Positions 1-64,000 of a stretch of DNA of 64,000 nucleotides are shown here, piece after piece (within the stretch, counting starts at the first letter, position 1; every line of letters begins with the position of its first letter). This DNA comes from Candidatus Rifleibacteriota bacterium. GTDB taxonomy: Bacteria; Muiribacteriota; Ozemobacteria; Ozemobacterales; Ozemobacteraceae. The stretch lies in contig JADFZL010000003.1 of assembly GCA_015232575.1 (NCBI GenBank), positions 192,001 through 256,000 of the forward strand. The letters run 5' to 3'. Both the position numbers and the translations under genes were made by a program. The notes under the pieces were generated by a model, which saw only the letters and a list, made by a program, of their open reading frames with translations, did no database searches and was not told the origin of the DNA.

Positions 1-1129
1 TTTCAGATACAGGGATCTCCCATGTGGCTTCGAGAGCTGTTTCATGGTCGTCGTGACTGATTCCTGAAAGTTGTTCGAGTTTCATCCAGTGGCTCCCATT
101 TGTGGCCCTTGCGATGCCAAGACCGAGCCGGTCTTTTTTCTTTAATATATTTGTACAATACGCCCCTGCGGTAAGCATTGACTCTACCTGATTTATGTGG
201 GGATTTGCAAATCCCATGCGTATAAATGCGGAAATCCTGCGGTCTGCGTTTCTTTTGCCCTGCCAGAGACGTTTTGAACATATCATGTAGAAACCCTGAT
301 TATTTTTGTTTTTCACAGCATTGCCTGTCGAATCTAATTCGATGAGATCGTCAAATTTTGATGTGTATTTCCAGCCACCGAGGGCAATTTTAAAAAGCGG
401 AGTCTTTTCATCGTCATTTCCGCCTCTGTGAATTCCTGTCTCTGCTGTCATTAGAATTCCGTCTTCTTTTTTCAGAATAATGTGTGTGCCATTGTGATTT
501 TCAGGGTCTCCGGGACAGCCATCGTATATGCCAGTCTGAAAGTAGAAACCATTTTTTCGTTCTTTTTTATAGCGAAGTCCAAGCGATGATACCGGAAATA
601 TTGACGGACCGTTATTCCCTGTCTGGGCAATTTCATAACCCATTCCGAAAGATGAATTAAGAAACAGCCAGCCGACTACTGTACAGTCGAATTCAGAATT
701 CAGATCCTGTAGACCGAATCTGATGTTTCCGCCGTTTTTATCGGTATCTTTTTCCACCCATGCTTCCATAAAAGTATTTTTATCGGGTGAGTCAATATAT
801 GAAATTCCCTGAAGATCGCCTGTGTGATCTGACGGACAGCCGCCTTGCAGAGTAAGATTGTTGATGTAGAATCGGTAATCATTTCCAAATTTTCCGGAAT
901 ATTCAAGTTTGAGCATGGATGGTGTTTCAGTTTTATGATCAATTCCGCCATGTTTGCTGTGAAAAATGTGAGTCATGAATTGACCTGAAAAGCCACCCTT
1001 TTTCTCATCTTCCGGAGATTTCAATGTCTCGACAGATGGCTCTAAAGGCGATGTAGAAGAAGCATTCTGGGAAAAAACAGGCGCTGTCAAAACAATAATT
1101 AAAAAAAATAAATTACAAACAAATCTCAT
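1..1129 (-). CDS. Secreted/outer-membrane porin-like protein (possibly OprB-type), partial; the C-terminus lies beyond the window start
   Basis: ATG at 1129..1127 is followed by a signal-peptide-like N-terminus (MRFVCNLFFLIIVLTAPVFSQ). My manual translation stays open in this frame to position 1. The track's ORFs 42..281 and 700..951 are in other frames. Gly/Tyr/Asn-rich composition is typical of a beta-barrel protein. Confidence 0.4.
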   Translation of the reverse strand, partial: MRFVCNLFFLIIVLTAPVFSQNASSTSPLEPSVETLKSPEDEKKGGFSGQFMTHIFHSKHGGIDHKTETPSMLKLEYSGKFGNDYRFYINNLTLQGGCPSDHTGDLQGISYIDSPDKNTFMEAWVEKDTDKNGGNIRFGLQDLNSEFDCTVVGWLFLNSSFGMGYEIAQTGNNGPSIFPVSSLGLRYKKERKNGFYFQTGIYDGCPGDPENHNGTHIILKKEDGILMTAETGIHRGGNDDEKTPLFKIALGGWKYTSKFDDLIELDSTGNAVKNKNNQGFYMICSKRLWQGKRNADRRISAFIRMGFANPHINQVESMLTAGAYCTNILKKKDRLGLGIARATNGSHWMKLEQLSGISHDDHETALEATWEIPVSE

Positions 1130-1163
1130 AGATCTTCTCCTGATGAAAATATTTTTAAATGAA

Positions 1164-2093
1164 TTAATCCCCGAATTCGGAGGGTTTGATTTTTGATAGA
1201 TAATCGGTCAGCAGACGGTGTTTTCTATTTGCTGATTTTTTTTCTTTCTGATAAAGGCAAAAACAATCTTCTGGCAGTGCCAGTTTTGGAAATATTTCCT
1301 TTAAAAGACCATCATTCAACTCTTTCATTATGCTGTATTTTGGAAGAAGCGCAATTCCGATTCCTTCAACGGCTGCTGTGATCATTCCCCGCACGTGATT
1401 TACAGCAATAATCTGGCTCAGGGTGGGTCTTGATTCATGCGGCAAACTTGAAAGAAAATGTTCCCACCATTTCCCGTCTTTATCGAGAGAAAGAATTGGA
1501 GCAGATTCCAGAAAAGATAAGGTTTTTGATTCTACTGATAACAGAAGTTCAGGGCTGATAACAAGTACATATTTTTCACGGAAAAGCGGTGTTCGCGAGA
1601 TGCCTTTTATTCGATGCTCATTGCAATCAATTATAACATCAAGTTCATCACGAATAAGTGGATTAATCAAATCATGGCTCATGAGAAAATCTATTTCCAT
1701 TCCTGGATTTTTTTCCATAAAAGGTTTTATATGTTTCATAAGGATTGTGCAGCCAAATTCTACATTTGATCCAAGACGTAAATATCCTTTTCCTTTTTCC
1801 TGAAGCATTTTTATGGAATCTGTTGCATCTTCAAGTGAATAGAATGAATTTTCACATGCCTGGTATAGTTGCTTTCCAGCCTCAGTTAGCTTCAGAGACT
1901 TGCCTCTCCTTATAAAAAGCAGAGTGCCCATGAAAGTTTCGATCTTCCTGACCGAATGACTTACAGCAGACTGTGAAATGCAAAGCCGCTCTGCAGCAGA
2001 AGAAAATCCGCCAGTTTGAGCGACTGCAAAAAAAGGCCGCAACGGTGGAATATCAAAAACAGGAGAATTTGAAGTAAGATTCTTTTTCATCAA
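1164..2093 (-). CDS. LysR-family transcriptional regulator
   Basis: N-terminal HTH (LCISQSAVSHSVRKIE) and a LysR substrate-binding-like C-terminus. Confidence 0.8.
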   Translation of the reverse strand: MMKKNLTSNSPVFDIPPLRPFFAVAQTGGFSSAAERLCISQSAVSHSVRKIETFMGTLLFIRRGKSLKLTEAGKQLYQACENSFYSLEDATDSIKMLQEKGKGYLRLGSNVEFGCTILMKHIKPFMEKNPGMEIDFLMSHDLINPLIRDELDVIIDCNEHRIKGISRTPLFREKYVLVISPELLLSVESKTLSFLESAPILSLDKDGKWWEHFLSSLPHESRPTLSQIIAVNHVRGMITAAVEGIGIALLPKYSIMKELNDGLLKEIFPKLALPEDCFCLYQKEKKSANRKHRLLTDYLSKIKPSEFGD

Positions 2094-2278
2094 TATGTTG
2101 AATACACAGAATTAAATAAAGTGAAGAAAATCAGCGGTATTATAACATGCAACCGATTAAATATGAAAAAATGCCGAATAATTTTTCGTCCAAAAAGATT
2201 GATATTCATATTTTAAAAAGGTAAAATAAAAGGAAGATTAGTTTAAATTTTTTGGAAATAAATACAGGAGAGACATTA

Positions 2279-2734
2279 ATGGATATTCAAACTTACAAAA
2301 AGACACTTGAATTAGCTATAAAGAATGAGATTGAAGCAGCTGAATTTTATCAGGGAGTTGCAGAAAAGACGAAAGATTCCAATGTGAAATCTATTTTTTC
2401 AGAATTAGCCGGGGAAGAACGTAAACACCGCACTCAACTTGAAAACTTTCTTAAATCTGGCGAGAAAATTCTGAAAATAAACCCTGTTGAAGACTACAAA
2501 TTTTCAGAAACGCTCGAAAGCCCGAAATTGTCTCTGCAGATGAAACCGGCTGATGCTATTGCTCTGGCGATGAAAAAAGAAGAAGAAGCCATGAATATGT
2601 ACAAGAAGTTTGCAGGTTCATGTGTAGACAAAGAACAGAAAGAAATTTTTGAAAGTCTTTCCCGTATGGAGCAGACCCACAAAACGCGCTTAGAAGGAAT
2701 ATATACTGACATAGCATTCCCGGAAGCCTGGTAA
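2279..2734 (+). CDS. Rubrerythrin-like / ferritin-like diiron domain protein
   Basis: Four-helix ferritin-like pattern with E...ExxH motifs (EERKH, EQTH). Probable start at ATG 2279, 8 nt after AGGAGAG. Confidence 0.6.
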   Translation: MDIQTYKKTLELAIKNEIEAAEFYQGVAEKTKDSNVKSIFSELAGEERKHRTQLENFLKSGEKILKINPVEDYKFSETLESPKLSLQMKPADAIALAMKKEEEAMNMYKKFAGSCVDKEQKEIFESLSRMEQTHKTRLEGIYTDIAFPEAW

Positions 2735-3031
2735 CTCCCCCTTAACCTCATTGCCATGAACTTAAGAATTTTGTCCCATGCTGAAATAATGTTTTGTACT
2801 AACAATCAAAATTAATTCGTGCCTTATTCGGGCTTGATAAATCAAGCCCCTACTGAACCTAGGATGAACGAATTATGCGGAATGCTGAATTCCTAATTAC
2901 GCAAAATCTTAAATGAAGGGGACAAATTTGAGTGTTAACTTTTGGGTGCCTCTCGTCTCGAACGAACGTGATAGATCTCCGTAATTGGGGAATTTCCCCT
3001 TAATTAAAATTTGCAGTAATAAGTTAATGGC

Positions 3032-3090
3032 AACGACCCTTACCTTATTCAAGGCATAACCATGGACAGGGTAAGGGTTGTCGTTTTATG
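3032..3090. terminator. Hairpin AACGACCCTTACC...GGTAAGGGTTGTCGTT followed by TTTTAT
   Basis: 13-bp inverted repeat read directly. The T-run is on the + strand. It overlaps the selD stop codon. Confidence 0.4.
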
Positions 3091-4132
3091 AAACGATGAT
3101 TTTTTTCCCACCAGAATGCAGGACTTTGCCGACTATTGAATTTGTTACTTGTTTTTGGGAAAGCAAGTTGATAAGTAGTGGCAATTCCGATTCAGGAAGG
3201 GAAATCAGCAATCCTCCGGATGTCTGAGGATCGAACAATACATCTATCATATCCAGAGCAATCCCTGGATGAAAATCAATCATTCCCTGGCGGTATTTTT
3301 TATTGCGGTATGCACCGCCAGGTACCATTCCCATCTGTGCATATTCCAGAGCCTCAGGAATTATGGGAAGCGAAGAAGAATCTATTTCGACCGTCACATC
3401 TGAATTTTCAACCATTTCAGCAAGATGCCCCAAAAATCCAAACCCTGTTATATCTGTACATGCATTTGCTGAAACCTGCATCATTGCATGTGATGCTTCT
3501 CTGTTAAGAGTTATCATAATTGTTTCTGCAGTCTTTATTGCTTCGGCAGAAGCCAGATCTGCTTTGAGGGCGGTATTTATGATACCGGTGCCGAGTGGTT
3601 TTGTCAGTACAAGTGAATCACCCGGCTTCATTCCGGAATTTCGAAGAAACTTGTCCGGATGAACAATTCCGGTGACAGAAAGACCGTATTTTATTTCTTT
3701 GTCGGTAATGCTGTGGCCTCCGACAAGTGAAACCTGAGTTTCATTCAGAACGGCCAGACCACCTTTAATGATTTCACGAAGAACGCTCAAATCCAGTCCA
3801 TCAGATGGAAATGCCACTAGATTCATTGCTGTGACAGGTTTGCCGCCCATTGCGTAGACATCGCTTAAAGCATTTGCAGCAGCAATTTTTCCGAAGGTAA
3901 ATGGATCGTCAACAATTGGTGTGAAAAAATCTACCGTTTGTACAAGAGCTATTTCATTTGTAAGCTTAAAGATTCCAGCATCTTCATTGCCTTTGAAGTC
4001 AGCAAGAGTCTGCGGGCTTTTATAATACACAAGTCCGCACAGAGCTTTATCCAGCAACTCTGGATTCAACTTAGCTGCTCAACCGGCAGCGGTAGCCATG
4101 CTTGTAAGTCTAATAATGTTTTTTTCGTTCAT
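3086..4132 (-). CDS. selD: Selenide, water dikinase SelD (selenoprotein; in-frame UGA-Sec at 4081..4079)
   Basis: The track ORF 3086..4069 begins with TTG inside the gene. Manual extension in the same frame gives MNEKNIIRLTSMATAAG-U-AAKLNPELL, where TGA sits at the position of the catalytic Cys/Sec of SelD (E. coli GAGCGCK). ATG at 4132. Confidence 0.85.
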
Positions 4133-4272
4133 TGTATTATCCTTATTATGATATTGTACATCTGATGAAATAAAATAAGTTTGAGAACCCTTACCGCCAA
4201 AAATAATTTAATTGTATATGAATTTCCATTTTAGTTATGCGTGTTTCCGAAAATGATAACATCAATTCAAAC

Positions 4273-4381
4273 GGCCTTGTAACGATTTCATATTCGTTGT
4301 TTTCCAGGGTGCATTACCGTATTTTCTACTTATTCTAACCTTTCGGATATCTCTACCTTCGGTCGAGATGACAATAAATAG
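4273..4381. repeat. Intergenic palindromic repeat (MITE-like family), copy A
   Basis: Shares CCTTGTAACGATTTCA...GTGCATTAC...ATTTTCTAC...ACCTTTCGGA.ATCTCT...GGTCGAGATGACAA.AAATAG with copy B at 5881..6023. Confidence 0.7.
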
Positions 4382-4401
4382 TTCGCCTGGAGGGCGATAA
4401 T

Positions 4402-4638
4402 TTAAACATTCCAGACATGAATTTCTTCGAATTCAACATTGTTATTATTAAAAATTGCTAATGAAGCTTCTTTGTTTTTTGAATCTATGCAAATGGCAAC
4501 TCCGCAATCAGAGCTGAATTCTCTAGGTGTTGGAATAGTTTCGAATGATATGCCAACCGATTTAAGAGCTTTTTCAGCTTTTAATGCAAAATAACTTGAA
4601 TAAAATGTGAAAACAATTTTCACTTTTTGAAAATCCAA
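4402..4638 (-). CDS. DUF3343-family small protein (selenium/sulfur-metabolism associated)
   Basis: 78 aa with a conserved SSDCG motif. Paralogue of 16222..16473. Lies between csd and selD. Confidence 0.6.
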   Translation of the reverse strand: MDFQKVKIVFTFYSSYFALKAEKALKSVGISFETIPTPREFSSDCGVAICIDSKNKEASLAIFNNNNVEFEEIHVWNV

Positions 4639-4699
4639 CTTTCATTTTTTTGCATGTGATTTTACTTTGCTTTTTTAATTTGTGATCTCATGCAAGCAT

Positions 4700-5848
4700 T
4701 CAGGCAAAGATAATCGATTTTAAGGATTCAATAAAGAAAATAATATTTTCTTTCGTTGTGAAAAAGCCTGGGCTTAATCGTACTGTTCCGCCTGGATAGG
4801 TACCTGTAGTTTTGTGTGCCAGTGGAGAACAATGAAGACCAGTTCTCGTCATAATCGAAAATTCTTTATCTAGTTTATGTCCGATTGTTGAAGAATTGAT
4901 TCCGACAACATTAAAGGAAATTGTACCAGTTCTGTCAGCGGAATTATCTGGTCCGTATACTTTTACTTCTTTGATTTCAGAAAGCATATCCAAAGTTAAT
5001 TTTGCAAGAGAAATTTCATGTTCATGGATATTTTCAATGCCGATTTCGTTAATAAAATTTACTCCGGCAGCAAGACCAGCGATTCCCGGGGTATTTGGAG
5101 TTCCACTTTCGAGACTGTCAGGAAGAAACTCAGGTTGAACTTCAAGTTCAGAATTGCTTCCCGTTCCGCCTTGTAAAAGAGATTCTAATTGTATGTTTTT
5201 TCCAATACAGATTCCGCCGATACCCTGTGGGCCAAGCATTGATTTGTGACCTGTAAACGTAAGAATGTCGATAAAATCTTTTTCTATATGAATCGGAATT
5301 AGTCCGGCAGTTTGAGCTGAATCAACCATGAAAGTGATATTTTTTTTTCTGCAGAAAGCGCCAATCATCTTCAGAGGTTGTAATGCTCCGGTAACATTCG
5401 AGGCGTGTGAAACGACGAGAAGCTTTGTTTTTTCAGAAATTTCATTCAAAAAAGATTCATCAGAAAGAATTCCGAATTTATTTGCCTTGAGAACGTTGAT
5501 TTTGATTCCGATTTTTTGCTCAAGATTTCTGAGCGGACGCATGACCGAATTATGTTCAAGTCCTGATACTGAAACGCTATCGCCTGCATTCAACAATCCT
5601 TTTAAGGCAATATTTATTGCGTGCGTAGCATTTGAAGTAAAAACAAGACGCTGCGAATCTGATAATCCGAAAAATGAAGCCAGTTGCTCTCTTGCATTAA
5701 AAATAAGTCTTGCTGCATCAAGCGACATGGCGTGTCCTGACCGACCCGGGTTCCCACCGGTTTGTTGCATGCACCTGCACACAGCATCAATTACAGCTGG
5801 AGGTTTCGGCCAGGACGTAGCGGAATTATCAAGATAAACTAAGTTCAT
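4700..5848 (-). CDS. Class V aminotransferase: cysteine desulfurase / selenocysteine lyase family
   Basis: PLP-enzyme motifs (TGHKSMLGPQGIGG). Resembles the cysteine-desulfurase family commonly adjacent to selD. Likely start ATG 5848 (MNLVYLDNSATS); the track starts at TTG 5878. Confidence 0.75.
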   Translation of the reverse strand: MNLVYLDNSATSWPKPPAVIDAVCRCMQQTGGNPGRSGHAMSLDAARLIFNAREQLASFFGLSDSQRLVFTSNATHAINIALKGLLNAGDSVSVSGLEHNSVMRPLRNLEQKIGIKINVLKANKFGILSDESFLNEISEKTKLLVVSHASNVTGALQPLKMIGAFCRKKNITFMVDSAQTAGLIPIHIEKDFIDILTFTGHKSMLGPQGIGGICIGKNIQLESLLQGGTGSNSELEVQPEFLPDSLESGTPNTPGIAGLAAGVNFINEIGIENIHEHEISLAKLTLDMLSEIKEVKVYGPDNSADRTGTISFNVVGINSSTIGHKLDKEFSIMTRTGLHCSPLAHKTTGTYPGGTVRLSPGFFTTKENIIFFIESLKSIIFA

Positions 5849-5880
5849 TGTATAGGAATTTTCATAATATGAATTCAACC

Positions 5881-6023
5881 CCTTGTAACGATTTCAGATT
5901 CATTGTCTTCCAGAGTGCATTACTGCATTTTGCTGTCATTTCGACCGAAGGGAGAAATCTCGTATTTTCTACCTGATCTGACCTTTCGGAGATATCTCTC
6001 TTTGGTCGAGATGACAAAAATAG
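5881..6023. repeat. Intergenic palindromic repeat (MITE-like family), copy B (full length with TIRs TGTCATTTCGACCGAAGG / CTTTGGTCGAGATGACA)
   Basis: Terminal inverted repeats and internal palindromes read directly. Matches copies A, C and D. Confidence 0.7.
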
Positions 6024-6044
6024 TCCGCTAGAATGGCGTTAATT

Positions 6045-6263
6045 TCACTGATTTTTCAGGAGAAGTTTGAAAGTGTCGTCTGATGAATCAAGCATTTCAA
6101 CTTTCCAACCTTCTTTATTGGACATTCTGGAAACATTCTCAACGGCTGCTTCTGAATCAACAATTACTTCAATTTCGCCCGTTTTCATTTCTCTGATTTT
6201 TTTCAGGGTTATGAGTACTGGTTGTGGGCAGGAAAGCCCTCTGGCATCAATTAATTCAGGCAT
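6045..6263 (-). CDS. yedF: TusA-like sulfur/selenium carrier YedF (short form, CPxP motif)
   Basis: GLSCPQP motif. 72 aa. Adjacent to yedE. Confidence 0.75.
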   Translation of the reverse strand: MPELIDARGLSCPQPVLITLKKIREMKTGEIEVIVDSEAAVENVSRMSNKEGWKVEMLDSSDDTFKLLLKNQ

Positions 6264-7359
6264 TTTTTCCTCCTGTAGATTTTTCTCTCATGAATAACCC
6301 GATAATAAGACAGAATACAAGACCTGCAATAACTGCAGTGGAGCCATTCTTTCCCAAACCATCGGGTGAACTTGCAAGCATGAAGTTATGAGAAAACGCT
6401 GCACCAGTAATCAATCCAAATGAAAATACTGCCGCATCGCCGTCACCTTCACCTGACAGAAACAACTGTCTTCCGGGACATCCACCTGCAAGGCAGAACG
6501 CAAATCCGGAAAGAACCATTCCAAGAAAGTTCCACAAAGAATCGACGTGGGCAATTGGCTGTCCAGACATTCCCGGGTTAAACTTTCCAATCACAAGATT
6601 GAATATGAAAGCAGCAGCTACTAATGACAATATTCCAGAAAATAGGTGGAACTGTTTGAACAAAATTAAATCTCTTATGGCACCCACTGTACAAAATCTG
6701 CTTCTCTGTGCAAGAAAGCCAATCAGCAAGCCAGCTGCAATTGAAAAATATAACGGCGCATGCATTGAGCCGGGTCCTTTAAGACTGTAAAAGATAAAAC
6801 CGCTGCTTTCTTTATCTGCAATTTGAGGATTCATGAAAAGTGCTGCCAGCAAAAGAACCATAAGACCAGGCATTATCAACCCTGTCGGAAAAGACGTTTT
6901 TTCTGATCTTCCAAGTGTGTATCCGCTTCTCAAAAATAAAGTGCCTGCAAAGACGCCGGTAAAGAGTCCGAGGAAACCAATAACAGCGTTAAGATCACCT
7001 GCCGATATTCGCAGAAGAGCTCGCCATGGGCAGCCTAAAAATACAAGTGCTCCGATCATCGCGAAAACTCCAAGCATGAATCGAACCAAAGGGCTTGAGC
7101 CGCCTCTCGGCTTGAATTCAGAAAACAAAAGTGCCGAAAGAAAAGATCCCAGTACAAAACCTGGTATTTCAGGCCTTATGTATTGTACAAGGGCAGCCTT
7201 GTGCAATCCAAGCGCACCGGTTACGTCCCGTAGAAAGCATGCAACGCAGACACCCATGTTTCCAGGGTTTCCCATTTTCTGAAGAAAAACCGCTGTTAAT
7301 CCAATAATAGCACCAACAACGATAATTCCAGTACTCGACGAAAAAAAATTCTTCTTCAA
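6256..7359 (-). CDS. yedE: YedE/YeeE-family membrane protein (putative selenium compound transporter)
   Basis: Polytopic membrane protein with the duplicated YedE-type repeat. Located between selB and yedF. Confidence 0.75.
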   Translation of the reverse strand: MKKNFFSSSTGIIVVGAIIGLTAVFLQKMGNPGNMGVCVACFLRDVTGALGLHKAALVQYIRPEIPGFVLGSFLSALLFSEFKPRGGSSPLVRFMLGVFAMIGALVFLGCPWRALLRISAGDLNAVIGFLGLFTGVFAGTLFLRSGYTLGRSEKTSFPTGLIMPGLMVLLLAALFMNPQIADKESSGFIFYSLKGPGSMHAPLYFSIAAGLLIGFLAQRSRFCTVGAIRDLILFKQFHLFSGILSLVAAAFIFNLVIGKFNPGMSGQPIAHVDSLWNFLGMVLSGFAFCLAGGCPGRQLFLSGEGDGDAAVFSFGLITGAAFSHNFMLASSPDGLGKNGSTAVIAGLVFCLIIGLFMREKSTGGKNA

Positions 7360-7362
7360 CTT

Positions 7363-9321
7363 CTATTCCTCCTGTTTTGGTTTGTTGATATTCGTTTTCA
7401 AAAACCTGAAATCGCCGTCTCTTCTGGTCAAACCTTCAGCATCAAAGTGTGCAAGCAGCAGCAGAGAAATCTTTCTATTTCCATTAACTAAATCTCTGAA
7501 ATCACTGACTTTTATGCCTTCTTTTTGTCCAGAAAGCTTTTCAATCAGTTTATTTCTGCAAGCACTAACAACCGAGGAATGAACATAACTGTCTTCGATT
7601 TTAATTATTTTTCCGGAAGAGACAAAGTGATGAAGTATTGCTTTCAGTTCTTTTTCAGCAATATTTTCTTTGTCAGCCAGAGATTGTATTTGGCTTGAGA
7701 GCGGGGTTTGCATTCCGCATTCCAGGAAGTAATTTTCCATCACCCGAACATTTTTTGCTGTTTTTGGATCAACCTTTCCTGTGTCATCAGCTGCAAACCA
7801 TGTTTTTGAAGATTCACGAAGTTTTTCTTTTTCAACAAGACCATTTAATATAGCCAGAAGGATCTCATCTGAAGATGATTTCTTTTCGAGCTTTAGTGTA
7901 CTTCTTATTTCATCAATGTTAATTCCTTTTTCAGAAAGCGGATTTCTCTTTCTGAAATCTTTAACTGCGGTTAAAATTCCGTTTCTGATATTTTCAAGAC
8001 ATATCTGTGAAACCAGCACCGGAGAGTCTTTTGTGTCGTATCGTACAATTCCTCTTAAAATTCTACTGTCTACTAACCTTAAAATACTATCAATGGAAAT
8101 ATTCAGCTTTTCTGCAATTTCCCTTACCATCATGGGCTTAAGTGATTTTCTTACTTCAAGTGATATAAGTTCAGAAAGTTTATTTTTTGCAACGAGTTCA
8201 AGTTCATTAATTAGTTTTTCAGGTCTTCGCCTGTGATGAAGCGGGGCAGCATCAATTATTTCTCCGCCGCCAATGGTTAAATCACAGGACGAATTTCGTA
8301 TTACAAATTTATCTCCATGTTGAAGGTAGATCGGCGTTTCAAAATGAATTTGTACAAGTGCAGATTCGCCGGTAGTAATTCTATTTTTGTTTATCAGGTG
8401 AATTTTTACCTGATGTTCGTAAGTACCGGTGTGAAAAATTACCTTTGACCAGATTCCAAGTTCACACTTTTTGGCGTACACATTTAATTTCGCATCTGCA
8501 ATGAGCGCATTTTTCAGTATTCTGTCTGATATTATCAGTCCGCGAGAAAATTCAGCTTTTTCAAGTCCGACAAGATTTATTGAAGCTCTGTCGCCAGCTT
8601 GAACTGCATGAACTTCCTCGCCATGTCTTTCCATTCTTCTGACTCTGAGTTCGCGCGGATTCTGGGACAAAAGAAATACATTGTTTTCCTTTTCAATTTT
8701 TCCGCCGATTACTGTTCCGGTTACAATTGTTCCGAAACCGCTTTTGCTGAATATCCGGTCAATGTACATGCGGAAAATGCCCTCAGGTGAACGGCTTTCG
8801 GAAGCTGAATAAATTTTCTGGATGGTATCTTTAAGTTCTGCAATTCCCTGACCGGTTTTTGCAGAGACTTTAATAATGGGGGAATCTTTCAGGAAAGAGT
8901 TACTAAGTAAATCAATAACATCAATTTCGCAGAGTTCAAGGAGTTCGTCATCTACCAGATCTGATTTGGTAAGTAAAACAATGCCTTTTTTTATTCCTAG
9001 GATTTCCATGATCTGGAGGTGTTCGATGGTCTGAGGCATTACGCTGCTGTCGGCAGCTATGACAAGTAGAACAAAGTCAATACCTGCTGCACCGCTGACC
9101 ATTGTATGGATAAAATCACGGTGCCCTGGTACATCAATGATTCCGATTTTTCCGTCATCGGGCATTGGAAGGCTTGCAAAGCCAAGGTGAATGGTGATTC
9201 CGCGCTCTTTTTCTTCTTTGTGCGTATCGCACTCAATGCCAGTGAGAGCCTTGATTAATGCTGTTTTTCCATGATCGACGTGACCCGCCGTTCCCATAAT
9301 GAGGTGTTTCACGTCCGCCAC
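7363..9321 (-). CDS. selB: Selenocysteine-specific elongation factor SelB
   Basis: GTPase motifs (GHVDHGKT, DVPGH, TKSD) plus a long C-terminal winged-helix extension. 652 aa. Confidence 0.9.
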   Translation of the reverse strand: MADVKHLIMGTAGHVDHGKTALIKALTGIECDTHKEEKERGITIHLGFASLPMPDDGKIGIIDVPGHRDFIHTMVSGAAGIDFVLLVIAADSSVMPQTIEHLQIMEILGIKKGIVLLTKSDLVDDELLELCEIDVIDLLSNSFLKDSPIIKVSAKTGQGIAELKDTIQKIYSASESRSPEGIFRMYIDRIFSKSGFGTIVTGTVIGGKIEKENNVFLLSQNPRELRVRRMERHGEEVHAVQAGDRASINLVGLEKAEFSRGLIISDRILKNALIADAKLNVYAKKCELGIWSKVIFHTGTYEHQVKIHLINKNRITTGESALVQIHFETPIYLQHGDKFVIRNSSCDLTIGGGEIIDAAPLHHRRRPEKLINELELVAKNKLSELISLEVRKSLKPMMVREIAEKLNISIDSILRLVDSRILRGIVRYDTKDSPVLVSQICLENIRNGILTAVKDFRKRNPLSEKGINIDEIRSTLKLEKKSSSDEILLAILNGLVEKEKLRESSKTWFAADDTGKVDPKTAKNVRVMENYFLECGMQTPLSSQIQSLADKENIAEKELKAILHHFVSSGKIIKIEDSYVHSSVVSACRNKLIEKLSGQKEGIKVSDFRDLVNGNRKISLLLLAHFDAEGLTRRDGDFRFLKTNINKPKQEE

Positions 9322-10724
9322 CTCTCGAAAACGGCTTTTTCGATGATTGATGCGATATATGGAATATCGTCCTCGTCGATTGTAAGTACATCAAAAACCA
9401 GTTCGCCCTGCCTGAGTATTCCCAGTATAGGCTTTTCAACGTTGAGAAGGTTGTGAAAAACGCGCGTTGCAAAGTCAGAGCGTTTCTGTTGAGACTTTTC
9501 TGACGAAGAAATTACAACGCCGAAACTTTTAATTTCAAGGTCGGGAAGGGTGCCACCGCCGCATTTTCCGGTAGTTTCAATTATTTCGGAAGAAATATTT
9601 TTTTCCTGCAGTTTATCATACAACAGTTTGGCTTTCTGATGGAGCTGTTTGTCGGTAGAATTCAGCATGGCAAATAGAGGAAGATTTTCTGCTATTTTCT
9701 TTTCATCCAGATAACACCTGGCAACGCTTGTCAATGTAGTAATGGTAAGCTTACAGACTCGTAAAGCCCGCATCAGCGGAGCTTTACTTAATCTACCAAC
9801 CAGATCTTTCCGTCCGCAGATTATTCCGGATTGCGGTCCACCGAAAAGTTTGTCGCCGCTGAAGAGAACCAGGTCAACTCCGCTTGATAAGGCGGACTTT
9901 ACATCGGGTTCATTTGAAAGCGGTATATTTTCCGGCTTGTACAAGAGTCCCGAACCGATATCATAAACGACAATCATTCCCCTTTTTTTTGCAAGTTCGA
10001 CAAGATCATCAAGTGACACTTCTTCAGTGAAACCATTGATCGAATAATTCGATTTATGCGCCTTAAATAAAATTTTTGTGTCGGCGGTAATAGCATTTTC
10101 ATAGTCAGAAATTCGTGTTCTGTTTGTTGTTCCGACTTCAATCATTTTTGCGCCTGAAGTTCCCATGATATCAGGAATTCTGAATGAACCGCCTATTTCT
10201 ATTAATTCACCGCGTGAAACAATGACTTCTTTATTTTTTGCAAGAGTACTTAGAGTTAATATGAGTCCGGCAGCGTTATTATTTACCACCAGAGCTTCTT
10301 CTGCGCCGGTAATATACTTTAGAATGGAATTAACATGTACGCTTCGGCTTCCACGGGTACCAGTTTCAAGATTCAATTCAAGGTTGGAATATCCGGACAG
10401 TGTTTCTGTGAGTTCTTCAAATATTCTTTTCCCGATAGGTGCTCGGCCAAGGTTTGTATGAATCAGAATTCCGGTAGCATTTATAACCCTGCGCAGAGAA
10501 GGACTGGATATATCTTTCGATACCTTTATAGCTTCTTCGATAATTTCATCTGAGCCTGGAACATCATCAAACTGATCATCAAGAATGCTTTTTCTAAGGG
10601 AATCAAGTGTTGAACGAAGCGAATGTTTAATTGTTTCAGAACCATATAAAGCGACTGCCGCAGATATTTTTTCATCCTGCAGAAGCTTATCAACGCCCGG
10701 AATCAATCGGAGTTTCTCTTTCAT
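9309..10724 (-). CDS. selA: L-seryl-tRNA(Sec) selenium transferase SelA
   Basis: SelA hallmark NATGILIHTNLGRAP; PLP-enzyme. Likely start ATG 10724 (MKEKLRLIPGV). Overlaps the selB start. Confidence 0.85.
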   Translation of the reverse strand: MKEKLRLIPGVDKLLQDEKISAAVALYGSETIKHSLRSTLDSLRKSILDDQFDDVPGSDEIIEEAIKVSKDISSPSLRRVINATGILIHTNLGRAPIGKRIFEELTETLSGYSNLELNLETGTRGSRSVHVNSILKYITGAEEALVVNNNAAGLILTLSTLAKNKEVIVSRGELIEIGGSFRIPDIMGTSGAKMIEVGTTNRTRISDYENAITADTKILFKAHKSNYSINGFTEEVSLDDLVELAKKRGMIVVYDIGSGLLYKPENIPLSNEPDVKSALSSGVDLVLFSGDKLFGGPQSGIICGRKDLVGRLSKAPLMRALRVCKLTITTLTSVARCYLDEKKIAENLPLFAMLNSTDKQLHQKAKLLYDKLQEKNISSEIIETTGKCGGGTLPDLEIKSFGVVISSSEKSQQKRSDFATRVFHNLLNVEKPILGILRQGELVFDVLTIDEDDIPYIASIIEKAVFERWRT

Positions 10725-10786
10725 ATTTTCCTGAAAATAATTAAATGCAGTCAATTATTGAATGATTGCATTTCAATAAAAATCAT

Positions 10787-10878
10787 CAGAGAGGGCAGGA
10801 ATCGAACCTGCCACAGACGGTATTATCCGCCCGCTACTGGTTTTGAAGACCAGCTGAAACACCAGTCCCGTCCTCTCC
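10787..10878 (-). tRNA. selC: tRNA-Sec (selC), anticodon UCA
   Basis: Reverse complement reads GGAGAGGACGGGACUGGUGUUUCAGCUGGUCUUCAAAACCAGUAGCGGGCGGAUAAUACCGUCUGUGGCAGGUUCGAUUCCUGCCCUCUCUG. It has a CUUCAAA anticodon loop, a long variable arm, a GGUUCGAUUCC T-loop and a ~92-nt length typical of tRNA-Sec. It lies immediately upstream of selA. Confidence 0.85.
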
Positions 10879-10972
10879 ATGCTTGTCTGTTAAGCGGACA
10901 AAATACTAAATGAAAAGAAACAAAAAGTCAACGAGTATTTTAATAATGAATTGAAAGCTGAATCATGGATTA

Positions 10973-12103
10973 TTATTCTGCGTGAATAAATGTTATCAAT
11001 TCATCGGCGTGATGAAGTTCTTTTCCCGAAGCATCATAGACTCTGAATCCATCGGTATAAATGGGTGCACCCGATTTGTCAAGGTCAAACCATAGCACAT
11101 GGTTTCCAACAGTTTCCTCTGTACCATCTGGCAATAATTTCTTCAGTTTCCACTCACGACTCACAGCCACTTGTCTACCTTCTTTTTTTGCGACTTCGAG
11201 AGTGTTTACGAGTTGTCCATGAATGATTTTATTTGAAATATCAATTTCCTGAGATTCCGCACCACCGGCGGTCATAAGTGGTTTTTTGCCAAAAATCAAG
11301 GAGAAAAGATTCAAAAAACCGAAGATTGCGACAACAATTCGATACGGGAACATAATAAGATCTTTCAGTATCTCAATGAAATTAGCTGGTTCCCCGGGTT
11401 TTTTATGCGGACGTTCAATATAGTACAAATTGTTGAGGTGGTCTCCTTTAGGAAGCAGATAATCAATGTCAGGATGCTCTTTGATCGGCTTTATATCACC
11501 ATTTGCAGTATTCAACATATAAATGGCGCAGGACGAACTACTTACAACATGTCCTTCGGGAGAGCGGGCAAGTCCGGATGTCTGATAATAGATGTAAGAG
11601 CCTTGAACCCAAGGATTCTCATCAATACAGTCCCCGGAAGTAATCACCCTGACATCTTTTCCTTCTTCGTTCATTTTAATCAGATGAATTGAAGCGTCAC
11701 GATTTACTTGCGTCGTGATTATCTTATTGTCTTCCTGAAGAAAAAATCCGTGAGGATCAAACTCTTCGCGATGAAACAGCCGAATCTCCTTATTTTCCCT
11801 GGTATCAAAGTAAAAAAGGCCCCGTGCTTTGCTCATTGCTAAAATGTAATACAGGCGTTCTCCAGATTTCCAACAGGCTCTGAATTGAGGGCGACTGGAA
11901 GAAAATTGTTGCTGTCTGGCTCCCCACAAAAGGGACCTTGATACCAAAGCTTCCCCTTCTGAAGCTTCACCAGAAGCCTTCCATGACTGTTTCTCCCATT
12001 GCTTTTTCTCAATTTCTGCTTTTTCAATTGCGAAAGAGCTCAGAATCTCAGTATCGCTAGAATTCAGAATTTGAAAAAGGGAATTGTTTTTGATTACATA
12101 CAT
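10973..12103 (-). CDS. Hypothetical protein (376 aa)
   Basis: Long ORF with no recognisable motifs; possibly a beta-propeller-like fold. Confidence 0.4.
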   Translation of the reverse strand: MYVIKNNSLFQILNSSDTEILSSFAIEKAEIEKKQWEKQSWKASGEASEGEALVSRSLLWGARQQQFSSSRPQFRACWKSGERLYYILAMSKARGLFYFDTRENKEIRLFHREEFDPHGFFLQEDNKIITTQVNRDASIHLIKMNEEGKDVRVITSGDCIDENPWVQGSYIYYQTSGLARSPEGHVVSSSSCAIYMLNTANGDIKPIKEHPDIDYLLPKGDHLNNLYYIERPHKKPGEPANFIEILKDLIMFPYRIVVAIFGFLNLFSLIFGKKPLMTAGGAESQEIDISNKIIHGQLVNTLEVAKKEGRQVAVSREWKLKKLLPDGTEETVGNHVLWFDLDKSGAPIYTDGFRVYDASGKELHHADELITFIHAE

Positions 12104-12271
12104 GATTTACAACCTGACATTGAAATTGTTTTTTTCGAACCATCCAATTTGTGGTTTTCCCTCCCAAAAAAAAGACAACATGGGTCTTTAAAGAAAAAAC
12201 TGTGATTGTAAATAAATTTTCAAAAAAGACAATTGCTGTTGCGCTCATCAGCTAACGGTTGACATCTATTT

Positions 12272-12550
12272 TCATACCTTCCTTGCTTTACTTCGAAATT
12301 TGGGTGTTAGAAGCGGGATTAAGCATCGTAAAGCCCTATTCACAGATTCTGAATCCGGAAAATAGGTTAGAATATCTGGTTCAATAATTACTGCTCCTTC
12401 CTTTGGAAGCACCTCTTTTAAAACAGTAATACCGTCAGCCTCATGAACAGTTATAGTATAACCAGCTTGCATGGCTCTATGATGCTTGCCACGCACTCCA
12501 CCTGTAAAATCATATTCATCGCGGATTTTTGTATCCTCTATTTCCGTCAT
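12272..12550 (-). CDS. Putative BrnA-like antitoxin (partner of BrnT)
   Basis: 92-aa ORF starting at an ATG immediately after the BrnT TAA stop (TAAATG). This is the classic brnT-brnA order. Confidence 0.5.
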   Translation of the reverse strand: MTEIEDTKIRDEYDFTGGVRGKHHRAMQAGYTITVHEADGITVLKEVLPKEGAVIIEPDILTYFPDSESVNRALRCLIPLLTPKFRSKARKV

Positions 12551-12835
12551 TTAAATACTCCTTTCTTCATAAAATCTTCGCTCTGATGGGGTTGCCTTAC
12601 GGCAACTGATGATGCGTATTTGCGACTTGCGTTCAGTATAAACTACGACCAGCACGCGATTTTTGTCAGAGTCACCGATGTCAATAAGTCGCTGCTCAAC
12701 TTCCGAGTGATCAGGATCGGTCATCGTTATTGAAAAAGGATCAAGAAAGACCGTGGTCGCTTCATCAAAACCAACCCCGTGCTTTTTGAGATTCTTTTTG
12801 GCCTTTTCTCCATCCCATTCAAAGTTAATTTTCAT
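12551..12835 (-). CDS. brnT: BrnT-family toxin (DUF497, RelE/ParE-fold ribonuclease)
   Basis: 94 aa. The WDxxKxxxNxxKHGV N-terminus is characteristic of BrnT. Confidence 0.7.
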   Translation of the reverse strand: MKINFEWDGEKAKKNLKKHGVGFDEATTVFLDPFSITMTDPDHSEVEQRLIDIGDSDKNRVLVVVYTERKSQIRIISCRKATPSERRFYEERSI

Positions 12836-13265
12836 ATCAATACCTTAAAATTTTTCGGCTTTATTTCTTAATTGGAGCATCTGACAAAGCGGTCTATCCT
12901 TTTTACCAATGGGCCATAATCCTAAATTCTGATTCAAGATTTATTTTAATATTATAATCCTGGTGGAAAAAAGAATCAAGCAACTTGTTGTGAGACGCGA
13001 GCAAACGGAGCGACCTGTTGTATGAATACGGCTCTTTGGTCTCCAACCCTGGAACAATTGAAAGATGCTTATCATTGAAGGTGTATATTTAAACTCCGAG
13101 TCCAAAAACTGAGATTGAAATTTTCTGGACAAGAAGTTATACTATCGACGATCTGACCAACCTAAAGGTATTTTCCTGCCACTGAAATCAGCTTCGTTCA
13201 ACAAAAGCTAATAGTTAGCCTATCCGATGAAGTTTACGAATGTAGTTTAATAAAAGGAGGTTAGT

Positions 13266-13517
13266 ATGCCAAATGAAGCTAAAGTCTATCAACAGGATTT
13301 GATCAAGGAGATCAAATCTATTCCTCCAGAATATTTTCCCAATCTGTTACAAATGATTCGGATTTTTCGAGAAACTGCATTTTTCAACTCATTATCTCAA
13401 AAAAAAACAAGCATTAAACAAAATCGGTATCCATTGAGAGGTCTCCCATTTAAATATTTTGAACCAATGGAAGCCGTTGCCATTGATGATTGGGAGACAC
13501 TTTTAGATCGTACTTGA
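13266..13517 (+). CDS. Small hypothetical protein, possibly an orphan antitoxin-like protein
   Basis: 83 aa; RBS AAGGAGG upstream. No partner gene is evident. Confidence 0.3.
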   Translation: MPNEAKVYQQDLIKEIKSIPPEYFPNLLQMIRIFRETAFFNSLSQKKTSIKQNRYPLRGLPFKYFEPMEAVAIDDWETLLDRT

Positions 13518-13602
13518 CGTGATACCAGGTGAAAAAAAACATATGTAAAACGTAAAGTAACTGGACTAGCGTTTCTGTGAATGAACAAGCGCCTGTGATG
13601 AA

Positions 13603-13938
13603 ATGATCATTCACAATGGTCGGAAAGTTTTGAAAATGAAAATTATTTTGGCTCTTTCTGGTACAATTCATGGGTATTTTGCTGGTCTTCTTTCAACAGT
13701 GCTTTTTTTTGTATATCTTAAGAAGAAGGTTGAGCCGGTTGCGTTTATTATGGGACTTATGACAATAGCGCTCGTATACGGTTTTTGCTTTGTAATTTCC
13801 TTCGCTCTTGTTAAAGGCGGAAGCAGTCTATTTGGTTTTCAAAGCATGAATAATCAGGAGATTTTAAAATATACGGGTTGTTTTTTTCTTCCGGTGTGTT
13901 GCATTTTCAGCATCTACATTCATTTTTTTGGTAAGTAA
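13603..13938 (+). CDS. Small membrane protein, hypothetical
   Basis: Three predicted hydrophobic helices. Confidence 0.35.
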   Translation: MIIHNGRKVLKMKIILALSGTIHGYFAGLLSTVLFFVYLKKKVEPVAFIMGLMTIALVYGFCFVISFALVKGGSSLFGFQSMNNQEILKYTGCFFLPVCCIFSIYIHFFGK

Positions 13939-13945
13939 TCATCAG

Positions 13946-15133
13946 TTAGTTCCAGAGCCAACCTTTTTTTTCCCAAAGCTCGTGCATGAAATCCTGCCAG
14001 GGATAGATGCGAATGTTTTCTTCTTCTAAATGTCGGCAATGTGGTTCACAGGAAACTACAATCAGCTTCTTGACGACTTGTTCGGAACCCAGCTTTTTGA
14101 GACCATCTAAGTGGCGATTTGTAATTCGTTCGCTCGCTTTTACTTCGATACCCCAGCGTTTGCCTACGATGAAGTCCACTTCAACTTCACCTTTTTCAGT
14201 GCGCCAGAGACCGATTTCTGTCTGAGGTTCGAAATAGTCTAAAAAAGCACGTAATTCTAAAAAAATGAAGTGTTCAAAAAAAGATCCGAAATCAGAACTT
14301 GCTGGAACAATTTTTTCCAATCTGCGCAGGAATCTTACGACTCCCATGTCAGAAAGATAAAACTTCGAAGAACCAGCAGATTTCCGTTTGACTGAGGCAC
14401 GAAATGGTTGCAATTCAAAGCCCAGCATAGTGTCTTTGAGAATCTGAAAATAGTTACTCACGGTTTGTCGGTTTATGCCAGTATCGCTTGCAATTGATGA
14501 ATAATTCAATATTTGCCCATTGCAGGAAGCTGCAACCTCCAAAAATCGTGCAAATGATGGTAGATTTCTTACAAGTCCTTCTGCAGCAATTTCCTCGGTA
14601 AGATATTGTCCGACGTATGATGCAAGATCTTCATCCGGTAAGCGTGAAAGATAGTGTGGCGGAAGAGTGCCATTGTGAATTGCGTGTTTCAGATCAAAAT
14701 TGGGTAGTTCAGAACACGAGAATCCATGTAAATGACGCATTCTCGCACGTCCACCCAACAGATTAGAACCCGCTCGCTTTAGTTTGCGAGCGCTGGAACC
14801 AGACATTATAAATCTTGTATTCTTATTCTCAATCAGCCAGTGAATTTCATCCAGAAGTTCCGGAATTTTCTGTATTTCGTCAATAATTACCAGGCCGCTT
14901 TCGTTATTCGATGCCGCGAGACGCTCTCTAAGAAGAGTTGGGTTCCGCTGGAATTCAAGAAATTCTGCCCGATCAAGTAAATCAACGAATAAAACAGGCT
15001 TTTCGCTCAGTTGATGTTTAAGAAAAGATGATTTACCTGCTTGTCGCGGTGCAAAAAGAAAACAAGACCTGTCAAAAATAAGATCATCAATATTCAAGGA
15101 TCTTTTATAATAGGTTTTATTATTATTTCCCAT
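13946..15133 (-). CDS. AAA+ ATPase of the DUF4143 (COG1373) family
   Basis: Walker A (APRQAGKS), Walker B (LVIIDEIQ) and the C-terminal DUF4143-like region. Confidence 0.7.
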   Translation of the reverse strand: MGNNNKTYYKRSLNIDDLIFDRSCFLFAPRQAGKSSFLKHQLSEKPVLFVDLLDRAEFLEFQRNPTLLRERLAASNNESGLVIIDEIQKIPELLDEIHWLIENKNTRFIMSGSSARKLKRAGSNLLGGRARMRHLHGFSCSELPNFDLKHAIHNGTLPPHYLSRLPDEDLASYVGQYLTEEIAAEGLVRNLPSFARFLEVAASCNGQILNYSSIASDTGINRQTVSNYFQILKDTMLGFELQPFRASVKRKSAGSSKFYLSDMGVVRFLRRLEKIVPASSDFGSFFEHFIFLELRAFLDYFEPQTEIGLWRTEKGEVEVDFIVGKRWGIEVKASERITNRHLDGLKKLGSEQVVKKLIVVSCEPHCRHLEEENIRIYPWQDFMHELWEKKGWLWN

Positions 15134-15421
15134 TCTTTCTCCGTAAATATTAACATCATTTATGCAATCTATGTTAGCGCTTTTTCCGAAAAAATGCTAA
15201 CATAAATGTTAAAATAGTTAAAAAAAATAACAATTTATGTTAATCTTTTGATTGCAAGTGTTTGTTAAATTTGGATTATCAATGTAAGTTTGCATTTTTA
15301 CAGAGTTCCATGAGGGACTTTTGACTTTCCTGAAAAAGGATGATAAATTTTTTAGAAGAGCGTTAGGCTTTTCTGTATAATAATTTATTGTAAAAGAAAT
15401 CATCAGAAAAAGGACATTATT

Positions 15422-15631
15422 ATGAAATACGGTGCTAGAAACAAAATTGAGGCTAAAGTAAAGACGATTCAAAAAGGAGATATTATGTCTCTGGTCAAGT
15501 TTGACAATATTTCGGCGGCTGAAATGGCTTCTGTTCTCACAACCGAATCTGTTGAATACATGAATTTAAAGCCAGGCGACAAGATTGAGCTGGTAATAAA
15601 AGCAATTCATGTATTGCCAGTAAAAGAATAG
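15422..15631 (+). CDS. mop: TOBE-domain molybdopterin-binding (Mop-like) protein
   Basis: 69 aa. SARNxxxxxV-type TOBE fold start (GARNKIEAKV). Confidence 0.7.
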   Translation: MKYGARNKIEAKVKTIQKGDIMSLVKFDNISAAEMASVLTTESVEYMNLKPGDKIELVIKAIHVLPVKE

Positions 15632-15632
15632 C

Positions 15633-16247
15633 ATGGCAAAAACCGTTGATGCACGCGGATTAGCTTGTCCTCAGCCCGTTCTTCTGGCGAAAAAAGCCAT
15701 TGAGGAAAATGAGGAAGTCAAAATTCTTGTTGACAACGAGACAGCGGTTGAAAACATCCTCAGAATTGCTGCCAAAATGAACTGCAAGGTTCAAGTGAGT
15801 GAATCGCAGGGAAACACTCGGGAAGTAATGATAAAACGATCAACTGAAACATCTGTTTCAGTTATTGCTGAATCTGAAAAAGCGTGTATTGCAGATTCTG
15901 TGAAAAACAAGCGTAAGGTAGTGATTGTTTTGTCAGATAATTGTATGGGTAGGGGCGACGATCAATTAGGGGATATTCTGATTCGAAGTTTTCTGCATAC
16001 GATTTCAGAAATGTCTGTTAAACCAGCAAAGATAATATGCTACAATGCAGGTGTAAAGCTCGCAGCAAAGGGTTCGTCCGTAATTGATGACCTTCGCCGA
16101 CTGTCGGAAGTTGGGGTAGAAATTCTTGTTTGCGGAACCTGCGTTAAATTTTATGATATTGCCGATCAGATTGGTGTGGGGATTATTTCAAATATGTATG
16201 ATATTGCTGATTCTCTAACAAATGCAGATCATGTCCTCAAACCTTGA
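15633..16247 (+). CDS. yedF: Selenium metabolism protein YedF (long form: TusA-like N-domain + DsrE-like C-domain)
   Basis: N-terminal GLACPQP TusA motif and a C-terminal DsrE/DsrF-like domain. ~200 aa, matching the selenium-associated YedF architecture. Confidence 0.7.
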   Translation: MAKTVDARGLACPQPVLLAKKAIEENEEVKILVDNETAVENILRIAAKMNCKVQVSESQGNTREVMIKRSTETSVSVIAESEKACIADSVKNKRKVVIVLSDNCMGRGDDQLGDILIRSFLHTISEMSVKPAKIICYNAGVKLAAKGSSVIDDLRRLSEVGVEILVCGTCVKFYDIADQIGVGIISNMYDIADSLTNADHVLKP

Positions 16248-16473
16248 CTTGCACGATGATGCTTTTGTCGTGTTTCTATTTCAGTCTATTACCAGCACTT
16301 TAAAAGCAGAAAAGATTCTCAAAAATACAAATATACCACATAAGCTGATTCCAGTTCCGCGCCATTTAAGTTCTGATTGCGGTGTATGTCTCCGAATAGA
16401 CAAGAATCAAAGAGAAAATGTAATCCTAGTCTTAAAAGGTTTTGTTGAGTGGGAAAAAGAAGAAGTTCTCTAA
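16222..16473 (+). CDS. DUF3343-family small protein (second copy)
   Basis: SSDCGV motif. Paralogue of 4402..4638. Confidence 0.6.
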   Translation: MQIMSSNLDLHDDAFVVFLFQSITSTLKAEKILKNTNIPHKLIPVPRHLSSDCGVCLRIDKNQRENVILVLKGFVEWEKEEVL

Positions 16474-16493
16474 GAGCGTTTGAAACATATCTT

Positions 16494-16544
16494 AAACAAA
16501 AACGCACAGGAATGAAACCTATTTCGTGTGCGTTTTTGTTTTAA
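16494..16544. terminator. Bidirectional intrinsic terminator (AACGCACA...TGTGCGTT flanked by A-run and T-run)
   Basis: Inverted repeat with flanking homopolymer runs, lying between the convergent DUF3343 (+) and fdhA-Cys (-) genes. Confidence 0.6.
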
Positions 16545-16553
16545 TGAAAAATG

Positions 16554-19235
16554 CTACGCTTTTTCCAGTTTACATGCGCAGACTTTGAATTCCGGGATCT
16601 TTGCTTCCGGGTCGAGTGCATTTATGGTCAGTTTATTGGCAGGGGCCTCTGAAAAATGGAAAGGCACAAAAGCCGTACCCTTGGGAATTCGATCTGTTAC
16701 GAAAGCTTTTGTTGTTATGTTTCCTCTGCGTGTTGTGACTTTTATGTTATCACTGTTAGATATTCCCAGACCTTTGGCATCTTCGACTGAAATCATTACG
16801 TGTGGACCTGCGAGATTATTCAGTCCCTCGGATTTTCTTGTCATGGTTCCGGTGTGGAAGTGCTGTAGAACTCTTCCTGTTGTAAGATAAACCGGATAAT
16901 CATTGTCAGGTATTTCTGCGGGGTTTTTGAATGGAATCGGAAACATTGCACCTTTGCCCCTGGTAAATTTTCCAATATGCAAAACAGGGGTTCCCGGATG
17001 CTCTTTTGTTGGACATGGCCAATGCAGGCCATTTCCAGCAAGCCGTCTGTAATCCATTCCTGCGTAGCTTGGAGTGCACTTTGCTAATTCATTAAAAATA
17101 TCTTCTGCTGAGTTATATTTCCAATTGTGACCCATTTTATTGGCCAGAAGTTGATGAATCTGCCAGTCATCCTTTGCTTCTCCGGGTGGCTCAACAGCCT
17201 TATATAATACTTGTACCCTTCTTTCTGTGTTGGTAAATGTACCAAGCTTTTCCGGCCACGTGGTAGCAGGAAGTACAACATGTGCAAGTTTTGCTGTTTC
17301 TGTAAGGAAAATATCTTGTACAACAAGAAAATCAAGTTTATTAAGACCAGCTTCGACATGATGAAGATCAGGGTCACTAAGCATTGGATTTTCACCCATG
17401 ATGTAGAAAGCCTTCATTTCACCGTTGTAAGCTTTGTCGATTGCTGTTGTAAGGGTCAATCCGTTTTCGGCACTAAGTTGACAACCCCAGAATTTTTCAA
17501 ATTTTTCTTTAATTTCGGGAAGGATAACTTTTTGATACCCTGTGTAAACAACAGGCAAAGCTCCAACATCGCAGGCGCCCTGGACATTTGATTGTCCTCG
17601 GAGAGGGTTAACTCCTCCGCCAATTTTTCCCATATTACCACAAAGCATTTGGAGGTTTGCACACGATTTTACATTATCCACACCTGTGGTATGTTGCGTA
17701 ATACCCATAGAATAGTATATTGCAGCTGTACCTGCTTTTCCAAACATCTGAGCAATTGCCTCAAGAGTTTTTGCAGGAATGCCAGAAATCTGTTCGACAT
17801 ACTCTGGAGAATATTTTTCAACCTCTGCTTTCAGTGCTTCATATCCTTCACATCTTTCGGCAATAAATTCTTTGTCTTCCCAACCGTTCTTTATGATGAC
17901 ATTCATAATTCCGTTAAGAACCGCAACATCTGTCCCAGGTCTTTGTGAAGCGTATATTTTTGCATAATTTGCCATTTTTATTCGTTTGGGATCAATAACA
18001 ATTATCTTCATTCCATCTTTTGCTGCTTTTTTGAGACGCGCACCAATAACCGGGTGTGTTTCGGAGGTATCTGAGCCGATAATAAGTGCAACATCACTTC
18101 TACCTATTCCAGCATAATCATTTGTCATTGCACCCGAACCAAAAGATAATGCCAGACCGGCAACTGTTGATGCATGGCACAATCGGGCACAATGATCAAC
18201 ATTGTTTGTACCGATTACGGTTCTGATGAATTTTTGAAAAGTATAGTTTTCTTCATTCGTTACTTTAGCGGATGAAAAGCCCATTATTGAGTTTGCACCA
18301 TTCTTTTGCTTAATATCAGTTAGCCTCGTTGCAATTATATCAAGAGCTTCATCCCAGGAGGCTTTTCTGAATGATCCGTCGTCAGTTTTGATCAGTGGAG
18401 TTGTCAATCTATCCTTATGATCAACAAAATCGTAGCCAAAACGTCCCTTTACACACAGCATACCGTTGTTAGACGGTGAGCCTTCCAAACCATTTACACG
18501 AACGATTTTGTTCTGTTTTGCATCAACATGAATTTCCATCTGACATCCAACACCGCAATAAGGGCAGACGCTGACGACTTTTTTTGTGTCCCAGTAACGC
18601 GCCATTCCTTTGGCTTTATTTTCTGTTATTGCACCCACGGGACAAATTTGAGAACATTCACCACACTGAACACAACTAGAATCACCCATTTTCTTGTCGT
18701 CATCAAAAATGACTTCTGTTCTGTGTCCCCTGTATCCAAAATTCAAAACATCGTTTGTAACAGTATTTTGACAGGCAGAAACACATCTTCCACAAGCGAT
18801 GCATTTGTTGCGATTAACCTGAAGAAATTCGGAACTATCATCAATATTCGGTTCAAAATCTGCATAATTCAGTGATGGCTTTTCAATGCCGAGATAATAA
18901 GCCGCATCCTGAAGTTCGCACTTTCCATTTTGCTGGCAGGCGATACAATCATGCGTTCCATTCGAAAGTAGAAGATCAATAACAAGTTTCTGCCCTTCCA
19001 AAGCTTTTTGTGATTTTGTCTGAATATTCATTCCTTCTTTAACAATCACAGAGCAGGATGTCTGAAGTCCTTTCATTCCTTCAACTTCCACGACACATGC
19101 ACGACATTTCCCTGCAACGCCCACCTTTTCGTGATAGCATAGAGAGGGAATATAAACTCCGTTTTTTCTTGCTGCCAGAAGAATGGTTTGTCCATCTTCA
19201 ACATTCAGTTTTTTTCCATTAATGAAAATTTGCAT
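16554..19235 (-). CDS. fdhA: Formate dehydrogenase catalytic subunit, Cys-containing paralogue (N-terminal 2Fe-2S/4Fe-4S NuoG-like module + Mo/W-bisPGD domain)
   Basis: 893 aa. N-terminal ferredoxin-like Cys clusters and the molybdopterin oxidoreductase core. The active-site segment reads VDHCARLCHASTVAGL, with Cys where the paralogue has UGA. RBS GGAGGAA. Confidence 0.85.
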   Translation of the reverse strand: MQIFINGKKLNVEDGQTILLAARKNGVYIPSLCYHEKVGVAGKCRACVVEVEGMKGLQTSCSVIVKEGMNIQTKSQKALEGQKLVIDLLLSNGTHDCIACQQNGKCELQDAAYYLGIEKPSLNYADFEPNIDDSSEFLQVNRNKCIACGRCVSACQNTVTNDVLNFGYRGHRTEVIFDDDKKMGDSSCVQCGECSQICPVGAITENKAKGMARYWDTKKVVSVCPYCGVGCQMEIHVDAKQNKIVRVNGLEGSPSNNGMLCVKGRFGYDFVDHKDRLTTPLIKTDDGSFRKASWDEALDIIATRLTDIKQKNGANSIMGFSSAKVTNEENYTFQKFIRTVIGTNNVDHCARLCHASTVAGLALSFGSGAMTNDYAGIGRSDVALIIGSDTSETHPVIGARLKKAAKDGMKIIVIDPKRIKMANYAKIYASQRPGTDVAVLNGIMNVIIKNGWEDKEFIAERCEGYEALKAEVEKYSPEYVEQISGIPAKTLEAIAQMFGKAGTAAIYYSMGITQHTTGVDNVKSCANLQMLCGNMGKIGGGVNPLRGQSNVQGACDVGALPVVYTGYQKVILPEIKEKFEKFWGCQLSAENGLTLTTAIDKAYNGEMKAFYIMGENPMLSDPDLHHVEAGLNKLDFLVVQDIFLTETAKLAHVVLPATTWPEKLGTFTNTERRVQVLYKAVEPPGEAKDDWQIHQLLANKMGHNWKYNSAEDIFNELAKCTPSYAGMDYRRLAGNGLHWPCPTKEHPGTPVLHIGKFTRGKGAMFPIPFKNPAEIPDNDYPVYLTTGRVLQHFHTGTMTRKSEGLNNLAGPHVMISVEDAKGLGISNSDNIKVTTRRGNITTKAFVTDRIPKGTAFVPFHFSEAPANKLTINALDPEAKIPEFKVCACKLEKA

Positions 19236-19262
19236 AAATTCCTCCAGTATTGTTATTTAATA

Positions 19263-19305
19263 ATGAAAAAAGACAAAACGGCATTAAGCATGCAGTTTTG
19301 TCTTT
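19263..19305 (-). promoter_or_regulatory. Terminator-like hairpin in the 5' leader of fdhA(Cys), ~30 nt upstream of its RBS (possible attenuator)
   Basis: The minus-strand RNA reads AAAGACAAAAC-ugcaugcuuaaugcc-GUUUUGUCUUUUUUCAUUAUU, an 11-bp stem plus U-run. The upstream ~600 nt is non-coding. Confidence 0.45.
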
Positions 19306-19912
19306 AAATTTTTTTGACAAAAAAGAACTACAAATACGAAAAAGTATTACTTTTTGTTTATTGGCGAGACCCGCCGTTTCGATAAGGTGATTCATAGCTT
19401 ACACCTTATAAAAACAGCATTTTTCAAGAACAACCTTACATTATTATTATGAAACATTTATATTGTACACAGAACAAAAGATTGAAGACATTAAAGTTAC
19501 CAGCGCAGAGGAGAGGTAACCGGTAATGATCTTTCCAATTTATTGTTGTCGCCTGCTTTACTAAGTTAAAACCTCTTATTAACTGAAATCTCTTTAATAG
19601 AATCGCAATTTTCATATTGTATAAACAGATTCAAAAGTGTATGTACGAATTTTATAACCCGAATTTACGGAAAAGTCAAATTATCTGATCATCTTTTCAT
19701 GCAATTCGTATTACCACATTCCCTGTTACAGGTATCATTGATTCATCAAATAATTCAATCTGGAAAAAACTTTTTATAAACCTATCATGTAGTTCGTCAG
19801 ATTGTGCCTGAGACCGCGTTAGAAGAAGATTGTTGTACTCTACGGCTGAAAAGGTATTCTAAATAACCCATGATGATAGAAACTCTGAATAAAAAATTAA
19901 GCATTTAATTGA

Positions 19913-19950
19913 AAAAAACACAGGAAGTGCTTTCCTTCCTGTGTTTTTTA
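19913..19950. terminator. Bidirectional intrinsic terminator downstream of fdhA(Sec)
   Basis: AAAAAACACAGGAAG-tgcttt-CTTCCTGTGTTTTTT. Confidence 0.65.
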
Positions 19951-19971
19951 AACTAATGGCTAATGAAAATA

Positions 19972-22656
19972 CTATGCTTTTTCCAGTTTACATGCGCAGA
20001 CCTTGTATTCCGGTATTTTTGCTTCCGGATCAAGTGCGTTAATGGTTAGTTTGTTGGCAGGAGCTTCGATGAAGTGGAAAGGCATAAAAGCAGTTCCTTT
20101 AGGAATTCGCTTTGTAACGAAAGCCTTAGTGGTAACGCTGCCGCGGCGGGTTGTTACTTTAACGGTTCCACTGTTTGAAACGCCTAGTTCAACGGCATCT
20201 TCTACTGAAATCATTACATGAGGTCCGGCAAGATTATTCAATCCTTCGGATTTTCTTGTCATGGTTCCGGTGTGGAAGTGCTGTAGAATTCTTCCGGTTG
20301 TCAGATAAACCGGATAGTCTTTGTCGGGTAATTCAGCGGGATCTTTGAATGGAATTGGGAATAATGTCCCTTTTCCCTTGGTGAATTTACCAATATGAAG
20401 AACAGGAGTACCAGGGTGTTCTTTTGTTGGACATGGCCAATGCAGACCTTTTCCTTCAAGTCTTTTGTAATCTAATCCGGCATAGCTCGGAGTGCATTTG
20501 GTCAATTCATCAAAGATATCTTCTGCGGTATTATATTTCCAGTTGTGACCCATTTTATTGGCCAGAAGTTGATGAATCTGCCAGTCATCTTTTGCTTCCC
20601 CGGGTGGTTCAACGGCTTTGTGCAACAATTGTACACGGCGTTCAGTATTAGTGAAGGTACCAAGTTTTTCGGGCCATGTACTGGCAGGAAGTACAACATG
20701 TGCCATTTTAGCTGTTTCCGTAAGGAAAATGTCTTCGACAACCAGGAAATCAAGCTTTTTGAGGGCTTCTTCAACATGGTGAAGATCTGGATCACTCAGC
20801 ATCGGATTTTCACCCATAATGTAGAATGACTTTACTTCTCCCTTGCCAGCTTTGTCTATGGCAACTGTAAGCGTTAATCCATTTTCAGCACTGAGCTGAC
20901 AACCCCAGAACTTTTCGAACTTTTCCTTGATTTCAGGAAGTGTAACTTTCTGATAAGCAGTGTAAACGACTGGAAGTCCGCCAACGTCACATGCGCCCTG
21001 GACGTTTGACTGTCCACGCAGCGGATTAACACCACCACCAACTTTACCCATATTGCCACAAATCATTTGCAGATTTGCACAAGATTTAACATTGTCAACA
21101 CCAGTGGTGTGCTGGGTAATGCCCATTGCGTAATAAATCGCTGCTGACTTTGCTTTTCCAAACATTTCTGCAATTGCTTCGAGGGTTTTTGCCGGGATAC
21201 CAGAAATCTTCTCAACGTGCTCAGGAGTGTATTTTTCTACTTCTGCTTTCAACGCTTCAAAACCTTCACATCTTTCAGCGATGAATTCTTTGTCTTCCCA
21301 GCCATTCTTGATGATTACATGCATAATTCCGTTAAGAACAGCAACATCTGTACCTGGTCTCTGAGCGGCATAGATTTTGGCGTAATCTGCCATTTTAATT
21401 TGTTTGGGATCAATAACAATTATTTTCAACCCATGTTTTGATGCCTTTTTCAAGCGGGCAGCAATTACCGGATGGGCTTCAGATGTATCGGAACCAATTA
21501 TTAGAGCAACTTCACTTTTACCAACTCCTGCGATATCATTTGTCATAGCTCCAGAACCAAAAGATGCGGCCAGACCGGCCACAGTGGAGCTGTGTCATAA
21601 TCGCGCACAGTGATCGACGTTATTCGTCCCTATCACTGTGCGAAAGAACTTTTGAAAAGTGTAGTTTTCTTCGTTTGTAACTTTTGCTGAAGAAAAACCC
21701 ATTAAAGAATTTGGACCATGTTTTTGTTTAATTTCAGAAAACTTTGTCGCTACTAATTCAATTGCTTCATCCCATGAAGCTTTTCTGAAAGAGCCATCAT
21801 TGTTTCTGATTAAAGGTGTAGTAAGTCTTTCCTTGTGATCTACAAAGTCATATCCAAAGCGGCCTTTTACACAAAGCATACCGTAATTGGATGGGGCGCT
21901 TTCAACGCCGTTGACCCGGACAATCTTGTTGATTTTCCGGTCGACATGAATTTCCATCTGGCAACCTACACCACAATAAGGACAAACTGAAGTCACTTTG
22001 TCAGTTTCCCAGTAACGCGCCATTCCTTTTGCTTTTTTCTCAGTTATTGCGCCAACTGGACAAATCTGAGAACATTCACCACACTGGACACAGGTGGAAT
22101 CACCCATCTTCTTGTCATCATCAAAAATGACTTCAGTGTTGTGTCCTCTGTAACCAAAATTCAAAACATCGTTTGTAACAGTATTCTGACATGCAGAAAC
22201 GCATCTTCCACAAGCGATGCACTTGTTTCGATCGACCTGAATAAATTCTGAGCTGTCATCAAGATTCGGTTCAAAATCAGCATAGTTCAATGAAGGTTTT
22301 TCAATGCCAAGATAATATGCGGCATCCTGAAGTTCGCACTTGCCGTTTTGCTGACAGGCAATACAATCGTGCGTTCCATTAGAAAGCAGAAGATCAATAA
22401 CAAGTTTCTGACCATCCACAGCTTTCTGGGATCTCGTCTGAATCTTCATTCCCTCTTTCACAATTACTGAACAGGATGTCTGAAGACCTTTCATCCCTTC
22501 AACCTCTACTACGCAGGCTCGGCATTTCCCTGCCACGCCAACCTTCTCATGGTAACAAAGAGAAGGAATATAAATTCCATTTTTCCTTGCGGCCTGAAGA
22601 ATGGTTTGCCCTTCTTCAGCCTGCAATTGCTTGTCATTGATGGTAATTAGCATCAA
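19972..22656 (-). CDS. fdhA: Formate dehydrogenase catalytic subunit, selenocysteine-containing (UGA-Sec at 21597..21595); the track shows it as two ORFs
   Basis: ORFs 21595..22656 and 19972..21582 are in the same frame, separated only by TGA. The joined translation VDHCARL-U-HSSTVAGLAAS aligns with the Cys paralogue's VDHCARL-C-HASTVAGL. A SECIS-like structure follows the UGA. Confidence 0.85.
21541..21594 (-). ncRNA. SECIS-like stem-loop immediately 3' of the fdhA UGA
   Basis: The RNA reads CACAG-CUCCA-CUGUG, then a 7-bp stem AGCUCCA...UGGAGCU enclosing GGCC-GGUCU-GGCC. The equivalent region of the Cys paralogue lacks this complementarity. Confidence 0.5.
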
Positions 22657-22763
22657 TCCCTCCTTTGAAGAATTTTCAAAAATTCACCTGTAAGTTATAA
22701 AATCAATATTTACCAGCTTAAAGAATAATTCTAACGCAATTTCGACATCGATCACCTGTTCGC

Positions 22764-23450
22764 TTAGGATATACAGCCTGTCAGATCAGATTTCGAAAGA
22801 GCATATTTAAAAAATACTGACCTTGTGTTAAAAGAACCGCTATCTGAATTATCGACTGCAAAATTATAATCTTGTGGTACATTTATATTGAAAAGTATTT
22901 TTTCCCAGTCCATGTCAGAATTGCGAGCATCATATTCTTTGACTGAAACTTCAGAAAAAATAGACCTGATTGAAAACAATCCTGCACTTATAGCTTTATG
23001 CGTTGCAGGGAGACAATTCGTTGAATAAAGCGAAAACAATGGATTCAAACCACCGATAGTTCTTGGAATCACAACATCCATTTTTTCAGAAATACTCAGA
23101 AGAAAGGACGCAGCAGATTCTGAAATAAATGGCATGTCACAACCTGCAAGAAGAGCATAATCAGTATTTACATGATCAAGCCCGGTCATAAGCCCTCCCA
23201 GAGGTCCAGTGCAGAGGCGATCTTCAATGAAGTTAAAACCATCATTTTCTGGAAACTTTTCTCCTTCTGGAAAGCCAACAATATGAACTCTCTGGGTAAA
23301 ACAGGCAAGTTTCTTTGCGACATATAACCACATAGGAAAGCCTTGCCAGGACAGGAACTGTTTTTTTCTCCCCATTCTGATACTTTGTCCACCGACAAGC
23401 AAAAGTGCTTCAATTGGCAATCGGCAGTTTTTTTCATTTGTATCAGTCAC
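22764..23450 (-). CDS. mobA: Molybdenum cofactor guanylyltransferase MobA-like
   Basis: LLVGGQSIRMG motif typical of MobA. 228 aa. Confidence 0.7.
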   Translation of the reverse strand: MTDTNEKNCRLPIEALLLVGGQSIRMGRKKQFLSWQGFPMWLYVAKKLACFTQRVHIVGFPEGEKFPENDGFNFIEDRLCTGPLGGLMTGLDHVNTDYALLAGCDMPFISESAASFLLSISEKMDVVIPRTIGGLNPLFSLYSTNCLPATHKAISAGLFSIRSIFSEVSVKEYDARNSDMDWEKILFNINVPQDYNFAVDNSDSGSFNTRSVFFKYALSKSDLTGCIS

Positions 23451-23533
23451 TTGTTTTGTCCATCACTTTAATATTTCGAGTTACAGAAAATTCTAACATA
23501 ATCAATAATTAGTGTCAAAAAAGAACCCGGAGC

Positions 23534-24331
23534 TCATGAAACGCGCCATGAATGTGTATAAACGTTGAACCGTTCTCCTCTTGTAAAACCAATGGTAGTA
23601 AGATTAAGTGAATCAGCAAGCTGCAATGCTCCGGAAGTTGGTGCTGAAGGAGAAATTAGTATGGGAAATTTACCTCTGACCGCTTTTGTAACAATTTCTG
23701 TGCTGATTCTTCCTGTTTCCAGCATTATCGCTTTTGAATCTGATGGCCATCTGTTTTGCAGTTGCCACCCCAGAACCTTATCAACAGCATTGTGTCTGCC
23801 TATATCATCACAGACGAAAAGAATGTTATCGTTTTCAGCAATGGCAGCTGAGTGAACTCCGCCCGTTTTCCTGAAAGTAGATGATGCATTCTGAAGTTTT
23901 TTAACCAGTGAAAGAACTACATCTGAAGATATTCTTACATCAGATTCTATTTTCTGAAAAAATTTTGAATATATCGGAGAAACGGTAGTTAAACATCTAC
24001 CACAGCCTGTTGCGACAGATCGTACTGAATTAAAAAGATTTCCCTGTAAGCCTTCTTTCAGTATAATCTCAATCGAATTTGTCCGTTCGGAATAATTAAC
24101 ACTGTTAACGTCGCTCAAATTTTCTATTATACATTCACTGAAAAGAAATCCCAGTGCAAGCTGTTCTATGTAAGTCGGATTATATATAAGACGTGCAATT
24201 TCATTTCCGTTTACAAAAACAGCTAAAATACTTTCTTTTATTATCAGATCATCAATTTGAGAAAATTTTCCATTTTCAAATTTTTTTGCCTGATAATTCT
24301 CTATTGCAAATTCACTGCATTTTTCAACCAT
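23534..24331 (-). CDS. fdhD: Formate dehydrogenase accessory sulfurtransferase FdhD
   Basis: FdhD family signature (GGVHSAA...DIGRHNAVDK). Confidence 0.8.
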   Translation of the reverse strand: MVEKCSEFAIENYQAKKFENGKFSQIDDLIIKESILAVFVNGNEIARLIYNPTYIEQLALGFLFSECIIENLSDVNSVNYSERTNSIEIILKEGLQGNLFNSVRSVATGCGRCLTTVSPIYSKFFQKIESDVRISSDVVLSLVKKLQNASSTFRKTGGVHSAAIAENDNILFVCDDIGRHNAVDKVLGWQLQNRWPSDSKAIMLETGRISTEIVTKAVRGKFPILISPSAPTSGALQLADSLNLTTIGFTRGERFNVYTHSWRVS

Positions 24332-24357
24332 TACATGAAGCCCTTGTCGTTAAGGTT

Positions 24358-24402
24358 TTCCCCTCTCAAGCTGCCTAATGGTGAGCTTTCTTGAGAGGGG
24401 AA
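24358..24402 (-). other. Perfect 13-bp inverted repeat (TTCCCCTCTCAAG...CTTGAGAGGGGAA) between fdhB and fdhD
   Basis: Read directly. There is no U-run, so it is more likely an intra-operon stabiliser or processing hairpin than a terminator. Confidence 0.5.
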
Positions 24403-24413
24403 TGTGAAAATAC

Positions 24414-26132
24414 TTATTTAATCAATGCTTCAAATTCATGTCTGAACTTTTGGACCATCGCTTCGATTGGCATTGCAAAAGCATCACCAAGCGGACATAG
24501 AGTAAGCCCTTTTATTTTTCCGCACATTTTTAGAATTGTGTCAATATCAGACTTTGAGCCGTTACCATGAAGAATTCTCTTGATAAGAGCTTTTACTGTG
24601 CTGGAACCTTCGCGACATGGTGTGCATTGACCGCAGGATTCGTGTGCATAGAATTCAATAGTGCGATATGCAACTTCGGGAATCGAAACAGTATCATTAA
24701 TAACCATGATTCCGCCAGAACCAAGCATTGTTCCTGCCTTCTGGCAACTGTCATAATCCATCTTCAATTCGTTAATTTCGGAAGCAGTCAAGATCGGTAC
24801 AGAAAGACCACCAACGATTACACCTTTAATTTTGCCTTTTACTCCGCCTGCTGCATCAAGAATTTTCTTAAGCGGTGTTCCAAGTGGGAATTCAAATGCT
24901 CCCGGTTTATTTACATGGCCACTTACACCATAAATTTTGGGGCCGTAATTACCGACAGTTCCGATCTTTTTGAATTCATCTGCGCCTTTTTCAATGATAA
25001 CCGGTACCAGAGCCAAAGATTCGACATTGTTGATAATGGTTGGACATCCATATAGGCCCTGAATTGCAGGGAAAGGTGGCTTGAGTCTTGGATTTCCACG
25101 ATTTCCTTCAAGGGATTCCATAAGCGCGGTTTCATCACCACAAACATAAGATCCTGCGCCTTTGTGAACTATAATTTCAACGTGCTTCAATAATCCGGCA
25201 TCTTTTGCCTGTTTAACTGCTTTTTCAAGAATATCGGCTATCCACCTGAATTCGCCACGTATGTATATGAAAGATTTTTTTGAACCTATAGCGTATGCTG
25301 ATATAGCGATGCCTTCAATAAGAAGATGCGGATCATATTCCATTATCTGTCGATCTTTGAATGTGCCCGGCTCTCCTTCATCTGCGTTGCAAATCAAATA
25401 AACTGGTTTTGTGTTATTCTTTGGAAGAAAGCTCCATTTCAAGCCTGTCGGAAAACCTGCTCCACCTCGACCTCTAAGCTGTGCATCTTTTACCATGGAA
25501 ACAATTTCAGCGGGTTCAATCGTCAGGGCTTTTTTCAAAGCCTCATATCCGCCATTTTTTTGATATACAGCCAAGTCAGTTGCTTTCTTATTTCCGCGAT
25601 TTTTAAGAAGGACATTACATTCAGATGCAAAAACCGATTCATCAACCTTTTCAGGGACTTTTCCCTTCCTGAGTTCTGCGATGATTTTATCAATTTTTTC
25701 GGTTGTCATGTTTTCATAGTAGATATCATTGATTTGTACAACCGGGCATGTCCCGCATGAGCCCAAATCCTGAACTTCTGTCAAAGTAAAAAGTCCGTCA
25801 GAAGTTGTTTCTCCGGGTTTTATTCCAAGTGAAGTCTTGAGGTGATTTAAGATTTTGTCGGAACCAGCCAGAAATGCAGGAATGTTGACATCAACCTGAA
25901 TATGAAATTTTCCGATTGGTTTGGTATTAAACATTGTGTAAAAAGTGGCAACCCCAAACGCTTTTCCTTCTGTAACGCCAATCTGGGTTGCAACTTCCTG
26001 TATCATTTCAGCTGACAGATGATTTCCGTTATCTCTCTGTGCAAGATCTAAAGCCGGTATCAATGCAGAAATACGGCTTGGGTAGCTATTTGCAATTGAA
26101 TCTATCTTTTCTCTAACGCTTGTATTCATCAA
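24414..26132 (-). CDS. fdhB: Formate dehydrogenase NAD(P)H-binding subunit (fused NuoE-like thioredoxin-like 2Fe-2S + NuoF-like FMN/NAD/4Fe-4S)
   Basis: 572 aa with NuoE-like N-terminal and NuoF-like core motifs (GRGGAGFPTG, CGQCTPCREG). Confidence 0.8.
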   Translation of the reverse strand: MMNTSVREKIDSIANSYPSRISALIPALDLAQRDNGNHLSAEMIQEVATQIGVTEGKAFGVATFYTMFNTKPIGKFHIQVDVNIPAFLAGSDKILNHLKTSLGIKPGETTSDGLFTLTEVQDLGSCGTCPVVQINDIYYENMTTEKIDKIIAELRKGKVPEKVDESVFASECNVLLKNRGNKKATDLAVYQKNGGYEALKKALTIEPAEIVSMVKDAQLRGRGGAGFPTGLKWSFLPKNNTKPVYLICNADEGEPGTFKDRQIMEYDPHLLIEGIAISAYAIGSKKSFIYIRGEFRWIADILEKAVKQAKDAGLLKHVEIIVHKGAGSYVCGDETALMESLEGNRGNPRLKPPFPAIQGLYGCPTIINNVESLALVPVIIEKGADEFKKIGTVGNYGPKIYGVSGHVNKPGAFEFPLGTPLKKILDAAGGVKGKIKGVIVGGLSVPILTASEINELKMDYDSCQKAGTMLGSGGIMVINDTVSIPEVAYRTIEFYAHESCGQCTPCREGSSTVKALIKRILHGNGSKSDIDTILKMCGKIKGLTLCPLGDAFAMPIEAMVQKFRHEFEALIK

Positions 26133-26500
26133 GAATATTCTCCTGTTAAAATTCTGCCAATTCGAAAAAAAAGAACAAAGTTAAACCCATTGATTTTCAT
26201 TCACCACTCAGCATAATAATAATGAAAATAACTTTGTGAAATTTATCATAAATTGGATATTTTTTCTATCAGTTTCTTACATATTATTTTTTTTCCCGAT
26301 ATATCCCTTATATTTTTATTGACAAATACAAATGTTTCGTGTGAAAATACAAAAATAATACCATTCAGCAAAAATGATTGAAAACAGTGAAAATGCCTTT
26401 TGCACAATTATTTTTAGGTGATATCAGCACCTGAGAAAAAGTGCGAATTTCGTTTTTGTTTTTTGAAATAAAAGAAAACACAAAAAGGAGTTTTGCAGGT

Positions 26501-26887
26501 ATGGGAAAAAAAATTCTTCTTGTTGATGACGATGTTGATTTTGTAAACCTGAACAGAGAAATACTTGAAAATGCGGGTTATTCCGTTTCTTTTGCATATA
26601 ATGGTGAAGAAGGTATGAAGGCAATTAAAGCTTCAAAACCAGATCTTCTCGTTCTAGATGTAATGATGACAACAATAGTTGAGGGATTTGATTTTGCAGA
26701 TAAACTTCAGGAAATCCCGGAATTCAAAGATATTCCTGTCATTATGCTGACCGGAATGACAAAAACTCCTCAATTCCCCGAAAGTTTCCAGAAAGTCCTC
26801 GGAAGAACATGGACAGCTGCTGCATATCTTGAAAAACCAGTGAAACCAGAAAAACTTGTCAGTGAAGTTAAGAAAATCCTGGGTTGA
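26501..26887 (+). CDS. Stand-alone response-regulator receiver domain protein (CheY-like)
   Basis: KILLVDDD...LLVLDVMM receiver motifs. Start ATG 26501 after AAAAGGAG; the track ORF starts earlier. Confidence 0.75.
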   Translation: MGKKILLVDDDVDFVNLNREILENAGYSVSFAYNGEEGMKAIKASKPDLLVLDVMMTTIVEGFDFADKLQEIPEFKDIPVIMLTGMTKTPQFPESFQKVLGRTWTAAAYLEKPVKPEKLVSEVKKILG

Positions 26888-27315
26888 TTTTTTAACAGAA
26901 TACCTGGTATTTTTTGTAAGACTCTCAGCCTTAGCTTTGGCTGAGAGTTTTTATTTGCTCGAAATTTCTCGGTTTTCTGGCAGAACGAAAGTCAATCGAA
27001 AAATACCTGTTTTTTTCCAAAGAGTGGCAATTCATTAACTTCTTAATTGTCCAAGAGTGCTTTTAGCAGTGATAACATACCGAGATCCCATTTTCTCCGA
27101 ACTATCTGTTGGATGCTAAATTTATTAGAAGCAGCATGATTAGTGGCATAGATTTTGTGATTGTGTTTCTAAAAACCATAAGTCTTAGAAAGAAATGAAC
27201 CAATAAATACCAATACTAACTATTCCTAACCAAAAGTACTTGAAATTTATATAGCCTTGGCATATAATCCTTATGATGTTTTAATAAAATATCGTATTCA
27301 AACCATGAGGAATAT

Positions 27316-27915
27316 ATGCATAAAAAAGTCATTTTTCAGGTTTTATGTCTTTCTTTGTTAAATAATCGTTTTAATTCTTACTACAAACCCCCAAAACAAA
27401 ATATTGCAGCCCTTTCATTGACGTTTTTCATTAATTTCTGTTTTTTTATGTTGTCACCGTCTTTTGCTGATCAACCCGATGAGAGAAATCTAAACACACG
27501 ACGACATCACTCTGCAAGCGCATCTGCTTCAGAAATATCAAATTTTGGAAAATCTGAAAAAAGCGATTATTGTGTTGTACTTGAATTTAATAGCAGCGAA
27601 ATTGCATCCTTTTCAGCAGACGATCTTGATAAATTTCCCAGGAAAACTTTTGAATGCCCAGAGGCTGGTAAATCTCTGTGTGGATCATCATTAAAGGGAA
27701 TTCTATCTTCAGCCGGAATCAAAGAATTTAAAGAAGTTACAATAAGCGGTTTTTCAAAAGGCAGAATGTTCACTGCTGAAATCACTCTTAAATCTGAAGA
27801 GATCGATGAAAATGTAATTCTTGCATTAAGTAACAGAAGAACGGCAAAACTTGCAAGTCCTAAAATTCCATTCAAGAACTGGATAATTGACGTGGAGAGG
27901 ATTTCGGTCAAATGA
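27316..27915 (+). CDS. Hypothetical secreted protein
   Basis: Hydrophobic N-terminus. Its stop overlaps the next start (ATGA). Confidence 0.4.
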   Translation: MHKKVIFQVLCLSLLNNRFNSYYKPPKQNIAALSLTFFINFCFFMLSPSFADQPDERNLNTRRHHSASASASEISNFGKSEKSDYCVVLEFNSSEIASFSADDLDKFPRKTFECPEAGKSLCGSSLKGILSSAGIKEFKEVTISGFSKGRMFTAEITLKSEEIDENVILALSNRRTAKLASPKIPFKNWIIDVERISVK

Positions 27916-28676
27916 GCGAAATAGTCTATATTGGGGTTGATGATACCGATGTTCTGGGAAGCCCTGGAACTGGAAAGATCGCCAGGGGAATTGCGGAAAT
28001 GCTTTTTGAGAAAGGTTTGGCGAAATCGCTTGGCGTAAGTCGTCATCAGCTTCTCGTCGATCCGAGGGTTAAATACACTTCGCATAACAGTTGCAAAGGA
28101 ATTGCAGTAATTACAGATAACTTTCCCGTTGTGCTGGTAAAACCATGTTCTGATTATATTAAAGACCATTTTCAGCCGGGTTCAGATCCGGGTCTGTGTA
28201 TATGCTCTGAAAAAAATATTACACCAGAGATACTTGCATACTCAGTAAAAGCCGAGACTGAATTCATTCAGAAAGACGAGGCTTACACATTAGTTTCCGG
28301 AAAGGATATTTTCCTCACAGAGCTTGGCGGTGACGGTGGTGGAGTGATCGGAGCTCTTGCCGCTGTTGGTTTGCGGGCTGGCGGAAACAATGGCAGACTT
28401 GTTGACATCAGAGGAGTGCGGGACATTTCTGGAAAAATTTCTGTGATGGAAATAAAATTCAGAACTGATATTGTCGCTGTCTCTGATATTGATGGAAACG
28501 AACTTTCTAACTTAGAAATAGTTGAAAGCCTTTCTTGGATACGCCCAAATCTTGTTAATGGAAAGCCAGTGCTGAAGGTAATACTTTCAGAAGAGTTGAC
28601 AAACGTAGAAGGCAAAAGAATCTGGATTCCGGCTGAAAGAGAAATGAAAATGACAAAAGGAGATAAAAATGAGTAA
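27912..28676 (+). CDS. Hypothetical protein with a TiaS-kinase-like (IGxDDTD...) N-terminal domain
   Basis: N-terminal YIGVDDTDVLGSPGTG...LLVDPRVKYTSHN resembles the IGIDDTDS...NPNVPFKTRGN signature of the TiaS kinase-type domain, as I recall it. Gly-rich LGGDGGGVIGALAAVG segment. Confidence 0.3.
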   Translation: MSEIVYIGVDDTDVLGSPGTGKIARGIAEMLFEKGLAKSLGVSRHQLLVDPRVKYTSHNSCKGIAVITDNFPVVLVKPCSDYIKDHFQPGSDPGLCICSEKNITPEILAYSVKAETEFIQKDEAYTLVSGKDIFLTELGGDGGGVIGALAAVGLRAGGNNGRLVDIRGVRDISGKISVMEIKFRTDIVAVSDIDGNELSNLEIVESLSWIRPNLVNGKPVLKVILSEELTNVEGKRIWIPAEREMKMTKGDKNE

Positions 28677-29271
28677 AAAAACCAGAGCTATTTCTATTTC
28701 GGAAGTAATTTTCGAAGAAGCAAAAGATTTCAATACCAAAACATATCACTTATTTGTGATTGTTGCTGGTCTTATTGTATCAGGGTTGGTTACTGCTTTT
28801 GCAAAAAAATTGACGTTCCATCTTGGCATACCTGGCCACAGCGCTATTTTATGGCTTGGTTCAATGATTGCTTGCCGGAACATAATCGGAAATAAAGGTG
28901 CTGGGACGCTTATCGGAATCAGCACAGCACTATGGGGTGTTCCGATGGGACTGAACAATGCAGTAATATATAACATTGGTTTGTACGGCGCTGCTGGTAT
29001 TGTTCTGGACCTCATTGCAATGGTTCCGCAGATTAATACTTCTAAGGTCACCAGTGCAGTACTTTCTGGAATAGCTGCACACGCAATGAAATTCTGCTTT
29101 TTAGTTTGCAGCACTCTCAGCAGCACAGTGATAAAGAAATTTGTATTATTTGGATTCCTTCAGTCGGCTTTTCTGCATGTATTTTTTGGCGCTATCGCAG
29201 GCCTTACAGGAATATTAGGGTATTCAATTTTCCAACAACTTTTTCAAAAGAAAAGAACGTCTGATCAATAA
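28669..29271 (+). CDS. Hypothetical integral membrane protein
   Basis: About five hydrophobic helices. Start overlaps the previous gene. Confidence 0.4.
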   Translation: MSKKTRAISISEVIFEEAKDFNTKTYHLFVIVAGLIVSGLVTAFAKKLTFHLGIPGHSAILWLGSMIACRNIIGNKGAGTLIGISTALWGVPMGLNNAVIYNIGLYGAAGIVLDLIAMVPQINTSKVTSAVLSGIAAHAMKFCFLVCSTLSSTVIKKFVLFGFLQSAFLHVFFGAIAGLTGILGYSIFQQLFQKKRTSDQ

Positions 29272-29380
29272 TTAGTAGGAAGTCGTATACGAAGCATCCT
29301 GCCGCGTTTGTCTTAAGCGGCTGGAAGTCGCTTCTACTTTTGTATGCAAAATCATAAATATGTGGGCAAATTTGCATGTT

Positions 29381-29432
29381 ACTGAGAGATCTCATAAATG
29401 CATGATTTCTCCTTTCGGTCGAAATGACATAG
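29381..29432. repeat. Intergenic palindromic repeat (MITE-like family), copy C (partial, inverted orientation)
   Basis: Reverse complement TGTCATTTCGACCGAAAGGAGAAATCATGCATTTATGAGATCTCTCAGT matches the left half of copy D. Confidence 0.6.
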
Positions 29433-29599
29433 TTATGGCTCCTTTATTATGATTTGCTGTGCTAGTTTTTGCATTATATGACATCGGCGCCTTAATTTAT
29501 TGGCAGATAGGGCAAGGTTGAGAAAAAATTATTGAGGCGAAACTTTGTAAGTATTGTTTTAAAAATTATAATATTCAAGGTTAATTAAGGAGAAAGTTA

Positions 29600-31876
29600 A
29601 TGTTTCGGGTCATTCTTGTTTCAATTTTTTCAGTTTTTATTGTATTTCCGGGAATTCTTTCAGCGGCAGATGAAGAAAATTATTCCGGGCGTTACACTCT
29701 GGACGAAATAGTTATAGAAGAAAGTCGTCCGGAACTCGAAAGCAATGGCAGAATGAGAACGATTTATTCTGAAGAATTGCGCGAAAGAGGAGTGAGGACT
29801 CTGGATGAAGCGCTTAAACTGATTCCTGGCCTGCTTATAAGAACAGGTGCCGGTGGAGTTCCAAGAATTGATATCCGCGGATACAAAGCCAGGCATGTTC
29901 TGCTTCTTCTGGACGGCGTTTCCTTAAATTCAACTTATGACGGACAGCTTGATCCGAGAATTATTCCAGTTGAGATTATTAAAAAAATTAAAGTCACCTA
30001 CGGAAGCGGATCTTCACAATATGGTTCAGGTGCACTTGGTGGAGTAATTAACATAATTACCAGGCGTGGTGAAGCCAAAAATGAAGTTCGATTACAGGAA
30101 GAAGTCGGAACTGGACTTAAACACTATGGAAGTTTCAATGCTTCGGGCAAAGATGGCGACTTCGATTATTTCCTTGGAGTAACCAATAAGCAGCGTGATG
30201 GCCTGGAACTTTCTGATTCGTTTTCACCAACAAATGCTGAAAATGGTGGAAAACGTGAAAACAGCGATTTCAGGAACTCTTCTCTCTTTCTTCGAATTGG
30301 ATTAACTCCGTCTGAAAAATGGCAGTGGGGCTTAACTCTGGCCCGAATGACCTCTGACTACGGGTTATCACCATTAACTATTGATAACAGCTCTGATATT
30401 TTTGCAAACAAAATCAAATATGAGAGAGTTGATAATTCTGACAGTCATATCTTTCAGCTTACAACTTCTTATGATTGCGCTGGTCCATGGGAGTTCAGAT
30501 TGTGGTTTTTTCAGAATTCTCAGATAGAGGAAACCAACGGCTACGACAACGCAAAATATGAAGGTATGTCTGACCCGGCAATAAAAGGTACATATCATCA
30601 GGGTTCAAAGGTTCTTATTCGTGGCGGAACAGTTCAGGCTGACAGAGCTATGGGAAATGACAGCTATCTTACAGTAAGTCTTTCGACAAAACATGATGAA
30701 TGGAATGCTGCTGGAAAAATCAGAGACGTTCAGGTAAATTCAAGTCTTCTTGGAAGTATCATGTCCGCAGGCGGTAAAGGCACTGGTGGCGGAAGCGGCG
30801 GTGGCGGTGGAAGTTCAGGAACTGGAGCAGACGACGGTTCAAGTGGTATGACGGGAACGACTGGAACCACGGAAACTACAGATGGAGATTCTGTCTCAGG
30901 AACTGATACTGGTGTAACTACTGAAAGCTCGAATACTGGTACAGATACATCTTCTGGCACAGGCACTGGTGGCGGCGGTGGAAAAGGAACCGGAGCTGGA
31001 ACAGAAAAAAACACAGTAAAACAGTATGATATTCGCAACTTTGAAAACATTCAAAGCCAGGAAATAAATACTCTTGCTCTGGAATATAACTGCAAACCGA
31101 TAGATAAATTGAACCTTTCCGTTAGCGGCAATTTGTGCAATGCCAGCAGTGATAAGCGTGATGATGAATCTCAAGGTGAATTCAGCCTTGGTTTTTCACG
31201 TGATCTTTCTGAAAAAACCCTTCTTCATGGAGTATTGGCACGCAAGATAAGATTTCCCACTGTTCAGCAGTTGTATGATGAAACAGGTGGCAATCTGAAT
31301 CTTAAAACGGAATGCTCAATGAACTACGAACTCGGAGTATTGCATGAAATGTTCAAAAACAGCCGTTTCGGCGTTACATTATTTCAGAGTGCTGTTGATA
31401 ATTACATTGAAAAACAAGATAGTACAAGTAGATATGAAAATTTCGACGAATATCTGTTTAAAGGTGTTGAGTTTTCCCTGAATCATAAATTTAATTCACC
31501 ATTAACTCTTGAGACAACGCTTTCACTTATGGACTCAGAAGATCAAACTTCAAACAGCGGTCGTGATGAACTTCAATACAGACCCAAAGTGAAATGTACT
31601 CTTTCAGGTACTTATAATTTCCACAATGGAAGTCTTGTACATCTCGAAATGCTTCATCTGAACGGACAGCACTATTATTCGCGCACATTGCCGCTTCAAA
31701 AGGCGTCTTTAAATAATATTACTGTTACAAATTTGCGCGTATCTAAACCGATCAGATATTACAGTCTGGTTATCTATGCCGGAGCTGATAACGTTTTCGA
31801 TCAGAATTACGAAACTGCATACGGAGTTCCGGCTGCCGGAAGATTCGCTTACACAGGAATTCAGGCAACTTTCTGA
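29600..31876 (+). CDS. TonB-dependent outer-membrane receptor with an internal Gly/Ser/Thr-rich insertion
   Basis: Signal peptide, plug domain (IPGLLIRTGAGGVPRIDIRGY), and a C-terminal aromatic terminus (AYTGIQATF). Low-complexity insert GKGTGGGSGGGGGSSGTGADDGSSGMTGTTGTTETT... at roughly 30760..31010. Confidence 0.8.
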   Translation: MFRVILVSIFSVFIVFPGILSAADEENYSGRYTLDEIVIEESRPELESNGRMRTIYSEELRERGVRTLDEALKLIPGLLIRTGAGGVPRIDIRGYKARHVLLLLDGVSLNSTYDGQLDPRIIPVEIIKKIKVTYGSGSSQYGSGALGGVINIITRRGEAKNEVRLQEEVGTGLKHYGSFNASGKDGDFDYFLGVTNKQRDGLELSDSFSPTNAENGGKRENSDFRNSSLFLRIGLTPSEKWQWGLTLARMTSDYGLSPLTIDNSSDIFANKIKYERVDNSDSHIFQLTTSYDCAGPWEFRLWFFQNSQIEETNGYDNAKYEGMSDPAIKGTYHQGSKVLIRGGTVQADRAMGNDSYLTVSLSTKHDEWNAAGKIRDVQVNSSLLGSIMSAGGKGTGGGSGGGGGSSGTGADDGSSGMTGTTGTTETTDGDSVSGTDTGVTTESSNTGTDTSSGTGTGGGGGKGTGAGTEKNTVKQYDIRNFENIQSQEINTLALEYNCKPIDKLNLSVSGNLCNASSDKRDDESQGEFSLGFSRDLSEKTLLHGVLARKIRFPTVQQLYDETGGNLNLKTECSMNYELGVLHEMFKNSRFGVTLFQSAVDNYIEKQDSTSRYENFDEYLFKGVEFSLNHKFNSPLTLETTLSLMDSEDQTSNSGRDELQYRPKVKCTLSGTYNFHNGSLVHLEMLHLNGQHYYSRTLPLQKASLNNITVTNLRVSKPIRYYSLVIYAGADNVFDQNYETAYGVPAAGRFAYTGIQATF

Positions 31877-31959
31877 TTTTTTTGATTGTGCAAAAATAAT
31901 ATTTCCTCACACAACCCTCTCTGCTGAAAATAAAAAGGGTAGGGAAGTGTGAGGTTTTT

Positions 31960-32838
31960 CTACTTCAGCGATTGCGGTTTCCAGGAAATACTGCCCATTG
32001 TAGAATAGTCGTATCCTGCAAATTTTCCTGATTGATTGTTCAGAGAAGCCGGGTCGAAGAAATTAATGAGTTCCCGTATTTTATGGGTTTCCCAGAGATC
32101 AACAGGAATGATCATATCAAAGGGTTCATTGAATACTGGAATGTAATGAAGGTTGAGAATTTCTGCTACGTGTCGAATTCCAAATGATGCATCAGCTTCC
32201 TCTGAACATACTTTCGACCCTGCAGAAATGTGTGATTGAGCTTCAATACAATTTTGTCTGTCATCAACCACAAGCCCATTCTCTTTCATAAGAAAATCTA
32301 TCAGAATACGAGTGCCAGAACCTTTGTTGCGAGTGGCGAATTTCAGCTTGCGATCAAATATATCTTTGAAATTCTTAATTTTATGAGGATTATCCGGAGG
32401 AAGAAAAAGTCCCTGCTCTCGTGTAAATAATTTTAATACAACGAATTCTTCCCGATTCAGATAACGGTCAAGATACCAGTGCGAATGCTTTCCCTCAAGA
32501 TCAAGAATATGAACACAGCAAACAGCAGCCCGACCCATTTTAAGCAACTGTAAACCGTTTATGCTTCCTACTGAAGCATAAAAAACGGTGTTTTTGGACG
32601 TTTTATTGTAATTATCAATAATGACTTTAAGTAAAACATCATCGCTTCCTGCAATTAGAATATTCTGTTCGGAAGCCGTATTTTCACGGATCCAGCGATC
32701 TATTATCTCTCTGCTGAAAACCAGTTTTCCTCCAATTCTTGTAAACGGAATTTCATTATCTTTGACTAATTGATAGACCTTTTTCTCATTTATGTTCAGA
32801 TAAGAAGCAATGTCTTTTGCAGAAAGAATCTCCATCAT
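31960..32838 (-). CDS. HTH (excisionase/MerR-like) + periplasmic-binding-protein-like domain transcriptional regulator (possible oxyanion-responsive)
   Basis: N-terminal DIASYLNINEKKVYQLVKDNEIPFTRIGGKLVF HTH, and a C-terminal PBP-like fold as in ModE-type or tungstate-type regulators. Confidence 0.5.
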   Translation of the reverse strand: MMEILSAKDIASYLNINEKKVYQLVKDNEIPFTRIGGKLVFSREIIDRWIRENTASEQNILIAGSDDVLLKVIIDNYNKTSKNTVFYASVGSINGLQLLKMGRAAVCCVHILDLEGKHSHWYLDRYLNREEFVVLKLFTREQGLFLPPDNPHKIKNFKDIFDRKLKFATRNKGSGTRILIDFLMKENGLVVDDRQNCIEAQSHISAGSKVCSEEADASFGIRHVAEILNLHYIPVFNEPFDMIIPVDLWETHKIRELINFFDPASLNNQSGKFAGYDYSTMGSISWKPQSLK

Positions 32839-33059
32839 TTTCCCCCTTCAGTCGGAATACTGCTTTATTAGAACTTATCCTATCAGTCATGACCTGTATT
32901 TTCAAGTATTTAGTTGATGCTATATCTGTTAATTCTGCATTAATCATTTTTCTATTTGTTTTTAATCAGCGGAATTAGTGGAAAATCAAAAATAGTGGTA
33001 TAATGTGAGCCATTAACCACATGTTTTATGAATTTATTAACAAATAAAAGATTTTATAA

Positions 33060-36000
33060 ATGAGAGGTTTTATGATTATGAGAAAGAATATATTCTTTTT
33101 TCTTTTTCTTTTATTGCTCCCTATTACATGTTTGATTATTTTGGGTTGTAGTGGCGGTGGCAGTGATGCAACCGGAGTCGGAGGTTTAAATACGGTTGGT
33201 CCAGTTGAGGAAGGACCGATTGTACAACGCTTAAATTTTTTTGCTAAAGACTTAGCTGAAGGAAATTTAATAGCTGCACAGTCTCATTTCTCTCCAACCT
33301 TTCGTTCAAATTCCTCTGGACAATTGCAGTCTCTTGCTGTTTACGACTTTGGAAGGAAAATTGGATCAAGTACTGATAACACCTTATTTCTCTTTGAAAT
33401 CGCACCTGGTGGAATAACTCAGCTTTCCACTGTTGATGCTACTGTCAAAGCCAATTTTATAATGAATGATTCCACCCGGATCGTGCTGGTCTTTCAGATG
33501 ATAAAGCATTACGGTGATTGGCTGATTGACGATATAAAAGTAACGATTTCTTCGGGTGAAAGTTTTCCTGCCAGCACTTTTTTTCCTATTCAATCTGGCG
33601 ATTACTGGAAATTTCAGATAAGCGATTCGAGAATAGGCGAAATTCGAGATTTTACAATTACTGTTTCTTCGGAATCACGCGTTATTGATGGCAAAAGAGT
33701 TGTGTATCTGGAATGTTCATCAGCTGTAAGGCAATCTGTCGGGGTTTCTTCGAGAGCATCTATTCTCAATCCTGGTGGAATTAACCGTTTAACATGGGGT
33801 TTCTCAAATGACGGTGGTTTGTGGAATTATGGTGCCCTTTCTGATTCATCCTATTCATTCAATGATGGAAAACCTCTGAAAATTCTTGACGAGCAATTCA
33901 GAGCCGGAGATATCGCAACCTGGACTGTCAGTGAAAAATTCGGGAACCTTGTTTATACAAAACAAATCGTAATACAGGTTAAACAGCCAGTACTAATTAA
34001 TTCAGTATTTGGTTCAGTTAAGGCTTTAACAATACGCTTTGTATGGCACTATCTAAATGGTATGTCACCTGATGGTGTTTTGGCAGGCGGAGAAGAATGG
34101 TATTTACGTGAGAATTTTGGACTTATCGGCTTTATGGAGTTTGATCCCGATTCAGGAGAAAGCTTGACTAAATCTGAATGTGTAGATGTGAAGATTGATG
34201 GAGTTGTCCAGAATCAAGTTGCGATGGTTCTCATGAAAACTACACTTCCTGAAAGCATTTCTGGACAATCTTATTCAAACCCCTTCACAGTAATAGGCGG
34301 TGTACCGCCGTTTTCTTTCCGGATTGCATCTGGAACCCTTCCTGATGGTATAACCCTGCTTGACTCAGGTGTTCTTTCCGGAATTCCGCTTTCAGGAGGA
34401 AAATATAACATTTCTATAAATGTAACAGATTCATCTGGACTCTCTGATTATGAAGATTTCGAACTCTCGGTAATACCAATGAAAATATCCTGTGTTCTTC
34501 CATTGACAGCATTTCTGAGTGAGAGTTGGAACCAGAAACTAACAGTGGTAGGTGGTGTTCAGCCTGTTACCTGGAAAATTTCCTCTGGAGCACTTCCGAC
34601 TGGTTTAAAGATAGTTCAGCCTGATATTATATCTGGTATCATTACAGCTACGGGGACATTTGAATTTACCTTGAAAGCTTCTGATGCAAATAGTTTTGCA
34701 GTTGAAAAAGAATATACTGTCCAGGTAAGCGATGACCTGGTCATTACTGCTGAGATTCCCTCTTCAGTGACTGTAAATTCCCTTATAAATGGTAAGTATA
34801 TTTCTTCTGGCGGAAATCCTCCATATTTTTACAGCATCCAGGAAGGAACTCTTCCAAAAGGTGTTGTTTTGTCTAATGCCGGTGTTTTGTCAGGAATTCC
34901 TGTTGAAAGTGGAATTTTCAACTTTGTTGTGAGGGTTTTGGATTCCAAAGACAGGACAGCTCAAACTACATCTATTCTTAAAGTTCAATCACCTGAAGAA
35001 AATTCCCTTATTATTTCGACATCTTCTATCGCTCAGCAGACCAACATTTTTGCGTCTTTCACTGCATCTTTATCAGCAAGTGGAGCGGCGGGAGGATTGC
35101 ATTGGGAAAAGTTGTCTGGTAATATTCCGCCAGGCATGACTCTTCTGCCAAATGGCTCTCTTACGGGTGTTCCAACGAGCGTTGGCTCATATTCGTTTGT
35201 TGTCAAAGCAACTGATTCACTTGGAAAATCTGGAACTGCAGAAATTAAATTAAATGTGGTTAACGATTTAAACGTAATAGCGTCAATTCCGACAACTGGC
35301 CAGGTAAACTCTTCTTTTTCAGGTTCGTTTAATGCCAGTGGTGGATTTCCGCCTTATTTGTTTCACATTTCAAGCGGAAATCTTCCGTCTGGACTAGCTT
35401 TGAGTGCAGATGGTAAGATTTCAGGTACTCTTACGGCCGAGGGCAATTATACATTTTCAGTTACAGTAACTGATTCAAAAGGTTTATTAGCAATTAATAA
35501 TGCTTCAGTACAAGTTATTCCGGCTAATCCAGCACCTGTTCCCAATCCTGATCCTGTACCTGAGGCTACTTTTTCAATCGTTATTTCATCAGTAATTCCA
35601 ACCGCAAATCTTTGTGCAACGTACAGCGCAAATCTGCAATTCCTGAATGGTTCAGCTCCAATTTCTTCGACAATTTCTTCAGGAAGCCTGCCGGATGGAA
35701 TAACTCTTTCCGATAACTGCTTATCTGGTATTCCGATTACTTCTGGAACATATTTCTTTGAAATTATTGCTTCAGATACTCTTGGAAAAATTGCCACCGC
35801 TACTTTTTCAATTCAGGTTAGTAACTCTACTAATCCAAATCCTCCCATAATTTCAATAGCAGCAACTTTGAGTAACACCCCGGAGAATCCAACGAATCAG
35901 ACAACCGCATCAATAACAGTAGGCGGAATAGACGTTGTAAAGTATTCTTACAGTCTTAACGATGGAACATGGAGCCCTGAAACACCCATTTCAACTATTT

Positions 36001-37934
36001 TGAATCTGACAAATCTCACATCTTCCGAACATTATCTTGAAGTAATCGGTATAGATGCACTTGGCAATATGCAAAGTAAAGAATCAGCAACAACATTCAC
36101 CTGGACCATTGATACAACTGCAAAAGTTGCAGTATTAAGTAATAAGCCTGCAAATCCGACGAATATAGCTTCAACAGCAATAACAGTTGGTGGAACAGGC
36201 GTTGTAAAGTATTCTTACAGCCTCGACAATGGTACATGGAGTCCTGAAACACCAATTTCCACGGTAGTGAATCTATCAAGTCTCGCTTCCGGTGAACATT
36301 CACTGAAAGTAATCGGCATAGATGCCATTGGAAATATACAAAGTAAGGAATCAGCGACAACATTCACCTGGACCATAGATACAGCTGCAAAAGTTGCAGT
36401 ATTAAACAATAAGCCGGCTAATCCGACAAATCAGACATCCGTATCAATAGCAGTCGGCGGAACAGGTGTTGTAAAGTATTCGTACAGTCTCGACAATAGC
36501 ACATGGAGCCCTGAAATTCCCGTCTCCACACCCTTGGATCTTTCTGGTCTGTCGTCCTCAGAACATTCTCTGAAAGTTATCGGTATAGACGCTCTTGGTA
36601 ACATCCAAAGTAAAGAATCATCAACCTCATTTATCTGGACTATCGACACGGCAGCAAAATTAGCGGTATTAAGCAATATGCCCAGTAATATTACAAAGCA
36701 GACATCCGTAGAAATATCTGTAGGTGGAACGGGCGTTGTAAGGTATTCTTACAGCCTTGACAATGGCACTTGGAGCGCAGAAATTCCGGTTTCTACTTTA
36801 TTAAGCTTGACAAACCTTGCACATGGAAATCATAAGCTTCTTGTTTTGGGTATAGACGAGTTAAATAATTGGCAATCACAAAGTAATCCAACCAATTTTG
36901 AATGGAAAATTGATACCGTTCAGCCAGCGGTTGTTTTATCTGATGACCATGATGATTCAATTGTTTGTGATTCAGACATGGTAACAATAACCGGAACGTT
37001 TGCTGATACAGATGAAATAGATGAAGTGAATCCTCCGACAATTTCAATCGGCAATATTATAACTGGCGCAGCCATGGATAAAACAGATAATCTTCACTGG
37101 ACTTACGTTTGGAATGTACCAACTGCTAATAATGGAAATCATGCAGTATCAGTCAATGCAAAAGATAGATCAGGAAATTCTTGTACCGCTGCTACTGGCA
37201 GGATCTTATACACCATAGACAATAACCTTCCAGCGTCTCCCATAATCAATGCTAATGCCATTAATGAGAATTTGTCCGGGCGCGGCAATAAAAAGGACAC
37301 TATAAACACCAAACTGAAATCAGATTTTAGTAACTTCAAAGTAAACATAGCAAATACAAATCCCGGAAACAAAGCTGGAACATTGTTTATTAAATTGACC
37401 GATTCTGCTTTACCATCTCATAGTTATACCACTTCAGGGGAAGCAATTTCAGAAAACGCTCCGGCCGCAGATATCGGAAAATTTTCTCCAAATGCTCTGA
37501 ATAATTTTGCTGATGGCGACCTGAACATTGAAGCCTGGATTATTGATGCGGTTGGAAATGAATCGAACCATACTATAGTGAAAAAAACATCGGCGTTAAG
37601 TACTACACCTCCAGTAGTTACTGCACCAACGAACATTCCACAAAAGCTGAAAAAGGGCGATGTTTCTACATCAACAGTTCGTTCGTCGAAGCCTGGAAAT
37701 ATCTACCTCATCAGGAAAGGTGAAACTGCAATTATTCAGGCTGAGATTGACGTTGCAATTGCATCCTGGAAGGCTTTTTTAGGAAAAGCAGATGCGTCAC
37801 CAAATGTTCCTTATACCATCGTCATTCCACCTGATTTGCTTTCCGGAGTATATGATATTATCGCTGTGGATGATGTTGGAAATGTTTCATCGACTGCGAA
37901 TGGCTGGTTGACCGTTGATGGAGATGTCTTTTGA
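33060..37934 (+). CDS. Giant cell-surface lipoprotein / adhesin-like protein with putative-Ig (He_PIG-like) repeats and tandem ~90-aa repeats
   Basis: 1,624 aa. Lipobox (LIILGC). Repeated PPFSFRIASGTLPDGITL...GIP motifs. Five tandem repeats (VVKYSYSLDNGTWSPE...IGIDALGNIQSKES...WTIDT) seen also as ~270-bp DNA repeats at roughly 35850..36900. Confidence 0.75.
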   Translation: MRGFMIMRKNIFFFLFLLLLPITCLIILGCSGGGSDATGVGGLNTVGPVEEGPIVQRLNFFAKDLAEGNLIAAQSHFSPTFRSNSSGQLQSLAVYDFGRKIGSSTDNTLFLFEIAPGGITQLSTVDATVKANFIMNDSTRIVLVFQMIKHYGDWLIDDIKVTISSGESFPASTFFPIQSGDYWKFQISDSRIGEIRDFTITVSSESRVIDGKRVVYLECSSAVRQSVGVSSRASILNPGGINRLTWGFSNDGGLWNYGALSDSSYSFNDGKPLKILDEQFRAGDIATWTVSEKFGNLVYTKQIVIQVKQPVLINSVFGSVKALTIRFVWHYLNGMSPDGVLAGGEEWYLRENFGLIGFMEFDPDSGESLTKSECVDVKIDGVVQNQVAMVLMKTTLPESISGQSYSNPFTVIGGVPPFSFRIASGTLPDGITLLDSGVLSGIPLSGGKYNISINVTDSSGLSDYEDFELSVIPMKISCVLPLTAFLSESWNQKLTVVGGVQPVTWKISSGALPTGLKIVQPDIISGIITATGTFEFTLKASDANSFAVEKEYTVQVSDDLVITAEIPSSVTVNSLINGKYISSGGNPPYFYSIQEGTLPKGVVLSNAGVLSGIPVESGIFNFVVRVLDSKDRTAQTTSILKVQSPEENSLIISTSSIAQQTNIFASFTASLSASGAAGGLHWEKLSGNIPPGMTLLPNGSLTGVPTSVGSYSFVVKATDSLGKSGTAEIKLNVVNDLNVIASIPTTGQVNSSFSGSFNASGGFPPYLFHISSGNLPSGLALSADGKISGTLTAEGNYTFSVTVTDSKGLLAINNASVQVIPANPAPVPNPDPVPEATFSIVISSVIPTANLCATYSANLQFLNGSAPISSTISSGSLPDGITLSDNCLSGIPITSGTYFFEIIASDTLGKIATATFSIQVSNSTNPNPPIISIAATLSNTPENPTNQTTASITVGGIDVVKYSYSLNDGTWSPETPISTILNLTNLTSSEHYLEVIGIDALGNMQSKESATTFTWTIDTTAKVAVLSNKPANPTNIASTAITVGGTGVVKYSYSLDNGTWSPETPISTVVNLSSLASGEHSLKVIGIDAIGNIQSKESATTFTWTIDTAAKVAVLNNKPANPTNQTSVSIAVGGTGVVKYSYSLDNSTWSPEIPVSTPLDLSGLSSSEHSLKVIGIDALGNIQSKESSTSFIWTIDTAAKLAVLSNMPSNITKQTSVEISVGGTGVVRYSYSLDNGTWSAEIPVSTLLSLTNLAHGNHKLLVLGIDELNNWQSQSNPTNFEWKIDTVQPAVVLSDDHDDSIVCDSDMVTITGTFADTDEIDEVNPPTISIGNIITGAAMDKTDNLHWTYVWNVPTANNGNHAVSVNAKDRSGNSCTAATGRILYTIDNNLPASPIINANAINENLSGRGNKKDTINTKLKSDFSNFKVNIANTNPGNKAGTLFIKLTDSALPSHSYTTSGEAISENAPAADIGKFSPNALNNFADGDLNIEAWIIDAVGNESNHTIVKKTSALSTTPPVVTAPTNIPQKLKKGDVSTSTVRSSKPGNIYLIRKGETAIIQAEIDVAIASWKAFLGKADASPNVPYTIVIPPDLLSGVYDIIAVDDVGNVSSTANGWLTVDGDVF

Positions 37935-38025
37935 ATGATTTCGTATCTGCTCAATGATGCGAAGCTCTGTATAATAGCGCCTTACGGTTAGTACCGCAAA
38001 TCTTAATAAAGTGGTCATTAAACAA

Positions 38026-38089
38026 TGTCATTTCGACCGAAGGAAGAAATCTCGCATTATGAGATTTCTTACGTTCATTCGAGATGACA
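38026..38089. repeat. Intergenic palindromic repeat (MITE-like family), copy D
   Basis: TGTCATTTCGACCGAAGGAAGAAATCTCGCATTATGAGATTTCTTACGTTCATTCGAGATGACA, with terminal and internal inverted repeats. Confidence 0.7.
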
Positions 38090-38266
38090 GCCCGCCCCAA
38101 GGTTAATACGCAAATTTGTCCAATTATTTACTATTTTGTTTATTTAGTGCGTTTCAAATTCCAATTTTTTTGGCTGTTAGTGTAGTACAGAAATCGATGG
38201 ATAATTGGCGCAACGAATTGCCCACTTATACACAGATTTATTAAGTAAAATTTATTAAGTAAAAAA

Positions 38267-38334
38267 AAGAACGCATCTATGCGCTTTTTTATAAAACAAA
38301 CCTGCGGAAGTATATCTTCCGCAGGTTTGTTTTA
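38267..38334. terminator. Tandem hairpins forming a bidirectional terminator (GAACGCATCTATGCGCTTTTTT; AAAACAAACCTGCGGAAG-tatat-CTTCCGCAGGTTTGTTTT)
   Basis: Perfect 18-bp stem flanked by A-run and T-run, lying between convergent genes. Confidence 0.7.
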
Positions 38335-38351
38335 TAAGAATAAAATATTGG

Positions 38352-39260
38352 TTATTCGTTCAAGCTAACTACCACTGGCGCATCGCCAGTTGGTTCGTTT
38401 ATAAGTTCGTAAGTCTGACCACAGACTTCCCATGGTCCTGTGTTTCCCCAGCCGTTATCTTTGGCTCTCGAGAGTTCAAACCATGTTTTGATAATTTCAT
38501 ATCGGCGGGAAGTTTTGGTAAATATCTTTTTTCCAACAACAAATGACACTTTGAATACAATTGTTGGAACACCATTTACGTTAGATGTAATCTGGCCTTT
38601 TTCCTGAAGGTTGCTGATTTTTCCCTGTGCAAACATTTGTCTGAGAAGGTTGAGAATGTCGAGAGTAACATTCAGTTCTACTGTGAAACTGGATACATAA
38701 GTTTCTTCTGTGTCCTGACTGAAAAAACCCTTGGATTCTCTTGAAACTTCTCTGCCCTTGCGATATTTGTATCCTGGTTCAGTGTATCCATAACCAGGAA
38801 AATATTCACGGAATTCCTCTTCTGAAAGTGGCAATCTTGCATTCGAATTTCCAGCCATTCCAGACATGAAAATATCTGATTTAAAAGTTCCAAGGGCTTT
38901 GTACAAAGCCTGTCTGGAAATAGCGTCCATTGATTTGTAAATAGCGCTTACCAGCTGAATAGCTTCTCTACCAGGTTCATCGACAAGTGAAACGAGTGTT
39001 TTTCCGAGATCGACACTCTGTTTGTCAAATACCTGCATTGCAACAATATATTTTTCCATATTTTCTGTAGTTGGGTTTCCGGCATAATTTTCGTAGGTCT
39101 CACAGACGACCCATCGTTGATGGAAAATCTGAAAAACTCTTTTTTGAAGCCCAAAATGCTTACTGTTTGGAGCCAGTCCATCAAAAGAAAGTTCTGATGC
39201 AACGGCTGCCTGAAGACAAAAGAATAAACCTATAATAAAAGCTACCCGATAAAGTTTCAT
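38352..39260 (-). CDS. Hypothetical secreted protein (302 aa)
   Basis: Signal peptide (MKLYRVAFIIGLFFCLQAAVA). No known motifs. Confidence 0.4.
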   Translation of the reverse strand: MKLYRVAFIIGLFFCLQAAVASELSFDGLAPNSKHFGLQKRVFQIFHQRWVVCETYENYAGNPTTENMEKYIVAMQVFDKQSVDLGKTLVSLVDEPGREAIQLVSAIYKSMDAISRQALYKALGTFKSDIFMSGMAGNSNARLPLSEEEFREYFPGYGYTEPGYKYRKGREVSRESKGFFSQDTEETYVSSFTVELNVTLDILNLLRQMFAQGKISNLQEKGQITSNVNGVPTIVFKVSFVVGKKIFTKTSRRYEIIKTWFELSRAKDNGWGNTGPWEVCGQTYELINEPTGDAPVVVSLNE

Positions 39261-39576
39261 ACTCTAGTACTCCTTACATAATCAAATATGGGTATTATCA
39301 TCATGATAATTGTACTTAATGGCTTTTTCAATGGCTGCATTAGATACAAGTTGTGATTGCTTCGAATCGGCCTGGATTAACGAGTAGGCAGAGATAATTC
39401 CTCAGTTGTTTCATAAATTATGCAAACCAGAATATTGCCGTTTTAAAAAACTGTAAAAATCTATAAAAAAGCTCTCTTTTCAACTGAAGATAATAATTAT
39501 AATGACAAAAATATGCTAATAATTTATAATCCGCCTCGAAGACAATTCAAAAATTAAAGTTCAAGAGAAATCCAGA

Positions 39577-40362
39577 ATGAACGTAAATCAATCAGATGAT
39601 AATTACAGCTCTGAATCAGGCGATGGCTTTCAAATCCTTTATCAGGACGAATGGTATGTTGCAATTCATAAACCTTCTAAATGGCTTGTTCATCCTACAA
39701 AAATTTCACCAGAAGGAAGAAGAATCATATTGCCGGTTCTCCGCAATCAGCTTGGTCAGCGCATTTTCCCTGTCCATCGCCTTGACTGCGGAACATCAGG
39801 GGTTATTGTTTTTGCATTAAGCTCTGAGGCAGCCGGAGAACTATCTGCTAAGTTTGAAAAACGTGAAGTAGACAAAACCTATCTGGCAGTGGTCAGAGGA
39901 TGGTTGTCTCCAACAGAAGGATCAATTGACAGGGATCTTGCCCCTGAACCAGGTAAATCAGTTCAAAAAGCTGTCACGAATTATAGTACAATAGCTCAAA
40001 TTGAATTGCCTGTTGCAGTCCACCCTCATTCTACAAGTCGTTATTCTTTGCTGGAAGCCAAACCATACACAGGTCGACGTCAACAGATTCGACGCCATTT
40101 TTCCGGAATATCACATCCGATTATTGGTGACACATCACATGGAGATCAACGCCACAACCGTGTTTTTAAAGAAATGTACCAATCAGAAAGTCTTTTATTA
40201 ATGGCAATTGAAATAAGTTTTATTCACCCATTTCTGAACAGGCTTTTGATTATTTCAAGTCCCCCAGATTTGGCAACAAACACAATTCTGAAGAAAGCTT
40301 TCAGATGTGATAATTATCTTGATAAGCGCTTTTCTGATGCAAAATTCGTTTTTTCTAACTAA
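39577..40362 (+). CDS. RluA-family pseudouridine synthase (TruC-like)
   Basis: HRLDCGTSGVIVFA catalytic motif and KPSKWLVHP. Confidence 0.75.
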   Translation: MNVNQSDDNYSSESGDGFQILYQDEWYVAIHKPSKWLVHPTKISPEGRRIILPVLRNQLGQRIFPVHRLDCGTSGVIVFALSSEAAGELSAKFEKREVDKTYLAVVRGWLSPTEGSIDRDLAPEPGKSVQKAVTNYSTIAQIELPVAVHPHSTSRYSLLEAKPYTGRRQQIRRHFSGISHPIIGDTSHGDQRHNRVFKEMYQSESLLLMAIEISFIHPFLNRLLIISSPPDLATNTILKKAFRCDNYLDKRFSDAKFVFSN

Positions 40363-40547
40363 TTCAGCGCATTAATGAGAATGAGCCGATATAAACGGCT
40401 GATTATTTAATAGAGACAATAATTCGTTGAAAATCCAGACAGATCTATTCCTGTTATAAAGTCATTTCCATAGTTTCCGTCTTGAAAAAAAAACTTTATG
40501 ATGTTACTCTGAGTTGTTGTAAAGTCCAATTTTCCCGGGTGATATAG

Positions 40548-43271
40548 TTGAACGATGAGATTCTGAAAAAAATATCAACTGTTCTGGAACAGCCTGACGA
40601 GTATTTTTCTCATACTGGCGCCCTGTTTTTTCTTGGTTATATTAATGAACAACCTGATTTTTTTACTGTTGTTTCGTCACGTCGCAGGCGCAGTAAAGTT
40701 ATTGATAACACTCAGATACACTTTGTATTTTTCCCAAAGACAAAAATTCATCATATAAACAGAATTGAATACAGTGGCGTTCAAATCAGCGTTTCGAATC
40801 TTGAGAAATCGCTTTGTGACATTTTTGATTATATGGAATTCTCACCGGTTATTGAAAAAATTGTTGAACTTGTTGCTAAACTTCCTCTTAATGTCAACGA
40901 ACTTTTGAATATGGCGAAGTTTTCTGATTCTGCCCTGAAAAGAATTTCATTTGTACTCGGACTTACCGGAAAAATTTGTTCAGCAGATCTTCCCTTTGAT
41001 GAAATGACACGCGCACCAGTGTTTTTATGTACAAGAGAAAAAGAATCTGAACAAATCTGGGACAAAAGATTTTTTCTTAAATACCCTTTGAAAATTCTTT
41101 CGACAGGTCTATCACCAGCCGAAACTGAATTAGACAGTGGTCTTTTTGAATGGCTCGAATTGTGGTCTTTTGAATTCTTCAGGCAGTATTTTTTCGATAA
41201 AAAGTATTGTCCAATTCGTGGAGAACCTTCTTCTGAAAATCTTATTACCGAATTTACCGGAGAATTCATTTCACATCTAACACCCGAAGAGCTTGAAACA
41301 TTGCTGGAATCGCAGATCGATTTGTTCTATGAGAAGCAGCTTATTCAAAGGAAACGAGTTTATCCGATATTTTTTAATCGATTTTTACAGTCGAATTTTC
41401 ATTTACTTAATCATCGAAAAGATGAAATCATTCATTTTGTCCGAAAAAATTTGTTTTCTAATGATTTAAAGCGCTGTGAAAACTCACTTTACATTGCCTC
41501 AGTTTTTAAAATGGAAAAAGAACTTCTGGAATGTCTCAATCACCGTGGTTATGAACTTCTGAACTGTGGCAGGGACCGCATTGTCAAGAAAGTAATTGAG
41601 GATTTGAGAAAAAGACAATTTGATCTTCCATTTCTTTTATATACGATAGCTGCAAGAATTTATGCCAATCAGGGACGCTATGATGATGCAATAACAATCC
41701 TTGAAGAAGGAAAAATTAAATTTGAAAAGCTTGAAGATTCCTGGCTTGCTTTGGGTGAAATAGCTTATGCTTCTGCTAATCTTTACAGGATGATGCTCAA
41801 ATTTGAGACTGCTTTTTCGCAACTATTTATTGCAAAAGAGTGTTTTACACAGAAAAACGATATTCGCGGTCTTGGAATGGTCGAATCTTCTATCGGTAGT
41901 TTGTACTTCGTAAGAGGAAATCCTTTAGAAGCCCGTGAACACTATCTGAAATCTCTTACTATGATGAAAAAGATCGGAAACCGAGCTGCTCAGGCTGCAA
42001 TTATCGGAAATCTGGGTATTATTGAATATGATTCAGGAAGATATGACAGAGCTAATAACCTTCTATTGAGAGCAATTTCGCTGCAGAAATCTTCGAAAAA
42101 TAATTTGAGCCTGAGCAATCTTATGCTTACCAGGGGAAAAACCCTGCTGCAGATGGGTTATCTTAACCGGGCTTTCAGACTTCTCAAGGAAACATACAGA
42201 TTAAAGCAGGAAATCAGCCATTTACCAGGATTACATGAAACTTATGCTTTTCTTGGATGGGTCTGTGAGTTGCTCGGAAATAAGGCCGCATCAGTATCCT
42301 GGTGGAATCTTGTACCGGACGATACAAAGGTGGCAAATGATCCAAGAGTGTTCTATATGGTTAAAACTCTGCGCGGTTTTATGAAAATCTTTTCCGGAAA
42401 TCTTACTGAAGCGCAAAATCATTTTGAAAACCTCAGAAAAATATCTCTCGAAATGGATTTACCACCACTTGGAACCGAAGCAGCAATTTTTGGAATTCTA
42501 CTTAACCGGGTAAGATTGAGAAATTCGTTTTCAGATATTTCATACGATTTTCCTTATAAACAGCTATCCAAAAAGACCGAATATCAGACAGCATGTTCAC
42601 AACGCGCATTAAATGCAATTCTAACTGAATTGTCAAAACCCTCGTCCGAAATTGACAACCTCATTGTTACTAATTCAATTCAACAGTTTCTTGAAAATAG
42701 TGCCTATGATGTATTCTGGGGATTCTATGCTGAAAAACTCATTTTTTTGAATCTCGAACCTGCAAAGAAATTCCTTCGCATTCATTTCATAAAAAGTTCA
42801 AAATATATTCTTGACCACTATAAAAAAGTAATTCCGGGATTCGCGAAAATACTAACTGGCATTTCGAAATATACCACAGATGAAGTTGCAGTACAAGGTC
42901 AATCCAATGCAGATTTGCAGATTAGTAAAGAAGAAAAAGATAATACGATATTATTTAATTGCGAAACCGGAAAATTGTCATATAGAAATTATTCTCAGAT
43001 AATTAAACCCGGATCAATTCCCAACAGGATTTTTTCAAATCTGATACTCGCTTTTCCAAATTCAATAGAAATTGGGGATCTGTTTCAATCTGTCTGGGGA
43101 TTCGAATTTGATTCTGAGTCTGACCCACCGGCTGTAAAAAGTTCTCTATCACGACTAAGAAAAATTGTTGCCTCGGTTAATAACGGAATAAAGATAAAGG
43201 TAAAGGGAATTTCTTCTTCGAAAGGCAAAATAGCTGTTAAATTTCCATGCCGATGGTACGCAAATATGTAA
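40548..43271 (+). CDS. Large TPR-repeat protein with a C-terminal OmpR/PhoB-type winged-helix DNA-binding domain
   Basis: 907 aa. The central TPR-like helical repeats and the C-terminal wHTH are each inferred from the protein sequence; the C-terminus DLFQSVWGFEFDSESDPPAVKSSLSRLRKIV fits a trans_reg_C-type domain. Confidence 0.5.
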   Translation: MNDEILKKISTVLEQPDEYFSHTGALFFLGYINEQPDFFTVVSSRRRRSKVIDNTQIHFVFFPKTKIHHINRIEYSGVQISVSNLEKSLCDIFDYMEFSPVIEKIVELVAKLPLNVNELLNMAKFSDSALKRISFVLGLTGKICSADLPFDEMTRAPVFLCTREKESEQIWDKRFFLKYPLKILSTGLSPAETELDSGLFEWLELWSFEFFRQYFFDKKYCPIRGEPSSENLITEFTGEFISHLTPEELETLLESQIDLFYEKQLIQRKRVYPIFFNRFLQSNFHLLNHRKDEIIHFVRKNLFSNDLKRCENSLYIASVFKMEKELLECLNHRGYELLNCGRDRIVKKVIEDLRKRQFDLPFLLYTIAARIYANQGRYDDAITILEEGKIKFEKLEDSWLALGEIAYASANLYRMMLKFETAFSQLFIAKECFTQKNDIRGLGMVESSIGSLYFVRGNPLEAREHYLKSLTMMKKIGNRAAQAAIIGNLGIIEYDSGRYDRANNLLLRAISLQKSSKNNLSLSNLMLTRGKTLLQMGYLNRAFRLLKETYRLKQEISHLPGLHETYAFLGWVCELLGNKAASVSWWNLVPDDTKVANDPRVFYMVKTLRGFMKIFSGNLTEAQNHFENLRKISLEMDLPPLGTEAAIFGILLNRVRLRNSFSDISYDFPYKQLSKKTEYQTACSQRALNAILTELSKPSSEIDNLIVTNSIQQFLENSAYDVFWGFYAEKLIFLNLEPAKKFLRIHFIKSSKYILDHYKKVIPGFAKILTGISKYTTDEVAVQGQSNADLQISKEEKDNTILFNCETGKLSYRNYSQIIKPGSIPNRIFSNLILAFPNSIEIGDLFQSVWGFEFDSESDPPAVKSSLSRLRKIVASVNNGIKIKVKGISSSKGKIAVKFPCRWYANM

Positions 43272-43384
43272 TCCACCTTTTAATCTTTTATTTGCGGGTA
43301 AATATAATTGAATTGTGGTAATTATATTTGTTTTTTTTTCCATGTCATGGTAATTTAAAAAAAATATTGCTGGAGGAGAAAAGA

Positions 43385-44032
43385 ATGAATTTAATCGAAA
43401 AGTTGCCAGAGTTACCGCTTTTTCAGGATTTTTCAAGAGACGAAATCAAAACTCTCGCCGGATTAATGCAAGTTATTGAGGCAAAAGAAAAAGAAGTAAT
43501 TTTTGATGAAAAATCTCCCACTTCGGCTGTATATTTTATTTTATCCGGGCGTGTAAGTATATATAAAATGCTTCACGGCGCGGCAAATTTTTTGACAATT
43601 CTTGAAAAGGGTGATCTTTTTGGAGAGGTAGCTTTTGTTGATCAAAAAGCCAGATCTGCGAGTGCATCGGCACTTGATGATGTAAAACTTGCAAAGTTTG
43701 CTTATGAGCATTTTGAAGTTATTCAGAAACAGGCACCGGTCGTCGGAATGAAACTGGTCGTTCTTCTCATGCGTGAACTGGCAAGAAAATTCCGTGCTGT
43801 AAATGCAGGACTTGATCTGAAATCACTTGAACATACAATTAATGAACTTATTGTCATGAAACAGCAGGTTAAAGTAACAACTTCTGATACAGAATATATC
43901 TGTTCTATTTTGTATTTTGACCGTGTTTCAAATAATCCATTTCTGAAAATCGATTATAAGAGTCAAACAATTCTCCTGCCGTTTTCACAGATAAAATCGA
44001 TCATTCTTCCTAATCAATATGGAAAATTCTAA
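43385..44032 (+). CDS. Cyclic-nucleotide-binding (CAP-effector-like) domain protein
   Basis: cNMP-binding-like beta-roll motifs (GDLFGEVAFVD...RSASA). Start ATG 43385 after GGAGGAG. Confidence 0.6.
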   Translation: MNLIEKLPELPLFQDFSRDEIKTLAGLMQVIEAKEKEVIFDEKSPTSAVYFILSGRVSIYKMLHGAANFLTILEKGDLFGEVAFVDQKARSASASALDDVKLAKFAYEHFEVIQKQAPVVGMKLVVLLMRELARKFRAVNAGLDLKSLEHTINELIVMKQQVKVTTSDTEYICSILYFDRVSNNPFLKIDYKSQTILLPFSQIKSIILPNQYGKF

Positions 44033-44043
44033 GCCATCATAAA

Positions 44044-45114
44044 ATGTCAGAAAATCGCCTTTACGAACTTTTAAAGTTGACTTATGAACATAAGGCATCT
44101 GATCTCCATCTCAAAGTTGGACAGAGTCCAGCGGTCAGAATAGATGGTTCCGTTGCTTATGTTGATGGAATTAAGTTTTCCCGTCGTGATTTTGATGGAA
44201 TTCTTGAGTCACTTCTTTTGCCTGATCAGATAGCTGAATTCAATGATACCTGCGAACTCGATTTTGCTTATGCTCTTGAGGGCGTATGCAGATTCAGAGT
44301 TAATCTTTATAAAGATATCAACGGAATTGGAGCGGCTTTCAGAATTATTCCGCAGAAAATTCTTACTTTCGACGAAGTCGGATTGCCTGCAGCAGGGCAG
44401 AAACTCATTGAACAGCCGAACGGACTTATTCTTGTAACAGGTCCGACAGGTGCAGGAAAAACATCAACGCTTGCGGCGTTTATAAACTATGTTAATTCGC
44501 ATGCAAAAAGACATATTGTTACTCTTGAAGACCCGGTTGAGTACCAGTTTGATGATGAAATGTGCATTATTAATCAACGCCAGATTGGTATTGACTGTCC
44601 AAGTTTTTATGATGGGCTTCTGACAGTCCTTCGCCAGGACCCTGACATTATTGTAGTCGGAGAAATGCGCGAGCCTCGCACAATAGCTCTAACGCTCAAT
44701 GCAGCAGAAACAGGAAAACTTGTACTTTCCACTCTTCATACTACATCGGCTGTTCAGACAGCAGAGAGAATAATAAATGTCTTCCCTGAAAATCAACAGA
44801 ATCAGGTGCTGCATCAGCTTTCCATGGTTCTGCGCGGTGTCATTTCGCAGACACTGCTTCCTAAAAGAGGCGGCGGACGAGTTGCAGCGTTCGAAGTACT
44901 TTTGAATACTTCGGCTGTACGTGCAATAATAGCTGAGGGAAAGATACATCTGCTGCCGTCGGTTCTTGAGACCAGCAGCGAAGTTGGAATGGTTACGCTT
45001 GAGACATCCATGCTCAATCTGATTAAAAGCGGCCTGGTCAATCCGGAAGATGCCATGGCACTGGCACCGAACCCTGTTCTGATGAGGAAAATGCTCGATG
45101 GAATCACGGAATAA
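44044..45114 (+). CDS. pilT: PilT-family type IV pilus retraction ATPase
   Basis: Walker A (GPTGAGKTST) and PilT N-terminal motif (ASDLHLKVGQSPAVRIDG). Confidence 0.85.
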   Translation: MSENRLYELLKLTYEHKASDLHLKVGQSPAVRIDGSVAYVDGIKFSRRDFDGILESLLLPDQIAEFNDTCELDFAYALEGVCRFRVNLYKDINGIGAAFRIIPQKILTFDEVGLPAAGQKLIEQPNGLILVTGPTGAGKTSTLAAFINYVNSHAKRHIVTLEDPVEYQFDDEMCIINQRQIGIDCPSFYDGLLTVLRQDPDIIVVGEMREPRTIALTLNAAETGKLVLSTLHTTSAVQTAERIINVFPENQQNQVLHQLSMVLRGVISQTLLPKRGGGRVAAFEVLLNTSAVRAIIAEGKIHLLPSVLETSSEVGMVTLETSMLNLIKSGLVNPEDAMALAPNPVLMRKMLDGITE

Positions 45115-46153
45115 ATATTTAAGAATTTATAACCTTTTCGAAGTTGCGGTAACGAAAAAAGCATCAGATTTGCATTTGAAAGCCGGCAGTCCGCCAGTTC
45201 TCAGAATTGGAGGGCGCCTCGAAATGCTGAACGAAGAACCTTTAACCGCACAGGAAATGCCAAATCTCTTTCTGCCGGTTCTGGAAGTTGGCTGTCAGGG
45301 AAGCCTGCGATTTAAGCACGAAGCTAATTTCATCATACCGTATGAAAAAAAATGGAGAATAAGAGCGTGTATTTACCGTCAGCGTGGCGCATTGTCAGGG
45401 GCTTTTAGATTTATTCCCAATAAAATTCCTTCAGTTGATTCGCTTTCACTTCCCCCTAAGCTCAAAGAAATGGCTCTCAGACCCCGCGGAATCTTCCTTG
45501 TGACCGGACCTGCAAACTCGGGAAAATCACATACGCTTGCCGCAATGGTAAATGAAATCAATCGAAATTCATGTCGCCATGTTATTACAATTGAAGATCC
45601 GATAGAGTTTGTACATTTGCCAAAACGTTCTATTTTTACTCAACGTGAAATAGGAAGTACTACAAAAAGTTATCATGCTTCGCTCATGCACGCTCTACGT
45701 CAGGACCCTGACGTAATTCTCGTTGGGGAAATGAGAGATCTTGAAACCATCGAAATGGCTCTTACTGCGGCAGAAACAGGGCATCTTGTACTTTCCACAC
45801 TTCACACAGTCGGCGCCGTAGAAACTGTTGACCGAATTGTGAATGTATTTCCCGGGCACAGACAGGATGAAATTCGAGCTATGCTTTCTCTTTCGCTTAA
45901 CGGGCTTATTTCGCAGATACTTCTTCCGGGAAAAAAGAAAAATGAGCGCGTTATGGCTTATGAATTCATGGTACCCAATTCTGCAATGAGAAATCTTATT
46001 CGTGAAAAGAAAACTAATCAGCTAAAATCGGCACTGATGCTTGCCCGAAAAGACGGCTGTATTACATTGAAAGACAACCTGAGTGAACTTGTAACTGACG
46101 GTCGGGTTGATCCAAAACTTGTTAACAATATTCTCAAGGAGATCGTAGAATGA
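45098..46153 (+). CDS. Second PilT/PilU-family ATPase paralogue
   Basis: GPANSGKSHT Walker A and ASDLHLKAGSPPVLRIGG. Overlaps the pilT stop. Confidence 0.8.
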   Translation: MESRNKYLRIYNLFEVAVTKKASDLHLKAGSPPVLRIGGRLEMLNEEPLTAQEMPNLFLPVLEVGCQGSLRFKHEANFIIPYEKKWRIRACIYRQRGALSGAFRFIPNKIPSVDSLSLPPKLKEMALRPRGIFLVTGPANSGKSHTLAAMVNEINRNSCRHVITIEDPIEFVHLPKRSIFTQREIGSTTKSYHASLMHALRQDPDVILVGEMRDLETIEMALTAAETGHLVLSTLHTVGAVETVDRIVNVFPGHRQDEIRAMLSLSLNGLISQILLPGKKKNERVMAYEFMVPNSAMRNLIREKKTNQLKSALMLARKDGCITLKDNLSELVTDGRVDPKLVNNILKEIVE

Positions 46154-48309
46154 TTCAGCAGCATGAAGAAATCGAACCTTTTCGGCTGATCAAAGCCGGA
46201 AGAAGGCTTTTAAAGCCCGCTTCAGAAATAATGTTTTCGTTTCTTCAGAATGCATCAGAAGAAACAAAGTTTCAGGCTGCCATAAATATCGGTAAAATTG
46301 GAGATCCGGTTTCGCAGGAAATTCTTTCAGAATTTCTGGATTTATTCCCCGACAGGCCTGAACCTATAACTGCGATTGGTTTTTTAAAGGACAGTTCGCC
46401 CGTTCCAAAACTTATTAAGCTTCTCTCAACGCAGGATTACCAATTCAAAGAAGAAATTGTACGAGTTCTCGGAGAGATTGCCGATCCGCAGGCTGAAGCA
46501 ACTTTGAAAGAGCTGCTTCACGATGTTGAACGCATGGTGCGTTATTATGCTGCATGGGCGCTTTACCGGCTTGGCGGAAGAGATGTTGTACAAAGTCTCT
46601 GTTCACTTCTTTCAGATCCCGATGAGTGGATCGTAGTAAATGCTCTTGAAATCTTATCAAGATTGAAAGATCCTGAAGCAATTCCTTCGCTTGTTGGACA
46701 ATACAAAATTGCGAGAGATCCAAGATTAAAAGCGATTATCATTTCATCCCTCGGAGCATTTGCTGACGGGCATCTGCTTCCTATTTTCGAGGAAGGGTTG
46801 AAATCTTTTGATTTTCGAATTCAGGCAAACGCTGTAGAAGCAATTTCCAATCTTAAAATATCTCCGCTTGAAGTTAAACGGAAGATAAAAAAGTTTATTT
46901 CACATTCAAATAATCGTCTGAGAGCCAACACTGCTATTGCAATCTTTCGCTCTGATCCGGCAAAAGCTCTTCAGGAAGTTGAAGAAATGATTTTGAGCAA
47001 TGACCTTCCGACACGAAGATCAGCGGCCTATGTTCTTTCAAAAGTTAATCTGGAAAAACGCAGTGAGCTGATTGGAAGACTGCTTGCCGACTCAGCATTC
47101 GGTGTGCGAAAAATGGCATTAAAAGCCGCTCTGTCTTTGTCTTCCGAAGTAGGAACAGGTCGAATTATCCCACTTCTCAAAGATAAAAATCAGTGGGTCA
47201 GAAAAGAAGCAGTAGATTGTTCAAGGAAAATTGATGATATTGATCCGATACCATTTATTGATGCTTTCAAAAGTGAAAACTCGCCGCCCGTTCTGGAAAG
47301 CATGCTGGATTTATTTGTTGAAAGAAGAGTAAAAGCATCTGTTCCGCTTATTCTTGCCAAAATCAAGGGAAAGCCAGAAGAAGGTCTTGCTAAACTGTTG
47401 TACTCACTCGGAAAACTTAATGCAAAAGATGAGCTTCTCGAAGCAGGGAAATTTTTTGCGGCAGACGATCTCAACGTCATGAAAGAGTATTACATTGCGC
47501 TTCTGTTTAATGGTGAAATGGGTGTTTTTCAAACCGTGACAGATTTTCTTGCAGGCAGAAAACGCGAAGATGACCGAATTGCCGCAATGAATCTGGTCGG
47601 TGACATAGGGTTGTTTTTGAGAAATACAGAAAATTTTTCTGGAATTCTGTCACAGGCGCTTTTCCTGGAAGCAAAAAAGGACATGGCAGATATTGTTGAA
47701 TTTGCTGAGCCTGAAGTTGTTTCACCTTCAACAATGTCCGTAGAAAAAGGCATTGAATTGTTTTCTGCCGGTAAGTTCAAAGAAGCTGAGAAATATTTTA
47801 TTTCTCTTCTGAAAAACAATCCGCTTGATTCAGAGGCATTATTCCATTTTTCAAATACTCTTATTAAACTGGGAAAATACCCTGAAGCTGTTCAGAATCT
47901 CGATAATCTTATTCATATTATGCCCAGTCATTTTTCAGGAAGGCTTCTCATCGGGCAGTTGTACTTTCAGCTTAGAAACTGGGACAAACTTGTTGAAGAA
48001 TATGAAAAGTTGAAGCTTCAGATTCCGGAAACGGAAAAAAAGTCTGTAAGTCAGGTCTATGGTGCTCTGGGTCTGGCATATTTCAATCAGAAAAGATATC
48101 AGAAAGCCGTTGAAAATCTCAAAAAAGCTCTTGAAATCAATCCATCTGATATGAGTTCTTCCTACCATCTGGCTCTTGCATTTATAAGCCTGAAACAAAA
48201 CGATTCAGCTTTAAAAATCCTGAAAAAGCTTAAAAGCAGCCTGCCACCCGACAGCCGCATTCTAAAAAATGTCGAAGATCTCCTCATAAAGCTCGAAGAA
48301 GAAAGCTAA
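46150..48309 (+). CDS. HEAT-repeat (PBS-lyase-like) protein with C-terminal TPR repeats
   Basis: Repeated xxRxxAxxALGxIGDPxA-type HEAT units, and C-terminal TPR-like helices. Confidence 0.55.
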   Translation: MIQQHEEIEPFRLIKAGRRLLKPASEIMFSFLQNASEETKFQAAINIGKIGDPVSQEILSEFLDLFPDRPEPITAIGFLKDSSPVPKLIKLLSTQDYQFKEEIVRVLGEIADPQAEATLKELLHDVERMVRYYAAWALYRLGGRDVVQSLCSLLSDPDEWIVVNALEILSRLKDPEAIPSLVGQYKIARDPRLKAIIISSLGAFADGHLLPIFEEGLKSFDFRIQANAVEAISNLKISPLEVKRKIKKFISHSNNRLRANTAIAIFRSDPAKALQEVEEMILSNDLPTRRSAAYVLSKVNLEKRSELIGRLLADSAFGVRKMALKAALSLSSEVGTGRIIPLLKDKNQWVRKEAVDCSRKIDDIDPIPFIDAFKSENSPPVLESMLDLFVERRVKASVPLILAKIKGKPEEGLAKLLYSLGKLNAKDELLEAGKFFAADDLNVMKEYYIALLFNGEMGVFQTVTDFLAGRKREDDRIAAMNLVGDIGLFLRNTENFSGILSQALFLEAKKDMADIVEFAEPEVVSPSTMSVEKGIELFSAGKFKEAEKYFISLLKNNPLDSEALFHFSNTLIKLGKYPEAVQNLDNLIHIMPSHFSGRLLIGQLYFQLRNWDKLVEEYEKLKLQIPETEKKSVSQVYGALGLAYFNQKRYQKAVENLKKALEINPSDMSSSYHLALAFISLKQNDSALKILKKLKSSLPPDSRILKNVEDLLIKLEEES

Positions 48310-48315
48310 CCGCAA

Positions 48316-48500
48316 AATTCAATCTTGTCTCTTGTCTGTAAATCCTAATCCACGAACTGCTTTAAATCGTAAATCTCATTCAATCTTTCTTGTATTTAAA
48401 TCTTAATCCGCGAACATCTATTAATCCTAAATCTCATTCAATCTTCACTCTTGTCTTTAATCTTAATCCACGAAATCTGCGAAATCTGCGAAATCTGCGG
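48316..48500. repeat. Direct-repeat array: ~60-bp unit x3 (TCATTCAATCTT...AATCTTAATCCRCGAA...) plus 9-bp CGAAATCTG x3
   Basis: Read directly in the intergenic region between convergent genes. Confidence 0.6.
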
Positions 48501-48558
48501 ACAGCTTTCAATCTTGAATCTTTAATCTCAAATTGGAATAATCAGTAGTTAGAGCGAC

Positions 48559-51396
48559 TCATGAAAGTACAGTTTTCTCTTCTCTTGCGATAATCACGAC
48601 TGTGAAGTCATCTGGTTGGGGCTTCTTTGACAATGTATGTTCATGATTATCAAGATAGTCATCACAGGCTATTTCTATAGGTAATGGTTTTCTTGAAGCA
48701 AGGTAATCCTGGAATTTTTCAAACTGGTCTTCGTTGATTTCTATATGCATAGACTCTACAAGTCCGTCAGTGTACAACACAATTCTTCCGCCCGGTTCGA
48801 GTGAAAATGATTTTGGAAACAAGCGTAATTTCTCTTTCGAGCCTAACGGGAATCCCCCTGCTTCAATCATTTGAATCTTACCATTCTTTTCAATATGAAA
48901 TGGAAATGGGTGACCGCCATTATAAACAGAAACTTCGTTTGTTTGCGAATCTATCCAGACAAAAGTTGCAGTCATAAGAAGCTGTTTGTGGAAATTCTGA
49001 AGAATTGTTTTATTCAGAATAGAAATTACCTCGCCAGGTTTTTCGCCAGCCTGAGTTCTTTCCTGAACAACTCCTTTTGCCATTGCCATTACAAGAGCAG
49101 CAGGAACGCCGTGTCCGGTAACATCTCCGATCAGAACAAGCAGATAGCGGTTTTCGACCGTAAGATAGTCAAAGTAGTCGCCTCCAAGCTGGCTGGCCGG
49201 TCGCGATTTTCCAAAAACAGAATATTCACCGATTTTAAGAACATTTGCAGGGAACAATTGTGACTGTACTTCTTTTGCAACACTGACTTCATAAAGGCTT
49301 TCAAGCATGTGATTAAACATTTTTGTCAGATTGCCAAGCTCATCTGCTTCGAATACAGGAAGTTCAAATCGATATTCTCTTCTTTCAATAGCTTGTACGC
49401 CACCAGAAAGATTATCAATTGGTTTAAGCAGTTTCTGAGAGAGTAAAATGCCCAGAAATACGCTTATTGAAATACAAATTACAGCAAATCCAATTAATAA
49501 TCGTCTTGTCCTGAGGATTCCTGCATTAATTTTAGAGTCATCCTGCAGAGCTATCAGTGAACACGATTTCATGTCTTTCGGTTTAATTCCGGTATAGAAT
49601 AGTGTTTTCGAAGACGTAAAATCTTTTCGGTTAATTGTTGTACGCAAGAGTTCAATCCATTGCCCAATAAAATGAACCGCATTCGGAAATTCTCTGGAGG
49701 TAGAAGCTTTCCAGCTATTATCAGAGCTTAAAGCAAACACTTTCATACCTTTTGGAATAGCTTTTTTTGTTTTTACAAGGTTTTCCACATATATTTTTTC
49801 GACCTCATTTATCAGCCAATGCATTTCAATAAGATGAGTTACTTTTTTCTGATTGTTATATAAAGGCTTCAGATAAATCCAGGAACGGTTGTTTGAGAAC
49901 TGATAATCTTGAAGTTTTCCAAGTCCTCCTACAAGAAGGGAAATTATGTTTACTCCACCAAAAGAGCTTAAAAGTTCTGCTTTTAAAGCAGTTTTGAGGT
50001 TATCAGGTTCATTGTTCAAGTATGATGCAAGCGTCTTCATTACCTCACCCGAAGTTTTCGATCCTCTGGAGTTACTGATATCATTACCTTTTCCATCGAA
50101 ACAAAACTCAAATTTTCCACTTGCATTGTAAACGCTTAATCGATCAACTTGCATTTTTATTCCAAAAGATTTGAGTTTATTTTTTGCTGAAATTAAATCG
50201 TGTGTAATCAGTTGATCAAAGATTTTTATTGATTTATTTATCTTATTTTGAAATTTGTATCTCAAAACAGGAAAATTTGAATCAATGTGTCTGAGCGTAC
50301 GTTCTGCCTTTTCAAGACTTTTATTTATCTGAAAATCATATTCTTTATCAAGATAGTCCCAGCCGATTGAAAAAATTACCAGCAAAGGCAGCAAGCTGGC
50401 GTAAAAGAAAAGAATCATCAAGCGCCATTTAATTGAAAAATAGGTTTTTTCTCTGCCGAAATTAATAATTGCCGAAACTGATATTAAAAAGGCAAAAAGA
50501 ATAGTTGCGAAAACAGAAAGAATAATTCGGTAACGAAAAGTTTGATTAAAAATGTCTGTATTAAATGAAACCCACAGTATTGAAGAGCTTTTCAACCTGG
50601 AAAAAGACATAAGTGTATTTTGAAATCGAAAAGATGTATTTGGATTTTTCTCAATCAGTTTAAGTGCTTTTGCTAATGGTCCTGAAGATGTTACTGTATC
50701 ACTGATAGCAGATAAACCAACACTTACTGAAGCATTCTGTTTTGTACTCTGAAAGAATTTGATTTTATCTTTGACTGCCATTTCAGTCCAGTCCTGGGGT
50801 GTGTTAAAATGAACAAAAACACCACCATTGCTGGAAATAGAGTAAAAGAACCAGTGATTCTTTTCTTGATCGTTAACTTTTAATACCTCTTGAGAATACT
50901 TTGGAAACCTATCGGGTGATGTATCTTGACCGATATAAGATTTCAGAAATTTCCAGTCCTTTTCAAAGGGCTCAGGATTGTTTAACGTTTTTTCACATAA
51001 GTCTTTGTATAACGTCTTCAAGACGAATTTTGGAGGATTGGACTCTGAAACTTCAGGAATTACTTCACCTCTGGAATTTACTGCGTAAATAGTACAAACA
51101 TCTGGAAAACGAGATTTTATGTCATTTTTTGCTTTTGCAGAAAACAAATATTTTCCATGAAATATTTGTTCTGAAAATTTTTGAAAAACAAATTCGAGAT
51201 AGTCTAAAGTATCTTCCCGTTTTCTTAAGTTGAGAAGAATCTTTTCCTGAAGAAGAAAACTTGATTCTAAGGATTTTTTTTCCAGATCATCAAATCTTGT
51301 CCTTAATCCATAGACTGCAAGCATAATGGGTAATGCAAAAAAAATTAATGCAGAAAAACACCAGAGAATTCGTTTTTTTAGAGTAGGAAAAATCAT
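48559..51396 (-). CDS. Membrane sensor with HAMP domain and PP2C/SpoIIE-type serine phosphatase domain (RsbU-like)
   Basis: 945 aa. N-terminal TM and sensor region, HAMP linker, and C-terminal GDVTGHGVPAALVMA PP2C motif. Confidence 0.75.
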   Translation of the reverse strand: MIFPTLKKRILWCFSALIFFALPIMLAVYGLRTRFDDLEKKSLESSFLLQEKILLNLRKREDTLDYLEFVFQKFSEQIFHGKYLFSAKAKNDIKSRFPDVCTIYAVNSRGEVIPEVSESNPPKFVLKTLYKDLCEKTLNNPEPFEKDWKFLKSYIGQDTSPDRFPKYSQEVLKVNDQEKNHWFFYSISSNGGVFVHFNTPQDWTEMAVKDKIKFFQSTKQNASVSVGLSAISDTVTSSGPLAKALKLIEKNPNTSFRFQNTLMSFSRLKSSSILWVSFNTDIFNQTFRYRIILSVFATILFAFLISVSAIINFGREKTYFSIKWRLMILFFYASLLPLLVIFSIGWDYLDKEYDFQINKSLEKAERTLRHIDSNFPVLRYKFQNKINKSIKIFDQLITHDLISAKNKLKSFGIKMQVDRLSVYNASGKFEFCFDGKGNDISNSRGSKTSGEVMKTLASYLNNEPDNLKTALKAELLSSFGGVNIISLLVGGLGKLQDYQFSNNRSWIYLKPLYNNQKKVTHLIEMHWLINEVEKIYVENLVKTKKAIPKGMKVFALSSDNSWKASTSREFPNAVHFIGQWIELLRTTINRKDFTSSKTLFYTGIKPKDMKSCSLIALQDDSKINAGILRTRRLLIGFAVICISISVFLGILLSQKLLKPIDNLSGGVQAIERREYRFELPVFEADELGNLTKMFNHMLESLYEVSVAKEVQSQLFPANVLKIGEYSVFGKSRPASQLGGDYFDYLTVENRYLLVLIGDVTGHGVPAALVMAMAKGVVQERTQAGEKPGEVISILNKTILQNFHKQLLMTATFVWIDSQTNEVSVYNGGHPFPFHIEKNGKIQMIEAGGFPLGSKEKLRLFPKSFSLEPGGRIVLYTDGLVESMHIEINEDQFEKFQDYLASRKPLPIEIACDDYLDNHEHTLSKKPQPDDFTVVIIAREEKTVLS

Positions 51397-51400
51397 TCCG

Positions 51401-53770
51401 TCAGGGAACCTGAATGTCCAGACATTGTCCTCGAATTTGCTCTGATTCGTTAATTCTGTACGGAAGGTAACTTATTTTCAATTTTGTACCAACTGGTACA
51501 TTTTTAAAAAATATGCCCGGTTTAGGAGAGAGAAAATATATTTTGCCGTCTGTTCCTTTAAGGCTCAGCCAGTCTCGGTTGACTTCCAGCACCTCACCAG
51601 TTATATATTGTACAACAGATATCAGTTGATTTCCTAATAGTCTCCCCTCAGGGGTTTTTACCGCTGGAATTAATAGAAAAAGCTGATATCCAAACGCTAC
51701 CAAAGCAATATACAAAAATATCTTTGAGTTTTCCGAAAAAAAATATTTTACTTGAGGAAGTAAACTTTCAACATAATTGTAAAAGCTTTTTTGAACAGAT
51801 TCTTTCGAAAGAGTTTTAACGCTGTAATCTGCAGGTGGTGTCTTTTTTCTTGCTTCGGCTTCTTGGAAACGTTTTTCAAGGATTTCCTCTGATTCTTTCC
51901 AGGTTGCGATTGATATCTGCTGGGTTTGATGAAGAATAGTATAGTTTTCCATACGGGTGTTATAAACTTTTTTTGCATCATCAAGATTCGATTTATTTAT
52001 TAAATGCTTTTCCAGAGAGTAAAGAACAAAAAGGTTTTCTGAATCCGGATTAGAATTGAAAAAAAACAGGGCAGTGGAAAAAGGTTCTGCAGAGTCACAA
52101 ACCCTCAGATAATCATATAAAATGTCTCTGATTGCAACAAAATCAAAATGAATCAAGCAAATCAGAGCTGCTTTATGAGAATCTATATCTCGTTTATTAA
52201 GCATTGCTCTTACAGATGACAATGCCTGTTGCTTGTCTCTTGAGTTAAGAATCTTTATAGCAGTACCTTTTACTCTTGGAAGATCGCTCTGAAGAAATTT
52301 TCCGAGAAAGGGAAAAAGCCAGTCAAAATCGTATTCTCCAAGGTATTCCATGGCTGAAATTGCCAGTTGTTGATTTTTGGATTGTACAACATCTCTTGCT
52401 ACCGCAACATGTTCCTTCAATTTAAGGCGTATTGCTGTCTTAAGCGCGATTGCCTGTAAATCAGGAAGGCTCTTCTGGTCTGTCAGGATATTTTTCAAAA
52501 TTTGTAATTCATCTTGATTTGCACCTTTTGACCATGAAACTATTTTTCGCGCTTTTTCATCATGTGACAGATTATTAAAATCAGTAGGTTTTTCCTCAAG
52601 GGGTTTCTGGTCAGGGGCTTTTTGGTCATTTTCAAAGCACCCGGAAATATATTCACGCGCTTTATCTGATATTTGCCATTGAAGAGCTTCAGTAAGGATC
52701 TCTTTTACTAATGGGTCGTCTTTTTTTTCTTTAACCCATGAATCAACTTCAAGAAGCGCACTTGAATCGCTGTCAAAAGAAGAAAGTAATTCTCTCAGCC
52801 AGAAAACAATTTTGCGCCGTTTAATCCAGTGTTTAAGGCGCTCATAATACTCAGAAAACGAATCCCCCAATATTCCTGATTTTTCTATGTTAATACAGCA
52901 GTTTTTTAGAAGTACCTGAAGAATCTTTTTCTTATTTTCAGAAGAAGATTCTAAAATTTCCCATAATCTAAATGGCATTTCAGGGTCAGGGTTGTTTTCT
53001 ATTAGAACTCCGAATCTTAAAAGCACTTCAGTATCATCAACCATCGCCAGAGCGCGCAGAACCATTGGTTTTATGCTTGAGAAAGGGAAAAATATTGAAT
53101 TTTGGATTCCGGCAATAATAGATTCGGTTAGTCCGCTTTCAAGCAAAAGTCCGAGATGGTTCAATGCTTCTTCATTATCTATTTTTGACAATCCAATTAT
53201 CGCCAGAGTGCGGATTCTCAGTTCGTGGTGAACAAGTAATTTAGGAAGATCACGCCGGAGACTTTCAGGGGCTTTTTTTATCAGAAGTTCTATTGTTGCC
53301 ATTCTGAGGGAAAGCGATTCGGCGATAAGATGTCTGGAAGCAAGTCTCAACGCATCAACAGGAAAAACATTTATAAAAGTTCTAAAGAGTGAAACAAGAA
53401 CAGCAGGGTCTTTTTCTGACTTTAAAAGATGGGGGAGTTCAGAAGAAAACTCTTTGAGCTGCTCTGGTTTTATTGAATCCATGAGTAAAACTTTGCTACG
53501 ACTATCTGCATTTTCAAAGCGCAGAAGGAATTCTTCTCTGGTAAGTATCCCTTTATCGGCTTTGCCAGAACAGCGTTTTTCAATGAGGAGAAATGCAAGT
53601 TCAAGCTGTCTGAGGCACTCTGAGTCTTTTTCTACCTCTTTACGGGAAGAAAGAAGCTCAAGGAACTTTGAGGAAGGAGGTTCCTGAATAATATTCTCAA
53701 TTGCCTGAAGTCTTATTGATTTGTCCTTAGACCATAATTCCATTTTCAGCGCTTGGTCAGCCATTCTCAT
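51401..53770 (-). CDS. HEAT-repeat protein with C-terminal TM segment, co-transcribed with the PP2C phosphatase
   Basis: 789 aa. Helical repeats inferred from the protein sequence, one hydrophobic helix near residue 690, and a 4-nt gap to the downstream gene. Confidence 0.45.
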   Translation of the reverse strand: MRMADQALKMELWSKDKSIRLQAIENIIQEPPSSKFLELLSSRKEVEKDSECLRQLELAFLLIEKRCSGKADKGILTREEFLLRFENADSRSKVLLMDSIKPEQLKEFSSELPHLLKSEKDPAVLVSLFRTFINVFPVDALRLASRHLIAESLSLRMATIELLIKKAPESLRRDLPKLLVHHELRIRTLAIIGLSKIDNEEALNHLGLLLESGLTESIIAGIQNSIFFPFSSIKPMVLRALAMVDDTEVLLRFGVLIENNPDPEMPFRLWEILESSSENKKKILQVLLKNCCINIEKSGILGDSFSEYYERLKHWIKRRKIVFWLRELLSSFDSDSSALLEVDSWVKEKKDDPLVKEILTEALQWQISDKAREYISGCFENDQKAPDQKPLEEKPTDFNNLSHDEKARKIVSWSKGANQDELQILKNILTDQKSLPDLQAIALKTAIRLKLKEHVAVARDVVQSKNQQLAISAMEYLGEYDFDWLFPFLGKFLQSDLPRVKGTAIKILNSRDKQQALSSVRAMLNKRDIDSHKAALICLIHFDFVAIRDILYDYLRVCDSAEPFSTALFFFNSNPDSENLFVLYSLEKHLINKSNLDDAKKVYNTRMENYTILHQTQQISIATWKESEEILEKRFQEAEARKKTPPADYSVKTLSKESVQKSFYNYVESLLPQVKYFFSENSKIFLYIALVAFGYQLFLLIPAVKTPEGRLLGNQLISVVQYITGEVLEVNRDWLSLKGTDGKIYFLSPKPGIFFKNVPVGTKLKISYLPYRINESEQIRGQCLDIQVP

Positions 53771-54195
53771 TTTTCCCGCAAGATTATATTAAACGTTCCC
53801 AGATAGTTTATCATATTTTTTTTGAAGATAACAACAATCTTTTTTGTACTGAATAAAGCATATAATTAAGGTTTGAATATGATGCAACAACTTAAAATCG
53901 AAGACTATTGAAGGCAATATCAGTAAACATAGTTTTCTTGTTGAAAATTATGTTTTTTTGACACTGTGGTAAATTCGCTGAATCAAGTAATTCCCTTTAT
54001 CGATTGGGTATTATCATGTTCTGTCTATTATTACGAAAAAACAGATTGGAAGTTAATGTGCTCATTATGTTGCATAAGACAAGAATTTCCTTTTGAAAAA
54101 TAACTTGATTATGATATCATGAAAATAATTAGCAGATTAATTATTGTATTAATTTGATGCATGCAGTTTCTATCGTAAAAACAGGAGATATTTTG

Positions 54196-54552
54196 ATGGA
54201 CAGTTTCAAAATTGCCGAAAGTGAATTGAATGGTATTTCAATATTAACCTTTGATGGATACTGTGCAAAAGAGGGCGGAGCTGCTCTCAAAGATAAAACA
54301 CACGAAATTTTGCAGAAAGAGAAATGTCGAATAATACTTGATTTCACCAAATGCTCAATTATAAGCAGTCCTGGAATTGCTGCGATTCTTGAAGTAGTTA
54401 TGGAAGTTATTGACGATTGCAAGGGAGAACTATGCATCGTAGGACTGGACAAATCCAAGAAGCATTTTCTTCAGATGACCGGCGTTATTCCACTGGCCAA
54501 AACTGCTGCAACTGTAGAAGAAGCTTGTGTGCTGGTTAAAACAAAGAGTTAA
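54196..54552 (+). CDS. STAS-domain anti-sigma-factor antagonist (SpoIIAA/RsbV-like)
   Basis: ~118 aa STAS fold. Start ATG 54196; the track ORF starts earlier. Confidence 0.6.
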   Translation: MDSFKIAESELNGISILTFDGYCAKEGGAALKDKTHEILQKEKCRIILDFTKCSIISSPGIAAILEVVMEVIDDCKGELCIVGLDKSKKHFLQMTGVIPLAKTAATVEEACVLVKTKS

Positions 54553-54660
54553 AAATAACCTGTGAAAAATATTTTGAATTTTTTAAAAATATTCTTAAAT
54601 TTGTAATATTTAAGAATTCTTAACCGTTATATTACTGAAAACAAAATTAAGGAGGCAGTC

Positions 54661-55752
54661 ATGAAAAAGTTGATGCGTTTTTTTGTAGTGGTTGTACTAA
54701 CTTCAACCTTGGCTCTTAATCTTACCGGCTGTGCCCAGTTAATGCTTCTTGCTCCGTTAATTCAGGCCATAGGTACAACAGTTGCTGGTATAGGATGCAT
54801 CATGGCAGCAACCGGTGATTCGAGAGGTGCAAAACTTCAACAGGCGGGCGCAGGAATGTCTCTGACTGCTGGTGGAGCAATGGCTGTAAATAATGCCTAT
54901 ACTAATCTAACAACCACTTCTGCAAAGCCAGTTGGCGCTGCTGTTGTCGTTCCGACGGTCACCGGAGATCCTGATAGTAATAATGTGACCTACGGAGGCA
55001 CTGCTACCGTAGTTTCATCCTCAAATCCCACGACCTCTAATGCTAACTCAGCAAACTCTTTTACTGGTCAAGGCCTCCGAGCGCCAGCAAACGCTTTTGG
55101 CACTTCGTATGGCAACACCACCCCAAATAGTACTTTCGTTTCTGGAGAAAATAATTTAACACCGGTTGTCACTCCGTCGAATACTCCTTCTTCATTGCCG
55201 ACTTCCTCTTTTACTGGTCAAGGCCTCAATCCTTCAAACAGTGGTATTGGACTTAATCCTTCAAATAGTGGTCAAGGTCTACGTGCACCAGCAAATGCTT
55301 TTGGCAGTTCGCTTGGGAATACCACCCCAAATAGTACTTTCGTTTCTGGAGAAAATAATTTAACACCGGAAGTCACTCCTTCGAATACTCCTTCTCCATT
55401 GCCGACTCCCTCTAATAGTGGACAAGGACTCAACCCTTCAAACAATGGTCTTGGTCTCAATCCATCATACAATGGTCTGGGCCTTAATTTACCAGCAAAT
55501 GCTTTAGGCACTTTAAGGTCTGAGCCAATTGCGCAATTATCCGCGATTGTAACTCCCTCAATAAATCAAACTGTCCAACAGGGAGATTTATTCGGAAATG
55601 GTGCTGCCAGAATAGCTGAATCATTTACCAGAGCAGCAAATGCAGGAAATATTACTGCACAGGATTTTGTACGAACTGCAACTTCCCTGAACCAGGTAAG
55701 AACTATCCTGTCAGGAAAATATAAGCCAAATTCCTCTGGCAACGGACTATGA
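54661..55752 (+). CDS. Lipoprotein with Ser/Thr/Asn/Pro-rich internal repeats
   Basis: Lipobox (LTGCAQ). Duplicated ~50-aa unit (FTGQGLRAPANAFG...NTTPNSTFVSGENNLTP). The C-terminus is homologous to the N-terminal part of 59484..60656. Confidence 0.55.
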   Translation: MKKLMRFFVVVVLTSTLALNLTGCAQLMLLAPLIQAIGTTVAGIGCIMAATGDSRGAKLQQAGAGMSLTAGGAMAVNNAYTNLTTTSAKPVGAAVVVPTVTGDPDSNNVTYGGTATVVSSSNPTTSNANSANSFTGQGLRAPANAFGTSYGNTTPNSTFVSGENNLTPVVTPSNTPSSLPTSSFTGQGLNPSNSGIGLNPSNSGQGLRAPANAFGSSLGNTTPNSTFVSGENNLTPEVTPSNTPSPLPTPSNSGQGLNPSNNGLGLNPSYNGLGLNLPANALGTLRSEPIAQLSAIVTPSINQTVQQGDLFGNGAARIAESFTRAANAGNITAQDFVRTATSLNQVRTILSGKYKPNSSGNGL

Positions 55753-55912
55753 AACTATAAGCAATTTAACTGGTCCTGGGGTCTTTAATATCAACGCTCA
55801 TTGAAAGATTACTATTCTTTACCATCTAAAAACGTAAGCGTTCCAGTTTCATTATAAACAGGGACTCATCGGTGTATTTTCTTACAGCAGAAGCAAATTC
55901 GGGGAATAGATT

Positions 55913-56455
55913 ATGCAGGACCAGGAAATAATTGAAGCAGTAATAGGTGGACAGAAACAGCCCTTTAAGATCCTTGTAGATAAGTATCTTCCGATGGTCA
56001 GGGCTTTTTTTCGTTCGATGGGCGTTCCAACAGAACTGATAGACGATACTATACAGGAAACGTTTATTAAAGTATATTTGAACCTTAATAAATATCGTCC
56101 TGTTCGCCCTTTTTCTGCTTGGCTTCTGCGAGTTGCCCGTAACACAATGATCGACAATATTCGAAAGACTCAGAATCACAGAAATCTTGAGCATGAACTT
56201 TCAAAAACTTGTAAAACTATAACTACTTCAATTGAACCATCTGTACAATCCGAAGAATCAGATTATCAGTATCTGCTTGAGAATCTTAGCGATTCGGACA
56301 AATTATTAATTGAACTCAGATTACTACAAAAACTTTCGTTTCAGGAAATTTCCGAAATTTTGGAAGTTACCGAAAATTCACTCAGAGTAAGAATTCATCG
56401 CCTTCTTCAAAAGATGCGCAGAGATATCGAGTCTGTAGAACGGAGCGTGCAATGA
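55913..56455 (+). CDS. ECF (sigma-70 family, sigma-24-like) RNA polymerase sigma factor
   Basis: Region 2 and region 4 motifs (FSAWLLRVARNTMIDNIRK; LSFQEISEILEVTENSLRVRIHR). Confidence 0.8.
   Translation: MQDQEIIEAVIGGQKQPFKILVDKYLPMVRAFFRSMGVPTELIDDTIQETFIKVYLNLNKYRPVRPFSAWLLRVARNTMIDNIRKTQNHRNLEHELSKTCKTITTSIEPSVQSEESDYQYLLENLSDSDKLLIELRLLQKLSFQEISEILEVTENSLRVRIHRLLQKMRRDIESVERSVQ

Positions 56456-64000: not shown

Follow-up and report, generated by a model that had tools for sequence, protein, structure and literature searches.

The minus-strand cluster at 10879..3086 of the window, the whole 64,000-nt stretch of DNA that was analysed, very probably represents the selenium-utilisation genes of a member of Candidatus Riflebacteria, with two known modules joined head-to-tail. 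Eight parts follow each other in the order selC, selA, selB, yedE, a tusA-like gene, csd, a DUF3343 gene and selD (Table 1). They are contiguous, and neither a foreign gene nor any opposite-strand gene is found among them. A sequence-only reading had proposed this gene order on a common strand, and ORF coordinates as well as family models bore it out. That reading had also named family models as its check: SelA, SelB, SelD and YedE all scored above the curated cut-offs, and the DUF3343 (PF11823) and TIGR01977 cysteine-desulfurase models were passed too. Its gene identities stood with one exception, since the 'yedF' of the cluster is a TusA/SirA-like protein that stays below both YedF cut-offs; all other parts of the cluster pass curated family models. 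The cluster is a tidy yet ordinary example, because its parts all fall into known families and similar clustering has already been described.

Table 1. Features of the selenium gene cluster and of related loci in the window.
Feature	Position	Strand	Evidence or remark
Candidate sigma-70-like promoter	10903..10931	minus	TTGACT-17-TAGTAT, 9/12 matches; 24 nt upstream of tRNA-Sec
selC, tRNA-Sec	10786..10879	minus	ARAGORN, anticodon UCA
selA, L-seryl-tRNA(Sec) selenium transferase	9309..10754	minus	TIGR00474 532.8 bits, cut-off 267.9
selB, Sec-specific elongation factor	7363..9321	minus	TIGR00475 338.4 bits, cut-off 242.25
yedE, selenium-associated membrane protein, putative Se transporter	6256..7359	minus	TIGR04112 seleno_YedE
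72-aa TusA/SirA-like protein	6045..6263	minus	PF01206 TusA 71.9 bits, cut-off 29
Repeat copy 1	5849..6044	minus	sequence comparison; long imperfect palindrome and shared 3' module
csd, class-V aminotransferase, TIGR01977 (EF2568) cysteine desulfurase/Sec lyase family	4700..5878	minus	475.9 bits, cut-off 377
DUF3343, putative Se/S carrier, 78 aa	4402..4638	minus	PF11823 75.9 bits, cut-off 25
Repeat copy 2	4256..4402	minus	opens with terminator-like hairpin TCGCCCTCCAGGCGA and T-rich run, right after DUF3343 stop
selD, selenophosphate synthetase, Sec-containing	3086..4132	minus	TIGR00476 354.4 bits after TGA, cut-off 125
Candidate selD SECIS hairpin	4032..4078	minus	stem AUCCAG/CUGGAU, loop AGUUG ~20 nt past UGA
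Hairpin 3' of selD	3031..3083	minus	-32.5 kcal/mol, z -3.8, 0/200 shuffles as stable
Long-form YedF, outside cluster	15633..16247	plus	TIGR03527 212.1 bits, cut-off 110
fdhA, Cys paralog	16554..19235	minus	HCARL-C-HASTVAG; TIGR01591 878 bits, cut-off 666
fdhA, formate dehydrogenase alpha with Sec	19972..22656	minus	TGA 21597..21595, HCARL-U-HSSTVAG

The tRNA-Sec earlier placed at 10787..10878 was recovered by ARAGORN and matched Rfam RF01852 with 58.6 bits (gathering cut-off 47). Its anticodon, stems, variable arm and covariance-model score are those of a bacterial tRNA-Sec: the ARAGORN structure has an 8-bp acceptor and a 5-bp T stem, giving a 13-bp branch, and a long variable arm of 7 bp. 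The CCA end is not encoded in selC, and the tRNA is nearly invariant among the Riflebacteria relatives. The promoter upstream of it is a candidate only, because such sites in the region do not exceed shuffled expectation. SelA was identified by its domains, PF03841 (425 bits) and PF12390 (Se-cys_synth_N), and by the PLP-lysine motif SGDKL, found as FSGDKLFGGPQ in the translation. Its true start is likely the ATG at 10724, which has AGGA before it; the SelA alignments of relatives begin at codon 10-11 of the ORF. SelB combines the EF-Tu-like GTPase domain (PF00009 GTP_EFTU) and PF03144 with the SelB beta-barrel and the C-terminal SelB winged-helix domains (PF25461, PF09107), in addition to its score above the cut-off. 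It is 100% identical to a database protein of 649 aa from a Candidatus Riflebacteria MAG (P0001), and translation probably begins with the GTG at 9312, which overlaps the selA stop as GTGA.

The selD gene had been read as encoding a Sec-containing enzyme, and indeed a TGA at 4081..4079 lies in frame at the catalytic position, as codon 18. The motif AAG-U-AAKL in the translation contains G-U-AAK, which fits the N-terminal G-[UC]-x-x-K of SelD, and with the score above the cut-off this identifies the Sec form. The hairpin behind the TGA (-16.6 kcal/mol, z only -1.1 against shuffles) is consistent with a SECIS element. A second hairpin begins 3 nt past the selD stop, has no T tract and is likely the 3' end or a stabiliser of the unit. 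When in-frame TGAs were scanned throughout the 64-kb window, selD and one fdhA were the credible selenoprotein genes; the other TGA candidates were inside longer ORFs, in a different frame, or were simply the preceding stop. The Sec-FdhA has a NuoG-like N-terminus and its gene is located ~9 kb from selC. It carries an fdhF-like SECIS hairpin with loop GGUCU at 21583..21565 (-21.9 kcal/mol, z -2.4). The Cys paralog adjoins it on the downstream side with 80-87% DNA identity between the copies, and there the fold of the region matching the SECIS is not more stable than that of shuffles (z +1.2). When 30 additional ORFs of the window were scanned against Pfam, neither SelU, YqeB/YqeC nor other selenium-trait markers were detected among them. 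We also considered the LysR gene at 2093..1164, ~1 kb downstream of selD, as a LysR_Se regulator. It scored 95.6 bits against NF040786 (cut-off 250) and its best match was GcvA-like (149 bits, cut-off 288). It is thus outside the selenium-associated subfamily, and no dedicated regulator was identified.

We then looked at how the parts are joined. The earlier claim that gaps are at most 4 nt or overlaps, with two exceptions, holds for three junctions, selA/selB (-4 nt), selB to yedE (+3 nt) and yedE/tusA (-8 nt), so that selA, selB, yedE and tusA are the only genes coupled by overlaps or a 3-nt gap. The selA/selB overlap is 4 nt with the start as in P0001 and 13 nt otherwise. The claim does not hold for further gaps: selA begins 31 nt after selC if the TTG is its start and 61 nt after it if the ATG is, and between csd and DUF3343 there are 61 nt free of repeats. 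The two largest gaps, tusA to csd (166-196 nt) and DUF3343 to selD (269 nt), do contain the predicted repeat, whose copies are 78-84% identical over ~97 and 70 nt. It is a dispersed intergenic palindromic repeat present at five sites in the window, and no Rfam family matched it even at E <= 1. The possibility that it is a selenium-specific cis-regulatory RNA was rejected as unsupported, since the palindromic core also occurs at three intergenic sites unrelated to selenium genes. Neither the metagenome collection nor 91 loci contained an exact match to the 3' module, which is common only to the two copies in the cluster.

A single transcription unit of all eight parts is plausible from this layout, yet unproven, because the two largest gaps hold these palindromic copies. 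It is quite possible, although we lean slightly against it, that the genes are co-directional and still form two or three units, namely selC-selA-selB-yedE-tusA, csd-DUF3343 and selD, with the inserted repeat hairpins acting as terminators, attenuators or processing sites and with promoters of their own downstream. Such a division would agree with the three wide gaps after tusA, with the terminator-like hairpin and T-rich run directly past the DUF3343 stop, with the strong fold of repeat copy 1 (~30 bp stem, -38.2 kcal/mol, z -2.6), and with the separate or divergent units in which relatives keep their trafficking genes (L083, L090, L070). It is opposed by the uninterrupted single strand, by promoter and terminator scans in which counts did not exceed shuffled expectation, and by copy 1 itself, which shows no convincing terminator hairpin with a T tract. 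Moreover, REP/MITE-like palindromes within operons are commonly read through by transcription.

The packing of the cluster had been called unusual. This is correct for the exact eight-part, single-strand layout, which did not occur at any of 65 informative YedE loci, nor in six relative lineages, where seven out of 11 loci could be read downstream of selB. It is not correct in a wider sense, since near-complete clusters exist elsewhere and colocalisation is known (PMC5322559). A tusA-like gene follows yedE in nearly all of 156 YedE loci, and the yedE-tusA-csd-DUF3343 block was found again in several phyla. All eight components also occur within ~9-10 kb in a Spirochaetota MAG (L070, JAUVYC010000001), and seven of them within a similar distance at a metagenome locus (L146). 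Unlike the cluster of the window, both loci use two strands, with selA-selC, or selB-selA, facing the remaining genes in convergent orientation, and they differ in gene order, with 32-51% protein identity. The colocalised Sec/Se clusters of Slackia heliotrinireducens, Coprococcus comes and Lachnospiraceae bacterium 1_4_56FAA described by Lin et al. (2015; PMC5322559) likewise unite all genes for Sec decoding with those for Sec lyase, SirA-like, YedE, YedF and DUF3343 proteins, with the same inferred supply logic. These clusters, from Actinomycetota and Bacillota, are distributed among one or two small regions or operons and contain additional genes, in many cases a LysR_Se regulator, whereas the window has eight contiguous parts on one strand, YedF proper outside the cluster and a nearby LysR that fails the LysR_Se model. 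In the Enterococcus faecalis operon EF2566-EF2568 (YedF TIGR03527, SelD and SclA/TIGR01977; Haft and Self 2008, PMC2276186), a TIGR01977 desulfurase/Sec lyase also adjoins selD with a TusA-domain protein, but Sec decoding and local selA, selB and selC are absent and the orphan SelD serves Se-dependent molybdenum hydroxylases. Streptomyces incarnatus selABCD resembles the window in having the Sec machinery, selC included, beside a Sec-FDH; the YedE/TusA/Csd/DUF3343 set is not reported there (PMC4498112).

Closer relatives share the decoding core only. The selC-selA-selB genes are kept in six of six sampled Riflebacteria lineages, with the 4-nt selA/selB overlap and usually beside Sec-FDH genes, and nothing else of the cluster is conserved. 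As in the window, the Riflebacteria/Ozemobacteraceae MAGs (L081-L091) have a near-identical tRNA-Sec directly upstream of selA, and genes for Sec-FdhA, NuoEF-like proteins, FdhD and MobA close by. Contrary to the window, yedE does not follow selB in any of those for which the downstream sequence is available. In two relatives, a long YedF, csd and a fused DUF3343::SelD(Cys) form a separate block, while in the window separate DUF3343 and Sec-SelD genes are appended to selB. In one lineage, an integrase island lies between selC and selA.

This distribution bears on the idea, which we consider unlikely, that the compact layout marks a horizontally mobile selenium island through which this genome recently gained the trait as a whole. 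Csd and SelD are 46-55% identical to homologs from outside Riflebacteria, versus 38-45% to the Riflebacteria csd, DUF3343::SelD block, and the best relatives of YedE, at 66%, are from Desulfobacterota. A BrnT toxin gene and an AAA/DUF4143 gene lie nearby, the tRNA-Sec serves as an integration site in a relative (L085), and transfer of whole Se-trait clusters has been proposed by Lin et al. (PMC5322559). Contrarily, GC and GC3 are uniform between the cluster and its neighbours, and the borders of the cluster showed neither an integrase nor flanking direct repeats. SelA and SelB share 67-72% identity with those of Riflebacteria relatives versus 47-50% with others, and the synteny of selC-selA-selB extends throughout the phylum. 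These identities and this synteny indicate vertical inheritance of the core and rule out recent whole-cluster transfer for it; an acquisition would concern the trafficking half at most and would not be recent.

Five genes of the cluster, yedE, the tusA-like gene, csd, DUF3343 and selD, are putative selenium-handling genes. YedE, YedF, DUF3343 and Sec lyase have been tied to SelD through co-occurrence and neighbourhood (PMC5322559; PMC2276186). The YedE of the window scored 484.6 bits against TIGR04112 (cut-off 200) and 28-39 bits against the thiosulfate transporter models YeeE/TsuA, and thus belongs to the type that Lin et al. (2015) knew from Se-utilising organisms only (PMC5322559). In M. 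maripaludis, yedE mRNA rises 5.3 log2-fold upon Se starvation and the deletion has no clear phenotype; Se transport by YedE has not been demonstrated experimentally in any organism (PMC11097638). The TusA-like protein has a CPxP motif, read as GLSCPQP, and is putatively sulfur/selenium-transferase-like. It was rejected as a YedF: the long form has a SirA/TusA and a DsrE-like domain with CGxC, and the short form exceeds the PRK11018 cut-off, while this protein has the TusA domain only and reached 59.1 bits against TIGR03527 (cut-off 110) and 37.7 against PRK11018 (cut-off 79). The YedF outside the cluster contains both PF01206 TusA and PF02635 DsrE domains. Csd is a member of TIGR01977, a family linked to SelD by Haft and Self (2008; PMC2276186), with PF00266 at 295.8 bits and the motifs TGHKS (PLP lysine) and HCSP (active-site Cys). 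Its translation probably starts with the ATG at 5848. At 349.8 bits it remains below the cut-off of 525 of the SclA model NF040779; SclA of E. faecalis, also a TIGR01977 member, is reported to favour Sec over Cys (PMC13188914). The DUF3343 protein is a PF11823 Se_S_carrier with a conserved Cys within SSDCG, a residue noted by Lin et al. (2015), who found no Se-specific subfamily and also reported DUF3343 from organisms lacking SelD (PMC5322559). Genuine ORFs with DUF3343::SelD fusions were present in ~100 of the best 120 protein clusters, from at least four lineages, and such widespread fusions support a direct hand-off from DUF3343 to SelD.

That yedE, tusA-like, csd and DUF3343 handle sulfur rather than selenium, for instance through thiosulfate uptake and a persulfide relay that feeds the synthesis of Fe-S, molybdopterin or thio-tRNA, and with a place beside the sel genes that is incidental or serves FDH cofactor sulfuration, is highly improbable: the homology of YedE to YeeE/TsuA, the classic sulfur-relay nature of TusA and class-V desulfurases, the DUF3343 occurrences without SelD and the missed YedF and SclA cut-offs would suit it, but it is opposed by the 485 bits of YedE for a family reported from Se users only, by the placement of the module before selD and after selB, to which it has a 3-nt junction, by the DUF3343::SelD fusions and by the SelD link of TIGR01977.

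In the selenium reading, the first module, selC-selA-selB, is the conserved Sec-decoding core of the lineage. SerRS serylates tRNA-Sec, SelA turns Ser-tRNA(Sec) into Sec-tRNA(Sec) with selenophosphate, and SelB-GTP brings it to UGA codons with a SECIS hairpin behind them. The second module, from yedE to selD, would be the selenium-supply line, with roles suggested by published comparative genomics and the fusions found here. YedE would be a putative importer of a selenium species, and the TusA-like and DUF3343 proteins small Cys-bearing carriers. The TIGR01977 PLP enzyme may act on free selenocysteine to release selenide or a perselenide, or else on cysteine to release sulfur, and SelD converts selenide to the selenophosphate used by SelA. 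Sec-FdhA is a client enzyme, with the Cys-containing copy as a backup. Since SelD is itself a selenoprotein, full-length SelD would depend on the upstream gene products, and we infer a positive feedback on selenium status as well as co-transcription of the eight parts.

Taken further, the cluster could act as a feed-forward unit that senses selenium and, with the Sec/Cys FdhA pair next to it, as a self-contained Se-responsive switch, a reading that as a whole we regard as improbable. With the Sec-dependent selD last, full-length SelD and selenophosphate would appear only once the upstream products and selenium are available; the repeat hairpins would be tunable attenuators or processing sites that set the ratio of decoding to supply genes; and the lineage would have swapped the phylum-typical DUF3343::SelD(Cys) fusion for separate DUF3343 and Sec-SelD.

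In the literature we found no description of selenium metabolism in Riflebacteria; the one paper in which 'Riflebacteria' and 'selenocysteine' occur together concerns another subject. The cluster provides a clean, fully annotated prokaryotic selenium-utilisation toolkit in this candidate phylum. The DUF3343::SelD fusions and the 3-nt selB-yedE junction leave the current picture of selenium metabolism unchanged and give independent genomic support to the putative part that YedE, TusA-like and DUF3343 proteins play in supplying SelD with selenium. Finally, the compact cluster may be a handy cassette for testing what YedE and DUF3343 do in a heterologous host.

The eight-part selenium cluster proposed by the sequence-only reading is real, because the profile scores, a tRNA-Sec and an in-frame TGA in selD all point to it, and its parts lie in the order claimed, all on the minus strand. 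The tRNA-Sec expected at 10787..10878 was called by ARAGORN with one more nucleotide at each end, matched its Rfam family and has an 8-bp acceptor, a 5-bp T stem and a 7-bp variable arm. SelA, SelB, YedE, the TIGR01977-family enzyme, DUF3343 and SelD were recovered by their family models, but the protein that had been called YedF scored below both curated YedF models (59 < 110 and 38 < 79 bits). As it carries a TusA/SirA domain only, the name YedF was rejected. In the published nomenclature (Lin et al. 2015, PMC5322559; Haft & Self 2008, PMC2276186), the name YedF (TIGR03527) belongs to a protein of two domains, SirA and DsrE, and the partner of YedE is named 'SirA-like', which is what the in-cluster 72-aa protein is. 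A long-form YedF gene lies outside the cluster on the plus strand, adjoining the Cys-type fdhA; in relatives, this gene is the first of a yedF-csd-DUF3343::selD block. The selD TGA (4081..4079, residue 18) lies in the catalytic motif AAG-U-AAKL and is followed, about 20 nt further, by a candidate SECIS hairpin with a stability not above that of shuffled sequence (z -1.1). Its loop contains GU, the expectation for a bacterial SECIS. Immediately 5' of selC, on the same strand, a 376-aa ORF (10973..12103, -) matched DUF5050 below threshold and nothing in NCBIfam.

Features of the selenium cluster, the formate dehydrogenase genes, the repeat family and the fusions in relatives
Feature	Position	Strand	Score or detail	Junction to next cluster gene
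selC, tRNA-Sec, anticodon UCA	10786..10879	-	ARAGORN; Rfam RF01852 58.6 bits vs gathering 47	31 nt (TTG start) or 61 nt (ATG start, AGGA before ATG)
selA	10754..9309	-	TIGR00474 533 bits	4-nt GTGA overlap (start as in identical database protein) or 13-nt overlap
selB	9321..7363	-	TIGR00475 338 bits	3 nt
yedE	7359..6256	-	TIGR04112 485 bits	8-nt overlap
tusA-like, 72-aa TusA-domain gene	6263..6045	-	TusA/SirA domain only	166-196 nt
csd, class-V aminotransferase	5878..4700	-	TIGR01977 family, 476 bits	61 nt
DUF3343/PF11823	4638..4402	-	76 bits	269 nt
selD	4132..3086	-	TIGR00476 354 bits	
Long-form YedF (TusA + DsrE)	15633..16247	+	TIGR03527 212 vs 110 bits	
NuoEF-like gene	26132..24414	-		
fdhD	24331..23534	-		
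mobA	23450..22764	-		
fdhA, Sec copy	22656..19972	-	TGA 21597..21595, HCARL-U-HSSTVAG	
fdhA, Cys paralog	19235..16554	-	Cys in place of Sec, tandem downstream of Sec copy	
Modular palindromic repeat family	2893-2979 (partial, just past selD), 4256-4402, 5849-6044, 29347-29463, 37990-38160		all intergenic	
DUF3343 (PF11823)::Cys-type SelD	L083:1469-2725	+	~420 aa	
DUF3343 (PF11823)::Cys-type SelD	L090:4759-6042	-	~420 aa	
DUF3343 (PF11823)::Cys-type SelD	database proteins P0121-P0233		~420 aa	

Gaps of at most 4 nt or overlaps had been reported throughout, except at two sites with a repeat. This holds for selA-selB-yedE-tusA but not for the selC-selA gap of 31 or 61 nt or the 61-nt csd-DUF3343 gap, and judging from these spacings translational coupling is evident for selA-selB-yedE-tusA only. 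The repeat itself was confirmed, since the two largest gaps (tusA-csd and DUF3343-selD) both carry a copy (78-84% identity). One in-cluster copy also has a 37-nt arm not present in the other, which makes its ~30-bp palindrome complete. The palindromic core, TGTCATTTCGACCGAAGG..GAGAAATCTC, had no exact match among 91 loci, the 3' module common to the two in-cluster copies only had none in the metagenome collection or the 91 loci, and no Rfam family matched the repeat. We read it as a probable dispersed REP/MITE-like intergenic element of this genome, not a selenium-specific signal. A terminator-like hairpin (4397..4383) opens the copy at 4256-4402, directly after the DUF3343 stop; promoter-like and terminator-like sites in the cluster region were not above shuffled expectation in number. 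All eight parts may be transcribed together, and past the selD stop a very stable hairpin (-32.5 kcal/mol, z -3.8) is plausibly the 3' end.

To place this layout, the seven proteins and tRNA-Sec were mapped onto 156 loci with a gene for a YedE relative, of which 80 came from reference genomes and 76 from metagenomes. A TusA-like gene after yedE was nearly universal, the yedE-tusA-csd-DUF3343 block recurred in several phyla, selD often lay within a few kb, and the selB-yedE junction was also found in two loci (L118 and L120). The single-strand eight-part order was shared by none of the 65 loci with sufficient flank on both sides, to which the count was restricted, and the exact arrangement is thus rare. 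Yet a Spirochaetota locus (L070) clusters all eight components like the window, but on two strands, and a metagenome locus (L146) clusters 7 of the 8, also on two strands, unlike the window. The packing described earlier as unusual is therefore rare in its exact form, but the tendency to cluster is well known (Lin et al. 2015) and the window stands at its far end.

Eleven loci from six Riflebacteria/Ozemobacteraceae lineages were then compared. The window's SelB is 100% identical to a protein encoded on a 558-kb contig of a Candidatus Riflebacteria MAG, and the matches ranking next (63-72% identity) come from Riflebacteria/Ozemobacteraceae. The tRNA-Sec is nearly invariant and lies upstream of selA-selB in every relative locus with upstream sequence, directly adjoining selA except in L085 and L086, and selA and selB overlap by 4 nt as in the window. 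The selA-selB pair usually has NuoEF-like, FdhD and MobA genes beside it, together with an FdhA gene split by gene callers at an in-frame stop. Seven loci reach more than ~200 nt beyond selB, and in none of them does yedE follow; of the other four, L082 duplicates L081, and L084, L086 and L087 run out at the selB stop or no more than ~200 nt from it. In two relatives (L083 and L090), long YedF and csd form a separate block together with a DUF3343::SelD fusion, whose Sec position is occupied by Cys. In two loci (L081:8474-8580 and L088:8477-8580), the selA ATG is only 7 nt past the tRNA-Sec 3' end, too close for a Shine-Dalgarno sequence to fit in between; such spacing argues for a tRNA-mRNA co-transcript in this lineage and implies that the selA mRNA would be nearly leaderless once the tRNA 3' end is processed. 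Between tRNA-Sec and selA, L085 (2159-8583) and L086 (849-7273) hold a ~6 kb island that encodes an integrase of phage type as well as a DUF3631 protein, suggesting that tRNA-Sec may serve as an integration site in their lineage.

SelA and SelB are 67-72% identical to those of the Riflebacteria relatives vs 47-50% to others, whereas Csd and SelD are 38-45% identical to the relatives' block vs 46-55% to homologs in other phyla. The best YedE relatives are from Desulfobacterota (66%), and GC and GC3 are uniform. As sampling is thin we can only infer, as the simplest reading, that the selC-selA-selB core was inherited vertically and that a supply module of different source was added, not recently.

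The sequence-only reading predicted a selenoprotein-rich organism. A formate dehydrogenase gene set shares the strand of the cluster and lies ~9 kb away from selC. The TGA of its Sec-type fdhA (residue 354 counted from the TTG start at 22656) is followed by an fdhF-like, SECIS-like hairpin (loop GGUCU; -21.9 kcal/mol, z -2.4). The matching RNA of the Cys paralog is no more stable than shuffled sequence (z +1.2), its hairpin being degenerate. A scan of the 64-kb window found no further credible TGA-interrupted gene besides selD and fdhA, and none of 30 further ORFs scanned against Pfam carried another selenium-trait marker, so that the window documents two selenoproteins (SelD and FdhA) plus a Cys backup FdhA. 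The LysR gene downstream of selD was rejected as a selenium-associated regulator, since it scored below the cut-off of that LysR subfamily (96 < 250 bits). The stretch between the formate dehydrogenase genes and the cluster encodes a BrnT-family toxin (12835..12551, -), a probable antitoxin in the ORF downstream of it (12550..12272, -) and, at 13946..15133 (-), an AAA_14/DUF4143 ATPase. A few kb from the formate dehydrogenase operon, 29600..32838 encodes a TonB-dependent receptor with a Plug domain, along with an HTH_17 + PBP_like regulator whose architecture may resemble that of molybdate/tungstate-sensing regulators. A 1624-aa ORF (33060..37934, +) has four tandem 267-nt repeats at 35854-36949 (60-79% identity).

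SerRS loads serine onto tRNA-Sec, SelA swaps the hydroxyl via selenophosphate, which SelD makes from selenide and ATP, and SelB-GTP decodes UGA by binding Sec-tRNA(Sec) and the SECIS (PMC13188914). Upstream of these steps, YedE would import a selenium species, the TIGR01977 enzyme would free selenide from selenocysteine, and the TusA-like protein and DUF3343 would bring selenium to SelD. Selenium transport by YedE has no demonstration in any organism; in M. maripaludis, yedE deletion gave no clear phenotype, and yedE mRNA rose by 5.3 log2-fold on selenium starvation (PMC11097638). E. faecalis SclA, a relative of the TIGR01977 enzyme, prefers Sec (PMC13188914); the window's Csd is below the SclA model cut-off. 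Because SelD itself requires Sec, its synthesis would depend on the upstream genes and positive feedback may be possible. Among the 120 protein clusters with the highest scores, ~100 have DUF3343 fused to the SelD N-terminus; they come from Riflebacteria, Geobacteraceae, Syntrophotaleaceae and Planctomycetota, and one variant (P0202) is TusA::SelD. Most of the DUF3343::SelD entries are nameless and the named ones are annotated as SelD only; the fusion goes unmentioned in the accessible portions of papers on both DUF3343 and SelD. These fusions lend new support to the proposed hand-over of selenium to SelD. Every component of the cluster is already known, as is the tendency of such genes to lie together, and what the window holds is an unusually compact cluster of known type in a little-studied phylum, the Riflebacteria.

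Follow-up and report, generated by a model that had tools for sequence, protein, structure and literature searches.

Does the selD gene of this locus begin at the TTG codon 4069, where the open reading frame track and the gene callers place it, or does it begin further upstream, at an ATG codon 4132, and run through an in-frame TGA codon that specifies selenocysteine (Sec)? The locus lies in a 64,000-nucleotide contig segment of a Candidatus Rifleibacteriota bacterium, and with "the window" we refer to this whole stretch of DNA. We give a probability of about 90% to the second reading, by which the gene encodes a SelD with Sec at the catalytic residue of its N-terminal loop, coded by the UGA at 4081..4079 and decoded via ordinary bacterial Sec recoding. 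In the following, the frame, the codon, the RNA downstream of it and the neighboring genes are considered one after the other.

Reading Frame, Start and Identity of SelD

The ATG at 4132..4130, the TGA at 4081..4079 and the listed open reading frame 3086..4069 lie in one common frame of the minus strand. A SelD that is read from ATG 4132 via the TGA in the frame of 3086..4069 had been proposed in an earlier reading made from the sequence only, and the frame translates exactly as written there, that is as MNEKNIIRLTSMATAAG*AAKLNPELL..., continuing MNEKNIIRLTSMATAAG*AAKLNPELLDKALCG..., with * for the TGA. On the minus strand the 5' region of selD is ...AAGGATAATACA ATG AAC GAA AAA AAC ATT ATT AGA CTT ACA AGC ATG, which continues with GCT ACC GCT GCC GGT TGA GCA GCT AAG TTG AAT CCA GAG and, after this GAG, with TTG CTG GAT AAA GCT CTG TGC GGA.... 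The following features define the gene:

3086..4132, minus strand: full coding sequence of selD (selenide, water dikinase = selenophosphate synthetase), 348 codons including the predicted Sec18
3088..3086, minus strand: stop codon TAA of selD, from the translation
4130..4132, minus strand: putative start codon ATG of selD, the first start codon past the upstream in-frame stop
4140..4144, minus strand: Shine-Dalgarno-like AAGGA with a 7-nt spacer to the ATG, read from the sequence, with a presumed function in initiation
4067..4069, minus strand: TTG, taken as start in the open reading frame track and by gene callers, an internal Leu22 codon of the full SelD

Full-length Cys-type SelD homologs start approximately 13-26 residues ahead of their Cys, and ATG 4132 is probably the start that is used by selD. 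For the SelD profile searches a Cys was put in place of the stop. The 348-residue SelD obtained in this way matches TIGR00476 with 376.7 bits (E 8.4e-113, cutoff 125) over residues 8-315, beginning at model position 1, and NF002098 with 313.7 bits (E 1.3e-93, cutoff 299) over residues 4-342. The fold family is AIRS/AIRS_C, and the best matches with solved structures are the SelD proteins of Escherichia coli (3u0o, 5.8e-69) and Aquifex aeolicus (2yye, 4.8e-66). The region ahead of 4069 had been claimed to be the N-terminus of SelD, and the extent of both profile matches agrees with this claim; judged from these matches, the 21 residues ahead of 4069 share homology with the N-terminus of SelD.

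It had also been expected that an annotation pipeline would truncate such a protein at the N-terminus. Among the 120 best protein-database matches, 86 are devoid of the N-terminus: 53 of them start at [MLV]xPxxL, four codons past the Sec position, and 33 further downstream. The other 34 are full-length Cys forms (..GAGCAAKL..). A start four codons past the Sec position in 53 of 120 proteins is the mark of gene callers that halt at a Sec codon, and the remark on annotation is thereby borne out. In the window the TTG at 4069 is likewise the fourth codon past the TGA and in frame with it. The gene should accordingly be annotated over 3086..4132, with 4081..4079 entered as a transl_except for Sec, and neither as a pseudogene nor as a 327-residue protein that is devoid of the catalytic loop.

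The Catalytic TGA Codon

Two codons of the N-terminal loop are decisive for the assignment:

4079..4081, minus strand: in-frame TGA, the predicted Sec18 codon at the catalytic Sec/Cys position, from the alignment and from TGA in relatives
4070..4072, minus strand: Lys21 codon AAG, the counterpart of the essential Lys20 in E. coli SelD, from the alignment

phmmer aligns SelD residues 4-21 with residues 3-20 of E. coli SelD so that the TGA comes to stand over Cys17 and Lys21 over Lys20, in line with the sequence-only reading, which had assigned the TGA to the catalytic Cys/Sec position. The query 'ltsmataagCaakl' stands over 'ltqyshgagCgcki' of E. coli and 'llklvrssgCaakv' of A. aeolicus. From these loop alignments it follows that the TGA occupies the position of Cys17 in E. 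coli and of Sec13 in A. aeolicus, a residue which we take to be Sec in the native A. aeolicus protein and Cys in the crystal form.

The codon is not peculiar to the window. One genome per GTDB species was scanned with the SelD alignment, and the best 80 among the matches listed were kept. TGA stands at the catalytic codon in 61 of the 76 scorable loci of these best 80, and a Cys codon (TGC or TGT) in the other 15, in line with the claim that Sec is found at this position in many SelD proteins. The codon of Lys21 is AAA or AAG in 77 of 77 homologs (columns 10-11 are invariably AA). A larger set at this codon comprises 69 unique Sec-type and 53 unique Cys-type selD sequences. For SelD of the window, the insertion of Sec at residue 18 is thus what alignment and relatives lead one to expect.

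The Hairpin Downstream of the UGA

A hairpin-capable segment that follows the UGA had been described as consistent with a bacterial SECIS, and RNA folding predicts a hairpin here as well:

4037..4078, minus strand: predicted bacterial SECIS stem-loop within the coding sequence, whole minimum free energy (MFE) structure, from RNA folding at -14.7 kcal/mol
4049..4065, minus strand: upper stem AUCCAG/CUGGAU and loop AGUUG of the predicted SECIS, from RNA folding

The 47 nt beginning with the UGA fold as ...(((.(..((((..((((((.....))))))..))))..)))).. at -14.7 kcal/mol, and the MFE of positions 11-39 is -9.6 kcal/mol. In the upper stem A17-U18-C19-C20-A21-G22 (4065..4060) is paired with C28-U29-G30-G31-A32-U33 (4054..4049). 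The apical loop A23-G24-U25-U26-G27 has 5 nt (4059..4055), and the lower stems reach from 4078 to 4037. Numbered from the U of the UGA, the bases that SelB would contact are G24 and U25. According to the part of a review that summarises the bSECIS model of Zhang and Gladyshev (PMC13188914), a bacterial SECIS has a loop of 3-9 nt and a stem of 4-16 bp, a G as the first or second loop base, mostly with G or U after it, a distance of 16-37 nt between UGA and loop, and an MFE of at most -7.5 kcal/mol. The selD hairpin has the 5-nt loop AGUUG on an upper stem of six Watson-Crick pairs, a G at position 2 of A-G-U-U-G followed by U, 19 nt between UGA and loop, and -14.7 kcal/mol for the 47-nt element. 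These constraints are permissive, since in our own implementation they let through 5.5% of all 2891 TGA triplets of the window, and 1.1% of the 2891 TGA contexts of the window fold at or below -14.7 kcal/mol.

Against dinucleotide shuffles the selD hairpin alone is not striking (z -1.0 to -1.8). Dinucleotide shuffling was replaced by synonymous recoding, the contrast between Sec-type and Cys-type genes and the window-wide survey of TGA contexts. Synonymous recoding, in which the peptide is kept and the codons are redrawn according to the codon usage of the window, is the fairer null for a coding region, and 1.6-3.2% of the recodings are as stable as the selD hairpin. An Rfam search of 3950..4200 with E-values up to 10 gave chance-level matches only (Pseudomon-groES, ROSE_2, a lncRNA), and Rfam has no curated family for this element.

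The Hairpin in Related selD Genes

The strongest evidence for the hairpin is the contrast between Sec-type and Cys-type selD genes. All six pairs of the register 17-33 are found in 24 of 69 unique Sec-type sequences, but in none of the 53 Cys-type sequences. The composition-controlled folding z of nt 11-45 has a mean of -1.72 in the 69 Sec-type sequences vs. +0.14 in the 53 Cys-type sequences (Mann-Whitney p = 1.4e-15), and the window's own z is -1.99.

Codon-aligned 48-mers of 62 Sec-type genes form a gap-free alignment. Applied to these 62 sequences, the structure of the window is 65% paired, and registers shifted by 1-3 nt reach 47% at best. Changes on both sides are present at pair 17-33 (GC 19, GU 6, CG 5, AU 4) as well as at pair 18-32 (UA 25, GC 7, CG 2, UG 2). 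The covariation score is above 500 of 500 shuffles, a control which relatedness alone can beat, and some of the stem bases are dictated by the conserved peptide P-x-x-L-D. RNAalifold yields no consensus for the 62 Sec-type sequences as a whole, since at least two hairpin registers occur in the Sec-type selD family: in many Firmicutes Sec-type selD genes the hairpin is centered about 3 nt further 5', and the register of the window is that of Desulfobacterota-like and Acidobacteriota genes.

The nearest relative of SelD (P0001 at locus L081, a Logan contig) has 63% identity, which is the maximum in the protein collection searched. The 5' end of its gene reads ATG AGC GGT GAT GAA ATC ATC AGG CTG ACG ACG ACC GTG TCA GCC GCC, followed by GGC TGA GCG GCC AAA TTG AGT CCA GAG TTG CTG GAC, and has the same architecture as that of the window. 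It has G17-C33 in place of A17-U33 and an identical loop AGUUG. Of the two base changes, one turns Asn into Ser and the other affects only the wobble position of an Asp codon. As far as can be judged from this pair of genes, the closest relative keeps the hairpin by a compensatory change from A-U to G-C.

Regarding the original description of the hairpin, its presence and its agreement with the bSECIS constraints hold, whereas its extent has to be corrected. No pairing had been given; the stem found here, AUCCAG/CUGGAU, ends two bases beyond the segment that had been quoted, and the lower stem reaches 4037. A pairing of CAGC with GCUG, which is our reading of the quoted segment, is 51.7% paired on the 62 Sec-type sequences and has no covariation. 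Since it does not surpass the shuffles or the slid registers, it was rejected for AUCCAG/CUGGAU.

Selenium Genes and a Second Predicted Selenoprotein

The machinery that a Sec codon demands is encoded next to selD:

10787..10879, minus strand: tRNA-Sec (selC) with anticodon UCA, Rfam RF01852 at 58.6 bits vs. a gathering score of 47, ARAGORN tRNA-SeC tca
9309..10754, minus strand: selA, selenocysteine synthase, the user of the selenophosphate of SelD, PF03841 at 2.4e-127 and PF12390
7363..9321, minus strand: selB, TIGR00475 at 8.5e-101, with PF09107 (SelB-wing_3) at residues 600-641
19972..22656: fdhA, the predicted second selenoprotein gene, with TGA 21597..21595 in VDHCARL*HSSTV (HCARL-U-HS)

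The genes for tRNA-Sec, SelA, SelB, and SelD are all located within 3086..10879 on the same strand. The selABC genes are followed by genes for a YedE-family selenium transporter, a TusA/YedF protein, a cysteine desulfurase, and a Se/S-carrier protein; the cysteine desulfurase of the cluster is SclA-like and scores under the cutoff of the SclA model. Between selD and the rest of the sel cluster there is a 270-nt gap with a terminator-like hairpin. No second copy of selD was found in the window using tblastn. The locus of the nearest relative carries the same selenium gene set in another order.

In the open reading frame track fdhA is cut into pieces of 353 and 536 residues; it should be annotated as 19972..22656 with Sec at 21597..21595. 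Past its UGA a hairpin UGUGGCC / GGUCU / GGCCGCA is predicted at -18.2 kcal/mol. The 5-nt loop begins 18 nt after the UGA in fdhA (GGUCU) and 19 nt after the UGA in selD (AGUUG), and both loops are of the form NGUNN. A shared NGUNN loop and a nearly equal spacing are what a single SelB reading both messages would require. Adjacent to the Sec-type FdhA a Cys-type FdhA paralog is encoded, which is 87.6% identical. The site also marks the organism as a selenocysteine user, which has at least two predicted selenoproteins and a compact gene cluster for the handling of selenium. The organism is a low-GC bacterium (38.8% G+C), and a TonB-dependent receptor is encoded as well.

Alternative Explanations

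A TGA at a catalytic codon might also be the trace of a decaying gene. It would then have arisen by nonsense mutation from a Cys codon of the ancestor, TGC or TGT, from which it differs by one base, and selD would be inactive or about to be lost. We regard this as very improbable, although Cys-type homologs indeed exist (the 15 scorable loci mentioned above among the best 80 of the matches listed). The 330 codons of the remaining frame are uninterrupted and reach 377 bits with the SelD equivalog, TGA is the majority state in the nearest homologs, the TGA is followed by a SECIS-like hairpin that is typical of Sec-type and not of Cys-type genes, and the nearest relative shares both TGA and hairpin. 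Moreover, selenophosphate is needed in the window because selA, selB, tRNA-Sec, and a Sec-type fdhA are present, which also counts against a pseudogene. Just as little credit can be given to the idea that TTG 4069, or a codon still further downstream, is the true start of selD and that the 17 codons before the TGA are a separate mini-ORF or non-coding. TTG is a permitted start codon and was chosen by gene callers in 53 of 120 homologs, but these short starts in the database are gene-caller artefacts that originate from the handling of TGA. Mutagenesis of E. coli SelD has established Cys17 and Lys20 as essential. The product from 4069 has no equivalent of Cys17/Sec and Lys20, and a protein that is devoid of both essential residues would therefore be no selenophosphate synthetase. 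Furthermore, conservation of the 17 upstream codons at the protein level (IRLT...AAG) is seen in Sec-type as well as in Cys-type genes, and AAGGA is located ahead of ATG 4132.

The UGA could finally be decoded outside the Sec system, either by a reassigned code (Trp or Gly) or by near-cognate read-through with Cys or Trp. In selenium-starved cells Sec codons are known to be read through at a low level without Sec, and such read-through could help to bootstrap a Sec-dependent SelD. As the regular way of reading this codon, however, it is scarcely plausible. TGA closes 16 of the 32 long frames in the window, so that the code is standard and a reassigned code is ruled out; a dedicated tRNA-Sec is present together with SelA and SelB, and the UGA is followed by a hairpin of the class found in Sec-type genes. 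We therefore return to Sec as the residue that is encoded by the UGA of selD.

Proposed Mechanism and Consequences

With Sec as the encoded residue, the synthesis of SelD can be pictured as follows. Translation of selD would begin at ATG 4132. As the ribosome nears the UGA, SelB would attach with its C-terminal winged-helix domain to the hairpin (4065..4049, loop AGUUG). SelB-GTP would bring Sec-tRNA(Sec), the product of the gene at 10787..10879, charged through SelA, and Sec18 would be inserted instead of termination, giving a product with the loop G-U-A-A-K. Since a Sec-containing SelD makes the selenophosphate that SelA needs, the enzyme would be dependent on its own product.

A further-reaching idea is that selD is a transcription unit of its own, whose Sec codon makes selenophosphate synthesis self-amplifying and selenium-gated, with the UGA and the hairpin acting additionally as a selenium-sensing switch. 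On this idea, the cell would produce both Sec-SelD in full length and the Sec-type FdhA when selenium is available; in its absence, translation of selD would end after 17 codons, and the adjacent Cys-type FdhA paralog would be the fallback. We consider this doubtful and mention it as an outside chance. Reinitiation at TTG 4069, which would lead to a shortened SelD with a separate function, finds no support.

Comparison with Known Systems

In reference prokaryotic genomes 19% of the SelD genes are Sec-type, with Sec "always in the same position," and structure prediction finds a bacterial SECIS in Sec-type SelD genes (Mariotti et al., PMC4561486). A 2026 review designates SelD as the second most widespread prokaryotic selenoprotein family and locates Sec in the N-terminal flexible loop (PMC13188914). 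As Sec-containing SelD is so widespread, the SelD of the window is an ordinary member of this family that comes from a sparsely sampled lineage. The novelty is confined to the member itself; the arrangement is well known, its main value lies in the annotation of the gene, and nothing is changed in the understanding of SelD or of Sec recoding. The exact SelD product is not on record, and look-ups by exact product gave no entry for the truncated SelD or for FdhA. The scans of genomes and metagenome contigs gave identities of at most about 54% among the matches listed, with the metagenome scan being seeded on peptide words of the window's SelD, so that closer relatives may have escaped both scans. 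By sequence comparison, SelD and the neighboring proteins appear to be without close relatives in the collections searched. For models of the bacterial SECIS, the locus provides one divergent data point with the loop AGUUG, and two predicted elements of the same genome that share NGUNN.

Sec-type bacterial SelD proteins such as those of A. aeolicus (PDB 2yye/2zod, a Sec13Cys crystal) and Haemophilus influenzae resemble the SelD of the window in the AIRS/AIRS_C fold, in a single Sec in the N-terminal Gly-rich loop that is followed by x-x-Lys, in a UGA with a subsequent in-frame stem-loop, and in the co-occurrence of selA, selB, and selC. The SelD of the window differs from them in its divergent sequence and in its loop, which would be T-A-A-G-U-A-A-K instead of the more usual G-A-G-U-A-[AS]-K. 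The alignment with E. coli SelD (Cys17, PDB 3u0o) spans residues 4-320 at 5.8e-69 and matches the catalytic loop as well as Lys20, and on the basis of this similarity both proteins would catalyze the same reaction. However, E. coli SelD has a Cys in the loop (G-C-G-C-K) and neither UGA nor SECIS, whereas the loop of the window is predicted to be G-U-A-A-K.

The closest parallel to the RNA element is the SECIS of E. coli fdhF, which is also a stem-loop within the coding sequence 3' of the UGA, with a small G-U loop about 19 nt away. The fdhF element has a bulged U below its loop, in place of which the selD hairpin has a symmetric 2x2 internal loop (GA/AA) between its upper and lower stems. In fdhF, G23 and U24 of the loop, counted from the U of the UGA, are the bases in contact with SelB. 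The corresponding G-U is at 24-25 in selD, one base off the position in fdhF, and at G23-U24 in fdhA of the window. The fdhA hairpin of the window, with its loop GGUCU, is nearer to the E. coli fdhF element than the selD hairpin is.

A second selenoprotein gene and its Cys paralogue

Besides selD (3086..4132, minus strand), the selenophosphate synthetase gene, the window contains a second selenoprotein gene, which lies in a formate dehydrogenase region with the following features:
16554..19235 and 19972..22656, both minus strand, FdhA paralogues in tandem, 87.6% identical
19972..22656, minus strand, Sec-type fdhA, alpha subunit of a formate dehydrogenase of the NAD-dependent type
22764..26132, minus strand, fdh operon accessory genes encoding a MobA-like NTP transferase, FdhD and a NuoE/NuoF-like fusion subunit that combines a 2Fe-2S thioredoxin-like domain with the 51K FMN domain

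The Sec-type fdhA has an in-frame TGA at 21597..21595 (minus strand) within the context VDHCARL-U-HSSTV, and the ORF track breaks the gene into two pieces of 353 and 536 residues. The same residue is Cys in the other paralogue (HCARLCHASTV). The tandem FdhA paralogues are a Sec/Cys isoenzyme pair, which could permit growth with or without selenium.

Genomic context of selD and the selenium genes

The selenium genes, the neighbors of selD and the genes between the cluster and fdh are arranged as follows:
1164..2093, minus strand, LysR-family regulator, GcvA-like, flanking selD
2252..2734, plus strand, rubrerythrin/EncFtn-like protein, flanking selD
4402..10879, minus strand, compact selenium cluster with tRNA-Sec, selA, selB, yedE, tusA/yedF, a cysteine desulfurase and a Se_S_carrier protein
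12272..12835, minus strand, BrnT-family toxin (PF04365) with an adjoining 92-residue ORF, which may encode its antitoxin, between the selenium cluster and the fdh genes
15633..16247, plus strand, TusA-DsrE fusion protein, likewise between these genes

Within the cluster, yedE matches TIGR04112 and the Se_S_carrier protein PF11823, and the cysteine desulfurase (TIGR01977) is SclA-like, yet below the cutoff. A gap of 270 nt with a terminator-like hairpin at 4397..4383 separates the cluster from selD. In the gap upstream of selD, TATTTTTG (4180..4200, minus strand) fits TAnnTTTG as a candidate Bacteroidota-type -7 promoter motif. The LysR-family regulator reaches 95.6 bits against the selenium-metabolism LysR model, whose cutoff is 250. 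L081, the Logan contig locus with the nearest SelD relative, carries the same selenium-cluster genes in a different order, and there the genes for the LysR-family regulator and the rubrerythrin/EncFtn-like protein adjoin selD as well.

The source lineage is thinly represented in the collections searched: the best SelD identity was 63% in the protein collection and at most about 54% in the contig scans, namely among the matches listed in the genome scan and in the metagenome scan, which was seeded with peptide words of the window's SelD itself. Exact-product database look-ups found no record for FdhA or SelD.

A shared apical loop after both Sec-UGAs

The fdhA UGA is followed by a hairpin (UGUGGCC / GGUCU / GGCCGCA, -18.2 kcal/mol). 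Both Sec-UGAs of the window thus precede an apical loop of five nucleotides that fits NGUNN, namely AGUUG in selD (stem-loop 4049..4065) and GGUCU in fdhA (21572..21583 region), both on the minus strand. The loop starts 19 nt after the UGA in selD and 18 nt after it in fdhA. This common loop at near-equal spacing suggests that NGUNN is a candidate recognition motif of the host SelB. The loop of E. coli fdhF is similar to the GGUCU loop of the fdhA hairpin.

Follow-up and report, generated by a model that had tools for sequence, protein, structure and literature searches.

A question raised by the 64-kb stretch of a Candidatus Riflebacteria MAG analysed here (hereafter, the window) concerns the nature of the related sequences that occupy two long gaps in its sel operon. 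The first gap (269 nt) lies between a gene for a Se/S carrier (DUF3343) and selD, and most of it is taken up by a composite of about 127 nt (composite A, 4275..4401, minus strand); the second (196 nt) lies between a tusA-like gene and csd and is mostly filled by a composite of about 164 nt (composite B, 5881..6044, minus strand). The first-pass annotation of this DNA had regarded them as two members of a MITE-like palindromic family, with two further copies in the window, that might act as RNA hairpins for selD and csd or be a small mobile element. The repeats most likely belong to an already described and widely shared hairpin system rather than being a regulator specific to the sel operon, and the tempting but unsupported reading of a selenium-operon leader or riboswitch-like device is replaced by a documented repeat system.

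The repeat sequences originally quoted are indeed present where they had been placed, and all four copies (A, B, C and D) are intergenic, as had been claimed. What the four sites share is one unit of 27-28 nt, present in six copies, with the consensus TGTC-ATYTC-GA-CCGAAGG-GA-GARAT-C. Composite A contains a single unit (4346..4373, minus strand; TGTCATCTCGACCGAAGGTAGAGATATC) of a subtype with an ATCTC/GAGAT stem; thus, of the two copies described as palindromic, B is an inverted pair, whereas A holds only one unit. The pair in B is made up of B-L (5989..6016, minus strand; TGTCATCTCGACCAAAGAGAGATATCTC), which is degenerate, with three mismatches and a shortened inner stem, and of B-R (5934..5961, plus strand; TGTCATTTCGACCGAAGGGAGAAATCTC), which matches the cross-phylum consensus exactly. 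Site C holds one unit (29402..29429, minus strand; TGTCATTTCGACCGAAAGGAGAAATCAT), next to which the inner end of a second arm survives as a remnant (about 29381-29396). The genes on either side of this site are both on the plus strand, and the unit runs antisense to them. Element D (38026..38089), flanked by convergent genes, is a compact inverted pair in which D-L (38026-38053, plus strand) and D-R (38061-38089, minus strand) are separated by a 7-nt loop. The family is a genuine multi-copy one: allowing up to three mismatches, the arm TGTCATTTCGACCGAAGG has five matches in the window against 0.06 expected, and none of 100 shuffles reached five; D-R, the sixth arm, is more degenerate than the five matched. 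Both inverted pairs form long hairpins, with D folding at -31.4 kcal/mol (z -6.4) and the plus strand of B, folded as DNA, giving a z of -5.0.

All six units of the window open with TGTC-AT, that is, with a non-palindromic tag of the (C/T)GTC type followed by a palindrome that starts with AT. The stem comprises nine positions (seven Watson-Crick pairs and two G.A) and is closed by a 3-nt GNA loop. This semi-palindrome has been maintained in evolution, as revealed by the covariation of its stem. Indeed, among 145 distinct sequences, and with pairing not imposed, the outer stem was TTTC/GAAA in 81, TTCC/GGAA in 31, TCCC/GGGA in 7 and TCTC/GAGA in 5, the off-diagonal combinations amounting to 18; the inner stem, in turn, varies among CC..GG, GC..GC, AC..GT and GGCC..GGCC. 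For single units folded as ssDNA, the minimum free energy structure is the expected hairpin, but with energies of -1.2 to -4.5 kcal/mol that are no better than those of shuffles. The palindrome is directly followed (position +1) by a cytosine in all 133 distinct units from other genomes, even though this base lay outside the search pattern used to collect them; in the window the C is found in B-R, C, D-L and D-R, and an A takes its place in unit A and B-L.

Composites A and B share more than the unit. Their homology, starting just past the upstream stop codons and running to a CAAGG end, covers 4275-4401 and 5881-6044 with 107 identical positions out of 126 (85%); the shared segment previously estimated at about 110 nt is therefore real, and longer (about 127 nt) than had been proposed. 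In composite A, a small terminator-like hairpin with its T-run (4383-4397) is followed by unit A, which a 28-nt spacer separates from a 45-nt module (4275-4317); composite B is the same mosaic with one extra unit. The sole indel between them, of 37-38 nt, is accounted for by B-R, a canonical unit, together with 10 nt of its 5' flank (5924-5960). The 45-nt module (in composite B at 5881..5925, minus strand; GTAATGCACYCTGGAARACAAYGAATMTGAAATCGTTACAAGG) had been noticed as an extra conserved part of the repeat; it is in fact common to A and B, but it does not belong to the widespread element, since it is absent from the 113 other unit loci, and the JGI metagenome contigs gave no match to it. Nor is it derived from the unit: a decayed unit was ruled out by the lack of significant similarity between the two (p about 0.35-0.99 against shuffles). 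In related sel operons, the comparison with which had been suggested as a check, the gaps that correspond to those of A and B measure -10 to 84 nt and contain no units. This implies that A and B were inserted into an operon that is compact elsewhere, as had been supposed.

The motif is not confined to these loci: more than 113 genome stretches, spread over about 12 phyla, contain an exact 25-mer of the unit. Units fall within ORFs in 25% of cases against a background of 83%, so that they lie mostly outside ORFs; singlets are common, and partner arms are often of differing subtype. Viral contigs gave only four matches, which suggests that the element is not mainly phage-borne. A literature search with sequence strings of the unit returned nothing, and the system was identified through a GIY-YIG ORF found beside the units and then through the literature on GIY-YIG proteins and palindromic repeats. 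Among the ORF families that recur near units in the 113 loci, the GIY-YIG nuclease is the only specific one, the others (two-component, T9SS-tail and ABC proteins) being of housekeeping types. The gene encodes a protein of about 100 aa, with GIY-YIG as the only domain recognised by Pfam, and adjoins units at nine loci, six of them selected by DNA (among the 113) and three by protein; at five of the nine it lies inside an inverted pair. In the DNA-selected set, L050, L067 and L078 have the ORF inside an inverted unit pair, L081 and L098 have it flanked by two units of like orientation, and in L007 it falls at the end of a contig. At each of the three independent protein-selected loci, a unit (degenerate at L114) lies just ahead of the start codon, and a second, inverted one at the gene's 3' end. 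Similarities of the nuclease in the structure and family collections are weak, pointing to UPF0213 and group-I-intron endonucleases, with only a weak UPF0213 match in the PDB and only a sub-threshold match in NCBIfam. The units thus flank a short single-domain GIY-YIG gene in other genomes, and no ssn homologue was found within the window.

These features closely recall the NTS/SRM repeats described by Chenal et al. (2025, Nat Commun 16:2388; PMC11893778) together with SsnA, one of the GIY-YIG (cd10448) nucleases specific for ssDNA. According to these authors, SsnA binds the hairpin solely as single-stranded DNA, cuts a few bases 5' of it and does not bind RNA. The two systems share a directional hairpin in which a (C/T)GTC tag is joined to an AT-start palindrome and a C directly follows; copies that number in the hundreds, are mainly intergenic and have a wide phylogenetic spread; and the SRM-ssn-SRM architecture around a gene for a single-domain GIY-YIG protein of about 95-105 aa. 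A likeness of the associated nuclease to SsnA is suggested indirectly by its single-domain size, the flanking architecture and the spacing of its residues Y9, Y20 and E67, which equals that of Y6, Y17 and E64 in the meningococcal (Nm) SsnA. Moreover, the cytosine invariant in the 133 units is the base reported as the most crucial for SsnA binding (PMC11893778). The NTS consensus CGTCATTCCCGCGMAVGCGGGAATCYRG resembles the unit in its tag, its AT-start palindrome and its ATC end, and canonical NTS-like units, such as TGTCATTCCCGCGAAAGCGGGAATCCAG, occur in the same loci as the window-type ones. The stem of the latter, ATTTC-GA-CC/GG-GA-GAAAT with a GAA triloop, differs through its two G.A mismatches from the fully paired Neisseria stem (ATTCCCGCG/CGCGGGAAT). 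The published degenerate pattern HGTCWYN(0-2)YYVSBRHN(0-5)WNVSBRGN(0-2)RNCYNB has no strict match in the window, whose units require two to three substitutions to fit it, the misfit lying at the two G.A positions; canonical matches to this pattern are present in six related loci. A very common Ssn-related hairpin subtype, with a G.A-containing stem, is therefore missed by the published search pattern, and the main text of that paper makes no mention of Riflebacteria.

We consider it likely that the repeats of the window are gene-less copies of such an Ssn-related motif, of the SRM/NTS type and corresponding to a "CGTC" REP with a TGTC tag, that accumulated in intergenic DNA. Alternatively, A and B might be cis-acting RNA hairpins of the sel mRNA that, through processing, protection of upstream segments from 3' exonucleases or attenuation of read-through, tune csd and selD relative to selA and selB. 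Each composite does lie on the transcribed strand, 29 nt past a stop codon (where REPs that separate co-directional genes are typically found), a fold of -48 kcal/mol (z -2.5) is obtained for the B region, and the similarity between A and B extends to a module that has no matches elsewhere; in addition, promoter and terminator consensus scans around A and B, which otherwise showed no enrichment, did pick up a small, weak hairpin with a T-run immediately ahead of unit A. However, the same unit also occurs in a dozen phyla and at other, unrelated sites of the window, including one that runs antisense to the adjacent genes; the entire A region folds no more stably than its shuffles (z +0.7), and the long hairpins are not followed by a U-tract. 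Wherever the two arms of B differ, the mRNA-sense strand has A.C and the antisense strand G.T. Rfam, too, offers no match at A or B: the gathering-threshold scan of the whole window was passed by tRNA-Sec alone, and a permissive scan of 4100-6100 gave only chance-level matches, such as generic miRNA hairpins far below threshold. Together with the published inability of SsnA to bind RNA, this leaves the proposed regulatory or processing role without positive support, and we regard it as unlikely, although a passive effect on mRNA stability is possible.

The sequence of the repeats might also suggest a mobile element of a known type. A classical MITE, that is, a deletion derivative of an IS with a DDE transposase, mobilised in a cut-and-paste manner via its terminal inverted repeats, would account for the inverted ends of 26-28 nt and for the length (64-85 nt) of B and D. 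Nevertheless, consistent target-site duplications are absent: in a test of 97 pairs, flanking direct repeats of at least 8 nt occurred in 12% against 3% of controls, but these repeats vary in length and for the most part reflect tandem arrays, beyond which no excess is left. The frequent singlets and the mixed subtypes of partner arms do not fit this model either, and the protein that recurs beside the units is a predicted Ssn-type GIY-YIG ssDNA nuclease, no transposase family doing so. The repeat unit, a tagged, REP-like hairpin of about 27 nt, offers no support for a MITE in the strict sense, and the MITE origin appears very improbable. A REP/REPIN mobilised by a RAYT (an IS200/IS605-like Y1 transposase) would share the architecture as such (tagged hairpin, inverted doublets, clusters, intergenic sites), but its tag is GTAG rather than TGTC, no Y1-transposase family recurs among the 113 loci, the unit-flanked gene encodes a GIY-YIG nuclease, and REPs with the CGTC tag are said to lack a dedicated transposase (Di Nocera et al. 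2013, BMC Genomics 14:522). A RAYT-driven origin appears very improbable as well. Other identities were rejected on the sequence alone, namely a CRISPR array (its spacing and arms would be wrong), an integron attC site, Tn7- or IS21-like multi-site ends and a sigma-54 promoter.

The gene-less Ssn-related repeats also find counterparts in other families. The CGTC-tagged REP superfamily of Di Nocera et al. (2013), which includes dRS3 of Neisseria and RPE-4/-6 of Rickettsia and for which no associated protein was found, comprises TGTC variants, stems of 8-9 bp starting with A-T and T-A, and dimers. The similarity of the window units to it extends to the short unpaired tail with C as its first base, to the occurrence of units both singly and as inverted dimers (spacers of 20-100 nt), and to the location between co-directional or convergent genes, near ORF 3' ends; the loops of 4-5 nt of those REPs, in contrast, are replaced here by a 3-nt GNA loop and an internal G.A tandem in the stem. 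Like REP/REPIN-RAYT systems and the BIMEs of Gammaproteobacteria, the family combines doublets that fold into long hairpins with a small nuclease-type protein that recognises, or in this family would recognise, a tagged hairpin as ssDNA and whose own gene is repeat-flanked; the fold of this protein (GIY-YIG versus the HUH Y1 transposase) and the tag differ, and REPs are usually lineage-specific, whereas the 25-mer is identical across phyla. The NIMEs (neisserial intergenic mosaic elements) of N. meningitidis are repeat segments bounded by dRS3. Composites A and B resemble them in being mosaics of one or more units and locally repeated short segments (the spacer and the 45-nt module), but their non-unit segments are visible in two copies only.

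According to the scenario that we favour, each SRM/NTS-type unit would act as a directional DNA hairpin of about 27 nt, in which the TGTC tag leads into a 5-bp stem, followed by a tandem G.A/A.G, by a short inner stem capped with a GNA loop and, past the palindrome, by a C, and the singlets and inverted pairs of the window would be REP/REPIN-like, gene-less relatives of the SRM-ssn-SRM cassette. The earlier suggestion of a small non-autonomous element is supported insofar as the short copies correspond, without the gene, to the unit-flanked GIY-YIG cassettes of other genomes. A mosaic of about 127 nt with one unit was probably placed twice in the sel operon, one copy having later gained, or kept, a second and perfectly canonical unit. 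An Ssn nuclease of the host would still recognise the canonical copies B-R, C, D-L and D-R, while A and B-L would be decayed sites. Any effect on the sel genes would be incidental, the insertions providing at most mRNA hairpins and cutting sites for incoming or exposed ssDNA. This finding opens no new biological question by itself; it indicates that Ssn-type units can occur within essential operons, and it is of use for MAG annotation, where translation of such units often creates spurious extensions of ORFs. It may also help in selecting new Ssn/target pairs as ssDNA tools.

The G.A-stem subtype is common to a dozen phyla almost base for base and is accompanied by a highly conserved nuclease. 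We can tentatively speculate, although we hold it to be rather doubtful, that the TGTC unit and the GIY-YIG gene make up a selfish cassette that is actively mobile and passed on by horizontal transfer, in which a REP-type spread is driven by a GIY-YIG ssDNA nuclease instead of a transposase and single modules of about 37 nt (a unit with some 10 nt of its 5' flank) are copied to new sites beside existing units or into hairpin loops. The indel that distinguishes A from B, one consensus unit with 10 nt, would be compatible with such a cassette, as would the near-identity of the 25-mers and the 63-92% identity of the accompanying nucleases across phyla. The same holds for the unit pairs nested inside outer palindromes, which amount to 29%, and for the half units that occur in tandem runs.

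The window is part of a Candidatus Riflebacteria MAG, and its minus strand carries a selenium-utilisation operon consisting of tRNA-Sec (10787-10879), selA (9309-10754), selB (7363-9321) and the genes for a YedE-like transporter (6256-7359), a TusA/YedF-like protein (6045-6263), a NifS/Csd-like desulfurase (csd, 4700-5848), a Se/S-carrier protein (PF11823; 4402-4638) and SelD (selD, 3086-4132). The in-frame UGA at codon 18 of selD (4079-4081; …TAAG-U-AAK…) implies that SelD itself is a selenoprotein here, and ORF callers will shorten it to 327 aa. The genes overlap or lie 3-61 nt apart, with two exceptions, that is 196 nt 5' of csd (copy B) and 269 nt 5' of selD (copy A). The nearest homologue of the window Csd, after its own database entry, is just 56% identical. 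In the three other sel operons compared (one from Margulisiibacteriota, one from Spirochaetota, which keeps the yedE-csd-carrier-selD order, and one from a JGI contig; Csd 52-56% identical to that of the window), the corresponding gaps measure -10 to 84 nt and contain no units of the repeat; hence, copies A and B are insertions into a compact operon, as the first-pass annotation had proposed.

The sequences quoted in that annotation were all found where it had placed them, and the four sites (A-D) are indeed intergenic. The multi-copy family that it had noticed is real: an 18-nt arm (≤3 mismatches) is seen five times in the window against 0.06 expected. Element D (38026-38089), a nearly perfect 64-nt hairpin (-31.4 kcal/mol, z -6.4), is closed by a sixth arm, which is more degenerate. 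Copy B is predicted to fold, through an inverted unit pair, into a hairpin of ~85 nt. Copy A has one arm only; C is a half-element, as described, with one arm and the inner stub of a second one. The shared A/B segment of ~110 nt exists but extends further, beginning just past the stop codon upstream of each copy and ending in both at CAAGG. The composites A (4275-4401) and B (5881-6044) are identical at 107/126 aligned positions, and their sole alignment gap, of 37-38 nt, equals one canonical arm plus 10 nt; extra to copy B is unit B-R (5934-5961), a perfect consensus in inverted orientation. Copies A and B each start 29 nt past a stop codon, and both composites present, in order, a weak hairpin with a T-run (4383-4397 in A, minus strand, flagged as terminator-like in a scan; 6026-6038 in B, weaker than its A counterpart), a unit of the ATCTC/GAGAT subtype (found also in another Riflebacteria MAG, L006), a 27-28-nt spacer and a 45-nt module. 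This opening hairpin, a short GC one, comes directly past the upstream stop codon and runs into ACTATTT(A/T)TT. The spacer and the module are absent from all other fetched loci, and the module has zero matches in JGI metagenome contigs; its derivation from the unit was considered and rejected.

The recurrence of the repeat beyond these loci was confirmed by searching representative genomes, one for each species, for the 25-mer TGTCATYTCGACCGAARGNAGARAT, which is present in at least 113 stretches. Among the matches listed, the carriers include Flavobacterium isolates, Ignavibacteria, several Desulfobacterota orders, Anaerolineae, Dehalococcoidia, Gammaproteobacteria, Planctomycetota, Binatia, Omnitrophota, Calditrichota, Bdellovibrionota, Nitrospirota, other Riflebacteria and one Bathyarchaeota MAG. 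These loci have only the ~27-nt arm in common, with variable loops and flanks, and each arm makes a hairpin of its own (TGTC / ATTTC GA CC-GAA-GG GA GAAAT / C). In 145 distinct sequences, chosen by their 5' half alone and without imposing pairing, the outer-stem halves covary (TTTC/GAAA 81, TTCC/GGAA 31, TCTC/GAGA 5, TCCC/GGGA 7; 18 off-diagonal). Covariation is likewise seen in the inner stem (CC..GG, GC..GC, AC..GT, GGCC..GGCC, CCCCC..GGGGG), which in most cases encloses a GNA triloop. The base 3' of the palindrome, a position outside the search pattern, is C in 133/133 distinct units. Units occur as singlets, inverted pairs (10-90-nt loops), tandem arrays and nested or partial copies, and 25% of them fall inside long ORFs versus a background of 83%. 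Tandem runs of the 5' half alone, in which TGTCATTTCGACC and ~8 variable nt recur every ~20 nt, adjoin full units or the nuclease gene discussed below (L078 1650-1760; L096 5166-5230; L098 4400-4450 and 5100-5150; L110 7720-7830; L114 3330-3450). The Candidatus Bathyarchaeota MAG (L017, 3206-3288) carries a full inverted pair on a contig binned as archaeal, with a near-identical counterpart in a Gammaproteobacteria MAG (L083), which could reflect misbinning or transfer between domains.

When all the ORFs of the 113 loci listed were clustered into families, only one of these families specifically adjoined units: a ~100-aa protein (YxVYILTN...YIGxTNNLxRRxxEHK...REKEIKKWRRxKK) in which Pfam finds a GIY-YIG domain and nothing else. 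The remaining recurrent clusters (two-component, T9SS-tail and ABC proteins) are taken to be background. The GIY-YIG ORF adjoins units in six of the listed loci, lying between an inverted pair in Flavobacterium panacis (L050), a Planctomycetota (L067) and a Gammaproteobacteria (L078) genome and flanked by units in one orientation in another Gammaproteobacteria (L098) and an Anaerolineales (L081) genome; in the sixth (L007, Thermodesulfobacteriota) the contig ends within the gene. A TGTCAT-oriented unit stands 2-40 nt 5' of the start codon in L067, L078 and L007. In all three independent loci fetched via the protein alone, the gene has a unit just 5' of its start codon (degenerate in L114) and an inverted one at its 3' end. 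Homologues number thousands, the best 120 being 76-92% identical and including a Dissulfurimicrobium isolate, Thermosynechococcus and a Chloroflexi MAG. Many nuclease entries (P0121-P0240) are 110-165 aa long instead of ~100 aa, and at least some of them owe the extra length to gene callers that carried the ORF on upstream across the unit; in L078, translation upstream of the start codon passes through the unit, giving ...VISTEGRNP.

This unit-flanked architecture is the published one of Ssn-related motifs (SRMs), the wider class of the Neisseria target (NTS, CGTCATTCCCGCGMAVGCGGGAATCYRG, with the dRS3 core inside) of the ssDNA nuclease SsnA; SRMs flank ssnA, which encodes a 94-aa single-domain GIY-YIG protein (cd10448), and lie near 71% of the homologues (Chenal et al. 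2025, PMC11893778). SsnA binds the hairpin as ssDNA only, in one orientation, cuts a few nucleotides upstream and has no activity on dsDNA or RNA; important bases are the three 5' of the palindrome, for cutting, and the C 3' of it, which counts most for binding (PMC11893778). The window-type unit has the same tag, AT-start palindrome and trailing C as the NTS, and the conserved Tyr, Tyr and Glu of the unit-adjacent protein (9, 20 and 67) are spaced as Y6, Y17 and E64 of Nm SsnA. Canonical NTS-like units, e.g., TGTCATTCCCGCGAAAGCGGGAATCCAG, share loci with TTTC-type units; those nearly identical to the NTS consensus (L119 6107-6134; L051 3486-3513; L078 2310-2337; L116 5675-5707; L118 2973-3003; L017 2803-2835) come from viral contigs as well as environmental genomes. 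In tag, stem and dimers, the repeats further resemble the CGTC REPs, a class described earlier and without a protein, which include dRS3 (family CGTC-1), have a TGTC variant tag and 8-9-bp stems starting with A-T/T-A, form dimers and are sited past ORF 3' ends (PMC3733652); the loops described for that class have 4-5 nt, and those of the present units 3 nt. The window repeats probably belong to a known kind, that of SRM/NTS or CGTC-type REPs with Ssn nucleases. None of the window units matches the published degenerate SRM pattern, 2-3 substitutions being needed owing to two G.A positions in the stem; we therefore file them as a divergent SRM subtype on gene association rather than pattern, their lineage and subtype lying outside that pattern. 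No ssn gene was found within the 64-kb window. Judging from their sequences, units B-R, C, D-L and D-R look intact as nuclease sites, and we infer that A and B-L have decayed, an A replacing in both the otherwise invariant C at +1 and the inner stem being shortened in B-L.

The non-autonomous mobile element (MITE) considered in the first-pass annotation is not supported, since 97 inverted pairs lack fixed-length flanking direct repeats and no DDE transposase recurs in the listed loci; a REPIN of the RAYT type was likewise rejected, as no Y1 transposase recurs among them. An outer inverted repeat (≥8 nt) surrounds 29% of the same 97 pairs versus 5% of controls and may represent a larger composite element or an insertion preference for palindromes; in several phyla it is conserved and reads AATTAGTGYCTGAACGAAAA ... 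TTTTCGTTCAGRCACTAATT (L018, L100, L046, L071, L067, L091, L002, L007).

The same annotation had suggested an RNA regulatory or processing hairpin. REP hairpins are known to affect mRNA decay, and those of A and B may exert a passive effect of this type. Against a dedicated RNA motif, Rfam has no matching family, the copy A region folds no more stably than its shuffles and no U-tracts follow the long hairpins. The two arms of copy B differ by four transitions, each of which produces A.C in the mRNA-sense strand and G.T in its complement; this hints weakly against an RNA function, the chance expectation being about 1 in 16. On present evidence, the repeats are not a sel-specific regulatory device.

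The window also contains other repeats. Regions 16548-18876 and 19966-22294 lie 3418 nt apart and share 80-87% identity, suggestive of a gene block duplicated in tandem. A 1624-aa ORF (33060-37934), whose stop codon stands 92 nt before element D, contains four tandem 267-nt repeats of 60-79% identity (35854-36949). Adjoining element D, between convergent genes, a 25-nt inverted repeat (38286-38340; 96% complementary, 5-nt loop, A/T-rich flanks) looks like a bidirectional terminator.

Follow-up and report, generated by a model that had tools for sequence, protein, structure and literature searches.

In Methanococcus, the Sec/Cys enzyme sets Fru/Frc and Vhu/Vhc include a cysteine (Cys) back-up that is induced without selenium under a LysR-type regulator. 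Among bacteria, fdhF(Cys) transcripts rise under selenium limitation in the termite spirochaete Treponema primitia, while fdhF(Sec) transcripts are truncated past the UGA codon through loss of translational coupling (PMC3892789). No mechanism behind the rise in fdhF(Cys) transcripts was found in the literature examined. In Acetobacterium woodii, the Cys-type gene fdhF1 and the Sec-type gene fdhF2 share 80% identity and belong to one gene cluster, and their differential production according to selenium supply is presumed (PMC6288185). Pairs of selenocysteine (Sec)- and Cys-type formate dehydrogenase (FDH) genes are thus already on record from other anaerobic bacteria. The interpretation given in the initial annotation of the locus described here, in a 64,000-nucleotide stretch of a Candidatus Rifleibacteriota contig (the window), held for the anatomy in every point, but the novelty that it implied by speaking of a compact bacterial example did not.

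The locus resembles that of T. primitia in that one bacterium carries two FDH catalytic paralogues, one with a Sec and the other with a Cys ligand. The T. primitia enzymes, however, are FdhF proteins of the FdhH/HDCR type, without the NuoG-like N-terminal domain or the NuoEF partner present here. Furthermore, one gene here directly follows the other, with a single set of accessory genes for both, and ahead of the ribosome-binding site (RBS) of the Cys gene stands a 677-nt leader that includes a terminator. The likeness to the A. woodii HDCR cluster is that Cys and Sec paralogues lie in the same gene cluster, although in A. woodii a separate HycB partner gene goes with each FdhF, whereas the catalytic gene alone is duplicated here, and the enzyme classes differ (hydrogen-dependent CO2 reductase versus NAD(P)-linked FdhAB). 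The Methanococcus sets follow the same back-up logic but consist of hydrogenases from archaea, regulated by a protein.

The genes of the locus all lie on the minus strand, in the order fdhB-fdhD-mobA-fdhA(Sec), a strong terminator, an AT-rich spacer and fdhA(Cys):

24414..26132, minus strand: fdhB, NuoE-NuoF fusion diaphorase (beta) subunit of 572 aa (Pfam 2Fe-2S_thioredx + Complex1_51K + NADH_4Fe-4S)
23534..24331, minus strand: fdhD, sulfurtransferase for FDH maturation (TIGR00129, 193.5 bits; cut-off 140.9)
22764..23450, minus strand: mobA-like guanylyltransferase gene, bis-MGD cofactor synthesis (Pfam NTP_transf_3, 5.6e-25; NCBIfam MobA models also match, with scores under their cut-offs)
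19972..22653, minus strand: fdhA-Sec, catalytic subunit of 893 aa, UGA (Sec) at codon 353 (21597..21595)
19913..19949, minus strand: T1, intrinsic terminator closing the fdhA-Sec unit, with perfectly paired 15-bp arms and a U-run after them (-21.9 kcal/mol, z = -6.9)
19236..19912, minus strand: AT-rich non-coding spacer and leader of fdhA-Cys (~33% GC)
16554..19235, minus strand: fdhA-Cys, catalytic subunit of 893 aa, TGC at codon 353 (18179..18177)
16498..16537, minus strand: T3, terminator after fdhA-Cys and paralogue of T1 (-20.9 kcal/mol)

The two FdhA proteins aligned without gaps and were identical at 782 of 894 aligned positions (87.5%), and their genes were identical at 2152 of 2682 nucleotides (80.2%), with 85, 41 and 404 differences at the first, second and third codon positions, respectively. 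These values bear out the earlier estimates of ~88% and ~80% for two adjacent, full-length copies in the same orientation. Both are intact paralogues differing at the catalytic position, codon 353 being TGA in fdhA-Sec and TGC in fdhA-Cys, and the ligand motif HCARL-(U/C)-H was present in both (HCARL*HSSTV and HCARLCHASTV, respectively), in agreement with the U versus C ligand assigned initially. The placing of the Sec copy in an operon with fdhB, fdhD and mobA, which lie upstream on the same strand, the terminator ahead of the Cys copy (T1) and the long non-coding leader private to that copy were likewise confirmed. The gene bounds first given, 16554-22656, stood for both genes except at 22656: the TTG found there is in frame but one codon ahead of the ATG at 22653, the start of fdhA-Sec, which follows a GGAGG. 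In the mechanical list of open reading frames (ORFs) for the window, the Sec-type gene was cut into pieces of 353 and 536 aa. Since gene callers split Sec-type fdhA in this way, Sec/Cys pairs can easily be missed in annotation.

FdhA-Cys scored 878.3 bits against TIGR01591 (cut-off 666.25), and the occurrence of two full-length FDH alpha genes of this family is far beyond chance. The Pfam domains Fer2_4, NADH-G_4Fe-4S_3, Fer4_7 and Molybdop_Fe4S4 were found in FdhA, which therefore has the N-terminal 2Fe-2S and 4Fe-4S domains. The alpha subunits of M. extorquens FoDH1 (PDB 7e5z/7vw6) and R. capsulatus FdsABG (6tg9) aligned with FdhA residues 3-890, and FdhB matched 7e5z_B, the beta subunit of the M. 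extorquens W-FDH, which has the same length of 572 aa. These solved enzymes probably use Cys, whereas the ancestral form of the NAD-linked FDH in the Riflebacteria lineage is Sec-type. The window holds one fdhB (single copy by tblastn), one fdhD and one mobA, none of them private to fdhA-Cys, which must thus draw on those of the neighbouring operon; FdhB would accordingly be common to both FdhA copies. With partner and maturation genes shared, a switch between the copies would replace the catalytic subunit and nothing else in this NAD(P)-linked Mo/W FDH of two subunits.

Purifying selection acts strongly on both copies (dN/dS 0.048, dS ~1.5). The Cys copy deviated at only 4 of 340 family-invariant columns and retained all 23 invariant cysteines. 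It could still be supposed that the Cys copy is a silent, unexpressed relic behind two strong terminators, with no convincing promoter found, or that the tandem is an artefact of the metagenome-assembled genome from which the sequence comes, and none of the other genomes examined showed the arrangement. A dN/dS this low over such a dS is, however, incompatible with a long-silent gene, and the ORF, the RBS and the invariant residues are intact, in line with the initial remark that the sequence gives no evidence of a pseudogene. Moreover, 80% nucleotide identity is too divergent for collapsed or mis-joined strain variants, and the junction is unique sequence within a 558-kb contig. A relic or an artefact is hence scarcely credible.

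The phylogeny of the pair, suggested in the initial annotation, grouped the window's two copies as sisters in the whole-gene tree. Relatives of 68-83% identity in the 78 fetched loci were all Sec-type at the position of codon 353, and the close relatives sampled (up to 83% identity) had one fdhA each within the fetched stretch, so that the Cys copy is a lineage-specific derivative. The next full-length Cys-type protein, from a search among 5.8 billion proteins, was only 66% identical. A search for a second tandem Sec/Cys pair through 45 genome loci, 33 metagenome loci and the surroundings of three Cys-type homologues (P0002, P0006 and P0012) found none; all were single-copy at the site or contained Sec/Sec pairs. 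T1 and T3 have TAGyATTTTCATTA and TTCCTGTG in common, and because these terminators are paralogous and the RBS is common to both genes, the duplicated unit comprised RBS, gene and terminator; the spacer lies outside this unit and matches nothing. Recent gene conversion was considered and rejected, as no near-identical stretch was shared by the copies, though synonymous divergence was uneven.

Bacterial SECIS elements are hairpins with G and U in the apical loop, located 16-37 nt after the UGA. The two copies compare as follows:

21563..21585, minus strand: SECIS apical hairpin of fdhA-Sec (GUGGCC-GGUCU-GGCCGC), loop beginning 18 nt past the UGA
18145..18167, minus strand: decayed SECIS remnant of fdhA-Cys, two outer pairs gone

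The hairpin of fdhA-Sec was kept in all 43 distinct Sec-type sites, with 99.3% of cells paired and compensatory changes at two pairs, and scored 38.5 bits (E = 4e-9) with a covariance model. The hairpin of the Cys copy has decayed, scoring 24.8 bits, with an energy of -4.9 versus -12.1 kcal/mol in the Sec copy.

The genes required for selenoprotein synthesis lie in the same window, selA, selB, selC, selD(Sec), yedE and yedF all falling within 16 kb:

15633..16247, plus strand: yedF, selenium-metabolism sulfurtransferase-like, convergent with fdhA-Cys (TIGR03527, 212 bits; cut-off 110)
10787..10879, minus strand: tRNA-Sec gene, selC (Rfam RF01852, 58.6 bits; gathering score 47)
10754..9309, minus strand: selA (TIGR00474, above cut-off)
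9321..7363, minus strand: selB (TIGR00475, above cut-off)
7359..6256, minus strand: yedE (TIGR04112, above cut-off)
3086..4132, minus strand: selD, itself a selenoprotein gene, UGA at codon 18 (4081..4079; TIGR00476, 354 bits, scored on the portion after the UGA)

With tRNA-Sec, selA, selB and selD in the window, the genome is selenoprotein-capable. The Sec context of SelD reads TAAG-U-AAK, with a SECIS hairpin at 4065..4049. The abutting ORFs at 12835..12272, tried as a split selenoprotein, were two small separate genes in which a stop is directly followed by ATG. A LysR gene at 1164..2093, 17 kb off, scored 95.6 bits against the 250 cut-off of the selenium-associated LysR family.

Considering the Sec machinery in the window, the purifying selection on both copies, the SECIS decay and the separate, apparently gated transcription unit, the best-supported functional reading is that the Cys copy is probably a selenium-independent back-up isoenzyme, by analogy with the systems described above. 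Alternatively, the isoenzymes may be tuned to a factor other than selenium, such as Mo versus W, catalytic direction or affinity, or oxidant tolerance, with the leader sensing that signal. At a distance of 6-10 kb are a TonB-dependent receptor and a regulator with HTH_17 and PBP_like domains, a domain pair that we take to resemble oxyanion-responsive regulators, and the faster evolution of the Cys branch (52 versus 31 amino acid changes, p = 0.03) would fit new kinetic tuning. As to affinity, a Cys enzyme has a lower kcat but also a lower Km. A lower Km is recorded for E. coli FdhH when Cys takes the place of Sec (PMC6288185). The residue that defines the pair is, however, the selenium ligand itself, the gene has the Sec operon on one side and the Sec machinery on the other, the leader matches no Moco or other riboswitch in Rfam, and no known metal-discriminating residue was identified; specialisation of this kind is therefore unlikely.

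T1, the leader, T2 and T3 place the two copies in separate transcription units. The leader contains the following elements:

19373..19418, minus strand: P1, 16-bp leader hairpin (-19.7 to -21.3 kcal/mol, z = -3.9)
19363..19375, minus strand: SECIS-like hairpin, speculative (GGCG-GGUCU-CGCC)
19313..19331, minus strand: candidate antiterminator strand, able to pair with the 5' arm of T2 in a nascent-transcript fold (~-8 kcal/mol)
19266..19305, minus strand: T2, terminator-like hairpin with U6, 16-bp arms, 94% complementary (-17.4 kcal/mol, z = -6.0)

The leader held no ORF above 59 aa, and its three longest ORFs had no Pfam match. At the gathering score, only tRNA-Sec was detected by Rfam in the whole window, and a permissive scan of the leader gave unrelated families as best matches (E >= 0.08). 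No similarity was found between the leader and the window, the upstream operon or the 45 related loci (blastn, tblastx), and no leader homologue was present in the 45 genome loci, the 33 metagenome loci or the 5.8-billion-protein set. The idea that the leader is a decayed copy of mobA, fdhD or fdhB was dismissed, as blastn and tblastx against the upstream operon gave nothing. Its sole promoter-like site is weak (9 of 12 matches), Riflebacteria promoters being uncharacterised, and no good sigma70-like promoter was found between T2 and the ATG.

T2 ends 20 nt ahead of the fdhA-Cys GGAGG (19245..19241) and looks like an attenuator just ahead of the RBS of the Cys gene. The alternative pairing of 19331..19313 with its 5' arm involves 12 bp and is weak, and since T2 is far more stable than this candidate antiterminator, the conditional part of an attenuation model is an assumption. 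The predicted folds suggest that expression of the Cys gene may be off by default and freed by antitermination.

On the back-up reading, we propose that a tandem duplication copied an ancestral fdhA of the Sec type along with its RBS and terminator, that the UGA of the downstream copy would then have become UGC by one base change, and that its SECIS hairpin would have decayed thereafter, leaving fdhA-Cys as a functional monocistronic gene for a putative selenium-independent catalytic subunit. By analogy with T. primitia, translation of fdhA-Sec would halt at the UGA when selenium is scarce, and the Cys gene would then be transcribed from a promoter inside its own leader. T2, directly before the RBS and competing with the weaker pairing, would keep the gene off until antitermination releases expression. 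Selenium may thus be the signal for the switch, and attenuation at T2 its possible point of action, though no recognisable selenium sensor was identified.

One version of the back-up reading names the sensor as SelB-dependent. The UGA closing a 21-codon mini-ORF (19457..19392) lies 20 nt ahead of the GGUCU loop of the SECIS-like hairpin, against 18 and 19 nt in the two genuine SECIS elements of the window. SelB-GTP-Sec-tRNA(Sec) might bind this hairpin, or the UGA might be read through in a Sec-dependent manner, and ribosome position would decide whether T2 forms. A GGTCT loop closed by a 4-bp Watson-Crick stem occurred three times in 128 kb (both strands; 0.39 expected), namely at the two fdhA sites and in the leader, there on the sense strand, and the background was similarly low in ~2 Mb of related loci; this pattern was, however, defined after the hairpin had been seen. 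Formation of the hairpin beside P1 would cost only 2.1 kcal/mol. A precedent is the SECIS-like element in the 5'-UTR of E. coli selAB, which is bound by the SelB quaternary complex and relays Sec-tRNA(Sec) status (PMC13449736). Both hairpins lie outside a selenoprotein gene, but the E. coli element controls the Sec machinery itself and blocks translation next to the Shine-Dalgarno sequence, whereas the leader hairpin is putative, shorter and ~130 nt from the RBS. The leader hairpin scored a non-significant 8.6 bits (E ~5, rank 8 in the window) with the fdhA-SECIS covariance model, matching only locally at model positions 6-18, and its stem has 4 bp instead of the 6-7 of real SECIS elements. 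The mini-ORF has no Shine-Dalgarno sequence and begins, at its ATG, before the start site of the only predicted promoter, and there are no homologous leaders with which the hairpin could be compared. When the leader was locally aligned to the SECIS region, an unrelated 14-mer came out as best match (p = 0.015) instead of the hairpin. Such a sensor is accordingly very improbable, and it is just as doubtful that the leader is a 'selenocysteine attenuator', in which the logic of trp attenuation would be applied to the 21st amino acid and govern a Cys back-up gene. Given that no mechanism was found for the T. primitia response, a sensor in the fdhA-Cys leader would, if true, be of wider interest.

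The locus would provide a clean, minimal example of a Sec-to-Cys back-up, in which the catalytic gene alone is doubled, with a single set of partner and maturation genes for both copies. Its source is a phylum without cultured members (Riflebacteria), and its enzyme belongs to the NAD-linked FdhAB class, whereas the known bacterial cases are FdhH/HDCR-type. The locus also appears to capture the evolutionary steps involved, that is, duplication of RBS, gene and terminator, the change from UGA to UGC, decay of the SECIS hairpin and the gain of a new leader.

The initial annotation had described a tandem pair of formate dehydrogenase catalytic-subunit genes differing at the catalytic ligand, and the pair was confirmed by a gap-free alignment, a TGA opposite a TGC, and separate terminators. 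In the ORF list, fdhA-Cys is an 893-aa ORF at 19235..16554 (-), and upstream of it two ORFs, 22656..21595 and 21582..19972 (-), share a frame with one stop codon between them. Translation of 22656..19972 in one frame gave a full-length protein whose sole internal stop, a TGA at 21597..21595 within HCARL*HSSTV, has as its counterpart a TGC at 18179..18177 in the motif HCARLCHASTV of fdhA-Cys, bearing out the proposed U versus C difference. Counted from the ATG behind the respective GGAGG, each protein has 893 aa, and the copies share 87.5% amino-acid and 80.2% nucleotide identity, in agreement with the earlier estimates of ~88% and ~80%, with 85/41/404 differences per codon position. The gene assigned to the Sec copy stands; its proposed start at 22656 is a TTG one codon 5' of the likely ATG at 22653.

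Directly 3' of the UGA, the Sec copy carries the hairpin GUGGCC-GGUCU-GGCCGC (-12.1 kcal/mol), which was present in 43/43 distinct Sec-type sites collected, with synonymous positions frozen. Across 23 distinct sequences, 99.3% of cells were paired; two pairs showed compensatory changes, e.g. G-C to A-U involving a synonymous Val codon and a downstream codon, and the observed covariation score was reached by 0/500 shuffles. The covariance model built from these SECIS sequences gave 38.5 bits for the Sec copy and 24.8 bits for the Cys copy, which can no longer form the two outer pairs (GTG to GTT; GCC GCA to GCA TTA); the SECIS is thus decaying in the Cys copy, as expected after loss of the UGA. 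The model also matched 54778..54812 (+) (16.1 bits, E = 0.026) inside ORF 54661..55752, which encodes 363 aa and belongs to no Pfam family; this match, with a 14-nt loop insertion and without a nearby in-frame UGA, is probably due to chance.

The dN/dS between the copies was 0.048, with dS about 1.5. Among 23 other family members, 340 alignment columns are invariant; the Cys copy deviates in 4 of these and the Sec copy in 2, and all 23 invariant cysteines were kept. Judged by these sequence measures, both copies appear to be functional, and the earlier view that nothing marks the Cys copy as a pseudogene holds.

The window is a selenium island with the following features.

3086..4132, minus strand: selD, itself a selenoprotein gene; UGA is codon 18 (4081..4079, motif TAAG-U-AAK)
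10879..10787: tRNA-Sec
In the window: selA, selB, yedE and yedF, all above curated cut-offs
In the window: a cysteine-desulfurase-family gene (TIGR01977)

The selD SECIS hairpin, AUCCAG-AGUUG-CUGGAU, lies at 4065..4049, its loop beginning 19 nt past the UGA. Since selD is a selenoprotein, selenophosphate synthesis would depend on selenium supply. The tRNA-Sec, selA, selB, and Sec-containing selD indicate that the organism is able to decode Sec, and the Cys copy exists alongside the Sec system, not as its replacement. A LysR-type regulator gene near selD (1164..2093, minus strand) weakly matches the 'selenium metabolism-associated LysR' family (95.6 bits, cut-off 250), and a LysR gene also lies between selD and yedE in the related locus L009. 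A short TusA-like ORF just 3' of yedE (6054..6263, minus strand) is 43% identical to the YedF N-terminus. The stretch separating the Sec machinery from the fdh genes contains two abutting ORFs of 94 and 92 aa (12272..12835, minus strand) that resemble a toxin–antitoxin pair; a split selenoprotein was rejected there, the stop being directly followed by ATG.

The Cys copy scored 878 bits against TIGR01591 (formate dehydrogenase alpha; cut-off 666). Its N-terminus is a NuoG-like 2Fe-2S/4Fe-4S module, and residues 3-890 align with the alpha subunit of the NAD-linked Methylobacterium extorquens FoDH1 (7e5z/7vw6) and with the NAD-linked Rhodobacter capsulatus FdsA (6tg9). The upstream gene fdhB, also on the minus strand, encodes a NuoE-NuoF fusion of 572 aa matching the FoDH1 beta subunit (7e5z_B) at equal length; fdhD and a MobA-like gene also lie upstream of the pair on the minus strand, and fdhB, fdhD, and mobA each occur once within the window. 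The region's strongest sigma70-like site, 23518..23490 (-) between fdhD and mobA (TTGACA-17-TAGAAT plus TG, 11/12 matches), suggests an internal promoter for mobA-fdhA(Sec). A single-domain response regulator gene lies directly upstream of fdhB in the window (26441..26887, plus strand) and in related loci (L001, the nearest relative, 7328..7729; L079, 3589..3972; L080, 3770..4153). The window and L001 proteins are 76% identical; the gene is divergent in both and on the same strand in two Cys-type loci, and the conserved neighbour may encode a regulator of the fdh operon. Furthermore, 6-10 kb from the operon, an HTH_17 + PBP_like regulator gene (31960..32838, minus strand) adjoins a TonB-dependent receptor gene (29600..31876, plus strand), a domain pair that we take to resemble oxyanion (Mo/W)-responsive regulators.

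The identical Cys protein occurs in one record, a 558-kb contig of a MAG that NCBI lists as 'Candidatus Riflebacteria'; after it, the best-matching full-length Cys-type protein in a set of 5.8 billion sequences shares just 66% identity. Scanning one genome per GTDB species yielded 45 loci and a JGI metagenome scan 33 loci. Riflebacteria are the closest relatives (77-83% identity). Among the 45 genome loci, all relatives at least 68% identical have TGA at the catalytic codon, and a Cys-type second copy was absent from the fetched stretches of all these relatives; a few genome loci hold a second, Sec-type copy, and several metagenome loci also have Sec-type sites. Neither the 78 loci scanned nor five additional contexts, read around three Cys-type homologues, yielded a second tandem Sec/Cys pair of the same FdhA family. 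A whole-protein neighbour-joining tree pairs the window copies as sisters and gives the Cys copy the longer branch; with L001 as the outgroup, 52 changes were assigned to the Cys branch and 31 to the Sec branch (p = 0.03). This placement and the Sec-type relatives thus indicate that the Cys form derives from a Sec ancestor via lineage-specific duplication.

The history of the pair is not perfectly simple, and the divergence is mosaic. Residues 1-225, the N-terminal Fe-S domain, are 90% identical between copies and only 75% to L001; around the catalytic codon (residues 226-375), the Sec copy is 86.7% identical to L001 and 83.3% to the Cys copy. Differences at four-fold-degenerate sites are 0.72-0.88 in the central segment, where synonymous change is saturated, and 0.31-0.57 elsewhere. 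This pattern fits either old gene conversion that acted on the flanks and left the Sec/Cys segment separate, or a duplication about as old as the L001 split, and it suggests conversion sparing the catalytic segment; because no near-identical stretch is shared, any conversion was not recent. Cloacimonadota have single-copy Cys-type orthologues (L022 11056, L023 8129) in which the TGY codon is still followed by an intact SECIS-type hairpin. Another Cys-type fdhA (P0012; L081/L082 6001..8691) directly adjoins selA-selB. In these cases Sec was replaced by Cys independently, and the replacements have reached different stages.

The hairpins that follow the two genes or lie in the fdhA-Cys leader are listed here.

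19949..19913, minus strand: T1, terminator-type, after fdhA-Sec; perfect 15-bp hairpin then U-run (-21.9 kcal/mol, z = -6.9)
19418..19373, minus strand: P1, 16-bp hairpin within the 3' 250 nt of the fdhA-Cys leader
19305..19269, minus strand: T2, terminator-type; 15-bp hairpin then U6 (-17.4 kcal/mol, z = -6.0), ending 20 nt before the fdhA-Cys GGAGG
16537..16498, minus strand: T3, terminator-type, after fdhA-Cys (-20.9 kcal/mol); aligns with T1

The initial 15 nt past the stop codon are common to both copies, and their RBS regions match (GGAGGGATTGATG and GGAGGAATTTATG), with no similarity between the mobA 3' sequence and the leader further upstream; the duplicated unit was thus RBS, gene, and terminator. 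The downstream copy arose promoterless behind a terminator. Its leader (19912..19236) is AT-rich (about 33% GC), contains no ORF longer than 59 aa and no Rfam match, has no Pfam match in its three longest ORFs, and resembles nothing in the window or the 45 genome loci. Its 3' 250 nt are more stably folded than shuffled versions (z = -3.5). Between T2 and the fdhA-Cys ATG, no sigma70-like site reaches 9/12; the nearest that does lies at 19469..19440 (-) and is weak. A terminator so positioned is the usual signature of attenuation. In nascent-transcript folds, strand 19331..19313 pairs with the T2 5' arm (about -8 kcal/mol) and, given some stabilising factor, could act as an antiterminator. We propose that fdhA-Cys expression would be off by default and released on demand, a scenario drawn from T2 and the competing pairing.

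The leader also contains the hairpin GGCG-GGUCU-CGCC (19375..19363, minus strand), whose pentaloop is identical to that of the genuine fdhA SECIS. A 4-bp Watson-Crick stem with a GGTCT loop occurs three times on both strands of the window (the two fdhA sites and this hairpin) versus 0.39 expected, and is about as infrequent across roughly 2 Mb from related loci, though the pattern was defined after the hairpin had been seen. The distance from the loop back to a UGA, which closes a 21-codon mini-ORF, is 20 nt, against 18 and 19 nt for the real SECIS of fdhA-Sec and selD; however, the mini-ORF lacks an SD, and its ATG is upstream of the start site of the only predicted promoter. Folding beside P1 costs only 2.1 kcal/mol, but the stem is short, the SECIS covariance model gave only 8.6 bits (E about 5) and did not confirm it, and the 45 genome loci offered no homologous leader for comparison. 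Even with a precedent in E. coli, where the SelB quaternary complex binds a SECIS-like element in the selAB 5'UTR (PMC13449736), a SECIS-like role for the leader hairpin is speculative and very improbable.

That bacteria can carry formate dehydrogenase catalytic subunits as Sec/Cys pairs is already established, and the implied novelty of the pair did not survive comparison. T. primitia responds to selenium limitation with more fdhF(Cys) transcript, and its fdhF(Sec) transcripts are then truncated past the UGA, translation being uncoupled from transcription (PMC3892789); in A. woodii, a single HDCR cluster contains both fdhF1(Cys) and fdhF2(Sec), which share 80% identity (PMC6288185). In contrast to both, the present pair belongs to an NAD-linked FdhAB enzyme in another phylum, and only the catalytic gene was duplicated, acquiring a long private leader. 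A selenium-responsive switch, as first suggested, is a plausible candidate role for the pair, and only the leader, with T2 and perhaps the SECIS-like hairpin, could give something new.

Follow-up and report, generated by a model that had tools for sequence, protein, structure and literature searches.

How does a bacterium bring about expression of a cysteine-type isoenzyme whose gene stands directly behind a terminator-like hairpin? The question is raised by a 64,000-nt stretch of DNA (the window) from a Candidatus Riflebacteria MAG, in which two fdhA genes lie in tandem on the minus strand. All leader coordinates are given on that strand, which is the mRNA strand. The upstream gene, fdhA-Sec (22653..19972), has an in-frame TGA (21597..21595) and a canonical SECIS, and its paralog fdhA-Cys (19235..16554; AUG 19235, 893 aa) is of the Cys type, with CARLCH at the same codon position. 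The SD of fdhA-Cys, GGAGG, is at 19245..19241. A NuoF/HydB-like gene (26132..24414), fdhD (24331..23534) and a mobA-like gene (23450..22764) precede the pair, also on the minus strand. The window further encodes selenocysteine machinery, namely tRNA-Sec (10879..10787), selA, selB (9321..7363) and a selD whose own product is a selenoprotein, together with a YedE-like transporter, a NifS-like lyase, a TusA-DsrE fusion protein and, in its selenium island, a LysR-family regulator gene (2093..1164).

Divergence between the two fdhA copies is high at silent sites and low at replacement sites (dS ~1.5, dN/dS 0.048), which indicates that fdhA-Cys is under strong purifying selection and functional. A copy kept by selection in this way must be expressed. 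Each outside relative is ~2% closer to the Sec copy than to the Cys copy; together with the dS, this marks the Cys copy as an old duplicate, specific to this lineage and retained by selection.

The spacer and its terminator hairpins

The two genes are separated by a gap of 736 nt (19236..19971) that is AT-rich, at 32% GC. An earlier note on this DNA had reported an absence of ORFs of at least 60 aa here, and this holds for the whole of 19236..19971 in all frames, the longest ORFs being 59 aa (19615..19436) and 58 aa (19395..19219). The gap opens with T1, the intrinsic terminator of fdhA-Sec (19949..19913), which lies 23 nt after the stop codon and is built of perfect 15-nt arms (AAAAAACACAGGAAG-loop-CUUCCUGUGUUUUUU; -25.9 kcal/mol in context, z -5.75). 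T1 insulates fdhA-Cys from the upstream operon. The note had treated 19236..19912 as the leader of fdhA-Cys; the terminator discussed next does lie in that interval, but with T1 opening the gap the interval is not necessarily all leader.

The second terminator candidate, T2 (19305..19266), is a hairpin of 11+4 bp plus a U-run and was recovered both by folding and by a census of hairpin-plus-U-run sites across the whole window. Its main arms, AAAGACAAAAC (19305..19295) and GUUUUGUCUUU (19279..19269), are topped by an inner stem GCAU/AUGC and a GCUUA loop. The hairpin (19305..19269) folds at -17.4 kcal/mol, with z from -5.0 (66 nt) to -7.0 (49 nt) and none of 200 shuffles as good, and its repeat pattern has a chance expectation of 0.01 per window. 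The stem ends 23 nt before GGAGG and 33 nt before AUG 19235. The 11-bp stem and U-run reported earlier in front of the RBS are real. The description of UUUUUU following the stem is correct in the count of six U (19271..19266) and incorrect in their placement, as three of them are part of the 11-bp stem. With these three U already paired, the core terminator becomes GACAAAAC...GUUUUGUC (8+4 bp, -13.5 kcal/mol), followed by UUUUUUCAUU. The corresponding core energies are -13.7 kcal/mol for T1 and -9.8 kcal/mol for T3, the terminator 3' of fdhA-Cys (16541..16494, minus strand). The window's convincing intergenic terminators share one layout, A-tract, stem and U-tract, at a distance of 13–33 nt from the stop codon that precedes them. 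T2 has the same architecture, a stable stem-loop running directly into a U-run being what characterizes an intrinsic terminator, and it matches the genome's real terminators in design and strength. Its distance from the previous gene is 667 nt, and T1 stands in that interval.

Promoter scans found no sigma-70-like site of at least 9/12 between T2 and the SD. Two further candidates were rejected: the only promoter overlapping T2 is TTGTCT-16-AACAAT, which matches at 8/12 and would place the transcription start within the SD, and the sole sigma-54 match (GG-N10-GC) overlaps the SD and AUG of fdhA-Cys. The end of the U-run is only 20 nt from the SD, and no acceptable site is present there. Given that fdhA-Cys must be expressed, that T1 stands upstream and that there is no room for a promoter after T2, polymerase would have to pass T2. 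The claim of a terminator between promoter and start codon is in this sense supported, by argument rather than by experiment: T2 is terminator-grade, T1 lies upstream of it, and the better promoter-like sites (19679..19649 and 19469..19440) are both located before T2.

An upstream reading frame, a UGA codon and a SECIS-like hairpin

Only one ORF in the spacer has an SD-preceded start codon. This is ORF-58 (19395..19219), a frame of 58 codons that starts at AUG 19395, 6 nt downstream of AAGGUG, crosses the entire T2 and then the fdhA SD, and ends 14 nt inside fdhA-Cys, at UAA 19221..19219. When T2 was held fixed and the 607 nt upstream were shuffled, an ATG ORF with a 5-nt SD ran through T2 in 0.47% of shuffles, and any ATG ORF did so in 20%.

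The start of ORF-58 is enclosed in a further structure. Folding places it in P1 (19418..19373), an 8+8 bp hairpin of -19.7 kcal/mol (z -4.97, 0 of 200 shuffles) whose stem buries the SD AAGGUG (19407..19402) and whose 12-nt loop contains AUG 19395 and the UGA overlapping it. The UGA belongs to a second frame, ORF-U (19457..19347), which reads CKL, UGA (19394..19392), ITLSKRRVSPINKK and UAA (19349..19347), and which is known as a reading frame only. ORF-U may start at AUG 19457, or at UUG 19427 with AAGG 6 nt upstream. If its UGA is read through, translation would end at UAA 19349..19347, 42 nt before T2, and yield 36 residues in which CKL-U forms a CxxU pattern. The AUG lacks a good SD, and the peptide is very basic, as is typical of AT-rich noise. 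The start codon of ORF-58 overlaps the ORF-U UGA as A-UGA. Overlaps of this AUGA form join five real gene pairs in the window, and restart at such a junction should therefore be ordinary for this organism.

Downstream of the UGA lies a SECIS-like mini-hairpin, GGCG[GGUCU]CGCC (19375..19363), recognized by motif and fold. Its loop is that of the true fdhA-Sec SECIS, UGUGGCC[GGUCU]GGCCGCA (21583..21565, minus strand). Across 41 distinct relatives the clade SECIS has the form UGA-N12-GUNGCC[GGUCU]GGCNNC with an invariant loop, and covariation is seen in its stem, where 99% of cells are paired, 14 double changes occur and none of 500 shuffles does as well. The spacing also corresponds: the leader loop begins 20 nt after UGA 19394..19392, and in the same organism the distance is 18 nt in fdhA-Sec and 19 nt in selD-Sec. 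GGUCU loops closed by at least four Watson–Crick pairs occur three times on both strands of the window, the other two being the SECIS of fdhA-Sec and what is left of it in fdhA-Cys. Dinucleotide shuffling of the spacer produces such a hairpin in 0.33% of cases, and 1.6 Mb of related real sequence contained 10 non-SECIS GGUCU hairpins, giving 0.005 expected per spacer. These leader features were assembled after inspection of the sequence, and a joint probability taken over them is optimistic.

Scores against established SECIS elements are less favorable. A clade covariance model (R1, 41 relatives) ranked the leader hairpin third in 128 kb, as a local match of 7.1 bits, the two better hits being the true SECIS at 58.7 bits and the remnant in fdhA-Cys at 25.1 bits; the score does not reach significance (E 2.9 window-wide, ~0.02 for the spacer strand only). 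The hairpin folds at -6.4 kcal/mol, and the true fdhA-Sec element at -12 to -22 kcal/mol depending on the folded span. A published bacterial SECIS model asks for a loop of 3–9 nt with an upper stem of 4–16 bp, a loop starting G[G|U], a UGA-to-loop distance of 16–37 nt and an MFE of at most -7.5 kcal/mol (PMC13188914). The leader hairpin agrees with three of these four, having a 5-nt loop on four G-C/C-G pairs (the minimum allowed), the loop pattern GGUCU and a spacing of 20 nt; its energy falls short of the threshold. Three nucleotides of its stem are shared with the 3' strand of P1, and the two structures are mutually exclusive. T2 itself was considered as a SelB site and rejected, as its loop is GCUUA and not of the G[G/U] type like GGUCU.

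Competing explanations of the spacer

An attenuator is, by argument, the best reading of T2 that the sequence offers. Several others have to be weighed against it, and the first concerns the promoter. The best sigma-70-like match in the spacer, TTGACT (19679..19674) and TAAAAT (19654..19649) separated by 19 nt, agrees at 10 of 12 hexamer positions, and a second site further along (19469..19440) agrees at 9 of 12. The former lies in a candidate promoter/operator region (19710..19644) drawn from consensus matches, where three copies of AATTCG/CGAATT (plus-strand starts 19703, 19660 and 19646) flank and overlap the candidate promoter within 65 nt; the whole 64 kb holds 61. A protein regulator that reports selenium might act at this site, with T2 as a constitutive damper and with the UGA, the SECIS-like hairpin and the uORF present by chance. 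The LysR-family gene in the selenium island is in keeping with this, as is HrsM, a LysR-type protein that represses the operons for Cys isoforms in Methanococcus maripaludis, where the selenium signal is not known (PMC11097638). However, promoter and operator are here consensus matches only, and control by such a protein gives no account of why P1, T2, an SD-preceded uORF and a hairpin with a SECIS loop cluster in the last 200 nt. We consider it unlikely; it would be compatible with attenuation and does not exclude it.

Alternatively, T2 may end a separate small transcript, either an sRNA of ~170–380 nt or the message of a mini selenopeptide gene, ORF-U, and fdhA-Cys would then be served by leaky read-through or by a weak promoter overlapping T2. 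The position of T2 42 nt past the ORF-U UAA would suit such a transcript, and so would the in-frame UGA, the suitably spaced SECIS-like hairpin, the CxxU pattern and the sigma-70-like sites at 19679..19649 and 19469..19440, along with the weak TTGTCT-16-AACAAT over T2. Yet the AUG of ORF-U has no SD, its peptide is noise-like and very basic, no Rfam family matches, and transcripts from the weak promoter over T2 would begin within the SD. Moreover, fdhA-Cys still has to pass T2, so that this proposal, which we rate as quite unlikely, largely collapses into attenuation.

Comparison with related loci bears on whether the spacer has any function. Scans of genome and metagenome contigs yielded 78 related loci, the best of them 83% identical at the amino acid level, to the Sec copy, among genome contigs and at most 80% among metagenome contigs. 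All relatives of at least 68% identity are single-copy Sec genes placed 12–40 nt behind a NuoF-like gene; more than 60 relatives carry the Sec gene only, without the spacer, and where a second fdhA exists, in loci L030 and L056, it is likewise of the Sec type. In a collection of 5.8 billion proteins the next Cys-type sequence is 66% identical, with N-terminal fragments reaching at most 78%, and the nearest Cys-type genes (proteins P0002 and P0006) directly follow nuoF and have no leader. Searches by blastn of 45 of the 78 related loci (L001–L045), of a plasmid collection and of the remaining window sequence returned no spacer homolog. No collection yielded a close relative of this MAG, and the exact fdhA-Cys protein is absent from the scanned contigs; the missing spacer homologs therefore do not count against conservation. 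The leader is known from one sequence in a single genome. Descent of the spacer from a decayed copy of mobA or fdhD, or from the Sec-codon region of fdhA, was rejected because DNA and protein similarity did not rise above that of shuffles.

A spacer unique to this genome, of 32% GC and with no homolog to reveal constraint, might be evolutionary debris, with T2 left over from the duplication or insertion that made the Cys copy and having no regulatory role. At a dS of ~1.5, however, the spacer should be saturated and neutral hairpins should have decayed, and T2 and P1 are near-perfect, which makes relics unlikely. Nor can the spacer be recognized as a relic by homology to mobA, fdhD or fdhA, and no second copy of it occurs elsewhere in the window. 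We therefore regard an origin as debris as decidedly improbable.

The earlier note had also proposed that the leader houses a Moco/Wco-type aptamer. Rfam searches of the whole window at gathering thresholds returned tRNA-Sec alone, and at E<=10 the interval 19100..20100 gave only snoRNA, miRNA and sRNA noise far below threshold, with no Moco RNA motif (RF01055). The last 216 nt (19440..19225) fold somewhat better than shuffles (z -3.35), an excess that is due to two simple hairpins, not to a multi-helix aptamer. A candidate antiterminator (19332..19291), in which UGUAGUU...UUGUC pairs with GACAA-AACUGCA of the T2 5' arm, forms a hairpin of -8.4 kcal/mol; its duplex (-11.1, against -7.9 ± 2.05 in shuffles) is reached by 72 of 1000 shuffles and is not significant. 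A ligand-binding riboswitch that recognizes Moco/Wco or some selenium compound and uses T2 as expression platform is thus the least likely rival and very improbable, for although a terminator stands directly before the RBS of an enzyme that uses a Mo/W cofactor and the leader has some excess of fold energy, no Moco or other Rfam riboswitch matches, the excess comes from simple hairpins, the antiterminator is weak, and the Sec paralog and all relatives are without such a leader.

A candidate selenocysteine-gated attenuator

We return to attenuation. T2 may be a working intrinsic terminator in the 5' leader of fdhA-Cys, with attenuation gated by translation of a uORF, a reading that we hold to be quite possible if somewhat short of probable. 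T2 would keep the selenium-free isoenzyme off unless polymerase is let through. Translation is the likeliest gate because a ribosome on the 58-codon uORF (AUG 19395) would unwind T2.

We hypothesize further, and with more doubt, that the gate senses selenocysteine: the UGA and the minimal SECIS hairpin would sense Sec-tRNA and SelB and switch frames at AUGA. A ribosome translating ORF-U would open P1 and arrive at UGA 19394..19392. With selenium present, SelB and Sec-tRNA would decode this UGA, aided by the hairpin just ahead, and the ribosome would leave at UAA 19347; T2 would then fold, transcription would stop and the Cys enzyme would be off. With selenium short, termination at the UGA would be followed by restart at the overlapping AUG 19395, the SD having been freed from P1, and the ribosome would follow polymerase through T2 and end beside the fdhA start, leaving the Cys enzyme on. 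In a simpler variant, SelB bound to the hairpin would block initiation at AUG 19395, in the manner of the E. coli selAB element (PMC13449736). The selenium-responsive element suggested earlier would in this form have a concrete candidate, comprising UGA, SECIS-like hairpin and uORF, that works via translation and not by ligand binding. The proposed regulatory sign matches that of known Sec/Cys isoenzymes (PMC3892789, PMC11097638).

Several observations weigh against selenocysteine gating, which we put forward as tentative. With a stem of no more than 4 bp, the SECIS-like hairpin reaches -6.4 kcal/mol and 7.1 bits, and it must compete with the far more stable P1; ORF-U is without a good SD; when no SD is required, 20% of shuffles have an ATG ORF through T2; and the antiterminator is not significant.

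The nearest parallel in logic is the leader-peptide attenuation of the trp, his and pheA type (PMC3892789), which has in common with our proposal a leader ORF, a codon for a scarce charged tRNA, a terminator before the gene and a ribosome whose position decides folding. It senses a run of sense codons, whereas the leader here would use a single UGA read by SelB and Sec-tRNA, and it employs a 2:3 antiterminator, whereas the present leader would rely on an AUGA frame switch and a ribosome crossing T2. A trp-like 1:2/2:3/3:4 logic using the ORF-U stop was rejected, having the wrong regulatory sign on our reading. According to the authors of PMC3892789, attenuation based on a rare amino acid exists only in synthetic constructs.

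A SECIS look-alike outside a selenoprotein gene has a precedent in E. coli, where the selAB 5' UTR contains a SECIS-like element to which SelB binds, repressing selAB (Thanbichler and Bock 2002, as cited in PMC13449736). In that account SelB-GTP-Sec-tRNA reports selenium to another gene, as SelB binding is proposed to do here, and the element, 3 nt away from the selA SD, is a direct repressor of translation. Unlike it, the leader hairpin is not adjacent to the fdhA RBS: it follows the uORF start by 20 nt and precedes the SD of fdhA-Cys by ~118 nt. Given this distance, any effect of the hairpin must act via the uORF and T2.

Paired Sec/Cys formate dehydrogenase genes are also found in Treponema primitia, in which selenium limitation raises fdhF-Cys transcripts by a mechanism that was not resolved for the Cys gene (PMC3892789). 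There, too, UGA/SECIS translation is coupled to transcript elongation, but the event so coupled is a truncation within the Sec gene, and no leader element is described (PMC3892789); the enzyme subfamily and the phylum differ from those here. HrsM resembles our proposal in that the Cys isoform is off at adequate selenium, and a LysR gene is likewise present in the window, but HrsM is a protein, exerts its repression at a promoter and belongs to an archaeon (PMC11097638). The Moco RNA motif (RF01055) similarly stands upstream of genes related to Mo/W cofactors and can end in a terminator; it differs in that the leader matched it at no threshold tried.

How prokaryotes sense selenium when they switch between Sec and Cys isoenzymes is an open question. 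If the selenocysteine-gated attenuator is real, the machinery that decodes Sec would itself be the sensor, and one lineage at least would have its answer. Such a leader would rank as the first selenium sensor acting in cis to be described from bacteria, and would add to attenuation a new variant with a new class of regulatory codon. It would also provide a compact, portable selenium-responsive switch of ~200 nt with clear targets for point mutation. For this organism, it would mean that the selenium-free isoenzyme is turned on only when selenium is scarce.

The selenium-utilisation island and selD

Genes for selenium utilisation are packed compactly at window positions 1164..16247, in an island that adjoins the fdh operon. 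They comprise a LysR-type regulator (2093..1164), selD (about 4132..3086), a class-V aminotransferase/NifS-like gene (5878..4700), a YedE-like Sulf_transp gene (7359..6256), selB (9321..7363), selA (10754..9309), tRNA-Sec (10879..10787) and a TusA-DsrE (YedF-like) fusion (15633..16247).

The selD product is itself a selenoprotein. An in-frame TGA lies at 4079..4081 (minus strand) in the context 'TAAG-U-AAK', and the hairpin UCCAG[AGUUG]CUGGA follows 19 nt past it. Because this TGA is read as a Sec codon, the start placed at 4069 by ORF finders is called too late.

Between the sel and fdh genes, a BrnT-family toxin gene (12835..12551) sits beside a 92-aa partner ORF (12272..12835 together, minus strand), and the two are likely a type II toxin-antitoxin pair.

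Candidate regulatory elements

In the spacer separating the tandem formate dehydrogenase paralogs fdhA-Sec and fdhA-Cys, three AATTCG/CGAATT motifs occur within 65 nt (19644..19710), compared with about one per kb window-wide. The spacer's best sigma-70-like site, TTGACT-19-TAAAAT, is flanked by these motifs, and the outermost pair makes up an inverted repeat of 8 nt, TACGAATT/AATTCGTA. The cluster is a possible operator set.

Elsewhere, a terminator-style hairpin, AAACAUAGUUUUC...GAAAAUUAUGUUU followed by UUUU, was detected at 53925..53955 (+) in a 5' region between divergent genes, 199 nt upstream of the gene starting at 54154. This hairpin may be a second leader element.

Organization and history of the fdhA paralogs

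Among the 78 related loci from genome and metagenome contigs (L001-L078), more than 60 carry fdhA-Sec directly 3' of a NuoF-like gene, with a gap of 12-40 nt. Unlike these relatives, the window has fdhD and a mobA-like gene inserted between the two (22657..24413), and a Cys paralog has been added downstream of fdhA-Sec. Some relatives encode a second, more distant fdhA ~3.8 kb downstream (L030, 12442..14688; L056, 11442..12685), and this copy, too, is Sec-type (CART-U-H). Not every paralog pair of the clade thus combines a Sec with a Cys form.

The fdhA-Cys gene retains a SECIS remnant, UGCC[GGUCU]GGCA, 3' of its UGC codon (18144..18179, minus strand), which scores 25.1 bits with the covariance model of the clade SECIS. 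Such a remnant is consistent with conversion of Sec to Cys following duplication.
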